DNA of 64,000 bases from an uncultured Planctomycetia bacterium (GTDB lineage: Bacteria > Planctomycetota > UBA8108 > UBA1146): assembly GCA_964412635.1 (NCBI GenBank), contig CAYPPQ010000001.1:46382-110381 (forward strand), read 5' to 3'. Position numbers and translations under genes: made by a program. Below the pieces are notes generated by a model. The model did not search any database. It was given only the letters and a program-made list of their open reading frames with translations, and was not told the DNA's origin. Of this stretch, positions 1 through 64,000 are shown piece after piece (position 1 is the stretch's first letter; the number at the start of each line of letters is the position of its first letter).

Positions 1-1066
1 CATCACCCTCTTCATCTCCTTTCTCTGCTCCCTTCTCGAGGCAACCCTCCTGTCGGTGTCGATCCCCAGCCTCGAGGAACGTCGCGATCAGGGGGCGGGA
101 ATTCGCTGGTTGCTGGAGTTGAAGCGAGATCGGCTCGACGATGCCATCGGTGCCGTCCTGATCCTCAACACCATCTCCCACACGATGGGGGCCTCCTTTG
201 CCGGGTACCTGGTGGCCCAGGAGTACCCCACCTGGGTGGCCTTCTTCTCGGCGGTCTTCACCTTCTTGATCCTCACCCTTTCCGAGATCATCCCGAAAAC
301 CCTGGGAGCCGTGCACGCCAGGAAGTTGTCGGGGTTCGTCGGCATCTGCCTGAAGATACTGACCCGGGTGTTGCAGCCGGCGGTGGCGGTGACGGGGACG
401 TTGACCCGCCTGGTCGGTCGCTCCAGCGCAGAAAATGTCTCCAGGGGTGAAATCGATGCGATGATCCACATGGCAGGAAGTGATGGCGCACTCGAACATC
501 ATGAAGAAGCGCTATACCGCAACATCCTGCGACTCGATGAGATTCAAGTCGGCGATGTGATGACCCCCAGAACCGTGGTTCGGGATATCTGGCGAGAAGC
601 CACGGTGGGAGATCTACTCGCCGAAAATGATCGAAGTCAGCTGCCCAGTCGGATTCCAATTCACGGCAAGACCCGTGACCAGGTGACCGGCTACATCCTG
701 CTGCGGGAGGTGCTTTCGGCGAGCATCGGGGGAATCGCCAGTACCACCCCTCTCTCACACTTCCAGCGCGAGATTCGCTTCGTTCCCGAGGTTGCCACCC
801 TTCGTCAGGCGCTCACTGACCTGACCAGCGGCCAGGATCCCATCGCCATGGTGGCTGACGAACATGGTGGAACCTGTGGATTACTCTCCACCGAGGACCT
901 CTTCGAGACGATCCTGGGTATCGAGGTGGTCGATGAGCACGATCGCGTCGAGGATCTCCGTGATCTTGCCCAGGGCCTGAGGGAAAAGCGGCTGAAACGG
1001 CTGAAGGAAGCCCGATCATTTCACTCTTCCGCCGATGATGGTGGCAACGATGGCAAGTCGGAGTAA
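1..1066 (+). CDS. CNNM/CorC/HlyC-family transporter with DUF21 membrane domain and CBS pair; 5' end lies upstream of the window
   Basis: The reading frame is open from nt 2 (ITLFISFLCSLLEATLLSVS... is a TM helix) into the ORF listed from 56. It contains the DUF21-like segment IIPKTL, the CBS-pair region (VGDVMTPRTVV..., ...VADEHGGTCGLLSTEDLFETILG) and a C-terminal CorC-like tail. Confidence 0.8.
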   Translation, partial: ITLFISFLCSLLEATLLSVSIPSLEERRDQGAGIRWLLELKRDRLDDAIGAVLILNTISHTMGASFAGYLVAQEYPTWVAFFSAVFTFLILTLSEIIPKTLGAVHARKLSGFVGICLKILTRVLQPAVAVTGTLTRLVGRSSAENVSRGEIDAMIHMAGSDGALEHHEEALYRNILRLDEIQVGDVMTPRTVVRDIWREATVGDLLAENDRSQLPSRIPIHGKTRDQVTGYILLREVLSASIGGIASTTPLSHFQREIRFVPEVATLRQALTDLTSGQDPIAMVADEHGGTCGLLSTEDLFETILGIEVVDEHDRVEDLRDLAQGLREKRLKRLKEARSFHSSADDGGNDGKSE

Positions 1067-1099
1067 CCTGAAGCGATCGCAGAGAAACTCGCAAGTCAG

Positions 1100-1189
1100 G
1101 GTGGGGTGGCAGAGTGGTCTATTGCACCGGTTTTGAAAACCGGCAGGGTGTCACAGCCCTCGTGGGTTCGAATCCCACCCCCACCGCCA
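1100..1189 (+). tRNA. tRNA-Ser (anticodon UGA), class II with long variable arm
   Basis: Cloverleaf drawn by hand. The acceptor stem ggtgggg (1100-1106) pairs with ccccacc (1179-1185), followed by discriminator G and CCA. The anticodon stem is ccggt/accgg with loop tttgaaa, giving anticodon TGA. The T-arm is gtggg-ttcgaat-cccac, and there is a long variable arm. Total length is 90 nt. Confidence 0.85.
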
Positions 1190-1223
1190 AACTTCTCTTC
1201 TACAGCAGGAAGGGGATCCTCCG

Positions 1224-1880
1224 ATGAAACTGCTAAATCTCCTGGCGATTTCGCTGGCAGCCATCGTCATCATCTTCCTGTGGGCGAGTTCATCGCAACA
1301 ACGACAGATCGATGACCTGGAGAAACAGCAGGATGATCTCGTCGAGGAGGATGCTCGTCTGGCGAGAGAAGTGATACGAATTGACGGAGTCGTCGGCGGA
1401 CTCGAGTCGGAGGTGGAGGGAGTCAAGGGAGAGATGACTGAACTCGGTGGCAAGGTTGAGTCCGCCGTCGAAGCGATCGACCAGACCGCAACAGATCTCT
1501 ACAACGAACTCACTGAAAGCAAAGAAGCACTCGGCGAAGAACTGACCAGAATCAGTGAATCGCTCGGCGAGGAGCTGGAGAGCAACCGCTCAGCACTGGA
1601 CCAGGAACTCGAATCGATCATCTCGCGGATCGCCACCGAGTTGGAGCAATTCGAGAAGGAACTGACCCTCTCCGCCTCTCAGCAGCAGGCACTCCTCGAT
1701 CAGATCAAGCAACTGGAGTCTCAGTTACAGACCGCTCATGACAACCATGTACAGCTGGTTCAACGCCAGCAGCAAACCGATCGCGCCGTCGATCAGCTGG
1801 CCGCCCAGCAGCAGCAGATACTCGATGCCTTGATCCGTCTCGAACAGCGAGGAAGTGACACTCCCGACCCCAGAAGATGA
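1224..1880 (+). CDS. membrane-anchored coiled-coil protein, hypothetical
   Basis: There is an N-terminal signal/TM segment (LLNLLAISLAAIVIIFLWA) followed by about 190 aa of E/Q/L-rich heptad-like sequence (ELxxxLxxELE repeats). No enzymatic motif is present. Confidence 0.55.
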   Translation: MKLLNLLAISLAAIVIIFLWASSSQQRQIDDLEKQQDDLVEEDARLAREVIRIDGVVGGLESEVEGVKGEMTELGGKVESAVEAIDQTATDLYNELTESKEALGEELTRISESLGEELESNRSALDQELESIISRIATELEQFEKELTLSASQQQALLDQIKQLESQLQTAHDNHVQLVQRQQQTDRAVDQLAAQQQQILDALIRLEQRGSDTPDPRR

Positions 1881-1921
1881 CCTGAACCGTACTCGTTCAG
1901 GTTTCCCACAGGCACCTGTGG
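1881..1921 (+). terminator. tandem hairpins downstream of the coiled-coil gene (possible intrinsic terminator)
   Basis: The first hairpin is cctgaac-cgtactc-gttcagg, followed by tttccc. The second is ccacag-gcac-ctgtgg. They start directly after the stop codon at 1880. Confidence 0.4.
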
Positions 1922-1969
1922 ACCTATACTTTCCAGATACGCATCGAAGATCACCCCGGAGGCTGGTGA

Positions 1970-4900
1970 ATGTCCGACAATCCGCTGAAACTCGACAAGA
2001 AGCAGATCCGGGAGCGATTCCTCGCCCTGATGCAGAAGCGCATCCTGGTTCTGGATGGAGCGACCGGCACCGCCCTGCAGGATTGTGATCTGACCGCCGA
2101 TGATTTCGGAGGAGAAGATCTCGCAGGGTGCAATGAGAATCTTGTACTCACCCGCCCCGATGTCATCCGGACCGTCCATCGTCAATACCTGGACGCTGGA
2201 GCCGATTGCATCGAGACCAATACCTTCGGTGCCACCCCGCTGGTTCTCGATGAATACGATCTGGGGGATCGCGCCGAAGAGATCAACATCGTTGCCAGCC
2301 AGCTCGCCAGGGAAGAAGCGGACCAACATTCCACCGCAGATCGTCCAAGGTGGGTACTGGGTTCGATGGGCCCCACCACCAAGACCCTTTCGGTGACTGG
2401 AGGGATCGACTTCGACGAGCTGAGAGAACACTTCAGGGTCCAGGCTCGGGGATTGATGCGGGGGGGCTGTGACATCCTGCTGCTGGAAACGGTGCAGGAT
2501 ACCCTCAACCTGAAGGCCGCTCAGTTCGGGATCGAAGCGGCCTCCGATGACCTCGGATACTCGAGACCGGTCGCCATCTCCTGCACCATCGAGCCGATGG
2601 GAACGATGCTCGCAGGACAGGCCATCGATGCCTTCTACACCTCCGTCGAACACTTCGAGCCGATCTTCATCGGAATGAACTGCGCCACTGGACCACGATT
2701 CATGACCGACCATCTCCGAACCCTTTCCGAGATGTCGGCATTTCCCGTGTCCGTCTACCCCAACGCAGGTCTTCCCAACTCGGAGGGTCAATACGAGGAA
2801 ACCGCCGAGATTCTCGCCGACCACATCCAACCGTTCCTCGACAACAAGTGGATCAATGTCATCGGTGGCTGTTGCGGGACCACACCTGAGCACATTCGCA
2901 CCCTGGTGGAGAGGGTCGAAGGGGTCGCCCCTCGGCAGTGGCAATCCACCGATCAGGCTCTCATCTCCGGGATCGAGCTGGTCCAGATCGATGAAGACAC
3001 GAGACCTCTGGTGGTCGGGGAAAGAACCAACGTCATCGGGAGTCGACGCTTCAAGAAACTGATCGCTCGCGATGAGTTCGAGAAGGCAGCGGAGATCGGT
3101 CGCAAACAGGATCGTGGTGGAGCACACATCATCGATGTCTGCATGGCAGACCCCGATCGCGAGGAACAGGATGACATACTGCGATTCCTGCCGATGCTGA
3201 ATCGAATGACCAAGGCTCCGCTGATGATCGACTCCACTGATTCACGAGTCATCGAGGAGGCCCTCAAACTGTGTCAGGGAAAGTCGATCATCAACTCCAT
3301 CAACCTTGAAGATGGAGAAGAGCGATTCGAGTCGGTAGTCCCCCTCGCCCGCAGTTTCGGTACCTCTCTGGTGGTGGGCTGTATCGATGAAGATCCCGAT
3401 GATGGCATGGCCGTCACGGTGGAGCGCAAACTGGAGGTGGCTGAACGCTCACACCAGTTACTGACGGAGAAGTACGGTGTTCCCGAGTGCGATATCATCT
3501 TCGATCCTCTCGTATTTCCCGTAGGAACGGGAGATGAGAAGTACAAGAGTTCCGCCGCAGCCACCATCGATGGCGTTCGTGCCATCGCTGAACGATTCCC
3601 CCACTGCCATACGATCCTTGGAATCAGCAATGTCTCCTTCGGACTGCCACCGGCGGGCAGGGAGGTATTGAACTCGGTATTCCTCTATCACTGCGTTCAG
3701 GCGGGTCTGACGATGGCCATCGTCAACTCGGAGAGAATGGATCGCTATGCGAGCATTCCCGAGGTGGAGAGGGAACTGTGTGAGGATCTGATCTGGCAAC
3801 GTACGGATGATCCCGTGGCGCGGTTCACCGAGCATTTCCGCGGCAGGAAAGTAGCAGCGGAGGGTCAATCGCCACTGCTCGACCTTCCGATCCCCGAGCG
3901 ACTCGCCCGCAACATCATCGAGGGAACCAAGGAAGGCATCGAGGAAGCACTCGAAATCGCCCTGACGATTTACGACGCGCCACTCGAGGTGATCAATGGA
4001 CCACTGATGAATGGCATGGCGGAGGTAGGGCGACTCTTCAACAACAATGAACTGATCGTGGCAGAAGTCCTGCAGAGTGCAGAGGCGATGAAAGCAGCGG
4101 TCGCTTTCCTCGAGCCTCACATGGAGAAGAGTGACATCGCTTCGCGCGGCAAGATCCTGCTGGCGACCGTCAAGGGTGATGTCCACGACATCGGAAAGAA
4201 TCTGGTTCAGATCATTCTTTCCAACAATGGATTCGAAGTGGTCGATCTGGGAATCAAGGTCGCGCCAGCTCAACTGATCGATGCGGTCAAGGAGCATCAG
4301 CCCGACGCCATCGGACTCTCGGGGCTACTGGTAAAATCTGCCCAGCAGATGGTGGTGACTGCCGAGGACTTGCAATCGGCAAGCATCGAACTTCCGATCC
4401 TGGTCGGAGGTGCTGCTCTCTCCGAGAAATTCACCGCTCTCAAGATCCAGAAGGCGATCAATTCCACGGTGATCTATGCTCGCGATGCCATGGATGGATT
4501 GAGGATCGTCAATGAGATCCTCGACGAGACCCGACGTGATGACTTCATGACCGAGGTGAGGCGCAGTCAGGAGCGGATCATCAGCGGGGGATCCACCGCA
4601 ACGAGCAGTTCCGTTGCCCAGATCACACTTCCTGACCGGTCTCCTGCCATCACCATCATCGAGTCGGTGCCGACGCTGCCCGATACAGAACTGCACATCG
4701 CAACCCAGGTCGATCCGAGGGAGATTTTCCCTCTCATCAATCCTCAGATGTTGTACGGGAGACACATGGGTCTGCGCGGTAACTTCGAGAAGAAGCTCAA
4801 GGCTGGCGACAGCAAGGCTCTCGAATTGCAGACCCTGATCACTGAACTGCTCGAGGAAGTCATCCAGCGCGAGTTGCTGATGCCAAAGGCGATGTGGAGA

Positions 4901-5485
4901 CACTACCCGGCCAGCTCCACCTCGAATGAGATCGTCATTCACGATCCAGTCTCGCTGGAACCGCTCGAGAGAATCTCCTTTCCCCGTCAGAGGAAATCGC
5001 CCCATCGTTCCATCTGTGACTACATCCTCCCTGCAGACGATGACGGTCGACCCCGTGATCACCTGGCGATGATGGTGACCACTGCGGGCTCGGGAGTCCG
5101 CAACCAATCTCGTGCATGGATGCACGCCGGGGAGTACCTCAAGTCACATTCGTTGCAGGCACTCGCAGTGGAGATGGCTGAAGGACTGGCAGAACGAACC
5201 CACCGACAGATTCGCGCCAGCTGGGGCCGCCCGGATCCCGAGACGATGACCCGCATGGAGATGTTCCAGGCCAAGTACCCCGGCAAGCGTTATTCCTTCG
5301 GGTATCCCGCCTGCCCCGATCTCTCCTCGCAGGAGGTGATCTGGAGACTGCTTCAGCCGCTGGAGCATCTTGGAGTGGAGTTGACCGAAGGATTCATGAT
5401 GGATCCAGAGGCTAGCGTCTCCGCACTTGCTTTCCATCATCCGGATGCGAGTTACTTCGGAGTCGGTGGCCGGGAAGAAGTCTAG
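1970..5485 (+). CDS. metH: cobalamin-dependent methionine synthase (5-methyltetrahydrofolate-homocysteine methyltransferase)
   Basis: An 1171 aa four-module protein. It has the Hcy-binding barrel (LDGATGT...NCATGP...GGCCGTTPEHI), the pterin-binding module, the B12-binding GDVHDIGKNLV motif, and the C-terminal AdoMet reactivation domain. Confidence 0.95.
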   Translation: MSDNPLKLDKKQIRERFLALMQKRILVLDGATGTALQDCDLTADDFGGEDLAGCNENLVLTRPDVIRTVHRQYLDAGADCIETNTFGATPLVLDEYDLGDRAEEINIVASQLAREEADQHSTADRPRWVLGSMGPTTKTLSVTGGIDFDELREHFRVQARGLMRGGCDILLLETVQDTLNLKAAQFGIEAASDDLGYSRPVAISCTIEPMGTMLAGQAIDAFYTSVEHFEPIFIGMNCATGPRFMTDHLRTLSEMSAFPVSVYPNAGLPNSEGQYEETAEILADHIQPFLDNKWINVIGGCCGTTPEHIRTLVERVEGVAPRQWQSTDQALISGIELVQIDEDTRPLVVGERTNVIGSRRFKKLIARDEFEKAAEIGRKQDRGGAHIIDVCMADPDREEQDDILRFLPMLNRMTKAPLMIDSTDSRVIEEALKLCQGKSIINSINLEDGEERFESVVPLARSFGTSLVVGCIDEDPDDGMAVTVERKLEVAERSHQLLTEKYGVPECDIIFDPLVFPVGTGDEKYKSSAAATIDGVRAIAERFPHCHTILGISNVSFGLPPAGREVLNSVFLYHCVQAGLTMAIVNSERMDRYASIPEVERELCEDLIWQRTDDPVARFTEHFRGRKVAAEGQSPLLDLPIPERLARNIIEGTKEGIEEALEIALTIYDAPLEVINGPLMNGMAEVGRLFNNNELIVAEVLQSAEAMKAAVAFLEPHMEKSDIASRGKILLATVKGDVHDIGKNLVQIILSNNGFEVVDLGIKVAPAQLIDAVKEHQPDAIGLSGLLVKSAQQMVVTAEDLQSASIELPILVGGAALSEKFTALKIQKAINSTVIYARDAMDGLRIVNEILDETRRDDFMTEVRRSQERIISGGSTATSSSVAQITLPDRSPAITIIESVPTLPDTELHIATQVDPREIFPLINPQMLYGRHMGLRGNFEKKLKAGDSKALELQTLITELLEEVIQRELLMPKAMWRHYPASSTSNEIVIHDPVSLEPLERISFPRQRKSPHRSICDYILPADDDGRPRDHLAMMVTTAGSGVRNQSRAWMHAGEYLKSHSLQALAVEMAEGLAERTHRQIRASWGRPDPETMTRMEMFQAKYPGKRYSFGYPACPDLSSQEVIWRLLQPLEHLGVELTEGFMMDPEASVSALAFHHPDASYFGVGGREEV

Positions 5486-5505
5486 GTGCGACCACCTGGA
5501 ATTGA

Positions 5506-8500
5506 TCAACGCTCCCTCAGTGTGACCTGAATCTCCACTGTCGCCTCTTCTCGTTCGATCACCAGCACGACAGTGTCACCAGCTTCCAGTTCCTTCAGCA
5601 GGTTCGAGTATCCCCTCAGGTCCTCGACGACGGAGCCAGCGAGAGAAATCAGCCTGTCGCCAGCCATCAGTCCGGCCAGTTGTGCCGGAGAGTCGTCCAC
5701 CACTCCCTCGATCCTGACTCCGGGACCCGTGTCTGCGAAATCAGGAATGGTTCCGAGGAACACCCTGCGCCCTGTAACGGGAGGGGTAGATCTGCCGCCG
5801 TTTCCATCTGCTGCGGTCAACGTCGAGGTCAGAGGATCGACTCGATCCGACAGGTACAGCAGAGCCTCTCGCAACCATGTTGCGACCTGCACCATCCCCT
5901 CTGCATCGACCTTGTCTGCCGTATCACCCGGACGGTGATAGTCATCGTGTGGACCCGTGGTCAGCTGGATTCCCGGTACCCCGAGCTCGTGAAAAGGAAC
6001 CTGATCGGACCCACCTGGATCATCCTTGACCGCCGTCGATGCGACACCGGTGGTGAAACCGATCCCACGGGCGATGTGAATCCACTCGGTGGCGGTTCCG
6101 GTTCCCAGTGCCAGCAGCCTCCCCTGCGAGAGGCGCCCGACCGCATCGATACTGATCACCGAGATGGCATCCCTGGCAGGCCACTGTTTCATCGATTCGA
6201 CGTAGCGGCGAGCCCCACGTAACCCCCACTCCTCGGCACTGGTGGCAACGAAGATGACGGTCCGTGCTGGACCATGGGTTGCCACCATCAGCCTGGCGGT
6301 CTCCAGCATCACTGCCACACCGGAGGCGTTGTCGTCTGCTCCCGGGTGAATCTTGCCTTCATTTCCCGCCCTGACATCGGGCCAACCGCGACCGAGGTGA
6401 TCGACGTGAGCAAGGACCACGACAGATTGACCCGACAGAGCAGGATCGTTGCCAGGAATGACTCCGATGACATTTCGAAGCCCCACACCCTTCTTGGTCC
6501 GATCGTCGAGTTCATCCTCGCTCCAGGAATCGAAGAAACTTCCTTCCGGCGCACCCGGCTGCAGACCGATCTCGGAAAACCGATCCGCCACCCACCGGGT
6601 CGATTGATGGAGACCTTCTGAACCATTCCCCCGTCCCTCCCGTTGAGGATCGGCGAGCCAACGGACATCGGAAATCATCCGATTGGCATCGAGTACGGGA
6701 CCCGGTCGCGCCAGAGGCTCTCGCGCATCTTCCGGCGCAGTAATCGTGATCCCCGCTGCCGTCCAGGAGAGGGGGGAGGTTTCAGTTCCCCATTCACCCT
6801 TGGCCACGTTGGTCGGTTCATCCCCTTCAAATAACAGATAGGAGTACTTTCCATAGTGCGGCAGTTTTCGCGCCAGACCGGGAATCGCTTCCTCCTTGTA
6901 ACAACGGATCAAACCCACCGTGAGATCTTCGTCAGCGGGATGCCGTGCCACCTGGATCCCCGAATGATTCCACTGGCCAAGGCCCGGCTTTTCATGCGGC
7001 GGTTTCATCGTCGGAAGTATCCATCGGGAATCAGTCAGAGTGAATCTCCCCTGACTCCCCTTGTTGAGGACCGCCTTCCGCAACCTCTCACTCGCCACAC
7101 CCATCGTCGTCTCGCCGAGGATCCACACCGCCCGATCGGGCGGGATCTGTTCCAGTTCGGTGTCGAGGACGATGCGAACATCTCCATCGGCGGCCCACGT
7201 TTCGGCCAGCGCTCGCCACGCCTCGAGCCTCGGACTCATCGAGGGCAGGATGATCAGCTGTGATGAAGCACCGAAGATGTCGCCAATCGTCGGCGGAGTC
7301 TCAGAACGATCGAGTCGTCGAAACACATCGAAGAAGGGGTCGACTCTCACCGCAGCCACGGAAGCGGGAACCTCGAGAGACCTGTGACGGGGAACCGTGT
7401 CCTCGGCGATCGCAAAGGTGAGTGTCTCTTGCTGCCACTTCGATTCACCAGCGATCTGGTAGTAAACCGGTAAGTGAATCGGGAATGGATCGTGCTCCTG
7501 CACCTGTGAAACCTGGATCGTCGACAGTTCATCCGAGGCTTCCACCTCGAGCAAGATCTCCGGAGCTCCAGTTCTGCCAACCCAGGCGTTCATCCACCCT
7601 CTCAGATCGGTCTTTGCACTCTTCCCCAGCGTCACCGCAAGATCATCGAAAGATGCGTTCCTGTACCGGAAGGACGAGTAGAACTCGCGGAGACCGTTCC
7701 GGAACACCTCGTCGCCAAATTGACGACGAATCATGTGCCAGATCATCAAGCACTTGCCATATCCCACCGCCTCGGTGGCTCCTGAATGACGGCTGCGAAA
7801 CTCACTGAGTGGAAAGTCGAGGCCATCCTGTACATAGGAGCCAAACTTCTTCAGAACATCACGTCGATACTCCGCCCCCCGACCGTCTCCTTCTTTCATC
7901 AGATGATCGGCGAGATAAGCGGTCAATCCTTCGCACCAGTTGCCCGAAGCGTAATCGACGTACACCGAATTCCCCCACCAGTTATGCAGTACCTCGTGGG
8001 GATACGACGACCTGAGGATGAAAGGAAGACGGATCACCTGCGGTCCGAGCAGGGTGAAGGATGGCATCCCATAGCCGCTCTCCCAGAAGTTCTCCACCAG
8101 TGCAAACTTCTTGTAGGGATAGGGACCGATCAGCCGATCGTACATCTCCACGTACTGAATCGTCGCTTCCAGATACTTCTGGGCCAGGTTCGAATCAGGT
8201 TCTCGCAAGAAGACCTGAACCTCCACCAGCGGAGTACTGTTCTTGTACTCATGAAATCTCGCGGCGATCAGAAACACTTCCTCTTGTAGATGCTCGCCGA
8301 CACACTCCCAGCGGACCCGGGATCGCTCGCTGTCGACATCGGTCTCGACCCGACTTCCCTGACTGACCGCAACCCAGCCCTCCGGAAGGTCGACTTCAAG
8401 GGTAAAGGTGAACTTCACACCATCGGGGATGGGGAGCCATGATGTCGCCCCCCCCAGGAACACTCCTGCCTCCTCGATGGTTCCCGGTGTCGATGAGAAG

Positions 8501-8892
8501 GAACGCCCAGCTCCGGAACCGACCTGCCCCAGTGCTTCCCGGATGATCCCCGTTGCCGAGATCACCACCCGTTGATTGACCGCCCCATCCTCGGGAAGGG
8601 TTACCCGCCAACGCCTCCTGTCGACGGGCCGCTGGGGGTCAAGGCTGGCGCCACTTCCCTGCTCCAGATCCTCGATGAGGGTGAGCGATCCCGGCGATTC
8701 CAGTTGCGGGGTGAGGGCAGAATGCAGCGGGAATTCGTACTGGCGACCGAACATCTCGCTTGAGACCTGCCAGTGGATCACCCCTGTCGAGGGCTGTAGA
8801 GACACCTGGGCGTCAACATGGGGGTTCCAGCCAGGCACCTCCGGGGAAGGAAGGCAGCACAGCAGGGTGTTCAGTAACAAGGACAAGTACAT
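5506..8892 (-). CDS. secreted multidomain metallopeptidase: M1-like (HEXXH...E gluzincin) domain + M28 aminopeptidase domain + C-terminal PDZ
   Basis: The M1-like motif is HEVLHNWWG...WCEGLTAYL. The M28 set is HVDHLGRG, HPGADDNASGVAVMLE, SAEEWGLRG, ISIDAVG and DDYHRPGD. The PDZ is GVRIEGVVDDSPAQLAGLMAGDRLISL. The ORF track starts at 8925, but the ATG at 8892 (MYLSLLLNTLLCCLPSP signal peptide) has a GGAAAGG RBS 6 nt upstream, so I prefer it. Confidence 0.8.
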   Translation of the reverse strand: MYLSLLLNTLLCCLPSPEVPGWNPHVDAQVSLQPSTGVIHWQVSSEMFGRQYEFPLHSALTPQLESPGSLTLIEDLEQGSGASLDPQRPVDRRRWRVTLPEDGAVNQRVVISATGIIREALGQVGSGAGRSFSSTPGTIEEAGVFLGGATSWLPIPDGVKFTFTLEVDLPEGWVAVSQGSRVETDVDSERSRVRWECVGEHLQEEVFLIAARFHEYKNSTPLVEVQVFLREPDSNLAQKYLEATIQYVEMYDRLIGPYPYKKFALVENFWESGYGMPSFTLLGPQVIRLPFILRSSYPHEVLHNWWGNSVYVDYASGNWCEGLTAYLADHLMKEGDGRGAEYRRDVLKKFGSYVQDGLDFPLSEFRSRHSGATEAVGYGKCLMIWHMIRRQFGDEVFRNGLREFYSSFRYRNASFDDLAVTLGKSAKTDLRGWMNAWVGRTGAPEILLEVEASDELSTIQVSQVQEHDPFPIHLPVYYQIAGESKWQQETLTFAIAEDTVPRHRSLEVPASVAAVRVDPFFDVFRRLDRSETPPTIGDIFGASSQLIILPSMSPRLEAWRALAETWAADGDVRIVLDTELEQIPPDRAVWILGETTMGVASERLRKAVLNKGSQGRFTLTDSRWILPTMKPPHEKPGLGQWNHSGIQVARHPADEDLTVGLIRCYKEEAIPGLARKLPHYGKYSYLLFEGDEPTNVAKGEWGTETSPLSWTAAGITITAPEDAREPLARPGPVLDANRMISDVRWLADPQREGRGNGSEGLHQSTRWVADRFSEIGLQPGAPEGSFFDSWSEDELDDRTKKGVGLRNVIGVIPGNDPALSGQSVVVLAHVDHLGRGWPDVRAGNEGKIHPGADDNASGVAVMLETARLMVATHGPARTVIFVATSAEEWGLRGARRYVESMKQWPARDAISVISIDAVGRLSQGRLLALGTGTATEWIHIARGIGFTTGVASTAVKDDPGGSDQVPFHELGVPGIQLTTGPHDDYHRPGDTADKVDAEGMVQVATWLREALLYLSDRVDPLTSTLTAADGNGGRSTPPVTGRRVFLGTIPDFADTGPGVRIEGVVDDSPAQLAGLMAGDRLISLAGSVVEDLRGYSNLLKELEAGDTVVLVIEREEATVEIQVTLRER

Positions 8893-9027
8893 CCACAGCC
8901 TTTCCCGATTCCTGGCGTGGATCATACCTGCTGAACCACATCCGGTCCATGTTGACTCGGCCCTCAGAAAGCCTTCTCATCCTGTTCGTGGCAGCGGGGA
9001 TACTCTGCCACAGACGGAGAGTTCCAG

Positions 9028-11433
9028 ATGACCAAGATCGACCAGCTGTTTCTGACTACTGCACGCAAATTGGGCCTCATCGATGACGATGGCCTCAAGC
9101 AGATTGCCACCATCGTCGAAGATGGCACGGGAGATGCTGCAGATACCGCTGTTGAACTGGGTCTGATTTCAGCGGAGCAATCCAGCAAGTTGATCTACAA
9201 CATCGAGACCAAGGTACCCCCGCAAAACATTCCTGGCTTCGAGGTGATTTCTCACATCGGTAGGGGTGCCACCAGCACCGTGTGGAAAGCGCGACAGGAA
9301 TCCCTCGGGAAGACGGTCGCTCTGAAAGTGTTTTCCACCTCGGTCACCAAGAAAACAAAACCTGATCAGTTGATCTCCGAAGCACGAAACGCTGCTCGTC
9401 TCAATCATCCCCACATCGTGCATGCCATCGATGCGGGGATCTCTGACGGTTGCTGCTGGTTTGCGATGGAGCTGGTTGAAGGTGAAACACTCCATCAGAA
9501 ACTGAAGCGCAGAGGAGTCCTATCGGAGAGAGAGCTGGGAGAATTCGCCCTGTGCGTCACCCAGGGATTGGCCCACGCTCACTCCGCAGGCCTTCTGCAC
9601 CGGGATCTCAAACCTGGCAACATCCTCATCTCCGAAGATGGCGTTCCCAAGATCACCGATCTGGGCCTGGCTCTCGCTGAAGAAGAGGCGGGTGATCTCG
9701 ATTCCGGAGAACGCCGCAAGGGAACTCCTCACTACATCTCGCCCGAGCAGATCCGTGGAGACAACATCGATGCGAGGAGTGATCTGTACTCCCTCGGCGC
9801 CACTCTTTATCACTGTGCGACCGGACGCCCACCCTTCCAGGGCAAGAGCACCAAGGAGATCCTGAAAAAACACCTCCATGAAGAACTGATTCCCGTCGAT
9901 ACCCTGGCCAACAGGTCGTCACCGATTCATGAGATCATCGAGAAGTTACTGTCAAAAACTCCTTCCGATCGATTCTCCAGTGCAGAAGAGGTCATCGAGG
10001 CACTCAACAACGCCAGTGTCGATAAAGCGCATGAATCCGTCAGTGCTCCCCGAAGCAAGAGACGGGTGTCTTCCACCGTTGCTGGCAAGACTCCCGTTCG
10101 AAGGGTTGTCTCCGGAGTTTCTCGTGGTTCGTTGCAGAGCAAGAACACCCTGATCTCGAAGATCGGAGTCGGTGTAGGGATTGCGATCTCGATGATGATG
10201 GTCGTCTCGGCCGCTTCCAAGGCGAATCAGGAAGCTCCCGGTTTCAGTGAACAGATCGCCAGTCACCGCGATGAGATCTATCAAAAGAAGATCAAGTTGC
10301 GTATGGACGCCACAGTCGTCGACCATGAGCGAGAAGAAGCCAATGCTGAGACAATGCTCAAATCGATCCTGTCACAGGATCAAGATATCCAGGTCAGAGC
10401 ATTGCAGCAGGCACTGAAATCCCACTGTGCAACCAGGGCCTCCGCTGACATGAGCGATGCTCTGGACCGGATCCGGGGTGACATCGTTCGCTCCAGACAG
10501 GAGGACGGTCGTACGGTGCTGGCGGAGGCGACCGCTCTCGCCAACGAGGGGAAATTGTGGCCAGCGGTCAAACTTCTTGACGACAGACCCAGTTCTGCCC
10601 GCAAGGATCAAGATCTCAACAATGACATCGAAAAACTACTCGCCAACTGGGAAGCGGAAATCGACTCGAGATTTGCAGTGGATTTCCAGAAGATCGGTTT
10701 CCACCGCGACCGTCGGGAGTTTTCAGAGGCTCTCGCCTTGATCGATGAAATCGAAGGCTATGCCGACCCCGATAACGCAGAGGACGCCACCAAGATGCGG
10801 GACGTCATCATCCAGACCCGGGAAAGGTTGGCAATCGAGGAGTCGAAGCGTCGATTGACCGAAGAAAGCAGCAAGTATCGTGAGCTGTGGGCGAACTACC
10901 AGGAGAAAGCGCTCGCACGCGACATCAAGGGAATGATCAGTCTCGCTGTATCTCTCGATGCAGAACTGGTAGTGAAGGAAGTGAAGGACCGACTTGAATC
11001 GGACCTTCTCGCCTTCAGTCTCCTCGATGGCTTCATCAAGGAGGCAATTCAGGAGCTGGTCGAGAAGGGTGAGAGCGGCAAGGAGGTCGCACTCGAACGA
11101 ATCCCGCTCGGCTCCAGCACCAAGAACAGGATCGATCGCGGCGTCGTCGATCGTGTCGATAGCCAGAATGTCTGGATCAAGCTTTCATCGGAAAACGCCA
11201 TCCTGCCGATGAAAATCATTGATATCACCGACGCTTTCCTCTTTCAGCAGGTTGCAGATCGACATGGCAAGAGCAGTGTCGAGTACCGGATCCCACTCGG
11301 ACTCCTGAGCATGTACCGGGGGCTTTTCGATGTTGCAGCGGAGAACTACCGGATCGCCGAGGAGAAAGGGCCCCGTCCCGACACCTGGATCGAGAAGCTC
11401 GAGTGGGTCAAGAAGAACGCCCGGATGCGCTGA
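9028..11433 (+). CDS. Ser/Thr protein kinase with N-terminal GSPII_E_N/MshEN-like domain, one TM helix and a large C-terminal extracytoplasmic domain
   Basis: Kinase subdomains are present: GRGATSTVWKA, ALKVF, HRDLKPGNIL, DLGLA and SPEQ. The N-terminal 60 aa (ARKLGLIDDDGL...VELGLISAEQ) resemble the T2SS-E N-domain. The TM helix is GVGVGIAISMMMVVSAA. Confidence 0.9.
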   Translation: MTKIDQLFLTTARKLGLIDDDGLKQIATIVEDGTGDAADTAVELGLISAEQSSKLIYNIETKVPPQNIPGFEVISHIGRGATSTVWKARQESLGKTVALKVFSTSVTKKTKPDQLISEARNAARLNHPHIVHAIDAGISDGCCWFAMELVEGETLHQKLKRRGVLSERELGEFALCVTQGLAHAHSAGLLHRDLKPGNILISEDGVPKITDLGLALAEEEAGDLDSGERRKGTPHYISPEQIRGDNIDARSDLYSLGATLYHCATGRPPFQGKSTKEILKKHLHEELIPVDTLANRSSPIHEIIEKLLSKTPSDRFSSAEEVIEALNNASVDKAHESVSAPRSKRRVSSTVAGKTPVRRVVSGVSRGSLQSKNTLISKIGVGVGIAISMMMVVSAASKANQEAPGFSEQIASHRDEIYQKKIKLRMDATVVDHEREEANAETMLKSILSQDQDIQVRALQQALKSHCATRASADMSDALDRIRGDIVRSRQEDGRTVLAEATALANEGKLWPAVKLLDDRPSSARKDQDLNNDIEKLLANWEAEIDSRFAVDFQKIGFHRDRREFSEALALIDEIEGYADPDNAEDATKMRDVIIQTRERLAIEESKRRLTEESSKYRELWANYQEKALARDIKGMISLAVSLDAELVVKEVKDRLESDLLAFSLLDGFIKEAIQELVEKGESGKEVALERIPLGSSTKNRIDRGVVDRVDSQNVWIKLSSENAILPMKIIDITDAFLFQQVADRHGKSSVEYRIPLGLLSMYRGLFDVAAENYRIAEEKGPRPDTWIEKLEWVKKNARMR

Positions 11434-11444
11434 TCTTCAACGCC

Positions 11445-12047
11445 TCATCGCTCCATTGCTGCTGATATTCTTTTCCAGTCATGCGGATCATCGACATCCT
11501 CCAGAACCAGCGGATTCTCCGTCACGATGTACTCGACCTTGATCTCGGGTGCGGTCAGCAGCGCTCTCAGATGTGGCGGCCCCTCCGCTTCTTTCAGACG
11601 GACGATGCTCTGCCGCCGCACCACAACAGGATGCCCTCTCCGTTGACCATGGGAAATGATCCACGCATCCACCCGGCTATCCGCATCACTGCTGGCTGCA
11701 TCGATGATGGAAGTCACATCTTTCACACCGATGCCAACGACATCGACTGGATGAATCAACACCGCATCCCAGTCGCCAGGTTCACTGATTCCCGTTCGAA
11801 TGCTGGTCACTGGACCTTCAAGAGGGTTTTCATTGATGACGACGTTGGCACCGGACTTCTTCGCCTCATCGTTCACCACCTCCCGGTGCGACCCTCCACA
11901 AACGACGAGTACTTCCTCGCAACCGCCTTCTCGAAGGCAATCGACCAGTCTCTGTAATATTGATTTTCCGTGCAACTGGAGAAGAGCCTTCGGAGAACCG
12001 AAGCGACTCGATTCACCCGCAGCGATGATGATTCCGCGAATCTTCAT
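11445..12047 (-). CDS. MobA/MocA-like nucleotidyltransferase (NTP_transf_3, molybdenum-cofactor nucleotidyltransferase family)
   Basis: The N-terminal IIAAGESSRFGSPKAL motif matches the MobA/MocA LAGGxSxRMG...K signature. At 200 aa it is the right size. Its ATG at 12047 overlaps the TGA of the upstream helicase gene (ATGA). Confidence 0.65.
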   Translation of the reverse strand: MKIRGIIIAAGESSRFGSPKALLQLHGKSILQRLVDCLREGGCEEVLVVCGGSHREVVNDEAKKSGANVVINENPLEGPVTSIRTGISEPGDWDAVLIHPVDVVGIGVKDVTSIIDAASSDADSRVDAWIISHGQRRGHPVVVRRQSIVRLKEAEGPPHLRALLTAPEIKVEYIVTENPLVLEDVDDPHDWKRISAAMER

Positions 12048-14608
12048 CGGATCTTTTCATCGAGCTGAGAGGCGACGAAAAACGCATCCATGGCGGTTCT
12101 GATTTCTTCCCAGGACCCCTGCACTCGACGGCAGTCTGGCAAGCTGCTGAGGAATCTTTTGCCATACGGTTTGTTGACGATCCGAGCATCACCGATCACG
12201 ACGACACCCCGGTCTTCGAGGGTCCTGATCAATCGACCGAAGCCTTGACGCAAACCCAGTATCGCTCTCGGTAGTGCCAGGTGTGCAAAAGGGCTCTTGC
12301 CCCTCGCTTCCAGATCCTCCGCCCTCCCCTGCTCGAGGGGATGGTGTGGAATCCTGAATGGCAGCCTGGCGATGACCACGCAGGAGAGAGCCGCCCCAGG
12401 AACATCGATGCCCTCCCAGTACGATTGATTGCCAAAGAGCACTGCTCGACCTGAATCGACAAATCTTCTCAGCAATTCAGTTCTGGGAAGGTCGCCCTGA
12501 GCCAGCAGCGGCATCCCCATCGCCTGCAGCGCTGGTCTCACCTTTTCTGCTGTACGCTTCAGTGCTTGATGTGAGGTGAAGAGGACGAAAGTTCTCCCGC
12601 TGGCAGATCTCGCAGCATCTTGAATCACCTCGGCGATTCGCTGGTCGTAGCCAGAACGACCCGGCTCCGGGATATCTTCCGGTAGCCCCAGCAGCACCTG
12701 TTTCTGCCAGTCGAAGGGTGAACTGAAGTCCTCCCTTCGCAACCGCTCTCTTTCGACATGGTCCCAACCAAGACGATCGCTGAGGAAATTCCAGGACTCC
12801 CCCACCCGCAGCGTTGCACTGGTCTGGATCACCGTGCCCACAGGACCGTACAGATGTTCAGAAAGAAGTTCATCGACTCGTAGTGGAGCTGCACGGACAA
12901 GCACCTGTTTCTGCGGTTTCGAGGCCATCTCGATCCACGGCTGAATACCTCCGCCAGCACCGAGCACGAAATCGATGGCCGAAATCTGCTCTGAAACTGA
13001 TCGAAGTGCAGATCGAAGTTCGACAGCTGCAACCTGGTATTCCATCTCCGGCTCGAACGGATCATCCTCGAGTGCTTCCATGCATCTCTTCAGAACTCCC
13101 AGCAAATCATCGAGCCCCTCCCTGGCATCGGAGAGGGGCGGGGCCACCACCGTCAACGGCAACATCCCCTCGCGATCGCCAATTCTCGCCATGAATGATC
13201 CTTCTTGACCATTCGATTCACCGACCAGGTGAGCAGAATCGAGAACCCGCACCTCCAGTCGCTGGAGAGCAGCCTCGACCACCTTCCTGACCGTCACGAC
13301 ACGCCCCAGGACATCCATCGAGAGAAGTTCGTGGGCGCGGCCCTGGTGATGCCTGGACAGATGCTGACGTAGCCACGGAAGTCGGCCACTCTCTCTCGAT
13401 CCCCGCTTCCCCTTCGGCGATACCAGTCGGCCAAGGACCTGGAGCAAACCGCGGCGAGATACCTCTGACCCGAGATGGTGGCAGGCGACCTCTTCCAGAT
13501 GATGCCCTTCATCGAAGATGACCTTCTGGTAGCCGGGAATCACCAGATCGCTATCGAAGTCTCCTGTCGACCTCCTCAATTTCAGATCAGCGAAGAGAAG
13601 ATGATGATTGACCACCACGATATGTGCGCCGAAGGATCGTCGCCTCGCTTCGTAGTAGTAGCACTCCCGGTAATGGGGACATCGAGCCTTCAGTGACTGA
13701 TCGGAGGTGGATTGAAAGTCAGACCAGATTTCGTCGGGAACTTCTCCGGGCATCTCCTGACGGGTTCCATGTTTCGCCTCTCCCAGTCGATCGATGACAT
13801 CTGCGTACCAGCTCGCCTTTTCATCATCCTCGGAGAAGATCTCTGGCTCCATCGACACCTGCTTCAGCTTTCTTCGACAGGCGTAATTTCCCCGCCCTTG
13901 AATCAAGGCGAAGCGGAAGTCGACCCCCAGAACTCTTTGCAGTGCCGGAAGATCGCGGTGAACCAGTTGCTCCCCCAGTGGAATCGTGGCAGTGGAGATC
14001 ACCACTCGCCCTCGATTCCTCACCGCCCACAAGATCGAAGGAACCAGATAGGCGTATGACTTACCGACTCCGGTACCCGCTTCCAGCGCGGCGATGTCTC
14101 CCTGGTTCAGTGCTGCTGCCACTGATCGCGCCATCGCCATCTGCCCGGGCCGTTCCTGGTAGTCTGGAAATGCACCGGAAAACACTCCCCCATCGCGGAA
14201 GATCTCGTCGATCTCCTGGGGATCGACGGCAACCTCCTGGCGCTCGGGAAACGGCTCGACAACCCTGTTTATCCGGGTCGCATCGTTATTGATGATGAAG
14301 AATCCGAGGCGACGGGCTCCCGCTTCCGAGGCGATGGACATGTCCGCCGGACTGGGCGTCAGATCTCCTCCAGGATGATTGTGGATGAGAACTTCGTAGT
14401 TTTCATCGACGGCACGGGAGAGAAAAACAGGGACCTCGGAGGAGCGCCCCCGAGCAATCGCCTCGACCTCGTGGAGCTGTGACTCCCGGTCAAGGCGGCC
14501 CAGAAAGAAGACCTCGTTGCTTCCTGCTTCAGCGATGGTACTGGCCAGGAAATCCTGAACTCCTGGGGCCAGTAACTGATCGCTTTCAATTCCCTCGGTA
14601 CGACCCAA
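12044..14608 (-). CDS. RadC-like JAB/MPN domain fused to DinG-family Fe-S ATP-dependent DNA helicase
   Basis: The N-terminus has the JAMM motif HNHPGGDLTPSPAD (HxHx7Sx2D, resembling RadC HNHPSG). The helicase motif I is EAGTGVGKSYA. The 4-Cys Fe-S insert is NYACRR...ARCPHYRECYYY. The DEGH box is FDEGHHLEE, and the C-terminal helicase motif is QSYWEGIDVPG. The start is a TTG at 14608 with a GGAGAGG RBS 9-10 nt upstream. Confidence 0.8.
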   Translation of the reverse strand: MGRTEGIESDQLLAPGVQDFLASTIAEAGSNEVFFLGRLDRESQLHEVEAIARGRSSEVPVFLSRAVDENYEVLIHNHPGGDLTPSPADMSIASEAGARRLGFFIINNDATRINRVVEPFPERQEVAVDPQEIDEIFRDGGVFSGAFPDYQERPGQMAMARSVAAALNQGDIAALEAGTGVGKSYAYLVPSILWAVRNRGRVVISTATIPLGEQLVHRDLPALQRVLGVDFRFALIQGRGNYACRRKLKQVSMEPEIFSEDDEKASWYADVIDRLGEAKHGTRQEMPGEVPDEIWSDFQSTSDQSLKARCPHYRECYYYEARRRSFGAHIVVVNHHLLFADLKLRRSTGDFDSDLVIPGYQKVIFDEGHHLEEVACHHLGSEVSRRGLLQVLGRLVSPKGKRGSRESGRLPWLRQHLSRHHQGRAHELLSMDVLGRVVTVRKVVEAALQRLEVRVLDSAHLVGESNGQEGSFMARIGDREGMLPLTVVAPPLSDAREGLDDLLGVLKRCMEALEDDPFEPEMEYQVAAVELRSALRSVSEQISAIDFVLGAGGGIQPWIEMASKPQKQVLVRAAPLRVDELLSEHLYGPVGTVIQTSATLRVGESWNFLSDRLGWDHVERERLRREDFSSPFDWQKQVLLGLPEDIPEPGRSGYDQRIAEVIQDAARSASGRTFVLFTSHQALKRTAEKVRPALQAMGMPLLAQGDLPRTELLRRFVDSGRAVLFGNQSYWEGIDVPGAALSCVVIARLPFRIPHHPLEQGRAEDLEARGKSPFAHLALPRAILGLRQGFGRLIRTLEDRGVVVIGDARIVNKPYGKRFLSSLPDCRRVQGSWEEIRTAMDAFFVASQLDEKIR

Positions 14609-14692
14609 TATCTCGATCCTCTCCGGAACAGATACCGATCATCGCCGACAGCGGTGGCCGAGCAAGCGAGCACTCGTTTCTCCCCAAGAAAA

Positions 14693-14730
14693 AACTCCCT
14701 GCCAGGAACCGATGTTCCTGGCAGGGAGTT
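14693..14730 (-). terminator. rho-independent terminator for the dockerin-protein gene
   Basis: A perfect 17-bp stem, aactccctgccaggaac / gttcctggcagggagtt, with loop cgat. On the minus-strand transcript it is followed by UUUUUUCUUGG. It separates the 14763..16523 gene from the helicase operon. Confidence 0.7.
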
Positions 14731-14762
14731 GCACAGTCCAGTCCGGTGTCACCGGTGCTGGA

Positions 14763-16523
14763 TCAGCAGCCCGAGGTCGGGCTCAAGCAGTCGAGTGGAT
14801 CGGTATCGGTCGGATCAAGTCCACAAGCATCACCTGGTGCTGGAGGTGCCGCTCCGCCGGAGAAGAGGAAACCAAGCAGGTAAACCGCATCTCCGATGTT
14901 CATCGATCCATCGTCATTGGTGTCCGCAGAGTCATCACAAGAAGGTGCCACTCCTCCGGAGAAGAGGAAACCGAGCAGACTCACGGCGTCACCGATATTG
15001 ATGGATCCGTCAGAGTTGACGTCACCACGACGGAACTGGATTCCACCGACATTGCAGGAAGGATCCGCGAAGCAATCGGGATCATCGCAATCTGCCAGGG
15101 AATCTCCATCGTCGTCGATTCCGTTGGTGCAGTCCTCAACAGGTCCAGTGGTCGGTGGCATTCCGCTGTGGTAGAGCCTGCAGCTGATTCCCCCGAACTC
15201 GAACTGAGCACTGTAACTCTCGTTGATTCCATCGTTGTCAGCATCGACGTCCGGATTGATTCCGAAGGTGCCGAGCAGATCGACGAGATTCCCTGCGAAG
15301 GGTGGTGGTGCCGGCTGAGTGAGCAAGAACGCCTGGGTCAGGAATGCATCTGTCGGTGTACTCTGGAACTCGTACACACCGGACAAGGTTCCCGGATAAA
15401 AATCGGCTTCCACGGTCAGATTGTTGAGTGGGATACCCGAAACGTAAATCGTTCCCGGACCCGCAATCAGGTGTCCCGCCTCGAGGGTTCCACCCGGGAA
15501 GCTTGAAATCGGATCTCCCGTGACCTGGTCGTAGTCGAGAGAATCGATGACGAACTCGTTAAAGCCATCCCCGTTGTTGGTCGTATCTCCATCCAGATCG
15601 AAACCACCGAATGCGTTCAGGGTGATGTTGTCATCATCCGAGTAGGTGGGATCATCCAGATCTGCAACTTCGAGCAGGAACGGGAAGTTCTCGAGATTAC
15701 TGGCGAGCAATGCATTGAGTCCATCGGTGATCGTCGGATTGGATCCCAGAATTCCACCGGTCACCACCTGCGAGGTCGCAACAAATCCATCGACATCAGG
15801 ATGGTACGAGTAGAACAGGTCGCAGGAAATTCCACCGAACTCGAATACTGCCGTGTAGCTTTCGTTCACTCCATCCCCATCCGCATCGTGATCGGGAAAG
15901 ATGCCGAAAGAATCGAGGGTATCGACCAGGGTGCCGGCAAAGGGCGGAGGCGCTGGCTGTGTGGCCAGGAATGCCTGGGTCAGGAATGCGTCGGTCGGCG
16001 TGCTCTGGAACTCGTAGACTCCAGTCAAGGTACCCGGGGTGAAGTCCGCCTCCACGGTCAGGCCGTTGAGGGGAATCCCCCCGACGATGATCGTTCCTGG
16101 CCCTGCGGTCAGGTGACCGTCGACGATATCCCCGTCAGGAAAGCTGGAGATCGGCTCCCCGGTGGTGGAATCGAGGCTGTAGGGGTCGATGACGAACTGG
16201 TTGGCTCCCGAGCCATTATTGGTCGGATCGCCGTCGATATCGTATCCCCCGAAGGTGTTCAGGGTGATGTTGTCGTCGTTGGTGTAGGTCGGGTCGTCGA
16301 GACCTTCTACTTCCAGCAGAAATGGAGAAGTCAGAAGGCGCTCGGCAAGCAGTGCATTCAGTCCCTCTGTGATCGTTGGATTTGATCCAAGGATGCCACC
16401 TACCACTACCTCTGAGGTGGCCACGAATCCTTGCTTGGAAAACTGGGCATTGGCGTCACTGCTCGGAAGGAGCAGCAGAAAAAGAAACACAGGTGTAAAA
16501 GTGCGAACAAAAAGGCGATTCAT
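14763..16523 (-). CDS. secreted protein with two 214-aa tandem repeat modules and a C-terminal Cys-rich linker plus double dockerin-like repeat
   Basis: There is a signal peptide, MNRLFVRTFTPVFLFLLLLPSSDANA. Two repeats begin GFVATS(E/Q)VV..GGILGSNPTIT and end EFGGISC. The C-terminus has two copies of GDVNSDGSINIGDAVSLLGFLFSGG, which is dockerin type I-like calcium-binding sequence. Confidence 0.7.
   Translation of the reverse strand: MNRLFVRTFTPVFLFLLLLPSSDANAQFSKQGFVATSEVVVGGILGSNPTITEGLNALLAERLLTSPFLLEVEGLDDPTYTNDDNITLNTFGGYDIDGDPTNNGSGANQFVIDPYSLDSTTGEPISSFPDGDIVDGHLTAGPGTIIVGGIPLNGLTVEADFTPGTLTGVYEFQSTPTDAFLTQAFLATQPAPPPFAGTLVDTLDSFGIFPDHDADGDGVNESYTAVFEFGGISCDLFYSYHPDVDGFVATSQVVTGGILGSNPTITDGLNALLASNLENFPFLLEVADLDDPTYSDDDNITLNAFGGFDLDGDTTNNGDGFNEFVIDSLDYDQVTGDPISSFPGGTLEAGHLIAGPGTIYVSGIPLNNLTVEADFYPGTLSGVYEFQSTPTDAFLTQAFLLTQPAPPPFAGNLVDLLGTFGINPDVDADNDGINESYSAQFEFGGISCRLYHSGMPPTTGPVEDCTNGIDDDGDSLADCDDPDCFADPSCNVGGIQFRRGDVNSDGSINIGDAVSLLGFLFSGGVAPSCDDSADTNDDGSMNIGDAVYLLGFLFSGGAAPPAPGDACGLDPTDTDPLDCLSPTSGC
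15159..16430 (-). repeat. direct tandem duplication, 2 x 642 bp, inside the dockerin-protein gene
   Basis: Protein repeat 1 (aa 32-245) and repeat 2 (aa 246-455) are about 75% identical. Long DNA stretches are conserved, for example ctgggtcaggaatgc(a/g)tc(t/g)gtcgg(t/c)gt(a/g)ctctggaactcgta at about 15341 and about 15971. Confidence 0.8.
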
Positions 16524-16623
16524 CCATCCTCCTCAGGTGATCCTGATAACTAAAAATAGCAATTCCTCATGATCTTCAATCTTCCCGCATAGAGGGGGTC
16601 TTCGATACCGACAATCCTGTCGG

Positions 16624-16655
16624 GACCGCCATTTCTTTTCACAAAAATGGCGGTC
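16624..16655 (-). terminator. 11-bp perfect hairpin downstream of atpC (candidate atp-operon terminator or protein-binding site)
   Basis: The stem is gaccgccattt / aaatggcggtc with loop cttttcacaa. There is no U-tract. A third CCGCCAT copy follows at about 16671. Confidence 0.4.
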
Positions 16656-16703
16656 TCCGATCGACCGGAAACCGCCATAAACTCTTATATATTCATGACT
16701 TGA

Positions 16704-16970
16704 CTAACTGTCTTGGCGCAATCCCTCCGCCAGGACGGACACGTGATTCTCGAGCACCTCGAGGAAGCCTCCGGAAACCGTCCAGTTTTCCTCGGTTCCG
16801 CCAGCGGTGCGGATCCTGAGAGGACCCTCCCCCAGTGCGGTGATGAGAGGTGCATGGCCCGGAAGGATGCCCAGTCGCCCGTCGAGGGCATGGGCCTCCA
16901 CGAAGGAAGCTTCACCATCGAAGATCGATCCATCTGGAGAGAGGACGCAGCAGTGCAAGGTGCCGGCCAT
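16704..16970 (-). CDS. atpC: ATP synthase epsilon subunit, short form (beta-sandwich only)
   Basis: The 88 aa protein (LHCCVLSPDGSIFDGEASFVEAHALDGRLGILPGHAPLITALGEGPLRIRTAGG) is the epsilon N-domain. The C-terminal helical hairpin is absent. Confidence 0.85.
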   Translation of the reverse strand: MAGTLHCCVLSPDGSIFDGEASFVEAHALDGRLGILPGHAPLITALGEGPLRIRTAGGTEENWTVSGGFLEVLENHVSVLAEGLRQDS

Positions 16971-16974
16971 GTGC

Positions 16975-18432
<1,458 letters not shown>

Positions 18433-18472
18433 TTATCCGACGGCATCTGCTCGCCGGAATATCCAGTTTGAA

Positions 18473-19354
18473 TCAGTTCAAGACCTCGGCGCCACCGATC
18501 ACTTCCAGGATCTCCTGGGTGATCGCTCCCTGACGCGTACGGTTGTAGAGCTGAGTGTATTTCGTCGCCATCTCCTCGGCATTGTCGGTCGCATTCTTCA
18601 TCGCAATCCGGCGAGCAATCTGCTCGCTGGCTGCGGCTTCCACCAATGCCTGGAAAAATTGCATTTTCAATGAGAGCGGCAAGAGCCGCCCAAGAATCAG
18701 TTCGGGGCTCGGCTCGAGGATGAACTCGCCACCGCCACTCTTCGTGTCGCTATCAGCGGTTTCGTCGACGGAGATGGGTAACAATTTGCGCAATACAGGC
18801 TCCTGACGAGCTGCATTGATGTAGTGCGTGAACACCACCGATACCCCATCGATCTCGCCCTGTTCAAAACTCGCCATCACCGGCTCGATAACCGCTTCCG
18901 CCTCCTCGAAGGTGGGACGGTCCTCGAATTGAGTCATCGTCTCGGCGGTCTCCCGTCCAAGGTAATTGAAACGGGTGATCCCCTTCTTGCCGAGCATGTA
19001 GACATCGACGGCAGTTCCATTTTTCGCCTGCTCGTCTATGTACACCTCAGCCATCTTCAGGGCATTGGTGTTGTAACCACCGCAAAGACCGCGATTGGCC
19101 GTGACGATGAACAACGCAACCTTGGCCGGTTTCTCGACCTCCCTGAGAAGGGGAAAACTACCGGAAAGCCCATCCCCACAACCACCGAGATCGCGCAGGA
19201 TTTCTGCGAGCTTGTCCCCGTATGGTTGCGTAGCTTCGATCCTCTTCTGACAGACCACGGCCTTGGCGGTGGAGATCATCTCCATCGTCCGCGTGATCTT
19301 CTTGGTGTTATTCACCGATCGGATCTTATTTTTTAGCTCTCTCGAGGTAGCCAC
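18473..19354 (-). CDS. atpG: ATP synthase gamma subunit
   Basis: It starts MATSRELKNKIRSVNNTKKITRTMEMISTAKA and ends ITQEILEVIGGAEVLN, and is 293 aa. Confidence 0.9.
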   Translation of the reverse strand: MATSRELKNKIRSVNNTKKITRTMEMISTAKAVVCQKRIEATQPYGDKLAEILRDLGGCGDGLSGSFPLLREVEKPAKVALFIVTANRGLCGGYNTNALKMAEVYIDEQAKNGTAVDVYMLGKKGITRFNYLGRETAETMTQFEDRPTFEEAEAVIEPVMASFEQGEIDGVSVVFTHYINAARQEPVLRKLLPISVDETADSDTKSGGGEFILEPSPELILGRLLPLSLKMQFFQALVEAAASEQIARRIAMKNATDNAEEMATKYTQLYNRTRQGAITQEILEVIGGAEVLN

Positions 19355-19371
19355 TGTATCTCCTCGCCTCG

Positions 19372-20895
19372 CTAGCCTTGCGGCAGTTTGGCACTGAAGT
19401 CCTTGTTGAAGTCAGAAACGACCCTGGTGAGATTCGCCTCTTCCTCTTCGTTCATCTCTCCAGACTTGGTGATTCCATCGATAATCTCGGGGAACTCGGT
19501 CCGGAGGTGATTGAGCAACTTCTCTTCAAAATCAGCCAGGGAATTGACCGGAAGGTTGTCGAGATGTCCGTTGGCACCACACCAGATCACCACCACCTGT
19601 TCGGCGATGGGCATCGGCTTGTACTGCGGCTGCTTGAGGATCTCTACCATGCGGAATCCACGGTCAAGCTGGGCCTGCGTCGCCTTGTCGAGATCGGTTC
19701 CCAACTGTGCGAAGGCTTCCAGTTCCCTGAATGCGGAGAGGTCGAGACGCAGCGATCCTGCGATCTTCTTCATCGCCTTGATCTGTGCGTTTCCTCCCAC
19801 CCTCGAGACTGAAATTCCGACGTTCACCGCAGGTCTCTGACCGGCGAAGAAGAGGTTGGGTTCGAGGTAGATCTGACCATCGGTGATCGAGATCACGTTG
19901 GTCGGGATGTACGCCGACACCTCACCCTCCTGCGTCTCGATCACTGGCAGGGCGGTCATCGAACCTCCTCCGAGATCATCGGAGAGCTTCGCTGAACGTT
20001 CCAGCAGGCGAGAGTGCAGGTAGAAGACGTCTCCCGGGTATGCCTCACGCCCTGGAGGACGGCGCAGCAGCAGCGACAGCTGCCGGTATGCGGCGGCCTG
20101 CTTCGACAGGTCATCGTAAACACACAGCGTATGCCCGCCGTTGTACATGAAGTACTCGGCCATGGCAGCACCGGTGTAAGGGGCGATGTACTGCAACGGA
20201 GCAGGACTGGAAGCGGGAGCACTGACCACGATGGTGTAATCCATCGCACCCTCGCGCTCGAGCCGGTCCACCACTCCTGCGATCGTCGACCCCTTCTGCC
20301 CCACCGCCACGTAGACGCAGATCACGCCACTGTCACGCTGGTTGATGATGGTGTCGATGGCGATTGCAGTCTTTCCGATTCCCCGGTCGCCGATGATCAG
20401 CTCTCGCTGACCTCGACCGATGGGAATCGTCGAGTCGATCGCCTTGATCCCGGTCTGGAGTGGCTCGTGAACCGATTTACGATCCGCGATTCCAGGTGCC
20501 GGAGATTCCATCGCACGGTAGTGCTCCGTCTTGATGGGGCCCTTGCCGTCGAGGGGATTGCCAAGCGGGTCGACGACCCGTCCGAGCAGCGCCTCACCGC
20601 AGGGAACCTGCATGACGGTTCCGGTTCTCTTGACTTCATCACCCTCCTTGAGGGTGGCAAACTCACCGAGAATTACGGCTCCGATGGAGTTCTCTTCGAG
20701 GTTGAACGCGAGACCGTTTGCGCCATTCGAGAACTCCAACATCTCCCCTGCCATGCAGTTAGAGATGCCATAGATCCTGGCGATTCCGTCTCCCACCTCG
20801 AGAATGGTACCGACCTCATCTACTGCGAGGTCTGACTGGTAATTTTCGATCTCCTTCTTGAGGACAGAGGAGATCTCATCTGCATTAATTTTCAT
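19372..20895 (-). CDS. atpA: ATP synthase alpha subunit
   Basis: It has the P-loop [18 protein letters not shown] and is 507 aa. Confidence 0.95.
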
Positions 20896-21469
20896 CGATC
20901 AGGTCTTTCCCGAATCGAGTAAGTGACACTTCTTGACGGACCTTCCGCAATTGGGTGCGAAGGCTACCGTCGACAACCAAATCACCGATCTGGATCGTGA
21001 TTCCAGACAGGAGGCCTTCGTCGACCAGTTCGGTCGAGACCACCTCCTTGTTCAACTTCTTCGTTATCGCTGCAGTCAGAGCATCGCGCACGTCTTTCGG
21101 CAATTGTGCCGCAGACGTGATTGTTGCGTTGATCCGACCAGCAGCCTCATCGCTCTGATCCCGATACGCATTCGTGATGTCATCGATCAGGTCCTGGCGA
21201 CTGCGATCGATGAGGATGCGAACCAGGTTGAGGACCGGCTCTGCGACCTTGCCCTCCAGTGCCTTTTCAAGCACTGCCTTCTTGTCTTCGCGACGAATCT
21301 TGGGACTCTCGAGGAACACCTTGAAGTCAGCATCTGCCTCGACGGCGTTCAGGAGCGCTGTCAGCTGCTCGCCGTAAAGGTCCACCGAATCGTTGGCGGT
21401 ACCAACCTCCATCAGGGCACGGGCGTAAGCCTGGGCCACCGGATGTCGTTGTTTGATGCCTGCTGCCAT
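20885..21469 (-). CDS. atpH: ATP synthase delta (OSCP) subunit
   Basis: The 194 aa OSCP-like helical protein sits between atpF and atpA and overlaps atpA by 11 nt. Confidence 0.85.
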
Positions 21470-21478
21470 GCCTGACTC

Positions 21479-22087
21479 CTAGCTGATCTTCTCGTACTCG
21501 GAGATTGTCTCCCGGGCGATTCGATCGTGATCCTCACTGGTTACCGAATGGCCGATCAACTTCTCGGAGATGGACAGGGAGAGATCGATTGCACGGGTAT
21601 GGATCTCGTCGACTGCTTTCTCCTTGGCCTGATCGATGTCGGAAAGGGCTCTCGCCTTGATCTCCTCCGCCTGCGTTCGAGCTTCGGAAACGACCTGGTC
21701 GCGAACGACCTCGGCATCCCTCTTGCCCTCGGCGACGATGGAACTGGCTTCCTTGCGCGCATTTGCGAGCACCTTTTCCTGTTCCGCCTGAAAAGCCTGC
21801 TGCTCTGCTCTCATTCGATCCGCAGCCTCAAGAGACTCACGGATCTTGTCATCACGCTCGTCGAGAGCAGTGGAGATCGGTCCCCACGCCTTCTTCTTCA
21901 GGACCAGGAACGCCAACACGAACACCGTCACCGTGTAGATGAAGGTCTCCGTATCCGGATCGAGCAGCCCCTTCTTTGCACCACCTGCAGCATCCTCAGC
22001 GAGCAGCTGCGTGGTCGTGACGAAGAAGAAACCAACCAGAACCGAAAGGAACCGGATCAGTCTCGAGATGCCTCTTCGGTTACCCAC
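21479..22087 (-). CDS. atpF: ATP synthase Fo subunit b
   Basis: It has one N-terminal TM helix followed by a long charged coiled-coil (AEQQAFQAEQEKVLANARKEA...). Confidence 0.85.
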   Translation of the reverse strand: MGNRRGISRLIRFLSVLVGFFFVTTTQLLAEDAAGGAKKGLLDPDTETFIYTVTVFVLAFLVLKKKAWGPISTALDERDDKIRESLEAADRMRAEQQAFQAEQEKVLANARKEASSIVAEGKRDAEVVRDQVVSEARTQAEEIKARALSDIDQAKEKAVDEIHTRAIDLSLSISEKLIGHSVTSEDHDRIARETISEYEKIS

Positions 22088-22373
22088 CTGCAGCCATCCC
22101 GATGATGTCGTTGTAGATCATGAAGCAGATCACCACGGCGAAGAGAGCAACTCCCTCGACCAGTGCTGCTGTCAGGAGCATCGCACCACGGACGTCACCG
22201 GATGCTTCTGGCTGACGAGCGATGGCCTCACAGGCACTACCTGCAAGTCTTCCGATTCCCAGTCCAGCACCCACGGCTGCAAGACCAGCGCCGATTCCAG
22301 CACCCAGAATACCGTTGGCAAGCATGCTGCCGTCCGCTGCCGCAAGGCTCAGGATTCCCATGAGCATTTCCAT
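22080..22373 (-). CDS. atpE: ATP synthase Fo subunit c
   Basis: The 97 aa hairpin proteolipid is MEMLMGILSLAA...GLAAVGAGLGIGRLAGSACEAIARQPE...LVEGVALFAVVICF. The ORF track extends to a TTG at 22430, but the ATG (MEM...) preceded by AAAGGGAAAA is the likely start. Confidence 0.85.
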   Translation of the reverse strand: MEMLMGILSLAAADGSMLANGILGAGIGAGLAAVGAGLGIGRLAGSACEAIARQPEASGDVRGAMLLTAALVEGVALFAVVICFMIYNDIIGMAAGG

Positions 22374-22448
22374 TATTTTCCCTTTCTCATGCTCGCCCTG
22401 ACTCGGGCAAGCCCTCCAATGTGACCCCAAGGGCCCAGTGTCAGAATT

Positions 22449-23228
22449 CTAATGTTCAGGATGAATTGCCAACGACAGAAACACCGTCGTCAGGAATGCA
22501 AAAATATACGCCTGGATGAACGCCACCAGGAGTTCCAAAAATGTCAGAGCTACGCAACTGACAACAGAAATCAAAGTAATCGTAGTACCCATCAGGAGAC
22601 TCTCTGCCGAGATGATGCCGGCAAATCCGAGGATCACCGCAAGCATGATGTGTCCACCGACCATGTTGGCGAATAGACGGATGGCAAGAGCAGATGGCTT
22701 GATGATGTGTCCCAGCAGTTCGATGGGAATCATCAGCGGCCACAGATAAGCAGGACCTACCAGCAGGTTTGCTTTCATGTACTTGATGAAACCGTTTCTC
22801 TGGATGCCCACTGCGTGATAGACGCAGAATGAAATCAGCGCCAGGCCCGCCGTGACATTGATGTTTCCGGTCGCCGTGGCGGATCCGGGAATCAACCCGA
22901 GCACGTTGCAGAAGAGAACCAGGAAGAAGAAGGTCCAGATGAGTGGTAAGAACTTGCGAGTGTCTTCTCCGAGGAAGGGCTTGGCCATCTCGTCGCGGAT
23001 GTAGATCAAGATCACCTCGAACAGGCCGATGAATCGACTTCCGGAGGCGGCTCCACCGGTGATCTTGCCGGCGACCATCGGGAAGATGAGCATGCAGAGT
23101 ACAGCGGACAGCATCAGGAACAGCACATGCTTGGTGATCTGCATGTTGCTGGTGAGCCACATCAGGTCGTGATCGAGCACGTGCCCCAGGGGATCACTAC
23201 TGGCCAGGGTCAGAATCAACCCGTTCAT
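22449..23228 (-). CDS. atpB: ATP synthase Fo subunit a
   Basis: It has the LAIRLFANMVGGH essential-Arg region and 5-6 TM helices, and is 259 aa. Confidence 0.9.
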   Translation of the reverse strand: MNGLILTLASSDPLGHVLDHDLMWLTSNMQITKHVLFLMLSAVLCMLIFPMVAGKITGGAASGSRFIGLFEVILIYIRDEMAKPFLGEDTRKFLPLIWTFFFLVLFCNVLGLIPGSATATGNINVTAGLALISFCVYHAVGIQRNGFIKYMKANLLVGPAYLWPLMIPIELLGHIIKPSALAIRLFANMVGGHIMLAVILGFAGIISAESLLMGTTITLISVVSCVALTFLELLVAFIQAYIFAFLTTVFLSLAIHPEH

Positions 23229-23275
23229 CTACCTGCCTCTTCCGCTTTCAAAAGCTCCGGATCTCCCGGAGGGAC

Positions 23276-23731
23276 TCACCTGTCCTGGGGATCGGCATCG
23301 TCATGTGCCAATCCCGCGGACATCTCCAACTCTCCCCGATTCAACGCCTTGGCCAGGGTCACGATCTCGATCCCCAGCACCAGCAGATACAGCAATGTTG
23401 TCGCCAGTAGGCTTCTCGAACTCCAAAGATTCCCCGACATGTCGAGGGACTGTGCAATCAGATACGCAAGACCCATGCTCGCGAACAGCACCGCCACCCT
23501 CTGTGCAACACCCATCAACATCTCGCCCGCCATCTTTTGCGGCGAACACGTCAATGTGATTCGAAGACTTCGGAATCCAAGAACTCCCAGTCCAATCGCC
23601 CAGATTGCGCTCCAGGACAAACAGACCAGCGATCCAGCACCCCATGCATCTTGAACAAACTTGGCTGCGATCCCGCTGGCGATCAGCACGACCCCGGCAC
23701 TCCTGGCGAGAAAAACCTGGAAAAGGCTCAA
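23276..23731 (-). CDS. atpI: AtpI-like hydrophobic protein (ATP synthase protein I candidate)
   Basis: A 151 aa, 4-TM protein immediately upstream of atpB. It has a 4-nt overlap with the atpZ-like gene. Confidence 0.45.
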   Translation of the reverse strand: MSLFQVFLARSAGVVLIASGIAAKFVQDAWGAGSLVCLSWSAIWAIGLGVLGFRSLRITLTCSPQKMAGEMLMGVAQRVAVLFASMGLAYLIAQSLDMSGNLWSSRSLLATTLLYLLVLGIEIVTLAKALNRGELEMSAGLAHDDADPQDR

Positions 23732-24024
23732 TCGTTCGCCTCTCCGGACTTCTCTCCCCCGTCAACGTCATGCGAACTCTTCGAGCCCGGCACCCGTTGA
23801 CCTTCATGTAGCAAGATCTTCACCATCGCTACGAGTCCAAGACCGATTCCACCGAGCGTTCCCCACGGTGAAACATCGAACTGGTCATCGATCCAGATTC
23901 CAGCAAGAGCCAGAACCACGAATGTGATGACCACCTGAAAACCTAGCGTCGAAAGACGGATGTATGCCGCCGCCTTTGCCGGATCATTGTCAGGCTCGGA
24001 ACTCGAGGTACTGGTCATCGCCAC
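23728..24024 (-). CDS. AtpZ/ATPase_gene1-like small membrane protein
   Basis: A 98 aa protein with two TM helices (AAAYIRLSTLGFQVVITFVVLALAGIWIDDQF). It is the first gene of the atp operon. Confidence 0.5.
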   Translation of the reverse strand: MAMTSTSSSEPDNDPAKAAAYIRLSTLGFQVVITFVVLALAGIWIDDQFDVSPWGTLGGIGLGLVAMVKILLHEGQRVPGSKSSHDVDGGEKSGEAND

Positions 24025-24191
24025 ACTCCCGATCGATTCCCTGAAGAAGATCTGGATTCCAGCGAAACGACCTCTACATCGACTGGGAAGGTAGCAACGG
24101 CCCAGAATGAGGTCAAGGAAATCGGAGTGGAGAAATCGGCTCTATTGAGCCTCTTACCGCCGGTAAAAGACAAATTCTCCAGGTCGCTTCA

Positions 24192-27014
24192 TTACTCCTC
24201 CCCGAGCGCATCCAGGACCTGCCTTGGGCGCACTGCAGAGGGTACGAGGCGCAGCGCTCGACGGGCGACCTTGATCGCTTCCTGCTCCTCTCCCAGTTTC
24301 CACAGAACCCAGGATAGATCCGGGTAGATCTCGTCGAGAGGTGGCTTTTCCGCCGCCAGTCTCGCCTCGAATTCACGCTTCGCCTTGCTCCACGCCTGGA
24401 TATTGAAGTAGGCAGTGGCGAGGATCGCGTGACTCTCATCTCCATAGGGTGAGATGAAGGGAAGGTCCCAGGCAGCGTCGACCACCCCCTCCCAGTCCTC
24501 GAGCTTGGCGAGTCGCTGGGCCAGCGCCAATCTCGACGGAGCATCATCTCTATCGTTTCTCACCTGGGCACGCATCGATTCGATGGCTGCCTCTGAATCG
24601 CCGAGATCCTCCTGGATCGTTGCCAGCTCCAGCCATGGCGATCGTCCACCCACGGGAGATTTCGCCGATCGCGGAGCTCTGCTTGTCGCCGCCTCGTAGA
24701 ATTTTCTCGCCTCTTCGCTATCTCCACGCTGGCGAAGTTGCTGAGCCAGCAGGATTTGACATCGATAGGTCCAGGTCGAGTTCCCATCGATCGCCTTTCG
24801 CATCGATGCGATTCCGCTGTCCACCTTGCCATCCCGAAAGTGCAACCAACCCTCTACTGCGGCGAGATCTGCATCCGATTCATCGATCTTCTTCGCCTTT
24901 CCGATGGCCAGCTCGGCATCGGCTTTCCGCGAAGCTCCCAGGTACGCCGCGGCAACCCACGCCCACGCTCTCGCATCCCCGGAAGAATCCTCTGCCTTTC
25001 GGCGCAACGGATCGATATGACGTTCCTGAAAGGTCGGCCCGACGCCGCTGGTCTCGACCCATTCGGAGATCCATTCCCACATCCAGCGGTTGAACTGCTC
25101 GATGGAAAGATCCAGCACCTGAGCGATCACCTGCTCGGTATCGGCACCGTTGGAGTAGGCCTCGAGCATCTTGCGGATCGACCCGAGACCGTGCTTCTCC
25201 GCGATCATCTGGCAGATCAATCCTCCTTGCACGTAGCCGACGAGGATCTCGTTGCGCCATCGAGGGCTCATGAACGCCCCCTGCAGGTCTTCGATGCCTC
25301 TCATCGTCTTGCCATGAAACTCGGAGGCGATCAGCAGCGGCTCATATCGCCTCCACCGCGGTCGAGTACGTCCCTCCTCGTAGACGGAGAGTCCTTCACC
25401 GAACCAGCGTGGAATCCGATGCTGCGCCTTGATCAACGTCGCGACATGGGCGAACTCGTGAACCGCCACTGCACCCCAGTTCCCTGGAATTGCATTGGGT
25501 GTGGTCAGCGTCACGAGGTGTCCGAAACACACGCCACTGGCGGCAAGACCCGGCAATCCGATGGAGCGCGCAGAGAAGTAGGCATGCTCGGAGAAATCCT
25601 CGACCATCAGTGGACGATGAATTTTGGTCTCGTAATCTCTGTCGAGCTCGGTTCTCGACTCGAGCAGCAGAGGAAGAAGATACGGCATCAGCCACGGCTC
25701 CTCGTCTCTGCGCATGCGGATCACCAGCCCATCCTTTTCCTCGGATGTGAAGTTCTCATCGATGTGCGACATCAGGGTCCTGGTGTTCTTGACCCACACG
25801 TTGTAGCGATCCTTCTGCCACGCTTCTTCCAGAGCAGACCGACCCTCTTTCTCCAGTCCGCTTCGAAGAGCATTGATGGAGAAGACGGCATGAGAGGCAG
25901 GGATTCCGGGATCGAGTTCCATCGCTTTGCGGGCATGCTCGGCAGATTCCCTGTAGAAGAAGCGGTCGACCAGCCGCTCTGCCAGCGTCACATGAAAGAG
26001 CGCAGGAGCGGGGTGAGAAGCGGACACCTCTTCCTGAAACTTCTCGAATTCCTCGATCCGTGCTGTCGACCACAGTACCGCCGCAAGCAACCCCTGCGCC
26101 CGGGGATGGCCGCCATCGATCTCCAGCGCCTGTCTGTAGAACGATTCCGCCTGATCCCACCGCTCTGAACTGAAGCTGAGGTCTCCTTGAAGGATCAGCA
26201 ATGCAGGATTCTGGGGATCGATGACGGTGGCCCTGGCGATCAGTTCCTGCACCGTCTTGCCGCGATCTCCCGGGAATCGGAAGTCGGACCAGGTCGAACG
26301 AGCAAGGCCGATCAGGGCCATCACGCTCCGCGGATTGGTCTCCAGAGCATCCTTGAAGTGACTTCTCGAATCGGGGTAGTTGTACTTGCTATGCAGTGCC
26401 TCACCGCTGGCAACATGAGCAGCGACCGATTTCTTGTCGAGATACAGTGCGCTGTCATACATCACTTCATACGCATCTCGGAACCGGTTCAATCCCTCAC
26501 ACGCCTTACCCATCCATACGAACTGCTCCGGTCTCAACTTCTGCGCTTCTTCTCTCGACATCTCCTTGTAGATATCGAGTACAGAACGAAGACGCTTTTC
26601 ACCGGCATTGCGCTTTCCCTGATCAATTTGTAACAAACCGAGTCGACTCAACGCCTCGACGTGCTTTGAATTCGCCGCGAGCGCTCGGAGTAACAGTGCC
26701 TCCGCCGTGGAATCTTTTCCACGATCCGCTGCCAGTCCCCCCGCAGCTGCCAGAAGGTCGGGATCGTCAGCGCTGAATCGAGGGTGCGAGGAGAGCGATT
26801 TTTCTGCCAGATCGCGCTTGCCGGTCTCCTTGTACAACCGCGATTCCAGCAACGGAAACTGTCCCGGCTCCTCCTCGACCCAGTCGGTCGCCTCCTGGTA
26901 CTGCCCGGTTTCGATGAGGTAGCGAAGTTCCTCTCTCTCATCGAGATCGGTGATCGATCCTGAGGCCAGCAGCGGTATCAAGATGAGGATGAAAGAGGTG
27001 ATTCTTCGAAACAT
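24192..27014 (-). CDS. secreted TPR-repeat protein with central HEXXH (peptidase-MA-like) domain
   Basis: TPR-like helical repeats flank a central AVAVHEFAHVATL...WFGEGLSVYEEG region (HExxH plus downstream E). The signal peptide is MFRRITSFILILIPLLASG. I chose the ATG at 27014 with AGGAG upstream; the ORF track extends to 27050. Confidence 0.7.
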   Translation of the reverse strand: MFRRITSFILILIPLLASGSITDLDEREELRYLIETGQYQEATDWVEEEPGQFPLLESRLYKETGKRDLAEKSLSSHPRFSADDPDLLAAAGGLAADRGKDSTAEALLLRALAANSKHVEALSRLGLLQIDQGKRNAGEKRLRSVLDIYKEMSREEAQKLRPEQFVWMGKACEGLNRFRDAYEVMYDSALYLDKKSVAAHVASGEALHSKYNYPDSRSHFKDALETNPRSVMALIGLARSTWSDFRFPGDRGKTVQELIARATVIDPQNPALLILQGDLSFSSERWDQAESFYRQALEIDGGHPRAQGLLAAVLWSTARIEEFEKFQEEVSASHPAPALFHVTLAERLVDRFFYRESAEHARKAMELDPGIPASHAVFSINALRSGLEKEGRSALEEAWQKDRYNVWVKNTRTLMSHIDENFTSEEKDGLVIRMRRDEEPWLMPYLLPLLLESRTELDRDYETKIHRPLMVEDFSEHAYFSARSIGLPGLAASGVCFGHLVTLTTPNAIPGNWGAVAVHEFAHVATLIKAQHRIPRWFGEGLSVYEEGRTRPRWRRYEPLLIASEFHGKTMRGIEDLQGAFMSPRWRNEILVGYVQGGLICQMIAEKHGLGSIRKMLEAYSNGADTEQVIAQVLDLSIEQFNRWMWEWISEWVETSGVGPTFQERHIDPLRRKAEDSSGDARAWAWVAAAYLGASRKADAELAIGKAKKIDESDADLAAVEGWLHFRDGKVDSGIASMRKAIDGNSTWTYRCQILLAQQLRQRGDSEEARKFYEAATSRAPRSAKSPVGGRSPWLELATIQEDLGDSEAAIESMRAQVRNDRDDAPSRLALAQRLAKLEDWEGVVDAAWDLPFISPYGDESHAILATAYFNIQAWSKAKREFEARLAAEKPPLDEIYPDLSWVLWKLGEEQEAIKVARRALRLVPSAVRPRQVLDALGEE

Positions 27015-27228
27015 GGATCTATCGACTCCTGGCTGCGGGAATGACAACACCGGTGGGGAGTGATTCTACACGAATGGCACTGCATCGGGAGTATTCAGCG
27101 GTTGGCACCCTTTCCCGCCTCATCCCCCCGATCCACGGATGCCCCGATTTGTCGGGATCTGCACTAGCATCCTAGACTCCTTTGACGGCTCGACCGTCAC
27201 GGGAGTGAATAGCAGGAGGGAGCCCAGC

Positions 27229-29676
27229 GTGGCTGTAAAGTTCACTGAAAAAGCCGAGAAGGTGCTTCAGATCGCCAAGAATGAGGCAAAACGCCTCGGT
27301 CATGGCTACATCGGCACCGAGCACATCCTGTGGGCGTTGCTTCACCAGCCGGACTCGGTTGCGGTGCAGGCGATTCTCCGCTGCGACAAGACGGTGGAGG
27401 AACTCCTCGCCGCCTTACGGGAAAGCCTTGGCAGGATCCCTGCCAACAGTGGCGGCCCGTCCTCGGATAGCACCTATACCCCCCATGCCAAACGCTCTCT
27501 CGAACTCGCTCGGGAGCAAGCAGTACTGCTCGACCAGTACTACATCGGTACCGAGCACCTGTTGATTGGTCTCGGAAGGGAAGAGGAGGGGGAAGCCCCT
27601 CGCATCCTGTCCGAACGAGACCTTGGTAAAGACCGACTTCAAAATGTCATCCAGAGAATGCTTGGAGGAGATGTGGATCAGGCACAAGGAAGCACCGTCA
27701 AACGCAGCGGTGTCGCAACCCCGACTCTCGATTCGAACGGTGTGGATCTGACGGCAGTCGCTGCTCAGAACCGACTCGACCCTGTCATCGGTAGGCACAA
27801 GGAGATCGAGCGAGTCATTCAGATCCTGTCGCGGAAAACCAAGAACAATCCCGTCGTGATGGGTGAACCCGGAGTGGGAAAAACCGCCATCGTCGAGGGA
27901 CTTGCACAACGGATCGCCGACAGTGCAGTGCCGGAAGTACTGGCACGAAAGAGAGTGGTTTCTCTCGACCTGGCTTCGCTCCTTGCAGGAACCAAGTACA
28001 GGGGAGAGTTCGAGAAGCGTATCAAGGCCATCATCAAGGAGATCTCCGAATCAGGAAACGTCATCCTGTTCGTCGACGAACTCCACACGATCATGGGTGC
28101 TGGAGCTTCCGAATCGAGCCTCGACGCATCGAACATCCTGAAGCCGGCTCTCTCGCGAGGTGAGATCCAGTGCATCGGAGCCACCACCCTCGATGAGTAC
28201 CGCAAGCACATCGAGAAGGATGGCGCCATGGAGCGTCGCTTCCAGCCGATCATCGTCGATCCCCCCAGCAGGGATGACGCCCTGGAGATCCTGATGGGGC
28301 TTCGTGACACCTTTGAAGCACATCACCGTGTCCAGATTACCGACTGCGCCATCGAAGCAGCGGTGGACATGTCGATACGCTACATCTCCAACAGGTTCCT
28401 TCCCGACAAGGCCATCGATGTACTCGACGAGGCTTGCTCGTGTGAGCGCTTGCAGCGGACCACCCGTCCGCCCGACCTCACCGATGTCGAGGGTGAGATC
28501 GACCAGTTACAGCGCGAGAAGAATGAAGCGGTCTTCTCCCAGGATTTCGAGCTCGCCGCTGAAATCCGTGACCACCTCGAGAACAAGAAAAACTACAAGG
28601 AGAAGGTGATCCAGGACTGGAAAGCCAGCTCCAAGGAAGTGGACGGCAAGGTCGATGCACCACGCATCTGTTTCACCGTGTCGGAGATGACTGGTGTGCC
28701 CATCCAGAACCTGCAGGAAGAAGAGGCCAGCCGTCTCAGAAAGATGGAAGCCACCCTGCACGAAGATGTGGTGAGCCAAGATCATGCCATCAACTCCATC
28801 AGTAGAGCCACTCGCCGTGCCCGCGCCGGACTGCGTGATCCGCAGCGCCCGATGGGTTCGTTCGTCTTCGTCGGACCAACCGGTGTCGGAAAGACCCTGG
28901 TGGCAAAGGCCCTCGCCAAGTTCCTGTTTGGAACCGAGGATGCATTGCTCTCCATCGACATGTCGGAGTACTCGGAGAAGCACTCCGTTTCTCGCCTGAT
29001 CGGATCGCCTCCAGGATATGTCGGATACGACGAGGGTGGATTGCTCACCGAGAAGGTGCGCCGCAAGCCATACATGGTGGTGCTCTTCGATGAGATCGAA
29101 AAAGCTCACGTCGACATCTCCAACACCTTGTTGCAGGTACTGGAAGAGGGTCGCTTGACCGACGCTTTCGGTCGCAAGGTCGATTTCCGCAACACCATCG
29201 TCGTCTTCACCTCCAACCTGGGAGTCAGGGAGGCTGAAAACCGCTCCTCTCTCGGTTTCGGTGAATCAGAGGAGGACGATGCCGCCTCGAGAAATGCCGT
29301 CCTGGATGCGGTGAAGACCTTCTTCCGACCCGAGTTCCTGAACCGCGTCGACGAGGTCGTCGTCTTCGATGAATTCAGCCAGGAGGACCTGGTGAAGATT
29401 CTCGATCTGGAAGTTGCCAAGCTGGAAGCGCGGATCGCAGCATTGAACCTGACGATTCACATCGAGGATGAGGCAAAGCAATTCCTGGTCTCCGAGGGAT
29501 CGCTGCCGGGAACCGGAGCAAGAGGACTGCGTCGTGTACTGGAAGATCATCTCCAGGACCGCATCGCCGATCTCGTTCTCGACGGAAAGTTGAATGGTGG
29601 TGGAATGGTCAAGGTCTCCCTCGCAACCGATGGGAAGATCGAAGTGGTCGTCGAGCAGCAAGACACCGTCAGCTAG
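27229..29676 (+). CDS. clpC: ATP-dependent Clp protease ATPase subunit ClpC (ClpA/B family, two AAA+ modules)
   Basis: It has the Clp_N repeats, Walker [16 protein letters not shown], the second AAA module GPTGVGKT, and a short UVR-like linker. The probable start is the GTG at 27229, 10 nt after an AGGAGG. Confidence 0.9.
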
Positions 29677-29714
29677 ATCCGCATCAAGTAACAGCAGAGA
29701 CAGAGCCCGCCAAG

Positions 29715-29755
29715 CCCGTGAATTCTCCACCTGGAGGATTCCGGGCCTTTTCTTT
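29715..29755 (+). terminator. rho-independent terminator after clpC
   Basis: The stem is cccg-t-gaattctcc / ggaggattc-cggg (13 bp with one G-U pair and one bulge) with loop acct. The tail is ccttttctttgggg. Confidence 0.65.
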
Positions 29756-29797
29756 GGGGTCTGTTACCATGACGTCGGTCACTGGAGAGGAGCCCGT

Positions 29798-30121
29798 TTG
29801 GATTTTCAGAGGTGCCCTCACTGCGACGCTCCCTTGAATGCTCAGCAGGTTTGCTGCCGCCACTGTGGAAGTGACCTGGAAACCGGTTGGCGCGATGCGG
29901 GCGACATCGAATATGCATCGGTGATGCTCCCTGAAGATGACGACGAGATGGAGAGCGAGCAGCGATCGAGGTCTGTGCCCCGGCAGAAACGGATCGGTCT
30001 GTTGATCCTGGGTCTGCTCCTGGCAGGTGCTGCGCCCGTATTCTTCCAGTTCAACCCGTGGCTGACACTGGCGCTGTGGCTCGCCCTCGGCCTGCTTCTG
30101 GGCCGGGTGCAATCTTCCTGA
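29798..30121 (+). CDS. small zinc-ribbon membrane protein, hypothetical
   Basis: It has CPHC-x12-CRHC (RCPHCDAPLNAQQVCCRHCGSDL) followed by two TM helices (IGLLILGLLLAGAAPVFF, LTLALWLALGLLLG). The start is a TTG after GGAGAGGAG. The ORF track begins at 29594, which overlaps clpC, so the start is uncertain. Confidence 0.35.
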   Translation: MDFQRCPHCDAPLNAQQVCCRHCGSDLETGWRDAGDIEYASVMLPEDDDEMESEQRSRSVPRQKRIGLLILGLLLAGAAPVFFQFNPWLTLALWLALGLLLGRVQSS

Positions 30122-30137
30122 CACGATTTTCGTCCCA

Positions 30138-31091
30138 TCAACCTGGCGCTTCCGAAACCCCTCCCCCACGCCAAGACACCGCCAGGATGCCGACCACCAC
30201 CAGCGGGCCACCCCACCAGAACGCAACGGGCGGCACTTCTGCCAGCACTGCCCACACCAGGAGAGGCGCGACCGCAACTTCACCGAGGAATGCCGTCGAA
30301 ACCACCGAAGGGGGAAGATATGCCAGGGCTGCATTGAGGGGAGTGTGTCCCAGCAGTGTCGGGAACAGCGCCAGCATCAGTGCCAGCAACCACTCGGTGC
30401 CATCGACTGGCAATCGAAGTCCCCAGCTCCCATCGGGAGAGTCGATCACCACCAGGTACAGCGCCAGACACAGAGCTGCCACCGAGTAGGCACGAGAGGT
30501 GTAGACCGCCGTCGGGAGACGATCCCCGCCCCGCTGACCGAGAGTCGCCGCACGACCGGCGAAGATGTAACCGACGAAGGAAAACGATCCTACCAGGGCC
30601 AGGATGACCCCCACCGTCGCATCTCCTTGCTCCGCTCCCAGTCGATCTTCGCCGGCAGCCGCCGACAGGATCCCAGTTCCGATCAGAGTCACCACCACCC
30701 CACCGAAGCGCACTGCATCTGCCCGCGCCTGTTTCTTCATCACCTCGATGGCGTAGACGAGCACCGGGTGGACATAGACGAGAACCACGGAGGTCGCTAC
30801 CGACAGGTGTGCCAGCGATGCCATCCATGCACCGAAATGGATCGCCAGGCATACTCCCGAGCAGAGTACTGGCGTGGCGGCGATCTTCAGCGAGAAGTTG
30901 TGCCCCTTGCGCCATGCAAGCCACCACAGAACAGGCGCTGCCAGCACTAGCCTTCGAAAGGCGAGGTCGATCTCATCGCTCTGGGAGAGACGGATCCACA
31001 GGGTCGAGGTGGAGACACCCAGGATGCCGATGATCAGCAGCCACCACACCGGCAATCGCTGACGCGCCGACTCACTTCCATCCTGGTTCAT
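30138..31091 (-). CDS. EamA/DMT-superfamily transporter (10 TM)
   Basis: A 317 aa, all-hydrophobic protein with duplicated 5-TM EamA-like halves. Confidence 0.7.
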   Translation of the reverse strand: MNQDGSESARQRLPVWWLLIIGILGVSTSTLWIRLSQSDEIDLAFRRLVLAAPVLWWLAWRKGHNFSLKIAATPVLCSGVCLAIHFGAWMASLAHLSVATSVVLVYVHPVLVYAIEVMKKQARADAVRFGGVVVTLIGTGILSAAAGEDRLGAEQGDATVGVILALVGSFSFVGYIFAGRAATLGQRGGDRLPTAVYTSRAYSVAALCLALYLVVIDSPDGSWGLRLPVDGTEWLLALMLALFPTLLGHTPLNAALAYLPPSVVSTAFLGEVAVAPLLVWAVLAEVPPVAFWWGGPLVVVGILAVSWRGGGVSEAPG

Positions 31092-31105
31092 CGGGATCCG
31101 GAATC

Positions 31106-32668
31106 TTACCAGACTCCATCATCCCTGCGGGGACCGGTCGCCGCGGAACGTAAATCCTCCGGCAACAACTCGTCAGGGAATCCCTGCCAGCACACCGGGC
31201 GTAGAAATCTCTGCATCGCTGAGGCACCCACCGAGGTCCACCGCGAGTCGGTGGTGGCAGGCCATGGTCCGCCATGATGCATCGCTTCTCCGACCTCGAC
31301 ACCGGTGGGCATTCCGTTGAAAAGAACCCTACCAGCACGATCCTCGAGGATGTCGAGCAGGCGATGATGTTGTTGCAACTCGCCGGTAGTCGCATGAACC
31401 GTGGCGGTCAGTTGGCCTTCCAGCACGCTGGCGGTCTCCAGCATCTGATCGATACTCTCGCACTCCACCAGCAGCGTGCACGGTCCGAACACTTCCGCCT
31501 GCAGCTGCGAATCGTCGATGAACCTGCGGGCATCCGCAGCCAGCAGGGATGCCTCGGCATCGCAGTTCCCCTGGCTCGCGGGTCCACTGGCAACAACCTC
31601 CACCCCGCTTCGAGCCGCCAGTTGCTTCAGCGTTCCGGCATAGCCGTTAGAGATTCCCTCGTGAAGCATCGTTCCCGCCGGCTCGCTACAGAGTCCCTTC
31701 GACAGCGCATCCCGGAACTGTTCGCGACCCTCACCCTTGTCGATGAAGAGGACCCCGGGACAGGTGCAGAACTGACCGACACCCAGCCTGACGCTGGCTG
31801 CGATGTCGGAAGCGATCTCCTGTCCCCGATTGGCCTGGGCCTCCGGCAAGATGAAGACGGGATTGGTGCTCCCCATCTCGGAGAACACCGGAACCGGGAT
31901 CGGCCGCTGTGCGGCCATCCGCCACAGTGCCACCCCACCCGATCGTGATCCGGTGAAGGCGACCGCAGCGATGGAAGGGTGCTGTACCAGATTCGCTCCC
32001 ACGTCGAAGGATTCGCCCTGAACCAGGCTGAACATTCCCGGGGGCATCCCCACATCACGCACCGCTTCCTGAAGGGCACGACCGACCAGTTCACAAACTC
32101 CGGGGTGAGCCGGATGCCCCTTGGCCACCACCGGACAACCGGCAGCCCATGCACTGGCGGTATCGCCCCCGGCGATACCGAAGGCGAGTGGAAAATTACT
32201 GGCTCCGAAAACGGCGACCGGTCCAACCGGCCGCATCCGCCGACGCAGATCCGGTCGGGGAATCGGCTGTCGATCGGGAAGTGCCGTTTCGATGATGGTC
32301 TCGGTGAAGAGGCCTTCCCTCAGCACCCTTGCGAACATTCGAAGTTGTTGACAGGTTCGCCCACGCTCCGCCTCGAAGCGGCCCGCGGGAAGACCGGTCT
32401 CCTCGACTCCCCGGGCGGTGATGGCGTCACCATTCTCTTCGATGCGATCGGCTGCAGCTTCCAGCAACCGGGCTCGTTCGGTGACGGCGTCTGCCGCCCG
32501 TGATCGATGGGCATCCTCGGCAGCCCTCACCGCCATCTCGATCACCTCGGCGGTCGCCTCCGCAAAGATGGGCTCGAGGGACTCGCCGGTGGAAGGATTG
32601 CAGCCTCGCAGGGATCCCGATCCGCTCAACGACTCCCCGGCAACGAGGTGAACTCCTTCTATCGTCAT
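31106..32668 (-). CDS. NAD(P)-dependent aldehyde dehydrogenase, alpha-ketoglutarate-semialdehyde / 2,5-dioxovalerate dehydrogenase-like
   Basis: The ALDH catalytic region is VAFTGSRSGG...FSEMGSTNP...GQFCTCPG. It is 520 aa with KGSADH-type architecture. Confidence 0.75.
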   Translation of the reverse strand: MTIEGVHLVAGESLSGSGSLRGCNPSTGESLEPIFAEATAEVIEMAVRAAEDAHRSRAADAVTERARLLEAAADRIEENGDAITARGVEETGLPAGRFEAERGRTCQQLRMFARVLREGLFTETIIETALPDRQPIPRPDLRRRMRPVGPVAVFGASNFPLAFGIAGGDTASAWAAGCPVVAKGHPAHPGVCELVGRALQEAVRDVGMPPGMFSLVQGESFDVGANLVQHPSIAAVAFTGSRSGGVALWRMAAQRPIPVPVFSEMGSTNPVFILPEAQANRGQEIASDIAASVRLGVGQFCTCPGVLFIDKGEGREQFRDALSKGLCSEPAGTMLHEGISNGYAGTLKQLAARSGVEVVASGPASQGNCDAEASLLAADARRFIDDSQLQAEVFGPCTLLVECESIDQMLETASVLEGQLTATVHATTGELQQHHRLLDILEDRAGRVLFNGMPTGVEVGEAMHHGGPWPATTDSRWTSVGASAMQRFLRPVCWQGFPDELLPEDLRSAATGPRRDDGVW

Positions 32669-32669
32669 C

Positions 32670-33617
32670 TCAATTCTCCTTCACATCCTGCATTGGATTG
32701 TTGGCAAGGCAGTCGCGGATCACATGAAGTGCTCCTTCTCGAAGTGCCCCGGTCGCTGGAAAACGAGGTGGTCGAACCGTTTCCGTTCCCATCTCGACCT
32801 CCTTCTGGACCAGCTTGATCAACTGGACGAACTCTGGCACGCAGTCGAGACGAAGCAGCGGAAGAAACCACCGGTAGAGTTCATCTGCCTGACGGGCAAC
32901 TGCCGGGTCATCGAGACCTCGAACCGCCCTGTCAAAGAGAACCACTGATTCCATCGGTAACGCATTCACCAGGCCTGCAACCCAGCCAACCGCGCCTTGA
33001 CGGACCGCTTCTACCACCATGTCGTCGAGACCGGCGAAGAGCGCCAGTCGATCCCCCACCAGCGAATGCACCGCCGTGATCCGACGAGAATCTCCACTGG
33101 AGTCCTTCACCGCCTTCAACTGGGGAAACTTGTCCGCCAGATCTGCGATCCATCCCGGAGGAAAGTCGACTCCGTAGGCGATGGGATTGTTGTAAAGCAT
33201 GCAGGGAAGATCGGTGGCGGCCATCACCGCTTCGACGTGTACTTCCACCTCGAAGAAGGGACCCTTGTGGATGTAGGGTGGCAGTACCATCAAGCCGGAC
33301 GCCCCCATCACCTTGGCGGTGGCCGCCAGGCGACCCGCTTCTCTCGTCGAGGCCGCGGCGATTCCCGGAATCACCGGCACTCTTCCCTCCACCGCCTGAA
33401 CCACGGTATCGAAGATTCGCTGCTTCTCATCGAAGGAGAGTGTCGCTCCCTCGCCAAGAGAGCCACATGGAATGATGCCGGTCGCTCCATGATCCACCAG
33501 CCAGCGACAGTGCTGGGACAGAAAAGCATGATCGACCTCGTCTGATTCGGTGATGGGAGTGGTCACTGCGGGCATCACTCCAGCCCAGGTCAACGAGCGG
33601 GTCGGTGCTGAACTCAT
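32670..33617 (-). CDS. DapA/dihydrodipicolinate-synthase-family lyase (candidate 1-pyrroline-4-hydroxy-2-carboxylate deaminase or KDG-type aldolase)
   Basis: It has the class I aldolase TIM barrel with AVTTPITESDEVDHAFLSQHCRWLVDHGATGII and the Schiff-base Lys region KAVKDSSGD. Confidence 0.75.
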   Translation of the reverse strand: MSSAPTRSLTWAGVMPAVTTPITESDEVDHAFLSQHCRWLVDHGATGIIPCGSLGEGATLSFDEKQRIFDTVVQAVEGRVPVIPGIAAASTREAGRLAATAKVMGASGLMVLPPYIHKGPFFEVEVHVEAVMAATDLPCMLYNNPIAYGVDFPPGWIADLADKFPQLKAVKDSSGDSRRITAVHSLVGDRLALFAGLDDMVVEAVRQGAVGWVAGLVNALPMESVVLFDRAVRGLDDPAVARQADELYRWFLPLLRLDCVPEFVQLIKLVQKEVEMGTETVRPPRFPATGALREGALHVIRDCLANNPMQDVKEN

Positions 33618-33709
33618 CAGTCTCCTCCTGGTTCGATGTGTGGAACAGATACAGATCGTGCCTCATGGGGAGTGATCGGGAAAGAAGTCATCTGGGATCG
33701 ACCAGCGAA

Positions 33710-34663
33710 TCAGGAGTGGCGGGAGCGACGGGTGACCAGCAGAAACAGCACCGGTGCGCCCAGTGCCGCAGTCACCACCCCGACCGGTATCTCCCGGGCA
33801 CTCCAGATCACCCTTCCCACCGCATCGCACAGTGGCAGGAACACCATTCCGAGCAGGATCGAGGCGGGCAGCAACGTCCTCGGCGCCGATCCCAGCAATC
33901 TCCGGATGATGTGAGGACAGATCAGGCCGACAAAGGCGATGGGACCCGAAACTGCCACACACGCCGCCACGCCGATGGAAGCGAGGCCGAGACCGAGCGT
34001 GCGGGTACGTGACACATCGACTCCTCTGGTTCGTGCCCTCTCGATTCCGGAAACCAGCACCTCGAGGGGACGGATCAGCAGCAGCATTCCCACCAGCGCG
34101 ATGCTCACCAGCGGTAGCAACATGAGGATTCGGTTCCAGCCGACCGTCGATAGCGAACCGAGTGACCATCGTTGAGCACCGAGTATTGCAGCAGGATCGA
34201 TGCCGATCTGCAATCCCGAGGCGAGTGCTCCACTCGCCAGTGTCAGTGCAATTCCCGCCAGTAGAACATCCTCGGTACGCGCGCTGTTTCGAGCCGCCAC
34301 CGTCGCGATCACCATCGTCACCGCCAGCGCACCGAGGAAGGCAGCGGCAGGAAGTACAGGGATCCCCAGCAGGGAGGTGGTCCCACCCCCCATCACCAGG
34401 GCAATAAGTACGCCGAGGGTCGCCCCCGCAGTGGTTCCGATGGTGCTCGGAGTCGCCAGCGGGTTCTTCAGCAGGATCTGCATCACCACTCCCGATGCCG
34501 ACAGGACCGCCCCGACCAGCGCCCCCATCAGTGCACGGGGTAGGCGTAAGCGGTTGAGAATCAGATCGCCGCCCTCACCCTCCAGCGAGGGTCCAACCCA
34601 CGCGGTGGAGAACACCACTCCGATCGACAACAGGAGCCAGGGGAACCATCGCAGAGAATTCAT
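33710..34663 (-). CDS. ABC transporter permease, FecCD/BtuC family
   Basis: It is 10-TM FecCD-like. The probable start MNSLRWFPWLLL overlaps the ATPase stop (ATGA); the ORF track extends to 34789. Confidence 0.8.
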   Translation of the reverse strand: MNSLRWFPWLLLSIGVVFSTAWVGPSLEGEGGDLILNRLRLPRALMGALVGAVLSASGVVMQILLKNPLATPSTIGTTAGATLGVLIALVMGGGTTSLLGIPVLPAAAFLGALAVTMVIATVAARNSARTEDVLLAGIALTLASGALASGLQIGIDPAAILGAQRWSLGSLSTVGWNRILMLLPLVSIALVGMLLLIRPLEVLVSGIERARTRGVDVSRTRTLGLGLASIGVAACVAVSGPIAFVGLICPHIIRRLLGSAPRTLLPASILLGMVFLPLCDAVGRVIWSAREIPVGVVTAALGAPVLFLLVTRRSRHS

Positions 34664-35442
34664 CAGAGCAGCGCTTCCTGGCTGGGAATCCAGAACTCGC
34701 GATTGCCGGTAGTGGCTCTCTGAAACGGAATGCCGTGCACCCTCTCGAGCCCCTCCCCGAATCCATCGTCCCCCATTTTCCCCTGCCACTCGATGCGACC
34801 CTGCCTCAGCCCGACCACGTCGACATCGCAGCCATCGACATGACCGAGCAGATGAACGTCATGAATCACGACCAGCACCGTGTTCCCCTCGGCAACCCGA
34901 TTCGAGAGAAAGCGCAAGGTCCTCGCCCGCCATACCGGATCGAGGTGATTGGCAGGTTCATCGAGGAGCCATGTCCCCGATTCCTGGGAGAGCATCGATG
35001 CCAGTTCGACTCTCTGCCTCTCTCCTCCGGAGAGTTCGTTGATCCAGCGCTCGGCAAGTTCCGTTGCACCCGCCTCTTCGAGAGCACGCCGGGCCGCATC
35101 GTGGGCAGATTTCCGCGACTCCTCGAAACGATAGCGGGCGGCGATCACCACATCCTCCACCCTCAATCGTTCCGGCGACAATCCCTGTTGCGGCAACCAC
35201 GCCAGTCGTGCCGCTCGATCGCACAACTTGATCGATGAAAGATCCTCACCATCGAGGCGCACGGTACCGGAATCGAGGGGAGTCAAACCCAGCAACACTC
35301 TCAACAAGGTGCTCTTGCCGGAACCGTTGGGACCGATGATGGCGACCAGTTGCCCCCGCTCCACCTCCAGTGACAACTCCTTCAGGATCGGAACTTCACC
35401 GCCGTTGACGGTCGCTTTCTCGAGGGAGATGACGGTTACCAT
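34663..35442 (-). CDS. ABC transporter ATP-binding protein (FepC/BtuD type)
   Basis: It has Walker A GPNGSGKSTLL, the signature LSGGERQRV, and Walker B LLDEP. Confidence 0.85.
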   Translation of the reverse strand: MVTVISLEKATVNGGEVPILKELSLEVERGQLVAIIGPNGSGKSTLLRVLLGLTPLDSGTVRLDGEDLSSIKLCDRAARLAWLPQQGLSPERLRVEDVVIAARYRFEESRKSAHDAARRALEEAGATELAERWINELSGGERQRVELASMLSQESGTWLLDEPANHLDPVWRARTLRFLSNRVAEGNTVLVVIHDVHLLGHVDGCDVDVVGLRQGRIEWQGKMGDDGFGEGLERVHGIPFQRATTGNREFWIPSQEALL

Positions 35443-36380
35443 CGGCGATCTCCTGGAGAGAGACGGTTCAACTCCGCGGCGATCGAATCGACAAGATCGA
35501 GCAACTCCGGTCCCTCATCGAGGATGCGCTCGTGATGTATCGAACCGATGGTGCCCCGCTGAACAGCCTTCAATGCGGTGAGCTTCTCGTAGCCACCGAC
35601 GATCTGCTGGCGCGCTTCTTGCGACGGTTCTTTTGCCGGAACCAGGTGCAGGATGAAATCGGGATCGATCCGCAATAACTGCTCCAGCGAAATTTGCGGC
35701 GCACCGGAGAGAGGATCTTCGATGGCATTGCTGTATCCAGCAGCGTGGAGGGCAGCCCCGTGCAATGAGTTGGTCTTGATGATCCATGGCCCACCGCTGC
35801 CACCGCTATCGATACCGATCACCAGCAAGACCGTTGGGGCGTCGGCGGGAGCAGCACCCGAGAGCACCGTCTCGAATCGACTCGCCAGAAGGTCTGCCTC
35901 TTGCCGCTTCTTCACCACCTCGCCGATGCTACGAATACTTGCGGCAACCTGTGAAACCGATGACCAGGGCAGGATCAGTGGATCTCCCACCTGTGACAGT
36001 TCCTGCACGGGGACACCGACCGCTGCACGAATCAACAGGGTCGGACTGCCGCTGCGGACAATCCTCTCAAGGTCCGGCACCAGTGCCGTTCCACCTCGCT
36101 GGAGATTCTCGACGGGGGGGCAATAGTCACTGATCATCGCCAGTGAATCATCGGCACCGATCGCCAGCAGCGTGGCAGTGATGCAAGGTGCCAGCGAAAC
36201 CACGGAACCGACCGCATCTACCGATTCAACCGGGACAGAACCCACCGGATCGCCGCTCTGTAACAGACCGGCAAACAGTGAACCCGCCACGGCGAGCAGG
36301 AAGATGATGATGATGGATCCACGGTCCAAGGGTCTCTCCGATCTTGACGTCCTCGTGAAGATACCCGATCCAGCGGCCAC
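35436..36380 (-). CDS. periplasmic substrate-binding protein, class III (FhuD/BtuF/TroA-like)
   Basis: It has a signal/TM segment (IIIIFLLAVAGSLFAG) then about 270 aa with the two-lobe layout of siderophore/cobalamin-type binding proteins. It sits directly upstream of the ATPase and permease. Confidence 0.6.
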   Translation of the reverse strand: MAAGSGIFTRTSRSERPLDRGSIIIIFLLAVAGSLFAGLLQSGDPVGSVPVESVDAVGSVVSLAPCITATLLAIGADDSLAMISDYCPPVENLQRGGTALVPDLERIVRSGSPTLLIRAAVGVPVQELSQVGDPLILPWSSVSQVAASIRSIGEVVKKRQEADLLASRFETVLSGAAPADAPTVLLVIGIDSGGSGGPWIIKTNSLHGAALHAAGYSNAIEDPLSGAPQISLEQLLRIDPDFILHLVPAKEPSQEARQQIVGGYEKLTALKAVQRGTIGSIHHERILDEGPELLDLVDSIAAELNRLSPGDRRW

Positions 36381-36392
36381 GGCATCCCTCGG

Positions 36393-37931
36393 TCACAAAG
36401 AGTCGCCAGATCGCCCCGGAGAGGTCACCCACGGCGGCCGCACCGAGTCGGTTCCATCGTTACGGCGGGGAGACACCGCAGGGATGCAGATCCGTCCCTG
36501 GCACGGGCCCATTCCGACCCGACACAGCATCCTTGCCTCACGGATGGAAGCGGTGCCGGCCAGCTGTTTCGAGGTCACATCTTCACAGCGACAGACCACC
36601 ACATCGTCAGTCACCAGTTGCTGGAGCTGTGGGCGAAGCTGGTGAGCGGCCTCGAGCGCTTCTCCCCAATCTCGATGACGCCTGACCCTGGCGAGAAGAT
36701 GGGCACGAGGGGTTCGTCCCGTCGCGACGATTCCTGCCACCAGCCCGCTATCCAGCGCCGCATCACTGCCGGCGATTCCCGTCGGCTCCCCTGCGCACAG
36801 GATGCCGTCGATCCCACTTCGCTGGAGGCGATCGACGATCACGGCACCGTTTTCTCCGATCCGACATCCGAGTCCCTGGGCTACCCTCGTCTCGGGGATC
36901 AGACCGAATCCCACCGCCAGACCATCCACCTCCTCGACTCGCACACCCTTGTCGGTCCTGAGGTGGACCCGCTCGACTCGTCCATCTCCCTCCACCTTGA
37001 TGGGCCAGCAAGAGGAGAGTTTCTCGACGCCACGAAGCGATTTCCACAGTTGCATCGCCTGCTTCATCCGCGACCTCGAGCTGATCAGCGGCAACAGCAA
37101 TTGCAGACGATCGATGTGGGAGGCCTGTTCGACCAGGAGCGGTTTCGCTCCCTCCTCGACGGCGAGTTGCGCCACCGCCAGGAGCAGCGGCCCGGTCCCC
37201 GCCACCACCAGTCGCTTGCCCCGAACCTGCAATCCTCCCTTGATCAGCGATTGCAACGCTCCGGCACCGACGACCCCGGGCAAGGTCCAGCCGGGGAAGG
37301 GAAGGAAGCGTTCTCTTGCGCCGGTGGCGACGATGATCTGCTGGCACTTCACCGACACCGTGTCGCCGGTCAACACCGAGGTCGCCAGCAGTTCACCTGC
37401 CTTGCCATCGACGACGCTGTAGCCGGACAGCCAGCGAACTCCACCCTTCTCCGCCCGCGCCAACCAGCTGCGGGCAGCGTCGGGAATGTGCCGTCGATGG
37501 GCCCAGATCCGACCGCCTGGCTGCGGCGACTCATCGATCACGAGGACATCTGCACCCAGTTCCGAGGCGGCGCAGGCGGCGGCGATCCCTGCCGGGCCAC
37601 CGCCGATGATGGCGACGGAAACCTCTTCTTGACGCTGTTGAACCGCGCCCACCGCCGGCAGCGGAGATGGGGTGAGATCCTGTTCCGTCTCGATGCTCAT
37701 GCCGTCGCGCACCGGAACCAGACAACTTCTCACCCCTCGATGTCCGTCGACGGTGATTCGACACTCGTGACAGACTCCCATGGCACATAACGCACCTCGG
37801 GGTTCACCCCCCACCGACTTGCGGAGACTCACGACCCCGACACCCATCAGGGCTGCGGCCAGTTGCATCCCCTCCTCGACCTCGATGATGGCGCCGTCGA
37901 CACTGATCCGTACAGACTTCGGATCACTCAT
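36393..37931 (-). CDS. fused [2Fe-2S]-ferredoxin / FAD-pyridine-nucleotide-disulfide oxidoreductase / BFD-like [2Fe-2S] protein (HcnA+HcnB / opine-oxidase-subunit-A-like)
   Basis: The N-terminus has CAMGVCHEC 2Fe-2S cysteines. The Rossmann fold is VAIIGGGPAGIAAA. The C-terminal BFD-like segment is VVCRCEDVT...GMGPCQGRIC. I chose the internal start MSDPKSVRI, whose ATG overlaps the TGA of the upstream gene; the ORF track extends to 38171. Confidence 0.7.
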   Translation of the reverse strand: MSDPKSVRISVDGAIIEVEEGMQLAAALMGVGVVSLRKSVGGEPRGALCAMGVCHECRITVDGHRGVRSCLVPVRDGMSIETEQDLTPSPLPAVGAVQQRQEEVSVAIIGGGPAGIAAACAASELGADVLVIDESPQPGGRIWAHRRHIPDAARSWLARAEKGGVRWLSGYSVVDGKAGELLATSVLTGDTVSVKCQQIIVATGARERFLPFPGWTLPGVVGAGALQSLIKGGLQVRGKRLVVAGTGPLLLAVAQLAVEEGAKPLLVEQASHIDRLQLLLPLISSRSRMKQAMQLWKSLRGVEKLSSCWPIKVEGDGRVERVHLRTDKGVRVEEVDGLAVGFGLIPETRVAQGLGCRIGENGAVIVDRLQRSGIDGILCAGEPTGIAGSDAALDSGLVAGIVATGRTPRAHLLARVRRHRDWGEALEAAHQLRPQLQQLVTDDVVVCRCEDVTSKQLAGTASIREARMLCRVGMGPCQGRICIPAVSPRRNDGTDSVRPPWVTSPGRSGDSL

Positions 37932-39106
37932 CGGTGCACGCCAGCGAGGCACAGTTCGATTCGCTCGGCAGCCTGTCCCGCATCGGAGATGGCACCCGCC
38001 AGAGATGCTCTTCTGGCCACCTCGAGGAGGTGATCCAGATCCCGTTGCAGATCGATGCGGTGCAGCAGCATCGGATGTGGTTGGTGTCCGTTGAGCCACG
38101 CCGTGAAGGCGAGTCCCGCCTTGTACAGATGAGTCGGTGCTTCGAAGACCTTCTGACCGTACTTTTCGCACGGCTCCATCCAGCGTCGATAGCCCTCGAC
38201 ATCCCCCGCCGCCAGGTGTCTCAGCGCACGACCGGCCGGTACCGCAACACCATCGAGCACTCCCAGCAGCGCGTGACTGAAATCTCCGGCAGGAACCTGT
38301 CGATCCCCCAGGGACACCGACCTGGTCGGGTGGGTTCCCGTCCCTTCCATCAGCGAACTGAAGTGGAAGTCGTCCCCGGTGAGGACGATCTGATCCCGCT
38401 CGCTGCAGCGGCGGCGCACATCCACCTCTAGATCGTGGTCCAGCATCGACATCTTGACCCCTCGAACCTTTTCGGGGTCGATGTCGAGTATTCGCTGCAG
38501 AGAATCTCCGGGAAAGTAACCCTCCAGTTCCGCCAGGAACATCGGGCCGAGCCAGTGGATGAAGAGCGGGCCTTCACACTGTTCGAAGATGGAGCGATAG
38601 GTGCTGACGAACTGATCCTCATCACACTTCCAGTGACACAAGAGCGGCATCGGCAAGATGATGGGAATGCCCCCTGCACCCTGGATGATTCCCACCTGTT
38701 CGACCACTCCATCGATGAGCGTTTGCACCTGTTCGATTCGATCCAGGTGATCTGCTCCGGCACCGGCGATGAAACCGGTCTCCAGTTGCAGGGCACCGCA
38801 TTCCTCGATGAGCCGACGCGCTGCCGGCCATCCCAGTTCGAAACGCTGCGCCGTGTCCATCGCCTCGGCGATGCCAAAACCCTGGGTCGCCAGGTGCTGA
38901 CGAAATTCCATCGTCCGTTGCCAGTCGACCTGTTCGCACACCTCGGATCCTTCAGATTCTTGATGATAGGAGTCCTTCAAGATGATGTGGGCCGCAGCGT
39001 ATGCGATGCGCACCGCCGCGGCAGGTTGCGGTTCTGGCTGCCGCTCCAGCACCCCGTCCTCGATGATGACCGGATCCCCGAACGGATTGGCAAGTTCGAT
39101 CTTCAT
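37928..39106 (-). CDS. conserved hypothetical protein (about 392 aa, soluble, function unknown)
   Basis: A long ORF embedded in the coupled operon. The start MKIELANPFGD overlaps the Nramp-like stop (ATGA). I recognise no motif in it. Confidence 0.55.
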   Translation of the reverse strand: MKIELANPFGDPVIIEDGVLERQPEPQPAAAVRIAYAAAHIILKDSYHQESEGSEVCEQVDWQRTMEFRQHLATQGFGIAEAMDTAQRFELGWPAARRLIEECGALQLETGFIAGAGADHLDRIEQVQTLIDGVVEQVGIIQGAGGIPIILPMPLLCHWKCDEDQFVSTYRSIFEQCEGPLFIHWLGPMFLAELEGYFPGDSLQRILDIDPEKVRGVKMSMLDHDLEVDVRRRCSERDQIVLTGDDFHFSSLMEGTGTHPTRSVSLGDRQVPAGDFSHALLGVLDGVAVPAGRALRHLAAGDVEGYRRWMEPCEKYGQKVFEAPTHLYKAGLAFTAWLNGHQPHPMLLHRIDLQRDLDHLLEVARRASLAGAISDAGQAAERIELCLAGVHR

Positions 39107-40536
39107 CCGCTGAGTTTCTCCCACCAACCTGGCACTGCCGTGACCGTCTTCCACACCAGGAAAACGCTGAGCACCACGGTCGCCAGCAGGATCGACCCCT
39201 GCCACAGCAGCGCCCGGATGCCGGTGGGCCTGTCCTCACCGAGATATCTCGCAGATCGCTGCATCTTGAGGATTCCGATGTACACCGCGGGAAGCAAGAA
39301 CCCGGTCAGGATGGTGGTCGGTAGTGCGATCCAGAAGGCGATGTCCCCCCAGTAGACCGCTCCCAGAAAACCGGGGGCGGGGAGCAAGCATGCCAGACGG
39401 AAGCGGGTCGATCCGACCTTCCAGCCGAAGGTCTCACAGGCAGCAAAGCCGCAACAGACCATGTGCATCGTGATGCTACTGGTGACCATGCCGAGCAATC
39501 CCAGGTCGAAGAGGATTCTCGAACTGTCGGCTCCGAAGGTGGTCCCGAGGATCTGCGCCGCATGCTCGGGCTTGAATCCCTTTCCCGGGAACGGGATTCC
39601 ATCCGGCCCGAAAGTATTCGCCGCTGCGATGACGATCAGTGAGGTGGTCAGTAGATAGGGGAGAAACATCCCCGCAAACAGATCGAACCTCGCCAGCGAA
39701 CGGTGTTCTTTTCCCCAGCCTTTCGCCAGCAGCGAATACGGATAGAGAAAAACCATGTTGGCACCGATCGCCGCCGCCAGACCTGCCACGACGATGCTGA
39801 GTGCATCCATCGACTTCGATTCATCTCCCGCAGGGGTGTAAACCTCTCCCACTCCTCCCGGAATGAAACCGGAGAAGAAACCGCCCGGATCGGCGATCCC
39901 TGTCTTGACCACCACGGCGCCGAAGCACAGCACGATCAACCACACCATCACCTGCATACTTCGCTCGAACAGTTTCAGTAATGCAGGGGAACGGCCATAG
40001 GAGAAGGACCAGGTCACCGCCCAGGCCAGCACCAGCAGTCCGCCACCCCAGCGCGGAATCGGATTGCCGGTGACGGCACCGATGTCCTCGATGGCAGCGG
40101 AAGCGAGGGCGTACTGGGCAAAGTGCCAGATGACACTGGAAAGAACTGCACCGGCGATGAAGGCATGAGCGTAGAAGGGACCGGCGTACTCACGGATCGC
40201 CGGCAACGGGCGTTTTCCGGTGGACAGCGTCTGATGCGCCACCGCCGACAGAACTGCCACCCCCAGCAGCATCGAGATGGGGAACACCCACAACAGCTGG
40301 TACCCGAAGGCTCCCCCTGCCAGCAACGTGGCCGCCGCCGTGCCACCGCCGAGGGTCAACGAACTCTGCAGGTATCCCGGTCCGCCACGCCTGAGAAAGG
40401 CACCCCATCGACGGGTGATCGGTGCCTCATCGAGGGTGGTCAGCCACCGTTTCTCCTCGGCCAGTGCCGCGGGATCGGGGGGGGCCACCATCGGTAGTTC
40501 GATCTTCCGGGGAGTCTCTCCTTCGATATCACTCAA
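39103..40536 (-). CDS. Nramp/MntH-family-related membrane transporter with divergent metal-binding motifs
   Basis: It has the GPGYLQSSLTLGGGTAAATLLAGGAFGYQLLWV segment. Canonical Nramp has GPG-L-S-AY-DPGN-ATD-QAGA-FGY-LLWV here, so the DPGN Asp/Asn are replaced by GGGT. It has about 11 TM helices. An MHM replaces MPH in the TM6-like segment. Confidence 0.6.
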   Translation of the reverse strand: MSDIEGETPRKIELPMVAPPDPAALAEEKRWLTTLDEAPITRRWGAFLRRGGPGYLQSSLTLGGGTAAATLLAGGAFGYQLLWVFPISMLLGVAVLSAVAHQTLSTGKRPLPAIREYAGPFYAHAFIAGAVLSSVIWHFAQYALASAAIEDIGAVTGNPIPRWGGGLLVLAWAVTWSFSYGRSPALLKLFERSMQVMVWLIVLCFGAVVVKTGIADPGGFFSGFIPGGVGEVYTPAGDESKSMDALSIVVAGLAAAIGANMVFLYPYSLLAKGWGKEHRSLARFDLFAGMFLPYLLTTSLIVIAAANTFGPDGIPFPGKGFKPEHAAQILGTTFGADSSRILFDLGLLGMVTSSITMHMVCCGFAACETFGWKVGSTRFRLACLLPAPGFLGAVYWGDIAFWIALPTTILTGFLLPAVYIGILKMQRSARYLGEDRPTGIRALLWQGSILLATVVLSVFLVWKTVTAVPGWWEKLSG

Positions 40537-41981
40537 CGGGATTCCCTCTCCCTCGCCCTCGCCTTGGCCGATTTCAACTCGGCAGCAGCGGGGTGAGACT
40601 TGTAGTGGTCATCGAGCGGGAAACAGCCGCTCAACAATCCGTTTCTCGGCGCAGTGGTACAGTCGCTGAAGGTTCTGCATACCAGCTTCTTCGGCATCGC
40701 GCGGCCATGGATGACATCTCTCGGCAGTTGCGGGTAGGAGAGCATCGATCGGCCAAGGCCGATCACGTCCTGGTGACCCGCAGCGATCTCGTGCTGAGCC
40801 ACGGCGGCAAGCCATTCCTGCAGGTAAGTCCAGCCGGTTCCCACCAGACCAGCAGTAGAGAAGTGCTGACGTACACTCCTGGCCGCCTGGATGTGACTGG
40901 CAACTCCCACCAGGGGATCTTCGGGAGGTGCATAACCATCACTGGGTGGATACTGGGCGGGTCGCTGACGATGGGGACACCAGTACGGAGATCCGATCGT
41001 CAGGTTGAACCACTCGACTCCTTCATCGAGTAGCAGCTGGATCAACTGGAACGGTTCATCCCACTGCGGTGTTCGTGGATCCCCGGGATCGAGGCCAAAC
41101 CCGTGCTCGTATCTCTCCCCCGACGGCCAGTCCGGTTCCCCATCGCCGCCGGTGGACTTGCGGAAGGGAATCATATCGGTGATCGAGATGCGAACGGCGA
41201 CGTCGATTCCGGGAACCTCGCTAGCGACTGTAGCGATGATGTCTCGCAACAGACGGCTTCTTCCCTGCAGATCACCTCCGTAGCGACCGGGGCGACTCCG
41301 TGCCGACAGCAGTTCGTGCATCAGGTAGCCGTGACACGCCTTGATATCGACGAAATCAAATCCGACCTTGTGCGCACACCTCGCCACCGAGATGTATCGC
41401 TCGGCAATCGCTTCCAGCTCTCCATCGGTGAGGATCTGATCGCTAGTGGCGGATACCCTGCTATCGAGGATCGGATGTTCGAAGGCGATGCGCGGCGCTG
41501 GACCGTCGGATGTGGGACGAGACCAGCGACCGGAGTGGGTCAGTTGCAATCCCACCACCGAATCCTTCGGCGCCTCTTCGCCGGCGAGGGTGTGCCCCTC
41601 CTTCAACGCCGACAGAAGCGATTCCAGCGACCGGCAGGTCGAATCATCGTCGTGATGGAACAGCTGGTTGGGATTCGCCTTCCCATCTTCCCTGACGGCA
41701 AATGCCTCACCTCCCCAGATCAGTGCCGCACCACTCTCCCCGAAGTTTTGCCAGCGCCTGAGGGTGTGTTGCGAAGGAGATCCATCTTGCAGGGCATCCC
41801 AGCCCTCCATCGGATGAACTGCGAAGCGATTCGACAGCTTCCAGCCGCCCTTCTCGAGGGGGGATGCGAGGGGGCCGAAAGCCTCCACCTCATCATCGAG
41901 ATCGAGCTGCGGATCGATCGACTTCCAGTGATCGCGAAAGGACTCCACATCCCGATACCGATTGGGAGACTTGATCTTCAA
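40533..41981 (-). CDS. Old Yellow Enzyme family NADH:flavin oxidoreductase (FMN-dependent ene-reductase-like)
   Basis: It has the OYE signature FDFVDIKACHGYLMHELLS (compare HAAHGYL). The probable start is the TTG at 41981, after a GGAGGA RBS and overlapping the enolase TGA. The ORF track extends to 42080. Confidence 0.75.
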   Translation of the reverse strand: MKIKSPNRYRDVESFRDHWKSIDPQLDLDDEVEAFGPLASPLEKGGWKLSNRFAVHPMEGWDALQDGSPSQHTLRRWQNFGESGAALIWGGEAFAVREDGKANPNQLFHHDDDSTCRSLESLLSALKEGHTLAGEEAPKDSVVGLQLTHSGRWSRPTSDGPAPRIAFEHPILDSRVSATSDQILTDGELEAIAERYISVARCAHKVGFDFVDIKACHGYLMHELLSARSRPGRYGGDLQGRSRLLRDIIATVASEVPGIDVAVRISITDMIPFRKSTGGDGEPDWPSGERYEHGFGLDPGDPRTPQWDEPFQLIQLLLDEGVEWFNLTIGSPYWCPHRQRPAQYPPSDGYAPPEDPLVGVASHIQAARSVRQHFSTAGLVGTGWTYLQEWLAAVAQHEIAAGHQDVIGLGRSMLSYPQLPRDVIHGRAMPKKLVCRTFSDCTTAPRNGLLSGCFPLDDHYKSHPAAAELKSAKARARERESR

Positions 41982-43384
41982 CCCTTCTCCTCCATGCGGC
42001 TTGCAATCACCGTTCTTCTGCTTCCCTCGGATGGACGCACGGTACAACCGTAGCCTTCGCAATCGAGTGAAGAGATGCACAGCACCCCGTTCTCGATGAG
42101 AAGTTCATCACCTCTGTGGATCGAACGGTACAGGTCGGGATGATCCTTCAGTAGTTGTGAGGATTCATCGCTGGTGAGGTGATCGAGTCCCCTGAAGTAG
42201 TGGTGACCATTTCTCTCGACGTGAGTCAAACCGAGCGCCGCAACGGTCAAGAGATCCTGATGCAATCCCCACGGTGGAAGACAGGTCAAATCCTCGCCGC
42301 TGACAAACGCTCCTGCACCATGGGCCTGGCACAATCCTTGATGGGCGATCGACCGGGACACTCCCTTGCAGTTCTTCGATGAGACTCCCAGGTACCCGAG
42401 CCCTAACGCCTCCGGAAATGCCTCGGGACCATGGTCCGCCTCGTCGATGATCACCGGCCCATGGCGAGACAACTCGGTCGGAGCAGAAGCCGCCTCGAAG
42501 GTCTTTGATCTGGGAACCGGCTGTTCGATGCTGACGATCGCCTCGAGGAAAGCGACCCCATCTGCTGACATGTTCAGTTCGTCGAGAACTGCAGCGAGGG
42601 ATGCTGGATCTTCGTACTGCTCGTTCCCATCGAGTGTCACACGATAGCCGTCTCCCGATTCTCGTCGCAGGATCGCTGCGATCTGCTGGAGCCTCTCCAG
42701 GTCATGATCGGGGTCTCCACCGACCTTGACCTTGAACCAGCGGAGGCCGTGACGACGGATATCCTCCACCAGCGTCACCGGCAGACCATCTTCCACCGAA
42801 TCATCCGATCTCTCCTCGAGATCATCCAGCAATCCGACGGTGTGGCGCACCGAGATCGTTGGCGGTAGCGGAGACGGTGTGAACTTCCAGTCCTGAAGTT
42901 GCGGATGAAATCGATGAGGTTCGATTCCGAACAGTCCCACCTCCAGCGATTGAAGGAAGGGAAGTCCGACTCCACGGCACGCGGCATCCATCAGGGCTCT
43001 TTCCCAGATGGCACAGCCGAGTCCCCGGGTCAGGCGATCTTCCGCAGTGACAGGAGTTGCCAGAACCCGATCTTCCAGCATCCGCCAGTAGTGATCGAAG
43101 ACGGTGGAACAGGATCCATCGAGCAATACATCTCCCGCCATCGAGATGCTATCGACGAGAGACTGGATATCCTCCTCCACCGATCGCAGGAGGTTTTTCT
43201 CGAACCAGCGGGGAACCAGTAACTCGGAGGTGTATCCCCTCAGTAACGTTCCCGTCGATGTTTCTGCGGTGACGGTGGCAATCGCCATCGGTGCATCGGT
43301 GAGGGTATGTACCCCGAAACGAAAGGGGATGCGCGTTGTGCATTCCTGGATCTCAACTTCGAGTTCCTTCACCGAGATACGCAC
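41978..43384 (-). CDS. enolase-superfamily enzyme (mandelate racemase / muconate lactonizing enzyme family)
   Basis: It has the MR/MLE N-terminal capping domain plus barrel with WFKVKVGGDPDHD...TLDGNEQY...IIDEAD metal-ligand spacing, and is 468 aa. Confidence 0.7.
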   Translation of the reverse strand: MRISVKELEVEIQECTTRIPFRFGVHTLTDAPMAIATVTAETSTGTLLRGYTSELLVPRWFEKNLLRSVEEDIQSLVDSISMAGDVLLDGSCSTVFDHYWRMLEDRVLATPVTAEDRLTRGLGCAIWERALMDAACRGVGLPFLQSLEVGLFGIEPHRFHPQLQDWKFTPSPLPPTISVRHTVGLLDDLEERSDDSVEDGLPVTLVEDIRRHGLRWFKVKVGGDPDHDLERLQQIAAILRRESGDGYRVTLDGNEQYEDPASLAAVLDELNMSADGVAFLEAIVSIEQPVPRSKTFEAASAPTELSRHGPVIIDEADHGPEAFPEALGLGYLGVSSKNCKGVSRSIAHQGLCQAHGAGAFVSGEDLTCLPPWGLHQDLLTVAALGLTHVERNGHHYFRGLDHLTSDESSQLLKDHPDLYRSIHRGDELLIENGVLCISSLDCEGYGCTVRPSEGSRRTVIASRMEEKG

Positions 43385-43501
43385 GGGACTCCCTTTCGAT
43401 GGATTGCAGGTCGTGATCTCCAGTGAAGATCATCTCGACAGGTCGTGGCGACCTCGACGGCAGTCACCCCCCTCACCATCGTGCCGACACATCGGCAGGG
43501 A

Positions 43502-44635
43502 TCAAGAAGTGGCCACCACCCTGGCTGGATCATACGGCTGCGGATCGATGGGAGCAGCCTGACCGAGGATCGAGGAGCAGATCAGTTGCGCCGCAGCGGG
43601 GGCCTGGGTGATCCCCAGTCCCTCGAATCCCGCCGCGATCCACACCGCCGGAACTGCCGGTAACGGGCCGATGAGTGGCCTCGAATCACCGGTTGCCGCC
43701 CGTACACCGCACCAGGTGCGGACGATGGGCAGGCCCGACAGACCGGGAACGAATCTTTCTCCCCGCTCGATGATCTGATCGATCAGCTGTCGATCGACGC
43801 TTCCGGTACTCCTCGAGGATCGACTGGAACCGATGCACAGCTGGCCGGTCGAGCGGGGAAGGATCGCGCACGCCACCGCCTCCTCCACCTTGCCGTGAGC
43901 ACCCTTCTGGTAGCCCGCCTCCACCACGTGATGGGAGAGGATTCCGGTTCCCCGGGCGGTGATGGCGAGCTGTCCTTCTCTTGGGAAAATCGAAACCTCG
44001 ACCCCCGTCTCTTGACACAGATCGAGCGCATCGATTCCGGTGGCGATGACGATGGCATCCGCCTCCTTGACGAGTCCGTCCTCGAGGTGAACCCGATTCG
44101 ATTCAACTCGCATCACTCGAACTCCGCAGGTCAGCTTCGCTCCCCCTTTGACCGCCTCCTCCATCACCGCTGCGGTGGCGATCGGAGCATAGAGGACACC
44201 GTCATCGGGAACTCTCATGCCGCCGACCAGATCAGCAGCGAGAGCAGGTTCCAGCTCCAGAATCTGTGCGCTGTCGACCATCTCGGTGTTGATTCCTGCA
44301 CCCTGTAATCTGGTCGATGCTTCGCCCAGCTGACGGAAGGATTCCTCATCCTCCGCCATCCACAACGTGCCCGACTCGATGAACCCATCGGGGCAAGTCG
44401 TGATGGGAGAATCTTCACGCCAGATCTGTCTTCCGAGGATGCACAGTCGCATCCCCGCTTCGTCCCCATCGTTGACGACGATGTGACCCATCCCTGCTGC
44501 GGTGGCTCCCCGAACTCCCGCTGCCTCACCCGCCTCGAGTACTTCCACTTCAGCACCGGCTCTGACCAGTTCCCTCGCACAGCACGCGCCAACGATCCCG
44601 GCACCCAGAACCAGCACCTTGATGTTGCCCTTCAT
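43502..44635 (-). CDS. FAD-dependent oxidoreductase (DadA/HcnC/opine-oxidase-subunit-B-like amino-acid dehydrogenase)
   Basis: It starts MKGNIKVLVLGAGIVGACCARELVRAGAEVEVLE (GxGxxG plus acidic residue) and has the DAO-family fold. The ORF track extends to 44695, but the ATG at 44635 fits the dinucleotide-fold start. Confidence 0.8.
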   Translation of the reverse strand: MKGNIKVLVLGAGIVGACCARELVRAGAEVEVLEAGEAAGVRGATAAGMGHIVVNDGDEAGMRLCILGRQIWREDSPITTCPDGFIESGTLWMAEDEESFRQLGEASTRLQGAGINTEMVDSAQILELEPALAADLVGGMRVPDDGVLYAPIATAAVMEEAVKGGAKLTCGVRVMRVESNRVHLEDGLVKEADAIVIATGIDALDLCQETGVEVSIFPREGQLAITARGTGILSHHVVEAGYQKGAHGKVEEAVACAILPRSTGQLCIGSSRSSRSTGSVDRQLIDQIIERGERFVPGLSGLPIVRTWCGVRAATGDSRPLIGPLPAVPAVWIAAGFEGLGITQAPAAAQLICSSILGQAAPIDPQPYDPARVVATS

Positions 44636-45720
44636 CGTCCTACCTCGCTGGCGATGACCGCCTGTCGGTAGACCTCTACAGTTTCCGTGGCACATCGCTG
44701 CCAGGTGAAGGTACCGGCGTACTCCATCGCTCTCTTTCTTCGATCGGTGTCATGTCCCACTGCTCTGTGCAGTGCCTGTGCAATCGACTGCGGATCTTGC
44801 TGCTGACACGTTTCCGCAGCTCCAGCAGCGATCTCCGGGGTTGCGCCGCTGGCAGAGATCACCACCGGAGTGCCACAAGCCATCGCTTCCAGCACGGGAA
44901 GCCCGAATCCCTCGTAATGAGTGCAATAGAGGAGCGCACGAGCACTGGAGTAGAGGGCAGGAAGAACATCGTCGCCGAGCCAACCCACCAGCTGCACCCT
45001 GCCCATTCCCACCTCATCGATCCAGTCGATCAGTTCATCGCCACCGAATGTTGGATCGCCGGCGATGACGAGGGGCACATCTCCCAGCTCTGCCGCCAGG
45101 AACCCCCGCACCATTCCCCGGATGTTCTTTCGCTTCGACAGATCTCCGACGTAGATGACAGCATCGGATGGAATCTGTCGTTCCTGCAGCAAGCGATCGG
45201 CTCGATCACGCTCGACCGGTCTGAACAACGGATCGATCCCGTGGCGAACCACCACCACCTTGTCCGGATCGCAATCGACTCCATCGAGGAAATCTCGGCG
45301 GGTCGTATCACTGACTGCGATGATCCTGTGACAATCGGTGGCTACCGACTGATACGCCTCCAGTTTCTTGGCTCGGAACTGCGCAGTGGAAATCGACCCC
45401 CCCACTCGCTCTTCTGGAAGCAAGTGAACGACATCGTGAAGGGTCGCGACCCTGGGAGAATTCCATCGAGGCACCCTCGAGTCGGTGACATGGATCACAT
45501 CCGATCGACCACCCGGTGGCCACCACGGTTCCTGGATCCAGAACCTCTTCACGGAAGGAATGCGTAGTCGGTGGCGATGGCGATGGAGATGAGAGCAGCG
45601 GGTTCCCAGGGTCAGTGAAGTCCCCAGGTCCGCAAGTGCCCTCGCCAGCTGGGTGGTGTAACGACCGATCCCGGTTGGACGAGGAGTACAAGCTGCAGTG
45701 GCATCGATGGCGATCCGCAC
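44632..45720 (-). CDS. glycosyltransferase family 4 (GT-B)
   Basis: The C-terminal signature is EGFGLPVLEAMACGTPVV. It has a 4-nt overlap with the downstream DadA-like gene. Confidence 0.75.
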   Translation of the reverse strand: MRIAIDATAACTPRPTGIGRYTTQLARALADLGTSLTLGTRCSHLHRHRHRLRIPSVKRFWIQEPWWPPGGRSDVIHVTDSRVPRWNSPRVATLHDVVHLLPEERVGGSISTAQFRAKKLEAYQSVATDCHRIIAVSDTTRRDFLDGVDCDPDKVVVVRHGIDPLFRPVERDRADRLLQERQIPSDAVIYVGDLSKRKNIRGMVRGFLAAELGDVPLVIAGDPTFGGDELIDWIDEVGMGRVQLVGWLGDDVLPALYSSARALLYCTHYEGFGLPVLEAMACGTPVVISASGATPEIAAGAAETCQQQDPQSIAQALHRAVGHDTDRRKRAMEYAGTFTWQRCATETVEVYRQAVIASEVGR

Positions 45721-45753
45721 GTTACCTCCCGTCAGAGAATAGGACAGGATCGA

Positions 45754-46692
45754 TTACAGGTCGATGCCATGTCGGAATGGATCTTCCTCCTGGAAGAGAA
45801 GGGTCCCCTCACCGCACAGATGGGCACGTCCACGAATCGTCGGGGCGATCCCCCCCTCCACCTGCCGGAAGGTGCCGGTGAAACGGGTTCCGAGGATACC
45901 GACCTGTGTCCACTGATCCCCCTCTGCCAGCGAGTTGCGTGCGTGCTGACAGGCGATGGTGGCACTGGTCCCGGTCCCGCACGGCGATCGATCCCACTGC
46001 TTCCCCGGACACAACACGAAGGAGCGCACCCCCGCTCCCTCATCTGCGGGTAGCGGTTCGTGGAGATCGATGTGATCGATCTCCTCTCCTGCCGCTCCGG
46101 TGATGCCCCGATCCACCAGTTGCTCCCGGATGTCGCTGGCAACCGACGTCAGCTCTGCGAGATTTTCGAGGGTGACGGCGATCGCTGGAGAGCGGGCGAT
46201 GAAGAACCAGTTCCCCCCCCAGGCGATATCCCCCACCACCTCCTCGCCGTCGGAGAGGGTGACGGTGCAATCGGCTTCGGTGCGATAACTGACGACATTC
46301 TGTACCGAGATCTCTCCATCATCTTCGAGATGCAGATCAACCACCCCCGCTGGAGTCTCCAGCTTGCAGTGTCCCGAGTCGATTCGACCGAGGTGGCGCA
46401 ATGCTTCGACCACCCCCATGGCACCATGTCCGCACATTCCAAGGGTTCCCACGTTGTTGAAGAAGATCACCCCGGCGTGGCAATCGGGGAGGCTACTCTC
46501 CAGCAGCAAGGCACCGACCATCGCCTCATGACCCCTTGGCTCCCTGACGATGCCGCGGCGCAGTGGATCATGGCTCTTCTTCCACTCCTCACAGCGCTGG
46601 GCCAGCGATCCCGAGCCCAGATCGGGGATCCCGGAGATGACGACCCGGGTCGGCTCGCCGGCGGTATGGGTATCGATGTATCCGATCTGCAT
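45754..46692 (-). CDS. proline racemase / 4-hydroxyproline 2-epimerase family enzyme (two-Cys type)
   Basis: It has DTHTAGEPTRVV, the first catalytic Cys in GMCGHG, and the second in SPCGTGTSA. I chose the ATG at 46692 with an AAGGTGG RBS; the ORF track extends to a GTG at 46701. Confidence 0.8.
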   Translation of the reverse strand: MQIGYIDTHTAGEPTRVVISGIPDLGSGSLAQRCEEWKKSHDPLRRGIVREPRGHEAMVGALLLESSLPDCHAGVIFFNNVGTLGMCGHGAMGVVEALRHLGRIDSGHCKLETPAGVVDLHLEDDGEISVQNVVSYRTEADCTVTLSDGEEVVGDIAWGGNWFFIARSPAIAVTLENLAELTSVASDIREQLVDRGITGAAGEEIDHIDLHEPLPADEGAGVRSFVLCPGKQWDRSPCGTGTSATIACQHARNSLAEGDQWTQVGILGTRFTGTFRQVEGGIAPTIRGRAHLCGEGTLLFQEEDPFRHGIDL

Positions 46693-46703
46693 GGCAGCCA
46701 CCT

Positions 46704-47384
46704 TCAGAGAACCCTTGCGATCAGAACTCCCTGTCGCATCGGTAGAATCGTCCCCTGCAGGGAAGGGTTCGCCGCGATGCTTCGATTGAATTGATCGATG
46801 GCGACCCGGCTCGGTTCATCCTCGACTCCATCGGGAACCCAGCCGCCGCCGCATCCGAGTACATTGTCGGCAACGATCAGGCCGCCAGATCGGAGCAGCG
46901 GCAATCCCGCCTCGAGGTACCCGGGATACTCGGTCTTGATCGCATCGAGAAAGAGCAGGTCACAACTGCCTGGACCCAGTTCCTTCACCAGTTGTGGGAG
47001 AAGATCGAGCCCGGTCCCCAGACGCACATCGACACGAGTTTCGTTGGCCCTGTGCAGCGCTTGCCTGGCAAAATCGACATGCTCGGAGCTCGCCTCGATG
47101 GTGATCAATCGTCCGTCCGGCGCCATCCCAGCAGCGAGGGCGAGGGCGCTGGCCCCGCCGAGGGTTCCCACCTCGACCACCAGACGCGCTCCGCCGTCAC
47201 GACTGATTCCGGCGAGAAGTGTCAACCAGCGACCCACCGTAGATCCCACGGAGATGGCAGGAAGTCCAGCTTCCTCAGCGGCGGCATCCTCTTCCTGCCA
47301 GCGCTGCGAGTCATCACTGAAGAGACGATCGATGTACTCGTGTGTGTTATCCCAGCGCTGCTGGGACATCCCATCTTGATTCAC
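46704..47384 (-). CDS. class I SAM-dependent O-methyltransferase (family 3, caffeoyl-CoA-OMT-like)
   Basis: It has the VVEVGTLGGASALALA SAM-binding motif I and is 226 aa. Confidence 0.7.
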   Translation of the reverse strand: MNQDGMSQQRWDNTHEYIDRLFSDDSQRWQEEDAAAEEAGLPAISVGSTVGRWLTLLAGISRDGGARLVVEVGTLGGASALALAAGMAPDGRLITIEASSEHVDFARQALHRANETRVDVRLGTGLDLLPQLVKELGPGSCDLLFLDAIKTEYPGYLEAGLPLLRSGGLIVADNVLGCGGGWVPDGVEDEPSRVAIDQFNRSIAANPSLQGTILPMRQGVLIARVL

Positions 47385-47407
47385 GTGGCGATCTCATTTC
47401 TCTGTGG

Positions 47408-48625
47408 TCACTGACTCCGTTTCGCTCGCAAATTTTCATCCAGTTTCTCGAGGAACTGCTCGGTGGTGAGATAAGGAGTATCTCCTCCGACGAGAATCGC
47501 AAGATCCTTCGTCATGTGTCCCGACTCGACCGTTTCGATGCAGACAGCCTCGAGATCATCGGCAAACTCGCGCAGATCGTCATTTCCATCGAGGCGTGCT
47601 CGGTGTGCAAACCCACGGGTCCAGGCAAAGATGCTGGCGATGGGATTGGTGGAGGTCGCATTGCCCTTCTGATGCTCTCGGAAGTGCCGGGTCACGGTGC
47701 CGTGGGCAGCTTCTGCCTCTACCGTCTGGCCATCCGGGGTCATCAGCACGCTGGTCATCAGGCCGAGGGAACCGAATCCCTGCGCCACCGTGTCGGACTG
47801 CACATCTCCATCGTAGTTCTTGCAAGCCCAGACAAATCCGCCATTCCACTTCATGGCACAGGCGACCATGTCATCGATCAGACGATGCTCGTAGATGATT
47901 CCTGCGTCCTCGAAGGCTGGCTGGAACTCCGCCTCGAAGACCTCCTGGAACAGATCCTTGAAGCGACCATCGTAGGCCTTGAGGATGGTGTTCTTGGTGG
48001 ACAGGTAGACGGGCCACTTTCGCTGCAAACCGTAGTTCATGCAGGCTCTGGCAAATCCTCTGATCGACTCGTCGAGGTTGTACATCCCCATGGCGATACC
48101 GGGGGCTTCAAACTGCATCACCTCGTAGTTCTGGACATCTCCCCCCTCTGCGGGAGTGAAGGTCATCGACAAGGTGCCAGCACCGGGAACGAGGAAGTCG
48201 GTTGCCCTGTACTGATCTCCATGTGCATGTCTTCCGATGACGATGGAGTTGGTCCAGCCTGGGACCAGTTTCGGCACGTTTTCACAGATGATGGGTTCCC
48301 GGAATACGGTTCCGCCCAGGATGTTGCGGATCGTCCCGTTGGGAGATCTCCACATCTTCTTGAGGTTGAACTCCTCTACCCGATCCTCGTCGGGAGTGAT
48401 GGTCGCGCATTTGACCCCGACACCGTACTCACGGATGGCATTTGCCGCATCGATGGTGATCTGGTCATCGGTGGCGTCCCTGCTCTCGATACCGAGATCG
48501 TAGTACTTCAGATCCACATCCACGTACGGAAGAATCAACCGATCCTTGATGAACTCCCAGATGATCCGGGTCATCTCATCGCCATCGAGTTCCACGACCG
48601 GATTCTCCACCTTGATCTTGTCCAC
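47408..48625 (-). CDS. icd: NADP-dependent isocitrate dehydrogenase, about 405 aa eukaryote-like (IDH1/2-type) subfamily
   Basis: It starts [61 protein letters not shown], which is a typical NADP-IDH N-terminus. Confidence 0.9.
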
Positions 48626-48732
48626 TGAGTCGCTCCTGCCGACCGGGACTTCGCCCGGGCCTGGGTTTCTTGATACTGAACGATGATTCTAGGATCTCAC
48701 CGGCCCGCTGTGAAGCGGACCCGTCAAGGAAC

Positions 48733-49548
48733 CTAGCGCTGGCAACCACCACAGAAGAAGAGGGAGCGGTTTCCCTTCACCACCCTGCGGATCCCGCCCT
48801 CGCAGCGGCTACAGGACTCTCCCTCCCTGCCATACACCTCGAAGGTGTGCTGGAAGTAGCCAGGTTCCCCATCTGGCTGCACGAAGTCCTTGAGGGTGGT
48901 ACCCCCCTGATCGACCGCTCGGGAGAGAACCGTCTGTAGCGCTTCACCGAGTCGTTGGTATCGAACCCGGGCGATTCGCCCACACGACCGATCCGGTCTG
49001 ATTCCTGCCATCCAGGCCGCTTCGTTTGCGTAGATGTTTCCGACTCCCGCCACCACTCTTGAATCGAGCAAAAAATCACGCAGCCCTATACTTCGCTTCC
49101 TCGATGATTCGAACAGCAACTCTCCCAGCTGCTCCTGCTCCAGTGGTTCGGGACCGAGATCCTTCAGCAGTGCGTGCTGTTCGGGGAACTCACCGGCGAG
49201 GGTCACGATTCCGAAGCGCCGGGGATCGTGATACCTCATCTGTCTTCCCCCCTCGAGATACCAGATCACGTGATCGTGACGTCGATATTCATCGCCCTCT
49301 TCGACGATTCGCAAACTGCCCGACATCCCCAGGTGAATCAGCAGTGTCTCACCACTGGTTTCTTGCAGGAGGTACTTCGCTCGACGATGAGTCTCGCCGA
49401 AAACAGCCCCCCTCAATCTCTCGTCGAGATCACCGGGTACCGGCAATCGCAACCGTGAATTACGGGTCACGATTTCCTCGATCCGGCAGCCGCGGATCAA
49501 TTTCGAGATTCCCCGCCGGGTCGTCTCCACCTCGGGCAGTTCGGGCAC
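48733..49548 (-). CDS. mutM: formamidopyrimidine-DNA glycosylase (Fpg/MutM)
   Basis: It starts MPELPEVETTRRGI (catalytic Pro2/Glu3) and has a C-terminal zinc finger CxxC...CxxC (CSRCEGGIRRVVKGNRSLFFCGGCQ). Confidence 0.9.
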   Translation of the reverse strand: MPELPEVETTRRGISKLIRGCRIEEIVTRNSRLRLPVPGDLDERLRGAVFGETHRRAKYLLQETSGETLLIHLGMSGSLRIVEEGDEYRRHDHVIWYLEGGRQMRYHDPRRFGIVTLAGEFPEQHALLKDLGPEPLEQEQLGELLFESSRKRSIGLRDFLLDSRVVAGVGNIYANEAAWMAGIRPDRSCGRIARVRYQRLGEALQTVLSRAVDQGGTTLKDFVQPDGEPGYFQHTFEVYGREGESCSRCEGGIRRVVKGNRSLFFCGGCQR

Positions 49549-49773
49549 GGGGTCGCACTTTCTAGCGCCACCGGGGCCCTCAAGAGAGAAATTCTCTTTT
49601 TTGCCCTCTGAGCGGTTTCTTTCACAGCATGACCCGGTTTCAACGATATTCCAGCCCCCCGGATCGGCCCCCGGATTGAAAAGATGGGTTGAAACCGGGA
49701 CACCATGCCGGGTAACGGTACCTCAGCACTACTCCTGACCATGCGCCGGAGACGGGGGAAAGGGCCGAAAATA

Positions 49774-52467
49774 ATGACGAAGCGGCTCGTGATCGTGGAA
49801 TCACCGACCAAAGCGAAGACCATCGAAAAATACCTCGGCGAGGGTTTCGTGGTGGCCGCCAGTGTCGGCCACATCCGTGATCTACCCAGAAAAGCCAGTC
49901 AGGTTCCATCCGACCTGAAAGAGAACCAGGTCGTCACCGGAATCACCAATGAGTTCGAGGCGATCTACGTCCTCGACGACGACAAGAAATCTACCGTCAG
50001 TGATATCCGCAAGGTGCTGAAGTCAGCGGAAGAACTTTATCTCGCCACTGACGCGGACCGTGAAGGGGAAGCGATCTCCTGGCACCTCTTGCAGGTGTTG
50101 AAGCCAAAGAAATCGATGCCGGTCAAGCGACTCCGATTGGGGCAGATCACCAAGAGTGCCCTGGAGAAGGCGATCGCCGAACCTGAAGAACTGGACACGC
50201 TGCTGGTCGAGGCTCAGGAAGCCAGACGCATGGTCGACAGGCTGTACGGTTTCCCCGTCTCGAATCTGCTCTGGAGAAAGGTCGCCAACGGCCTCTCCGC
50301 AGGGCGAGTACAGACCGTTGCGATTCGCCTACTGGTCGATCGTGAGAAGGAAAGACTCGTCTTCATCCCGGCGGTGTTCTGGGATCTGGATGCACAGTTC
50401 AAGACCAACTCCGACGACACCTTCGAGAGCAAATTACTCGACCTCGGCGGTCAGCCCGTTGCCCAGAGCAAGGACTTCGGAGATGACGGTAAACTGAAGG
50501 AAGAGTCCTCCGATCGTCGGATCTTGACGGAGAAGGATGCCGAGTCCCTCAAGGAGCGTTTTTCATCCTCGAAATTCCGCGTCTCGTCCCTGGAAGAAAA
50601 GCCGTACAAGAGGAAGCCGCCGGTCCCCTTCATCACCAGTGGACTGCAGCAGGAAGCCAGTAACCGCCTCGGATTTTCGCCGGCCAGGACGATGCGGGCA
50701 GCGAACGCACTGTTCCAGAAGGGTTACATCACCTACGTGAGGACCGACAACTACGTCCTCTCCTCCGAAGCGATGAAATCGATCGAGGATCTGATCGGAA
50801 AACGCTTCGGAGCCGCGGAACATGCTCCCAGGAACTTCGGTTCTCTGTCGGAGAATGCCGGCGGAGAACACGAACCGATCCGCCCCGCCGATTTTGTCGA
50901 TCCCTCTGAGCTTGGATCGAAGGTGGGTGAGGATGAGAACCGTCTCTACGACCTCATCTGGAAGAGAACCATCGCAACGCAGATGAAGCCGGCAACGGGA
51001 CGCACCGTCATCCTCGAGGTCAAGGAAGATCACGACGATGCGGCACGTTACCAGTCGAGGGGAACCGTCATCGATGACCCCGGGTTCCTGCGAGTCGATC
51101 CGACAGGTTCCAAGGAAACCATCCTGCCTCCGGTCACCGTCGGCGATGAGGTTTCCATCTCCGATCTGAATCCGGAAGAGCACCGGACTCAACCGATCGG
51201 CAGATACACCGAGGCAGGTCTCATCAAGGAGATGGAAAAGCGAGGGATCGGCCGACCGAGTACCTACGCGAGTATCATCGAACGGATTCAATCCGCTGAT
51301 TACTCCTTCCGCAAGAACAAGGCGCTGGTACCGACCTGGACAGCCTTTGCAGTGGTCCGACTGATGGAGGATCACTTCACCCACTTCGTCGAGTACAGCT
51401 TCACGAAGCAGATGGAAGACGATCTCGATCAGATCGCCAAGGGCCAGCAGGACCGTCGCAAGTACCTGGAGAAATTCTGGTCAGGAAATGGCGAAGCGGG
51501 TCTCTCGGGACTGATCGAGATGGGACTGGAAAAAATCGATCCGGCACAGATCTGCCGCTTCCCGATGCCATTCGGAGGCGGTGATCCGTGGAAATTCCGC
51601 GATCAGGAAGTGATTCTCCGCGTCGGCAGGTACGGACCGTATCTGGAATCGGGAGAGATTCGCGGCAACATTCCAGAGGAACTGTGTCCCGATGAACTCG
51701 ATGCCGGCAAGGTGTCGGAAGTCCTCGAAGCAGGAGCGCGTAAGGATGAACCGATCGGGCACTGCAGTGCCACTGGCAAGCCGATCTACATCAAGAGCGG
51801 CCGCTTCGGTCCCTATGTCCAGAGAGGATCGACCGAGTCGGAAGAGAAACCCGAGTTCGCATCCTTACTCAAGGACATGGAGCCACAGAATGTCACTGCA
51901 GAGGTTGCCATCCAGTTACTGCTCCTGAAGGAGGGGCGCCCTTGCGGTACCTTTGTCGATGCAGAGGGAAGCGAGCACGAGATCCGCGTCTACAACGGTC
52001 GCTATGGCCTCTACATCAAGGCGGGCAAAGAAACTCGTAGCCTCGAGGAAGGGGACGACCCCTTCGCCATCCAGGAAGAACGCTGCAGGGTACTGCTGGC
52101 CCAACCGAAGCGAAGAGGACGCGCCGCCGCCAAACCACCGATCCAGACCTTCGAAAATGTCGTGGAACTGGATGGTGCGACGATCCAGATCAAGGACGGC
52201 CGCTTCGGTCCTTATGCCACCGATGGCGAGACCAACGCCACCCTTGCGAAGGATATGGATCCTGCCACCGTCTCCTCCTCGGAGGCTGCCCAGAGAATCC
52301 TTGCGAAGCGCGAACGAGACGCCAAGAAGGGCAAGAAGAAGAAGAAGACTGCCAAGAAGAAGACCAAGAAGAAGGCGAAGAAGAAGGCCGCCAAGAAGAA
52401 GGCCGCCAAGAAAAAGACCGCCAAGAAGAAGACCACCAAGAAGAAGACCACCAAGAAAGACGATTGA
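49774..52467 (+). CDS. topA: DNA topoisomerase I with C-terminal Zn-ribbon-like repeats and a lysine-rich (histone-H1-like) tail
   Basis: The Toprim start is MTKRLVIVESPTKAKTIEKYLG. The active-site Tyr region is GYITYVRTD. The tail is KKGKKKKKTAKKKTKKKAKKKAAKKK... I chose the ATG at 49774; the ORF track extends to 49705. Confidence 0.95.
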   Translation: MTKRLVIVESPTKAKTIEKYLGEGFVVAASVGHIRDLPRKASQVPSDLKENQVVTGITNEFEAIYVLDDDKKSTVSDIRKVLKSAEELYLATDADREGEAISWHLLQVLKPKKSMPVKRLRLGQITKSALEKAIAEPEELDTLLVEAQEARRMVDRLYGFPVSNLLWRKVANGLSAGRVQTVAIRLLVDREKERLVFIPAVFWDLDAQFKTNSDDTFESKLLDLGGQPVAQSKDFGDDGKLKEESSDRRILTEKDAESLKERFSSSKFRVSSLEEKPYKRKPPVPFITSGLQQEASNRLGFSPARTMRAANALFQKGYITYVRTDNYVLSSEAMKSIEDLIGKRFGAAEHAPRNFGSLSENAGGEHEPIRPADFVDPSELGSKVGEDENRLYDLIWKRTIATQMKPATGRTVILEVKEDHDDAARYQSRGTVIDDPGFLRVDPTGSKETILPPVTVGDEVSISDLNPEEHRTQPIGRYTEAGLIKEMEKRGIGRPSTYASIIERIQSADYSFRKNKALVPTWTAFAVVRLMEDHFTHFVEYSFTKQMEDDLDQIAKGQQDRRKYLEKFWSGNGEAGLSGLIEMGLEKIDPAQICRFPMPFGGGDPWKFRDQEVILRVGRYGPYLESGEIRGNIPEELCPDELDAGKVSEVLEAGARKDEPIGHCSATGKPIYIKSGRFGPYVQRGSTESEEKPEFASLLKDMEPQNVTAEVAIQLLLLKEGRPCGTFVDAEGSEHEIRVYNGRYGLYIKAGKETRSLEEGDDPFAIQEERCRVLLAQPKRRGRAAAKPPIQTFENVVELDGATIQIKDGRFGPYATDGETNATLAKDMDPATVSSSEAAQRILAKRERDAKKGKKKKKTAKKKTKKKAKKKAAKKKAAKKKTAKKKTTKKKTTKKDD
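52321..52460 (+). repeat. low-complexity AAG/GCC codon repeat encoding the TopA poly-Lys/Ala tail
   Basis: The sequence is aagaagaagaagact gccaagaagaagacc aagaagaag gcgaagaagaag... with 4-5 codon periodicity. Confidence 0.7.
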
Positions 52468-52476
52468 GAGTTCTTC

Positions 52477-53520
52477 GTGAAGTGGACCGCCTCTTTCTCC
52501 TCGAAATCGTTACACCGCACCATCCATCTCGTCCTGCTCGGAACCATCGTGATGATCTCGATCGGTTGCTCCGGTACCCCCAACAGTAATCCCGTGAACA
52601 CCGAACCTGTCGGGGAGGAATCGGTACCACCTCTTTTTTCGGCTCGCTGGAATGAAGCACGGGATCGGGTCCAGGTGATGACGGAGGACTCGACCCAATG
52701 CAACATGGTGGCAACCTTGCGTCTCGACCACGATCGCCCCTGTCTCTTTCCCCTTTACTCTCCCGGTGGCGAGATGGTGTTGCGTCGCTTTCCGCTGGAA
52801 AACCCCGGGACGGGAGAATCGACGGACCACCCACACCACGCCGGAGTCTGGATCGCCCACGGATCGGTCGATGATCACGATTTCTGGCATGGCAAGTCCA
52901 CGCGACAGATCCCCAGTAACTGGGAATCGTTTTCACTGGACGACGATAATATTCTCGTCCTCAGTGGACAGCTCACCTGGACCGCCGGGGATGATGCAAT
53001 CATCGAGGAGACTCGCACCTACGATTTTCGGCGTGGGGAAGGATTTCACAGCATCGAGATCTGGAGCCTGTGGGAAGCGCTCGGATCGGAGACGATCACC
53101 ATCGGTGACACCAAGGAAGGCACCTTTGCCCTGCGGCTCGCTCCGTCCCTTCGACTCGACGGTCAAGTTGCTGCGGGAAACTCCATCAATGCCGAGGGAA
53201 TCTCAGGCGGATCGGTATGGGGTAAGCAGAGTCGCTGGGTCGCCTATTCCGGTCCTGTCGAGGGTCAAGAGGTGACCGTCGCACTGCTCGATCATCCGGA
53301 GAACCCCGGCCACCCCACCTGGTGGCATGCCAGAAAGTACGGCCTGTTTGCAGCAAACCCCTTCGGGCAGCACGATTTCGAGGGCTCCGCTGCGGGCAGT
53401 GGCGAGATGAAGATCCCTCCCGGTGAACAGCTCTTCTTTCGCCATATGCTCCTCATCTTCAGCGAAGATGTGAGCGCAGAACAGATCGATGAGGCGTGGG
53501 CCCGTTTCTCCGCCGGCTAA
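52477..53520 (+). CDS. lipoprotein of unknown function (possibly PmoA/DUF6807-like family)
   Basis: It has a signal plus lipobox (LLGTIVMISIGCSG). It is a 347 aa His/Trp-rich beta-type protein (HPHHAGVWIAHG, HPTWWHARKYGLFAANPFG). The family assignment is from memory only. Confidence 0.4.
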   Translation: MKWTASFSSKSLHRTIHLVLLGTIVMISIGCSGTPNSNPVNTEPVGEESVPPLFSARWNEARDRVQVMTEDSTQCNMVATLRLDHDRPCLFPLYSPGGEMVLRRFPLENPGTGESTDHPHHAGVWIAHGSVDDHDFWHGKSTRQIPSNWESFSLDDDNILVLSGQLTWTAGDDAIIEETRTYDFRRGEGFHSIEIWSLWEALGSETITIGDTKEGTFALRLAPSLRLDGQVAAGNSINAEGISGGSVWGKQSRWVAYSGPVEGQEVTVALLDHPENPGHPTWWHARKYGLFAANPFGQHDFEGSAAGSGEMKIPPGEQLFFRHMLLIFSEDVSAEQIDEAWARFSAG

Positions 53521-53564
53521 TTGACAATTGACAGGGAAATTCTCGTACCGTTATCATACCCTCC

Positions 53565-55337
53565 ATGATGATCTTCCTTGCTGAATCAAAATTCACTCTC
53601 ACCCTTCGATACATCCTGTTCAGCATCGTCTTTCTTGCACCCCAATCGATCTCCGAGGCTGCCGGTTCCGATCTCTCTGGAATCTGGCGTGGTCAGTTGC
53701 TGGATGGGGAATCTTCAATTGAATTGATCTTTCACATCGAAGCAACCGCCGACGGATCCTGGACCGGCACCGTTGATACTCCAGCTCAATCTTCATTCGG
53801 ATTACCCTTGAGTGGAGTCTCCATCTCGGAGGAGAACTCGGTACTCATCTCCGTTGCAGCAACTGGAGGACTCTACGAGGCCAACCTGAACGGTTCCGGA
53901 GATGAACTCGAGGGCGTGTGGAAACAACGAGGATCTGAGCTGAAACTGCTGTGCTCTCGCGAGCCCGCTCTCCCGCAGATACCAGAGAAACTTGCCGCTT
54001 CTCTCGTCGGGACCTGGCAAGGCACCCTGAAGGTCGGCGCCATCGAGTTGCGCATCCTCATCGACCTGTCGAGGCAGGAAAACGGCAAGATCGGTGGCTT
54101 CATGGTCAGCCCCGATCAATCTCCCGCCCAATTGCGGGTAACGCGCCTCGACTTCCTCGACGATGCTGGAATACGAATCTCCGTCGGCGAACTGTTCATC
54201 AGTTACCTGGTGGACTTCTCTGAAGACGGCAAGAAGTTGACCGGAAGCATGCTCCAGGGCAGGGGGAAATTTGACATCGAGTTGACGCGAGAAAACGAGG
54301 TCATCGAGTTGCTTCGCCCCCAGACCCCGGTTCCTCCCTTTCCCTACAAGATGGAAGAAGTCAGTTACAGCAATCCTGCTACCAGCATTGTTCACTCGGG
54401 CACCCTGACGATCCCTGCCGGGGAAGGTCCCTTCCCTGCGGTCCTGTTGATCTCCGGATCCGGGGCACAGAATCGCGATGAGGAGCTGTTCCAGCACCGG
54501 CCATTCCATGTCATCGCGGATCATCTCAGCCGCAACGGCGTCGCGGTTCTACGTGTCGATGACCGCGGTGTGGGAGGCACCACCACCGATGACAACCCGA
54601 AGGACGACACCACCCTCGATCATGTCGGCGACGCACTTCGTGGATTTCGCTTCCTGCAAGGCCGTGCGGAGATCGACGCCAAACGTGTCGGATTGATCGG
54701 ACACTCCGAGGGTGGAGTCATCGCTCCCCTTGCCGCTCAAGACGAAGATGAAGTGGCGTTCATCGTCATGCTCGCCGGTACCGGCGTACGAGGCGATCGC
54801 TTGCTATTGAGTCAGGCTGAACTGATCTCCAAGGTCGAAGAAATTTCTGAAGAGGAGTTACAGGCGGGCCTCGCCCTCAACAGGAAACTCTTCGATGTCG
54901 TGCTTCAGGAACAGTTGAGTTCAACTGAACAGAGGGACCTCTTTTCTGAGATTCTCGAAGAACAGGAAGAACTCTCCCCGGCGGAACGAGATTCCATCCT
55001 TCAGCAGATGTCGAACCAGTGGATTCAATGGTTCATCCGCTTCGACCCGACCACATCACTTGAAGCAGTGCAGGTACCGGTACTGGCAGTCAACGGATCC
55101 CTCGACCTACAGGTCCCCTGCAAGGAAAACCTCGATGCCATCGCAGCGGCACTGGAGAAGGGCGGGAACAGCGATTTCGAGACGGTGACCTTCCCCGATC
55201 TGAATCATCTCTTCCAGCACTGTGCTACAGGAGCTCCCTCCGAATACGGCAAGATCGAGGAAACATTTGCACCGGAAGTTCTCGAAAAGATCACTTCCTG
55301 GATCAACAGCCGCTTCGGTAACGATCGAGATCGATGA
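53565..55337 (+). CDS. secreted alpha/beta-hydrolase-fold protein with duplicated N-terminal beta-rich domains
   Basis: It has a signal peptide. Two domains of about 110 aa begin (S/A)GIWRGQL / GTWQGTL. The C-terminal hydrolase has the GHSEGG nucleophile elbow. Confidence 0.7.
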   Translation: MMIFLAESKFTLTLRYILFSIVFLAPQSISEAAGSDLSGIWRGQLLDGESSIELIFHIEATADGSWTGTVDTPAQSSFGLPLSGVSISEENSVLISVAATGGLYEANLNGSGDELEGVWKQRGSELKLLCSREPALPQIPEKLAASLVGTWQGTLKVGAIELRILIDLSRQENGKIGGFMVSPDQSPAQLRVTRLDFLDDAGIRISVGELFISYLVDFSEDGKKLTGSMLQGRGKFDIELTRENEVIELLRPQTPVPPFPYKMEEVSYSNPATSIVHSGTLTIPAGEGPFPAVLLISGSGAQNRDEELFQHRPFHVIADHLSRNGVAVLRVDDRGVGGTTTDDNPKDDTTLDHVGDALRGFRFLQGRAEIDAKRVGLIGHSEGGVIAPLAAQDEDEVAFIVMLAGTGVRGDRLLLSQAELISKVEEISEEELQAGLALNRKLFDVVLQEQLSSTEQRDLFSEILEEQEELSPAERDSILQQMSNQWIQWFIRFDPTTSLEAVQVPVLAVNGSLDLQVPCKENLDAIAAALEKGGNSDFETVTFPDLNHLFQHCATGAPSEYGKIEETFAPEVLEKITSWINSRFGNDRDR

Positions 55338-55385
55338 TCGATCCGCCCCCTCGCAGTCGAAATCGCCTCGTGATACTGTTCCGGA

Positions 55386-55913
55386 ATGAAAAATAAACAC
55401 CTCAAACCGCTGTCCTTGTTCCTGGTGCTGTTGATTGGTGGCTGCAACACGGTTCCATTGACCACCTCATCCGGAAAGACCACGGAAAATCTGTTTTCCA
55501 TGTTCAAGGAGCTGGAAGGGGAGTGGATCTCGACTTCCGCATCTGCCGACATGCCGCCCTCGACGGTGACCTATCGCACCATCGCAAACGGCAGTTCCGT
55601 CGTCGAAACGGTTTTCGCTGGCACACCCCATGAGATGGTCTCGGTCATCTTTCTGGATGGAACTCAGTTGCGGATGACGCATTACTGCGCTGCACGGAAT
55701 CAACCACATCTGTTCGCCAACGAGATCACCGACGACAGCGTCTCGTTCGTGACCGCCAATGTCTCGAATCTTCAAGATCCAGGCGATCTCTACATGGGAG
55801 AGGCGCAGTGGGTCTTCATCGATGAGAACAACATCCAGACCAACTGGATGAGTTTTCAAGGTGGCGAGGAGAGCGGCGCGATGGTCTTCAACATGAAGAG
55901 AGCCGCCGATTAG
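55386..55913 (+). CDS. lipoprotein, hypothetical
   Basis: It has the lipobox LLIGGC after a signal peptide, and is 175 aa. Confidence 0.55.
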   Translation: MKNKHLKPLSLFLVLLIGGCNTVPLTTSSGKTTENLFSMFKELEGEWISTSASADMPPSTVTYRTIANGSSVVETVFAGTPHEMVSVIFLDGTQLRMTHYCAARNQPHLFANEITDDSVSFVTANVSNLQDPGDLYMGEAQWVFIDENNIQTNWMSFQGGEESGAMVFNMKRAAD

Positions 55914-55960
55914 CGATTCTCGGAAAATGAGAATCAGCAACCATTCTGCTCGATGACCCT

Positions 55961-57376
55961 CTACTCGAAGAGTTGATGCACCGCCTCTGCCTTGACCAGT
56001 TCGCGAGGCTGCTTCAGGTGATTGAGCACCATCGTATCCGGAGCGATTCCAAAGGAATGATAGATCGACGCGAGCAGTTCTCTCGGGTGGACCGAATCAC
56101 TGAGCGGTGCAGATCCAGTCTCGCCCGACTCCCCGTGTACGTAACCACGACGGACCCCCGCTCCCGCAAGACAGGCGGTGTAGCAATAGGGCCAGTGATC
56201 TCGTCCGTCATCGGTATTGTTGTTCCCTGAAGTACTGACTCCACGCTGCGGCGAACGACCGAACTCACCCACAGCAACCACCAGCGTCTCATCGAGCAAA
56301 CCACGATCATCGAGATCCTCGATCAAGGTCGCCAGTCCAGAATCGAGCATCGGTGCCGCTTGCTTCTTCATCCGCCTGGAGAGATCGACATGAACATCCC
56401 ATGAGTGGTTATCGGAGTTGGCTACCTTGGGCCAGATCACCTCGACGACCCGGGTTCCCGCTTCCACCAGACGCCTTGCAAGAAGGCAACTCTGACCGAA
56501 GGTATTGCGACCGTAGCGCTCCCGCAATTTGAAGGACTCCTGATCGAGATCGAACGCTTCCCTCGCCTTGCCCGAGACGATCAGATTGATCGCCTTGGAG
56601 TAGTACTCGTTCAACTCGTAATCCTCGACCGCCTTATCGATCCCGGGCATCGCATCGTTGATGGCATCCCGAATCCTCGCGCGTCGTTGAAGTCGATGAG
56701 CGAAGACACCCGGAGCCATCGAGAGGTCGTCGACATTGAGCTTGTCCATCTTGGACATGTTCAGATCATCACCGGCGGGGAATAACTGGTATGGATCGTA
56801 CGCCTTGCCGAGGAATCCTGCGGTCCCCCCCTTGCCGACGACATTGCTCTCCTGCAACGGTCTCGGCAGCATCACGAAGGGAAGCATCGGAGCCTCGGGC
56901 GGACGCATCCGCACCAGCTGCGAACCGAAGTTGGGGAAGTCCTTGGGACTTGGCGGCTCCAGCTGTCCCGAGGGGCTGACCTTGTCGGTGGTGTATCCCG
57001 TCATCATCTGATAGATCGCCGCGGTGTGATTGAACAGCCCCTTTGGCGTGTAACTCATCGAGCGAATCATCGTCATCTTGTCGTTGACCTGAGCAAGTCT
57101 CGGCAACAACTCGGTGAAGTGAACTCCGGGGATCTTTGTTGGAATGTTATCGAACACACTCTTCACGTTGTCCGGGACATTTTCCTTTGGATCCCAGAGA
57201 TCGATGTGGCTCGGTCCACCTTGTAGATAGACCATGATGATGCTCTTCGCCTTGGCCCACCCCGGTGCTGATTTGACAGCTTCACGAGCGACCGCCTGCA
57301 TCTCGAAGATCGACCCGAGGGTCAATCCGAGAAAGCCCGCGCCACCGATCCTCATCAGATCGCGACGGGTCATGTT
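55961..57376 (-). CDS. DUF1501 family protein (sulfatase-like, TAT-secreted)
   Basis: The TAT motif is [17 protein letters not shown]. The body ([16 protein letters not shown]...) is DUF1501-like. The ORF track extends to 57424. Confidence 0.85.
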
Positions 57377-57450
57377 CTCCGAATCACAAAGATCGGAACA
57401 GTCATCACCAGGAACTCTCAGCATCTCTGCACCTCTCAGTTAGCCATTCA

Positions 57451-60400
57451 TCAGCGGTTGAACAGGAACGCGGGGTTATTGATCAGCGCCCAGGCGATAT
57501 CCTGAACGAGAGTAACCCTCCGGCTCTTCAATTGCTGCTCGCTCAGTTGCATCGCTCTCTCCAGTCGCACCAGTTCGGGATCCGGCGGCAACTTCATCTC
57601 AACCCTCGACAGCTTCTCTTGAAACTTCAGCAGTCCGGGATCGACGGGCCGCGGCATCTTGGCCGTTTCCAGCTTCTTCTTGTACTCGATCGCCTTCGGA
57701 TCGTTGGACTCGAAGTAGTCACGAAGTTGCACCTTCTGCTGGTCACTCCTGCTGCCTTCGGGCACCGCCACGATGGCGGCAATCTCATCTGGCAATCCCA
57801 TCGTCACGGGAACCTGGGATGTAGTGACCCAGACCTTGAATCGGCCGATGGTATGGCCAGCATCGAATTTGTAATGCATCGTGAAGGACAACACCGATCC
57901 AGCCCCGCCGATCACCTCCTTCAACTCGAAGGTGGCGATACGATCGACGCCAAGCTGAGGGCTGGATGCCCAGCCGTCATTGGTGACCTTTCCATCGATG
58001 GCCTTTGAAATCTCGTAGTTGGTCTGGCTGAAGTTCGCCCTGGCATTGTGCAGTGCAATCTTCTTCGATTCAGATTCCACCTCTCCGATCGGTGCCGGAG
58101 TCCACATCAACTCCAGCTCGGAGAGAACATAGTTGCCATTTTCATTTCTCCCGGGCCCTCGACCTGGAAGGCGATCATCGGCAAGGGCTCCGAGACGGAT
58201 CGCTGTCACACCTTCCAGGTCGACCGGTGCCGTGAAGGTGTAGGTCCCCATTCCGTTCTTCCCGGAAACAAAGACCGCGCCATCGTCTTCGATGGTCAGG
58301 GTGGCTCCACTCGATGCGATGAGGTTCTCGAGTTGCAGGGGAACCCAGCGGGTCTCCCCCTTCTTCTGCTCTTCCCAGGTCAGCAACTTCTCGGGGATCG
58401 TCTTGCCGTAGGCGATCTGTTCCGCGCTGGCGAGAGCGATCGCCTCGTCACGCTTCTTGTCGAGTTCTGCTTCGCGAGGAGCGATCTCCTCGGTGTAGGC
58501 AGCCACCTCGGCACGAGCATCGGCGATATCTGCCTGCTGCACCTCTTCCTTCTCCTGACGGAGAGTCGCGGCAACCTGCTGGTAGTGGGTGTACTCCTCC
58601 ACCAGTGAAGCATGATCAGTATCGATTTCCGTGAACATCGCTTTCAACGAAGCGACCTCTTTCTCGGTGGCTGGCCGGTTCAAGATCCGCAGGTACAGTT
58701 CCTCGATCAACTTGCCATCATCGGGTTGCTCGTCGACCAGAGCCCGGATGGCATTCTTGTCGTCGCTGATGGCCTGATCGACGGTCGGTCCCGTCACCAG
58801 AGCCATGACGCTATCGAGGCCGAGTGATTCCGTTCGATCACATTCACAGGAACTCTCCCTCGATGCTCGTCCAAGCGTCGTGAGAAATCCGTCCTTCAAC
58901 TGGATCCCGACATCGGGCAGTGCTGCTGCTCTCGTCCCCTCCGCAACCCCGGGAATCCTGGTCGTCGATCCGAGAACCTTGTGGATCGAATCGAAGAGGA
59001 CCTCGGCGGGCAACCTTCGAGGAATTGCGTGGGAGTAATTGAGTTGATCCCCTTGGTTCCACTGGTTGGTAGCGATGGAGAGTTGATAGGTTCTCGACTT
59101 GCAGATCTCGCTGATCAATCGCTGCACATCGAATTCGCTCTCGATGAAACCGCCGGTCAGATGATCGAGAAGTTGTGGATTGGTAGCAGGATTTCCGGCA
59201 CGGATGTCATCGAGGGGATCGATCAGACCGAGTCCTGTCAGATACCCCCACACTCGATTGACATAGCTCCTGGCAAAGTAATGGTTGTCCGGGGATGTGA
59301 TCCAGCGAGCCAGCTGCTCTCTCCTGGTTGCCCCCTCGGTGGCAGTAAATTGCGCCTCGTAGGGAAACTCCGGAACGGTCTCCGCACCGGTTCTTTCGTG
59401 AACCACCTCACCACTCTCGCCGTCGGAGACGATCTCGTAGAGTGGCTTGCTTCCCTCCACTGCCGTTCCGCCGATTCTCTTGTCACCGGAGGCCGGATCC
59501 TTCTTCAACTCGACCTGGCCATAGTAAGCTGCGAGTTGATAGTACTGATCCTGTGTCCACCGCTCGAAGGGATGGTCGTGACACTTGTTGCAGTTGAACC
59601 GGATGGCAAGGAACAACTGCGTGGTGTTCTCCATCAACTCCGTGGGAGTCCTCAGAATCTTGTGGTAGGAAGCGGGTGGATTCTCCTTGTTGGAACCACT
59701 GGCGGTGAGGATCTTCCAGACGAACTGATCGTAGGGTGTGTTCTCCTCGACTTCCTCGTGTATCCAGTTCCTGAACCCTTCCGCACCTTCCTTGCCGAGA
59801 TACTTGCTGTTGACCTGCAGTAAATCTGCCCAGCGATTGCCCCAGTGAACGACATAGGAATCCGATCCGATCAGATCATCGATCAAGGCATCTCGTTTGA
59901 TCATCGAAGGACGCGAATCCTCCATGAACTCCGAAATCCCTTCGATGTCCGGTGGCAATCCGGTCAGGTCGAGATGGATCCGTCTCACGAACTCCTCATC
60001 GGTGCACAGATCCGATCCCCGCAGCTGCATCCGTTTCCACTTGTCCACCACCAGCGAGTCGATGGGTGAACCTTGTGGAGGTGCCTCCCACTCGAATCCC
60101 GATCGATCACCCATGACGGTCATGGTTGTAGCGACGTAGGCTCCTTCAAATCGAGCGAGCAGTGGCGCTTCTCCCCTGCGCAGGGTCGTGACCCTTCCCG
60201 TTTCATCACAGCTGGCAACCTCGGTATCTCCACTGGAGATGAACGCCTCAGCAGTGACATCCCTGGTCGAGCCATCGTCGTAGTGAGCGGTCACTCTCAT
60301 CTGCTGCTGACCACCGATGTCGTGGACCACCGGTTGCGTCGGAGCCAGTTCGATCTTGCTGACCCTTGGAACCTCCACATCGAGCTGACAACCGCTGGCA

Positions 60401-62538
60401 ATCCAGTCACGAAGGATCTGGTAATAATCGGAATCGGCGTGGAACCGCTGTCCACCTTCATGAGGTACCGCTGCGGTGGCTTTGAGTAGCATCAGGCTGT
60501 CACCTGCCTGAGCCAGGTTGATGCGACGGCCGGCATGATCGTCAGAAAATGCCCGCACATCGAAGAGCGGATCGTAACCGCGCAGCGATAGCTTGAATCC
60601 GTTCTTCCCCTCCTTCGACCCGTGGCAGGTCCCGCCGTTACAGCCCGACTTCGAGATGACCGGATTCACATCCCGGAGAAAGCTGGGACGGAAGTCGTCG
60701 TTGCGGCCACTCACCCGCACCGAAACATCGATCGACTGTCCCTGGTGGGTGACCGATAGGGTGGTTGTACCATCCCTCTTCGGTCGTATCAGACCGCCTT
60801 CGATGGTGGCGATTTCATCCGAGAGGTTATAAGAGGCGGAATGTGTCAGGTCGACGGAGCGACCATTCGACTGCAATCCCGTCACCAGGATCTGCTGGTA
60901 TCCGTACTTCTCATCGATCTCGATGGCGGGAGGATCGGCTACCAGCGCGACCAGCTTCGTTTTCCCCTTTGCGGGCATCGGTACCGACAGGGCCACCCTC
61001 AACAGGTTGCCATTCTCTCCATCGACGAAGCGAATCAATCCATCCGCGCTTCCCACTGCGATCTGGCTTCGCTGCGGATGCCAGCTGAGTGAATAGACGG
61101 GAGAATCGAACTCTACCGTGGCCAGCGTCTCGATGTCCTTAGAGTGGAACTCCTCGATCTTCTTCTTCTCGGCAGCGTTTCTACTGGTCGATACCTTTTC
61201 GAGGATTCCCTTCATCCCTGCCGGGAGGGTGCCGTCAAACTCGCTGCTGTAGATGGAGAGGTGTCCCTTCCCATCCAGGCTACTGCCTGCGGCGATCCTC
61301 TTTCCGTCGGCGTTGTATTCGATGCCGAAGATGCGTCCGGGCATCGAATCGAAGGATCGCAGCAAGTTGGAGTTATCCCCGATCACTCGCTTGACCTCGC
61401 GGTGAATTCGATAGATCTGCGGCGTGCCCCGGGATCCTCCCACCAGTACCTCCTCCTTCGCTGGATGGCGATCGACCGCTGCCAGGCCACCCTTGAGGAT
61501 TGCGGGAGTGATGGAGGTGATGTTGTCGATGAACCTCTGGGTCTTCAGTTCGGTCAACTTTGCTGTCATGTCCCGACCCACCGAGATCACGTAATTCCCG
61601 TCCTTCGAGAAGACGGTATCGAGAATCCAATCGGAGGACACACCGTTGAAGAGAACTTGCTCACCGGTGGTGATATCGATGGCGCGAAGGGTGTTGTCTC
61701 CGCAGCCGAAGGAAACCAGACGATTGTCGGGGGACCAGCTGGCCCCGTAGATGGTGTCGAAGGTCACCGGAACCGAGAGGGCTAACTTCCAGCTGTCGGT
61801 GTCCCAGATCTGTAGTTCACCCATTCTTCCGGGCAAGCCACCTGTCACCGCCAGCTTCTTGCCGTCGGGGGAAAAGGCGATGGACTCGATGCGCTCCGAC
61901 ATCCCGATCAGTCTCTCGACGATCCCCTTCTTCTCCACATCGTGGATCAACACCTCGTGGTATCCGGAGACAGCCAACCACCGTCCATCGGGAGAGTAGT
62001 CGAGCGCCGTAACCATCGGAGGAGATTCGTAGAGAGGCGGATGATCCACATCGAACTTCTCGATGGCAGCAGCGGGAGTGTCGTCCACCGCTCCCTCGGC
62101 GATCCAGCGTGCGATCAATTCGATCTGCTCCGGCTGCAACGGATCACCTTTTTCAGGCATCTCCGCCTCGCCATCGACTGGAGTGATCAGATCGATCAAC
62201 AGACTCTCCGTCGGTTGATGTGGGATGATCGCCGCTTCGTCACCACCACCAGCGATCAACTGATCGAACTTCGTCATCACGTACTTGCCCTTGGACCTGG
62301 CGGGCTGGTGACAACCGTGACAGTTGGCCTGGAAGATGGGGCGGATCTGCTGGTAGAAGCTGACCTTCTCGGGAGCCTTTTCACCCTGGGGGCCGTCATC
62401 CCCACGCACCGGATGATCGAGGAGCAGCAACGGAGCGAGAAGCAGCAACGGAGCAAACAACCGCAGTACCTTGAAGGAAATCACCGGGTCCAACTCTCCT
62501 TCCGGTGGGGGGACAATCCGCACATCCGCCACCTCCAA
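57451..62538 (-). CDS. giant planctomycete-type PSCyt1/PSCyt2/PSD1 (DUF1549/DUF1553) protein with WD40 propeller, Ig-like and discoidin-like domains
   Basis: It has the N-terminal CHGCH heme-binding-like motif (ANCHGCHQP). WD40 repeats are present (LAVSGYHEVLIHDV..., WSPDNRLVSFGCGDNTLRAID). The DUF1549/DUF1553 core is FNCNKCHDHPFERWTQDQYY. The C-terminal F5/8-type-C-like domain contains SELELMWTPAP. Confidence 0.85.
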   Translation of the reverse strand: MEVADVRIVPPPEGELDPVISFKVLRLFAPLLLLAPLLLLDHPVRGDDGPQGEKAPEKVSFYQQIRPIFQANCHGCHQPARSKGKYVMTKFDQLIAGGGDEAAIIPHQPTESLLIDLITPVDGEAEMPEKGDPLQPEQIELIARWIAEGAVDDTPAAAIEKFDVDHPPLYESPPMVTALDYSPDGRWLAVSGYHEVLIHDVEKKGIVERLIGMSERIESIAFSPDGKKLAVTGGLPGRMGELQIWDTDSWKLALSVPVTFDTIYGASWSPDNRLVSFGCGDNTLRAIDITTGEQVLFNGVSSDWILDTVFSKDGNYVISVGRDMTAKLTELKTQRFIDNITSITPAILKGGLAAVDRHPAKEEVLVGGSRGTPQIYRIHREVKRVIGDNSNLLRSFDSMPGRIFGIEYNADGKRIAAGSSLDGKGHLSIYSSEFDGTLPAGMKGILEKVSTSRNAAEKKKIEEFHSKDIETLATVEFDSPVYSLSWHPQRSQIAVGSADGLIRFVDGENGNLLRVALSVPMPAKGKTKLVALVADPPAIEIDEKYGYQQILVTGLQSNGRSVDLTHSASYNLSDEIATIEGGLIRPKRDGTTTLSVTHQGQSIDVSVRVSGRNDDFRPSFLRDVNPVISKSGCNGGTCHGSKEGKNGFKLSLRGYDPLFDVRAFSDDHAGRRINLAQAGDSLMLLKATAAVPHEGGQRFHADSDYYQILRDWIASGCQLDVEVPRVSKIELAPTQPVVHDIGGQQQMRVTAHYDDGSTRDVTAEAFISSGDTEVASCDETGRVTTLRRGEAPLLARFEGAYVATTMTVMGDRSGFEWEAPPQGSPIDSLVVDKWKRMQLRGSDLCTDEEFVRRIHLDLTGLPPDIEGISEFMEDSRPSMIKRDALIDDLIGSDSYVVHWGNRWADLLQVNSKYLGKEGAEGFRNWIHEEVEENTPYDQFVWKILTASGSNKENPPASYHKILRTPTELMENTTQLFLAIRFNCNKCHDHPFERWTQDQYYQLAAYYGQVELKKDPASGDKRIGGTAVEGSKPLYEIVSDGESGEVVHERTGAETVPEFPYEAQFTATEGATRREQLARWITSPDNHYFARSYVNRVWGYLTGLGLIDPLDDIRAGNPATNPQLLDHLTGGFIESEFDVQRLISEICKSRTYQLSIATNQWNQGDQLNYSHAIPRRLPAEVLFDSIHKVLGSTTRIPGVAEGTRAAALPDVGIQLKDGFLTTLGRASRESSCECDRTESLGLDSVMALVTGPTVDQAISDDKNAIRALVDEQPDDGKLIEELYLRILNRPATEKEVASLKAMFTEIDTDHASLVEEYTHYQQVAATLRQEKEEVQQADIADARAEVAAYTEEIAPREAELDKKRDEAIALASAEQIAYGKTIPEKLLTWEEQKKGETRWVPLQLENLIASSGATLTIEDDGAVFVSGKNGMGTYTFTAPVDLEGVTAIRLGALADDRLPGRGPGRNENGNYVLSELELMWTPAPIGEVESESKKIALHNARANFSQTNYEISKAIDGKVTNDGWASSPQLGVDRIATFELKEVIGGAGSVLSFTMHYKFDAGHTIGRFKVWVTTSQVPVTMGLPDEIAAIVAVPEGSRSDQQKVQLRDYFESNDPKAIEYKKKLETAKMPRPVDPGLLKFQEKLSRVEMKLPPDPELVRLERAMQLSEQQLKSRRVTLVQDIAWALINNPAFLFNR

Positions 62539-62701
62539 ATGTTATCAGACAGGATGTGCAGGGGGCAGAGGGGGCTCGCCGATGCAACGGCTCACTTCTC
62601 CCCCTGTTTACAGTTCATCGACACCGTTTCTGGCTCCCAGGACATCACCTCGAGCTGTGCTGGCCGTGCTGATACCGGATGCGGTGCGGCAATCTTCGCC
62701 G

Positions 62702-63601
62702 TTACTTCGCAGCCAGGGCATCAAAATAGCTTCGTTGCGCTCGTAACGCTTCGACCCGTGCCTCCGGTGGTCGATCGTGAGCCTCCAGCAGCATCCAGCC
62801 GTCCCATTTCGCCGCCCTCAACAACTGGAACAGTTTTCCGTACGGATATCGCTTCTCATCCAGTCGCCGTACATGAAGGGTTCTTGCCAGCCTGTGACGA
62901 ACCCGGGCGAAGTTCGCCTCGATCCCTTCGCCGGCAAGATCGCCATCGTTACTGTTCCAGCACGCTCCCACCGCCGGATGATCGGCGATCTCCAGGATCC
63001 GTTCGATGTGGTGCAGGGGAGCGCACGAACCGTGGACCTCCAGTCGGATCTGTTGCCCCATCTCCGCAGCTTCCTTGCCCAGTTGAAGGAGTGACTTGCC
63101 GATCCGCTCGATGGTCGGCTCCAGTTGATCCCCCTCGGGGCAGTGATCGGGTTTGACCTTCACCCCACTGCCGCCGATATCGGCACTCAAGCGGAGAAAC
63201 TGCCGGGTGGTATCCATCGCCGCCTTCAGGCGGTCCGGATCGGCGTGATGCAACTTCTCGTTGCCGCCGATTCCGACGCAGCTAACGCTGGAATCCTCGA
63301 ATCGTTTCTTCACCTCGAGCCGCTGCTGCTTGTCGAGGCTCGGTTCAACGCCGTGTGCGTGGGTGGTGCGTAACTCCACACCCTCCAGACCGGATGATTC
63401 GCAGCTGTCGATGAGCCGCGGCAGGTTGAGATCCTGCCCCCACAGGTAGGTGACCAGTCCGAAACGAAACTTCACCGGCCGAAGTGACGGGGAATCATCG
63501 GCCCACAGCAGATGTGGAGCGACGGTGAGTGCCCCCCCTGCCGACACCAATCTCTTCAACAGTTCACGTCGATGAAGAGATGGAACCTCGTCGCCGGTCA
63601 C
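62702..63601 (-). CDS. xylose-isomerase-like TIM-barrel sugar-phosphate isomerase/epimerase, TAT-secreted
   Basis: The TAT signal is LHRRELLKRLVSAGGALTV. The AP-endonuclease-2 / xylose-isomerase-like barrel has metal ligands (LEVHG..., LLEAHD). Confidence 0.65.
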   Translation of the reverse strand: MTGDEVPSLHRRELLKRLVSAGGALTVAPHLLWADDSPSLRPVKFRFGLVTYLWGQDLNLPRLIDSCESSGLEGVELRTTHAHGVEPSLDKQQRLEVKKRFEDSSVSCVGIGGNEKLHHADPDRLKAAMDTTRQFLRLSADIGGSGVKVKPDHCPEGDQLEPTIERIGKSLLQLGKEAAEMGQQIRLEVHGSCAPLHHIERILEIADHPAVGACWNSNDGDLAGEGIEANFARVRHRLARTLHVRRLDEKRYPYGKLFQLLRAAKWDGWMLLEAHDRPPEARVEALRAQRSYFDALAAK

Positions 63602-63604
63602 CGA

Positions 63605-64000
63605 TCAGGCTTCTTCCGGAAAGACGTAGTCGGCTCGACCCGCCCTGAACAGCATCTTGTTCGCTTGTGGATCGTTGCTGAATCGCTCGCTACTGGCATC
63701 GAAATCGAGAACCTTGCCCGCCACGATTCCAGCGCTCTCGAAGTCGACCCCGTTGCTGCGTAGATGCCCGACCATTCGCTCGACATCTCCTGCTGCCGTG
63801 GTGGGCCAGGTGATGCGACCAGCCGCCTGTCCCGGGGACACCGCTTCACCTCTCATGAAGGAGATGTTTCCGAGGTGACAGAGCGCACTGGAGAGGTGCC
63901 CTCCCTCCACCGTTCCGGTCAAGGTCGAAGCATCCCTCGATCTCACCGCGTCGATGAAGTTCTGGAAGTGATTCTGTGCCCCTTGCCACTTGCGAATCTC
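63605..64000 (-). CDS. Gfo/Idh/MocA-family oxidoreductase, C-terminal part (gene continues past the window end)
   Basis: The frame is open to nt 64000 (...KWQGAQNHFQNFIDAVRSRDASTLTGTVEGGHLSSALCHLGNISFMRG...). This is the C-terminal alpha/beta domain typical of GFO_IDH_MocA. Confidence 0.6.
   Translation of the reverse strand, partial: EIRKWQGAQNHFQNFIDAVRSRDASTLTGTVEGGHLSSALCHLGNISFMRGEAVSPGQAAGRITWPTTAAGDVERMVGHLRSNGVDFESAGIVAGKVLDFDASSERFSNDPQANKMLFRAGRADYVFPEEA

What the first reader, a model, noticed from the sequence alone, without database searches (positions are those of the whole stretch)
39103..40536. Nramp-family homolog lacking the canonical DPGN/MPH metal-binding residues, embedded in a catabolic operon
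- Seen in sequence: the TM1 region reads GPGYLQSSLTLGGGTAAATLLAGGAFGYQLLWV. Nramp/MntH has GPG(F/L)L(M/V)S(V/I)AY(M/L)DPGN(F/I)ATD(L/I)QAGAQFGY(T/S)LLWV. The Asp and Asn of DPGN, which ligate Mn/Fe, are replaced by Gly and Thr. The TM6 MPH is MHM.
- Both flanking genes overlap it by ATGA. The neighbours are flavoenzymes and a binding-protein-dependent importer, not metal homeostasis genes.
- Established knowledge: Nramp belongs to the APC/LeuT-fold superfamily. Nramp-related transporters with altered binding sites, such as NRMT, transport other substrates.
- Inference: this may be a repurposed Nramp-fold carrier for the organic substrate or product of the pathway.
Basis: partly seen in the sequence, partly recalled or inferred. 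Interest (0 to 1): 0.55.

Follow-up and report, generated by a model that had tools for sequence, protein, structure and literature searches.

The report
Nramp-fold carrier without metal-binding residues
This planctomycete gene encodes a transporter with the fold of the Nramp manganese/iron importers in which every metal-binding residue is replaced by a small or uncharged one, and it is translationally coupled to three unstudied enzymes, so it most likely carries a small organic acid rather than a metal.

Summary
The gene is real. It lies on the minus strand at 39103-40536 and encodes 477 aa. It matches Pfam Nramp, and an AlphaFold model (pLDDT 84.7) finds only Nramp-family structures as close matches.

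The loss of DPGN is confirmed: the motif reads GGGT. "MHM" lies in TM8, and the true counterpart of MPH is G-A-N. The TM3 glutamate is Gln. No acidic residue remains in TM1 or TM6.

This signature is nearly invariant across a large, unstudied family. The family occurs mainly in Planctomycetota and Acidobacteriota and is annotated "divalent metal cation transporter".

The conserved partners are not the hydroxyproline genes. Those accompany the gene only in the window's own lineage. The conserved partners are an OYE-like flavoenzyme, a DUF993 (DHDPS-like) protein and a divergent enolase-superfamily enzyme, joined by 4-base overlaps.

Best reading, at about 50% confidence: a secondary carrier for a small carboxylate that this enzyme module metabolises.

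Nramp-related proteins without DPGN/MPH are already described, mostly as uncharacterised. A different Nramp-related group (PxpT/YcsG) is implicated in 5-oxoproline uptake. This is therefore a new variant of a known kind, of moderate interest.

The parts
39103..40536 (-). Nramp-related carrier gene ('NRL'), 477 aa. TTG start overlaps the upstream stop as TTGA; TGA stop at 39103-39105.
   Evidence: ORF and translation. Pfam Nramp E=2.7e-24. AF2 model with pLDDT 84.7, pTM 0.87 and 11 TM helices. Foldseek top hits are all Nramp family. The semi-conserved N-terminus M(S/T)(D/E)..EG in homologs supports the upstream start.
40339..40350 (-). G63-G64-G65-T66, the counterpart of the DPGN metal-binding motif in the unwound centre of TM1.
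   Evidence: Alignments to 10ky and 7qia. The model shows a helix break at residues 62-63. In 121 homologs G63 and G65 are invariant and position 66 is T or S.
40285..40383 (-).
   Evidence: Q57 and T61 are invariant in 121 homologs.
39757..39774 (-). A255-A-I-G258-A259-N260, the true counterpart of A-x-x-M-P-H in TM6. Met becomes Gly, Pro becomes Ala/Val, His becomes Asn.
   Evidence: Profile alignment to BfraNramp and EleNRMT and MAFFT. The model shows a helix break at 262-263. N260 and M261 are invariant; G258 is present in 105 of 121.
40111..40128 (-). TM3 W137-H-F-A-Q141-Y142. Q141 (or Y142; the alignment is ambiguous by one residue) takes the place of the TM3 Glu (DraNramp E134 / BfraNramp E116). 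F139 takes the place of the TM3 Asp.
39460..39468 (-). It lies in TM8.
   Evidence: Residue positions. Model helix 337-370. It aligns with the TM8 SSTIT region of Nramps.
40533..41981 (-). OYE-like FMN oxidoreductase. Likely 482 aa from a TTG at 41981 that overlaps the enolase-like stop as TTGA. It is the conserved upstream partner.
   Evidence: Pfam Oxidored_FMN E=2.5e-22. Weak PDB matches to OYE/chromate reductases. Junction. Adjacent in 28 of 70 GTDB loci with enough flank, including all 14 at >=60% identity.
41978..43384 (-). Divergent enolase-superfamily protein of MLE-subgroup type, 468 aa.
   Evidence: Pfam MR_MLE_C E=1.4e-11. No PDB match with the single sequence. A profile gives only weak matches to MLE-type enzymes. 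Invariant K218, K220, D252, E287, D314/E315, K337, K340.
37928..39106 (-). DUF993 protein, 392 aa, DHDPS-like. ATG overlaps the carrier stop as ATGA. It is the conserved downstream partner.
   Evidence: Pfam DUF993 E=2e-84. PDB 4dnh 'uncharacterized protein' E=1.5e-48. PGAP names relatives 'dihydrodipicolinate synthase family protein'. Adjacent in 33 of 75 GTDB loci.
36393..37931 (-). 2Fe-2S (Fer2_4) plus FAD/NAD (Pyr_redox_2) fusion. It resembles the two accessory subunits of heteromeric D-hydroxyproline dehydrogenase or opine oxidase. ATG at 37931 overlaps the DUF993 stop as ATGA.
   Evidence: Pfam; junction. Present only in the window's lineage. The subunit assignment rests on established knowledge, not on a test here.
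33710..36380 (-). ABC importer of the FecCD type: Peripla_BP_2 binding protein (35436-36380), ATPase (34663-35442), FecCD permease (33710-34789; start uncertain).
   Evidence: Weak NCBIfam matches to heme/B12-type binding proteins, all far below cut-off. Lineage-specific.
30138..33617 (-). DHDPS-family enzyme (32670-33617), aldehyde dehydrogenase (31106-32668) and EamA permease (30138-31091). These are the likely lower part of the hydroxyproline route to 2-oxoglutarate.
43502..46701 (-). DAO-family flavoenzyme (43502-44695), GT4 glycosyltransferase (44632-45720) and 4-hydroxyproline-epimerase-like protein (45754-46701).
   Evidence: NCBIfam 4-hydroxyproline epimerase scores 368 bits against a cut-off of 450.

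Best explanation
The gene encodes an 11-helix LeuT/Nramp-fold secondary carrier. It belongs to a large, uncharacterised, deep branch of Pfam PF01566.

Every position that binds Mn/Fe in canonical Nramps, or Mg in NRMT, is replaced by a small or uncharged residue:
- TM1 Asp becomes Gly and Asn becomes Thr/Ser.
- TM6 Met becomes Gly and His becomes Asn.
- TM3 Glu becomes Gln.

I infer that the enlarged, glycine-rich, uncharged pocket, formed by the unwound centres of TM1 and TM6, binds a small organic solute rather than a hard divalent cation. The most likely solute is a carboxylate, because the co-transcribed enolase-superfamily enzyme must act on a carboxylic acid.

I also infer that the carrier feeds, or removes the product of, the three enzymes translationally coupled to it: the enolase-like, OYE-like and DUF993 proteins. 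In the window's own lineage this module has been inserted into a hydroxyproline-to-2-oxoglutarate gene array.

Shown: the fold, the residue replacements, their conservation, and the gene linkage.
Inferred: the transport activity, the chemical class of the substrate, and the direction of transport.
For: - Fold and family: Pfam Nramp. AF2 model with pTM 0.87 and breaks in TM1 and TM6 at the expected places. Foldseek finds EleNRMT, DraNramp (TM-score 0.84 on the target), BfraNramp, DMT1 and a YcsG model first. Other APC carriers follow at E-values several orders of magnitude weaker.
- Ligand loss: alignments. No Asp or Glu in TM1 or TM6, and no conserved acid at the site. The protein scores below every NCBIfam Nramp/MntH cut-off: 36 against 50, and 27 against 430.
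- Purifying selection on a new site: Q57, T61, G63, G65, N260, M261 and M350 are invariant in 121 homologs. They are largely kept in relatives of only 33-40% identity.
- Context: OYE-like and DUF993 genes flank the carrier in all loci at >=60% identity, and in about a quarter of loci below that. The Hyp genes appear only in the window's lineage.
- Coupling: 4-base overlaps link the enolase-like, OYE-like, carrier, DUF993 and Fe-S flavoprotein genes.
- The enolase-like protein keeps the KxK, metal-ligand and second-Lys residues of enzymes that abstract the alpha-proton of a carboxylate.
- No recognised metal-uptake or metal-regulator gene was seen next to the gene in about 170 related loci, and no riboswitch is present in the window.
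- Precedent: another Nramp-related group with Gly at the same two positions (PxpT/YcsG) is required for growth on 5-oxoproline (PMC13274462; alignment).
Against: - No transport data exist for any member of this family.
- Apart from the contested PxpT/YcsG case, every characterised PF01566 protein carries a metal cation. YcsG itself was reported as a Mn2+ importer (PMC10448178).
- The pocket keeps soft ligands: invariant M261 and M350, and H138 in this subfamily. These could bind a soft metal ion.
- The binding site is nearly identical across members with very different neighbours: a sugar-type ABC system, TAT-signal Gfo/Idh/MocA oxidoreductases, URO-D pairs, or no enzymes at all. This is odd for a pathway-specific substrate and would suit a common ion or cofactor.
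- The window array also holds a FecCD-type importer, a class that usually takes up metal chelates.
- I could not inspect model coordinates, so the geometry of the pocket is inferred from alignment only.
Confidence: 0.5

Rival explanations
1. It is still a metal-ion transporter, but with a different selectivity. One option is a soft metal ion held by thioether and imidazole ligands (M261, M350, H138). Another is a fully hydrated ion held by carbonyl, hydroxyl and amide oxygens. Either could supply or balance a cofactor for neighbouring enzymes, for example Mg2+/Mn2+ for the enolase-superfamily protein.
For: - All solved and assayed PF01566 proteins carry metal cations: Mn/Fe, Mg in EleNRMT (PMC8806188) and Al in NRAT (PMC10115441).
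- YcsG was reported as the Mn2+ importer MntG (PMC10448178).
- M261 and M350 are invariant, and H138 is present in 119 of 121.
- The near-identical site across very different gene contexts fits a common ion.
- RND efflux genes lie two to three genes upstream in about 15 acidobacterial loci.
- A FecCD-type importer lies in the window array.
Against: - No carboxylate ligand remains. Even NRMT keeps the TM1 Asp and the TM3 Glu.
- H138 is not conserved in the long subfamily, where the position is Cys, Ala or Ser.
- No metal regulator, metallochaperone or riboswitch is nearby.
- Tight translational coupling to three enzymes is unusual for an ion transporter.
- The RND pumps give only generic family matches.
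Confidence: 0.2
2. It is the hydroxyproline (or hydroxyproline-derivative) importer of the surrounding catabolic array.
For: - In the window and its close relatives the gene lies in a co-directional array with a 4-hydroxyproline-epimerase-like gene, a DAO-family gene, an Fe-S/FAD fusion, a DHDPS-family gene and an aldehyde dehydrogenase.
- The Fe-S/FAD gene is coupled to the module by an ATGA overlap.
- PxpT/YcsG, from another Nramp-related group, is linked to 5-oxoproline, a proline-like ring acid (PMC13274462).
Against: - The Hyp genes are present in 9 of 9 loci of the window's lineage but in 0 of 38 adequately long loci of other family members. The site residues do not change.
- The conserved partners are the OYE-like, DUF993 and enolase-like genes, which have no known role in hydroxyproline catabolism.
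- The array has two other candidate importers: the FecCD-type ABC system and the EamA permease.
Confidence: 0.1
3. It carries a small inorganic anion or a neutral molecule, or it acts mainly as a membrane sensor or anchor for the enzyme module rather than as a carrier.
For: - Glycine-rich unwound segments can bind anions through backbone amides (inference).
- The context varies while the site stays fixed.
- A YcsG-FabL complex model in the PDB (9a52, seen) shows that Nramp-related proteins can have protein partners.
Against: - The complete LeuT-type core, including the family's gating-helix motifs, is conserved, as expected for an active carrier.
- There is no extra soluble domain in this subfamily.
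Confidence: 0.1

Closest known systems
Canonical Nramp / SLC11 / MntH (DraNramp, ScaDMT, EcoDMT, BfraNramp, DMT1)
   Same: - Same Pfam family.
- Same 11-TM LeuT-type fold with unwound TM1 and TM6.
- Shared flanking motifs: GPG before TM1, and (F/Y)G(Y/F)xLLWV.
   Different: - DPGN becomes GGGT and MPH becomes GAN.
- The TM3 Glu/Asp become Gln/Phe. The TM10 Gln position is not conserved.
- About 20% identity.
- Scores far below the NCBIfam MntH cut-offs.
- Not in a metal-regulated context.
NRMT (Nramp-related Mg2+ transporters; EleNRMT 7qia; PMC8806188, PMC4072509)
   Same: - Best single-sequence PDB match (E=2e-6) and top Foldseek match.
- It also lacks the Met and the Asn of the canonical site and lacks the proton-pathway residues.
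   Different: NRMT keeps the TM1 Asp (DxxG), has TxxA/T in TM6 and keeps the TM3 Glu. The window protein has Gly, AxxG and Gln at these places.
PxpT / YcsG (MntG), the 'G-motif 3' Nramp-related group (PMC13274462, PMC10448178, PMC12873925)
   Same: - Gly at the TM1 Asp position (IGPGF against LGGGT) and Gly at the TM6 Met position (TVGGY against AIGAN).
- Encoded inside an enzyme operon for a ring-shaped carboxylate.
- Structurally similar: 9a52_A E=2.9e-9.
   Different: - No detectable sequence similarity by BLASTP or hhalign.
- About 70 residues shorter.
- Its partners are PxpABC 5-oxoprolinase genes, not OYE-like/DUF993/enolase-like genes.
- Its own substrate is disputed: 5-oxoproline or Mn2+.
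Uncharacterised 'Nramp-related' groups / Slc11 outgroup (Gaudet-lab preprint PMC12873925; Cellier PMC9606685)
   Same: These are described as a paraphyletic, diverse set within PF01566 that lacks DPGN/MPH and the proton-pathway residues, and as 'entirely uncharacterized' apart from NRMT and MntG. The window protein fits this description.
   Different: - I could not see the figures, so I cannot say which named group it falls in, if any.
- Cellier's outgroup is said to keep the TM3 Glu, which this family has lost (Q141).
APC-superfamily amino-acid carriers (AdiC, ApcT, LAT1, BasC)
   Same: LeuT fold. They use glycine-rich unwound TM1 and TM6 segments whose backbone atoms bind the carboxylate and amino groups of the substrate (established knowledge). 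This is the analogy behind the proposed mechanism.
   Different: Only distant structural matches: Foldseek E around 1e-5 and TM-score around 0.5. There is no sequence match. The protein is not a member of these families.

Membership tests
Canonical Nramp/SLC11 (MntH) | PF01566 domain and LeuT-type fold with 11-12 TM helices | tested here: met
   Pfam E=2.7e-24. AF2 model with 11 TM helices. Foldseek top hits.
Canonical Nramp/SLC11 (MntH) | TM1 D-P-G-N metal-binding motif | tested here: not met
   G63-G64-G65-T66 at the aligned positions. No DPGN string.
Canonical Nramp/SLC11 (MntH) | TM6 A-x-x-M-P-H motif | tested here: not met
   A255-A-I-G258-A259-N260. No MPH string.
Canonical Nramp/SLC11 (MntH) | TM3 acidic residues of the proton pathway (DraNramp D131, E134) | tested here: not met
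   F139 and Q141/Y142 at the aligned positions.
Canonical Nramp/SLC11 (MntH) | TM9 arginines of the proton pathway | tested here: inconclusive
   R378 and R380 lie at the start of the TM9 segment. Their equivalence to the DraNramp TM9 arginines was not established.
Canonical Nramp/SLC11 (MntH) | Score above the curated NCBIfam cut-offs (MntH, nramp, Nramp_1) | tested here: not met
   27.1 against 430, 27.3 against 272.5, and 36.2 against 50.
Canonical Nramp/SLC11 (MntH) | Transport of Mn2+/Fe2+ | not testable with these tools
   Needs uptake assays.
NRMT (Mg2+ transporters) | TM1 D-x-x-G signature | tested here: not met
   EleNRMT D55 aligns with G63, and G58 aligns with T66.
NRMT (Mg2+ transporters) | TM6 T-x-x-A/T signature | tested here: not met
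   TTIAPW of EleNRMT aligns with AAIGAN.
NRMT (Mg2+ transporters) | Conserved TM3 Glu | tested here: not met
   The Glu of EleNRMT aligns with Q141.
PxpT/YcsG (MntG) group | Sequence similarity to YcsG/PxpT | tested here: not met
   BLASTP E=3.6. hhalign probability 0.1%. Both were run against a YcsG-like protein encoded next to pxpA/pxpB.
PxpT/YcsG (MntG) group | Encoded with pxpABC 5-oxoprolinase genes | tested here: not met
   No such genes in the window. One long-subfamily locus of 82 lies next to a hydantoinase A/B fusion.
PxpT/YcsG (MntG) group | Gly at the TM1 Asp position and at the TM6 Met position | tested here: met
   This is a shared feature and is not sufficient for membership.
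Nramp-related proteins lacking DPGN/MPH (PMC12873925; Slc11 outgroup, PMC9606685) | In PF01566, without the metal-binding motifs and without the proton-pathway residues | tested here: met
Nramp-related proteins lacking DPGN/MPH (PMC12873925; Slc11 outgroup, PMC9606685) | Placement in one of the named groups of the published tree | not testable with these tools
   Figures and supplements are not held.

The most novel reading that the evidence does not exclude
A whole branch of the Nramp family has been converted from metal-ion transport to transport of an organic carboxylate. The branch comprises hundreds of species of Planctomycetota and Acidobacteriota and thousands of metagenomic sequence clusters. 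In marine Planctomycetota it forms a fixed four-gene unit with an orphan enolase-superfamily enzyme, an OYE-like flavoenzyme and DUF993. That unit would be an undescribed catabolic pathway whose substrate the carrier imports.
Probability: 0.4. Interest if true: 0.65.

Novelty: new variant of a known kind. Interest (0 to 1): 0.5.

Why it matters
- Annotation pipelines name this family 'divalent metal cation transporter' or 'manganese transport protein'. If the family carries an organic solute, thousands of annotations, and metal-budget inferences for marine Planctomycetota and sponge-associated Acidobacteriota, are wrong.
- The family offers a clean natural experiment on how a LeuT-fold ion site is rebuilt. 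Every ligand is exchanged while the scaffold is kept.
- It bears on the open dispute over whether Nramp-related proteins such as YcsG/PxpT carry Mn2+ or 5-oxoproline.
- The tightly coupled module (enolase-like, OYE-like, carrier, DUF993) gives four proteins of unknown function a shared context. That makes their substrate experimentally approachable.

Tried and rejected
1. The 5-oxoprolinase link. One long-subfamily member lies directly upstream of a 1324-aa hydantoinase A/B fusion. That raised the idea of a 5-oxoproline-type substrate. A scan of 82 loci found this adjacency only once, so it is not general evidence.
2. Riboswitch or other RNA element. Rfam found nothing at E<=0.1 in 28-52 kb.
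3. Relatives on annotated plasmids. Only distant haloarchaeal homologs (about 25% identity) in uninformative contexts.
4. DUF993 function. No paper mentions it. Its only structure is 'uncharacterized protein' 4dnh. In Proteobacteria it sits with CoA-transferase, acyl-CoA dehydrogenase, ETF, sugar-phosphate isomerase and glycerate kinase genes, and never with an Nramp-like gene. No substrate could be derived.
5. Enolase-like protein. The single sequence finds nothing in the PDB. The profile finds only weak MLE-subgroup matches, so no specific reaction could be assigned.
6. An alternative ATG start at about 40491 (M16). I considered it less likely, because homologs lacking that Met share a semi-conserved N-terminus upstream.
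7. Rejected.
8. Pocket geometry and docking. Model coordinates are not exposed, so this was not done.
9. My simple greedy gene caller missed the carrier gene in 19 loci. The adjacency counts in the report therefore come from tblastn.

The YcsG-like reference sequences were found using a probe written from memory. Only the retrieved real sequences and their annotations were used.


Full report
**What is at the coordinates**

The interval 39103-40536 holds one ORF on the minus strand, 477 codons long. Its TTG start overlaps the stop codon of the upstream gene as TTGA. Its TGA stop overlaps the ATG of the downstream gene as ATGA.

The protein matches Pfam PF01566 (Nramp) over residues 68-434 with E=2.7e-24. 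It falls below all three curated NCBIfam Nramp models: 36 bits against a cut-off of 50, 27 against 430, and 27 against 272.

The window comes from a Planctomycetota genome. A metagenome-assembled genome contig carries the same 16 genes at 93-98% protein identity (L010).

**Checking the observation**

Three sources agree on its alignment. These are HMMER alignments of the protein and of a 34-sequence family profile to solved structures (BfraNramp 10ky and EleNRMT 7qia), and an independent MAFFT alignment. All put G63-G64-G65-T66 on D-P-G-N. The loss of Asp and Asn is therefore real.

The TM6 statement is not correct. 'MHM' is residues 357-359, which lie inside the model's helix 337-370. That helix is TM8. 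The counterpart of A-x-x-M-P-H is A255-A-I-G258-A259-N260.

Other ligand positions are also changed. The TM3 glutamate kept by canonical Nramps and by NRMT aligns with Q141, or with Y142 in one alignment. The TM3 aspartate aligns with F139. The TM10 glutamine position is not conserved (invariant columns). No Asp or Glu lies in TM1 or TM6.

**Fold**

An AlphaFold2 model built on the family alignment has mean pLDDT 84.7 and pTM 0.87. It shows 11 transmembrane helices, with breaks in TM1 at residues 62-63 and in TM6 at residues 262-263. These are the places where Nramps are unwound.

Foldseek against the PDB returns only Nramp-family entries at the top. They are EleNRMT, DraNramp (TM-score 0.84 normalised on the target), BfraNramp, DMT1, NRAMP1, NRAT and a YcsG model. 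Other LeuT-fold carriers (CodB, LAT, AdiC, ApcT) follow at E-values several orders of magnitude weaker.

A profile search of PDB sequences finds nothing outside the Nramp family.

**The family**

The word-indexed search gave 945 hits. The best 120 are 50-94% identical and almost all come from Planctomycetota MAGs. They are labelled 'divalent metal cation transporter' or 'manganese transport protein'.

A full HMMER scan of 1.84 billion cluster representatives gave 121 representatives at E<=1e-30 and 671 at E<=1e-3.

A scan of one genome per GTDB species found 381 relatives. They are mainly in Planctomycetota and in Acidobacteriota (Thermoanaerobaculia, 'Ca. Multivorans', Holophagales, Vicinamibacteria).

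In 121 aligned homologs the new site is almost frozen:
- TM1 reads GPGYLQS(A/S)LTLGGG(T/S)A.
- TM6 reads GL(A/S)AA(V/I)G(V/A)NM(V/L)FLYPYSLLAR.
- Q57, T61, G63, G65, N260, M261, P266 and M350 are invariant.

The same signature persists in a much larger subfamily of 560-680 residues. This subfamily is typical of Pirellulaceae. It is only 34% identical to the window's family and carries an insertion of about 130 residues in the TM7-TM8 loop (hhalign E=1e-95).

**Gene context**

I compared the window's 16 neighbouring proteins with 80 GTDB loci by tblastn.

| Identity to window carrier | DUF993 directly downstream | OYE-like directly upstream | Enolase-like further upstream | Full set of Hyp genes |
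|---|---|---|---|---|
| >=78% (window's lineage) | 13 of 13 | 11 of 11 | 11 of 11 | 9 of 9 |
| 60-77% | 4 of 4 | 3 of 3 | 2 of 2 | not assessable |
| <60% | 16 of 58 | 14 of 56 | 12 of 54 | 0 of 38 |

Independent gene calls with Pfam labels show the bare module in other Planctomycetota. It appears as OYE-like, carrier, DUF993, or with the enolase-like gene in front, with the genes overlapping by four bases.

In the window, the TTGA, TTGA, ATGA and ATGA junctions link five genes in order: enolase-like, OYE-like, carrier, DUF993 and the Fe-S/FAD fusion.

Members outside this pattern have different neighbours:
- Acidobacterial members sit beside a sugar-type ABC system or stand alone.
- One Planctomycetota member lies between GHMP-kinase/nucleotidyltransferase genes and Gfo/Idh/MocA plus 3-keto-disaccharide-hydrolase genes.
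- In 82 loci of the long subfamily the recurrent neighbours are TAT-signal Gfo/Idh/MocA oxidoreductases (17 loci), a pair of URO-D-family proteins flanking the gene (12 loci) and a 3-hydroxyisobutyrate-dehydrogenase-like protein (7 loci).

No recognised metal-uptake or metal-regulator gene turned up next to the gene. No riboswitch is present in the window.

**The partners**

- Enolase-like protein. It is very divergent. The single sequence finds no PDB match, and the profile finds only weak matches to MLE-subgroup enzymes. It keeps K218-x-K220, D252, E287, D314/E315 and K337/K340. From established knowledge of the enolase superfamily, these residues are the metal ligands and the acid/base lysines of enzymes that abstract the alpha-proton of a carboxylate. 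The substrate of the module is therefore very probably a carboxylic acid.
- OYE-like protein. It matches only the first two-thirds of the Old Yellow Enzyme barrel.
- DUF993. It has one solved structure of unknown function (4dnh) and no literature. PGAP names its relatives 'dihydrodipicolinate synthase family protein'. In Proteobacteria it occurs in different, CoA-dependent contexts.

**The surrounding array**

The window's lineage also carries the following genes:
- a 4-hydroxyproline-epimerase-like gene (368 bits against a cut-off of 450);
- a DAO-family gene;
- an Fe-S/FAD fusion that resembles the accessory subunits of heteromeric D-hydroxyproline dehydrogenase;
- a DHDPS-family gene;
- an aldehyde dehydrogenase.

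This is the known bacterial route from hydroxyproline to 2-oxoglutarate; the assignment rests on established knowledge and was not tested here. The array also holds a FecCD/Peripla_BP_2 ABC importer and an EamA permease, so there are three candidate transporters. Because the Hyp genes are lineage-specific and the carrier's site is not, hydroxyproline is unlikely to be the family's substrate.

**What is known**

- Canonical Nramps bind Mn/Fe through DPGN and MPH.
- NRMTs (DxxG, TxxA/T) carry Mg2+ (PMC8806188, PMC4072509). NRATs carry Al3+ (PMC10115441).
- Cellier describes PF01566 as Slc11 plus an outgroup plus NRMT. He reports that the outgroup keeps one charge, the TM3 Glu (PMC9606685). That Glu is lost here.
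- A 2026 preprint from the Gaudet laboratory describes a paraphyletic, diverse set of 'Nramp-related' groups lacking DPGN, MPH and the proton pathway. It names 'NRMT-like' and 'G-motif 3' and calls the others 'entirely uncharacterized' (PMC12873925). I could not see its figures.
- 'G-motif 3' contains B. subtilis YcsG, reported as the Mn2+ importer MntG (PMC10448178).
- The C. glutamicum homolog PxpT is required for growth on 5-oxoproline and is proposed to import it (PMC13274462).

I retrieved real YcsG/PxpT-like genes lying next to pxpA/B/C. They show no sequence similarity to the window protein. They do share Gly at the Asp position (IGPGF) and Gly at the Met position (TVGGY).

**Interpretation**

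Shown:
- an Nramp-fold protein;
- replacement of all ligands by small or uncharged residues;
- strong conservation of the new site;
- tight, recurrent coupling to three enzymes.

Inferred:
- The protein is an active carrier.
- The two Gly substitutions enlarge the pocket and expose backbone groups, as in APC amino-acid carriers.
- The cargo is a small carboxylate handled by the module.

I put this reading at about 0.5. The main caveats are these:
- Known PF01566 substrates are nearly all metals.
- The site keeps two invariant methionines, and a histidine in this subfamily.
- An identical site occurs in very different gene contexts, which would also suit a common ion.

I put a metal or other inorganic ion at about 0.2, hydroxyproline itself at about 0.1, and other roles at about 0.1.

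**Verdict**

The existence of such proteins is already recognised. This clade, its frozen site and its enzyme module have not been described, as far as the searched literature shows. I rate it a new variant of a known kind, with interest 0.5.

Noticed in passing
window 30001-48000: The co-directional gene array has a higher G+C content (0.59-0.64 in 2-kb windows) than both flanks (0.55-0.59). The array is syntenic in related MAGs.
   Followed up: no
window 33710-36380 (-): A FecCD / Peripla_BP_2 type ABC importer lies inside an amino-acid catabolic array. This class usually takes up siderophores, heme or B12. The binding protein scores far below all NCBIfam cut-offs, and its substrate is unclear.
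   Followed up: partly
window 36393-37931 (-): A single polypeptide combines a 2Fe-2S (Fer2_4) domain with a Pyr_redox_2 FAD/NAD domain. It looks like a fusion of the two accessory subunits of heteromeric D-hydroxyproline dehydrogenase or opine oxidase, and it is ATGA-coupled to DUF993.
   Followed up: partly
window 44632-45720 and 46704-47384 (-): A GT4 glycosyltransferase and a class-3 O-methyltransferase are interleaved with the hydroxyproline-epimerase and DAO genes. Both are conserved in place in related MAGs. Their role in the array is unexplained.
   Followed up: no
window 41978-43384 (-); L004, L017, L031 and others: The enolase-superfamily protein of the module is an orphan. It has no PDB match at E<=1e-3 with the single sequence and no NCBIfam model, yet all catalytic-type residues are conserved.
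   Followed up: partly
L097:8001-13925: A long-subfamily carrier lies directly upstream of a 1324-aa Hydant_A_N / Hydantoinase_A / Hydantoinase_B fusion, which resembles a eukaryote-type 5-oxoprolinase. This is the only such case among 82 loci.
   Followed up: yes
L150, L176 and 10 other metagenome loci: In 12 of 82 loci the long-subfamily carrier is flanked on both sides by URO-D-family proteins, with gaps of 22 bases and an overlap of 3 bases. This is a second fixed enzyme-carrier unit of unknown function.
   Followed up: partly
L014 and L024: Contigs labelled 'Bacillota bacterium' (L014) and 'Proteobacteria bacterium' (L024) carry the Planctomycetota-type array or module at 70-83% identity. 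Mis-binned or mislabelled MAGs are likely.
   Followed up: no
L002, L003 and about 15 acidobacterial loci: In Thermoanaerobaculia and 'Ca. Multivorans' the carrier gene is preceded by a divergently transcribed DUF7133/HEAT/cytochrome-c protein and by an RND efflux system.
   Followed up: no
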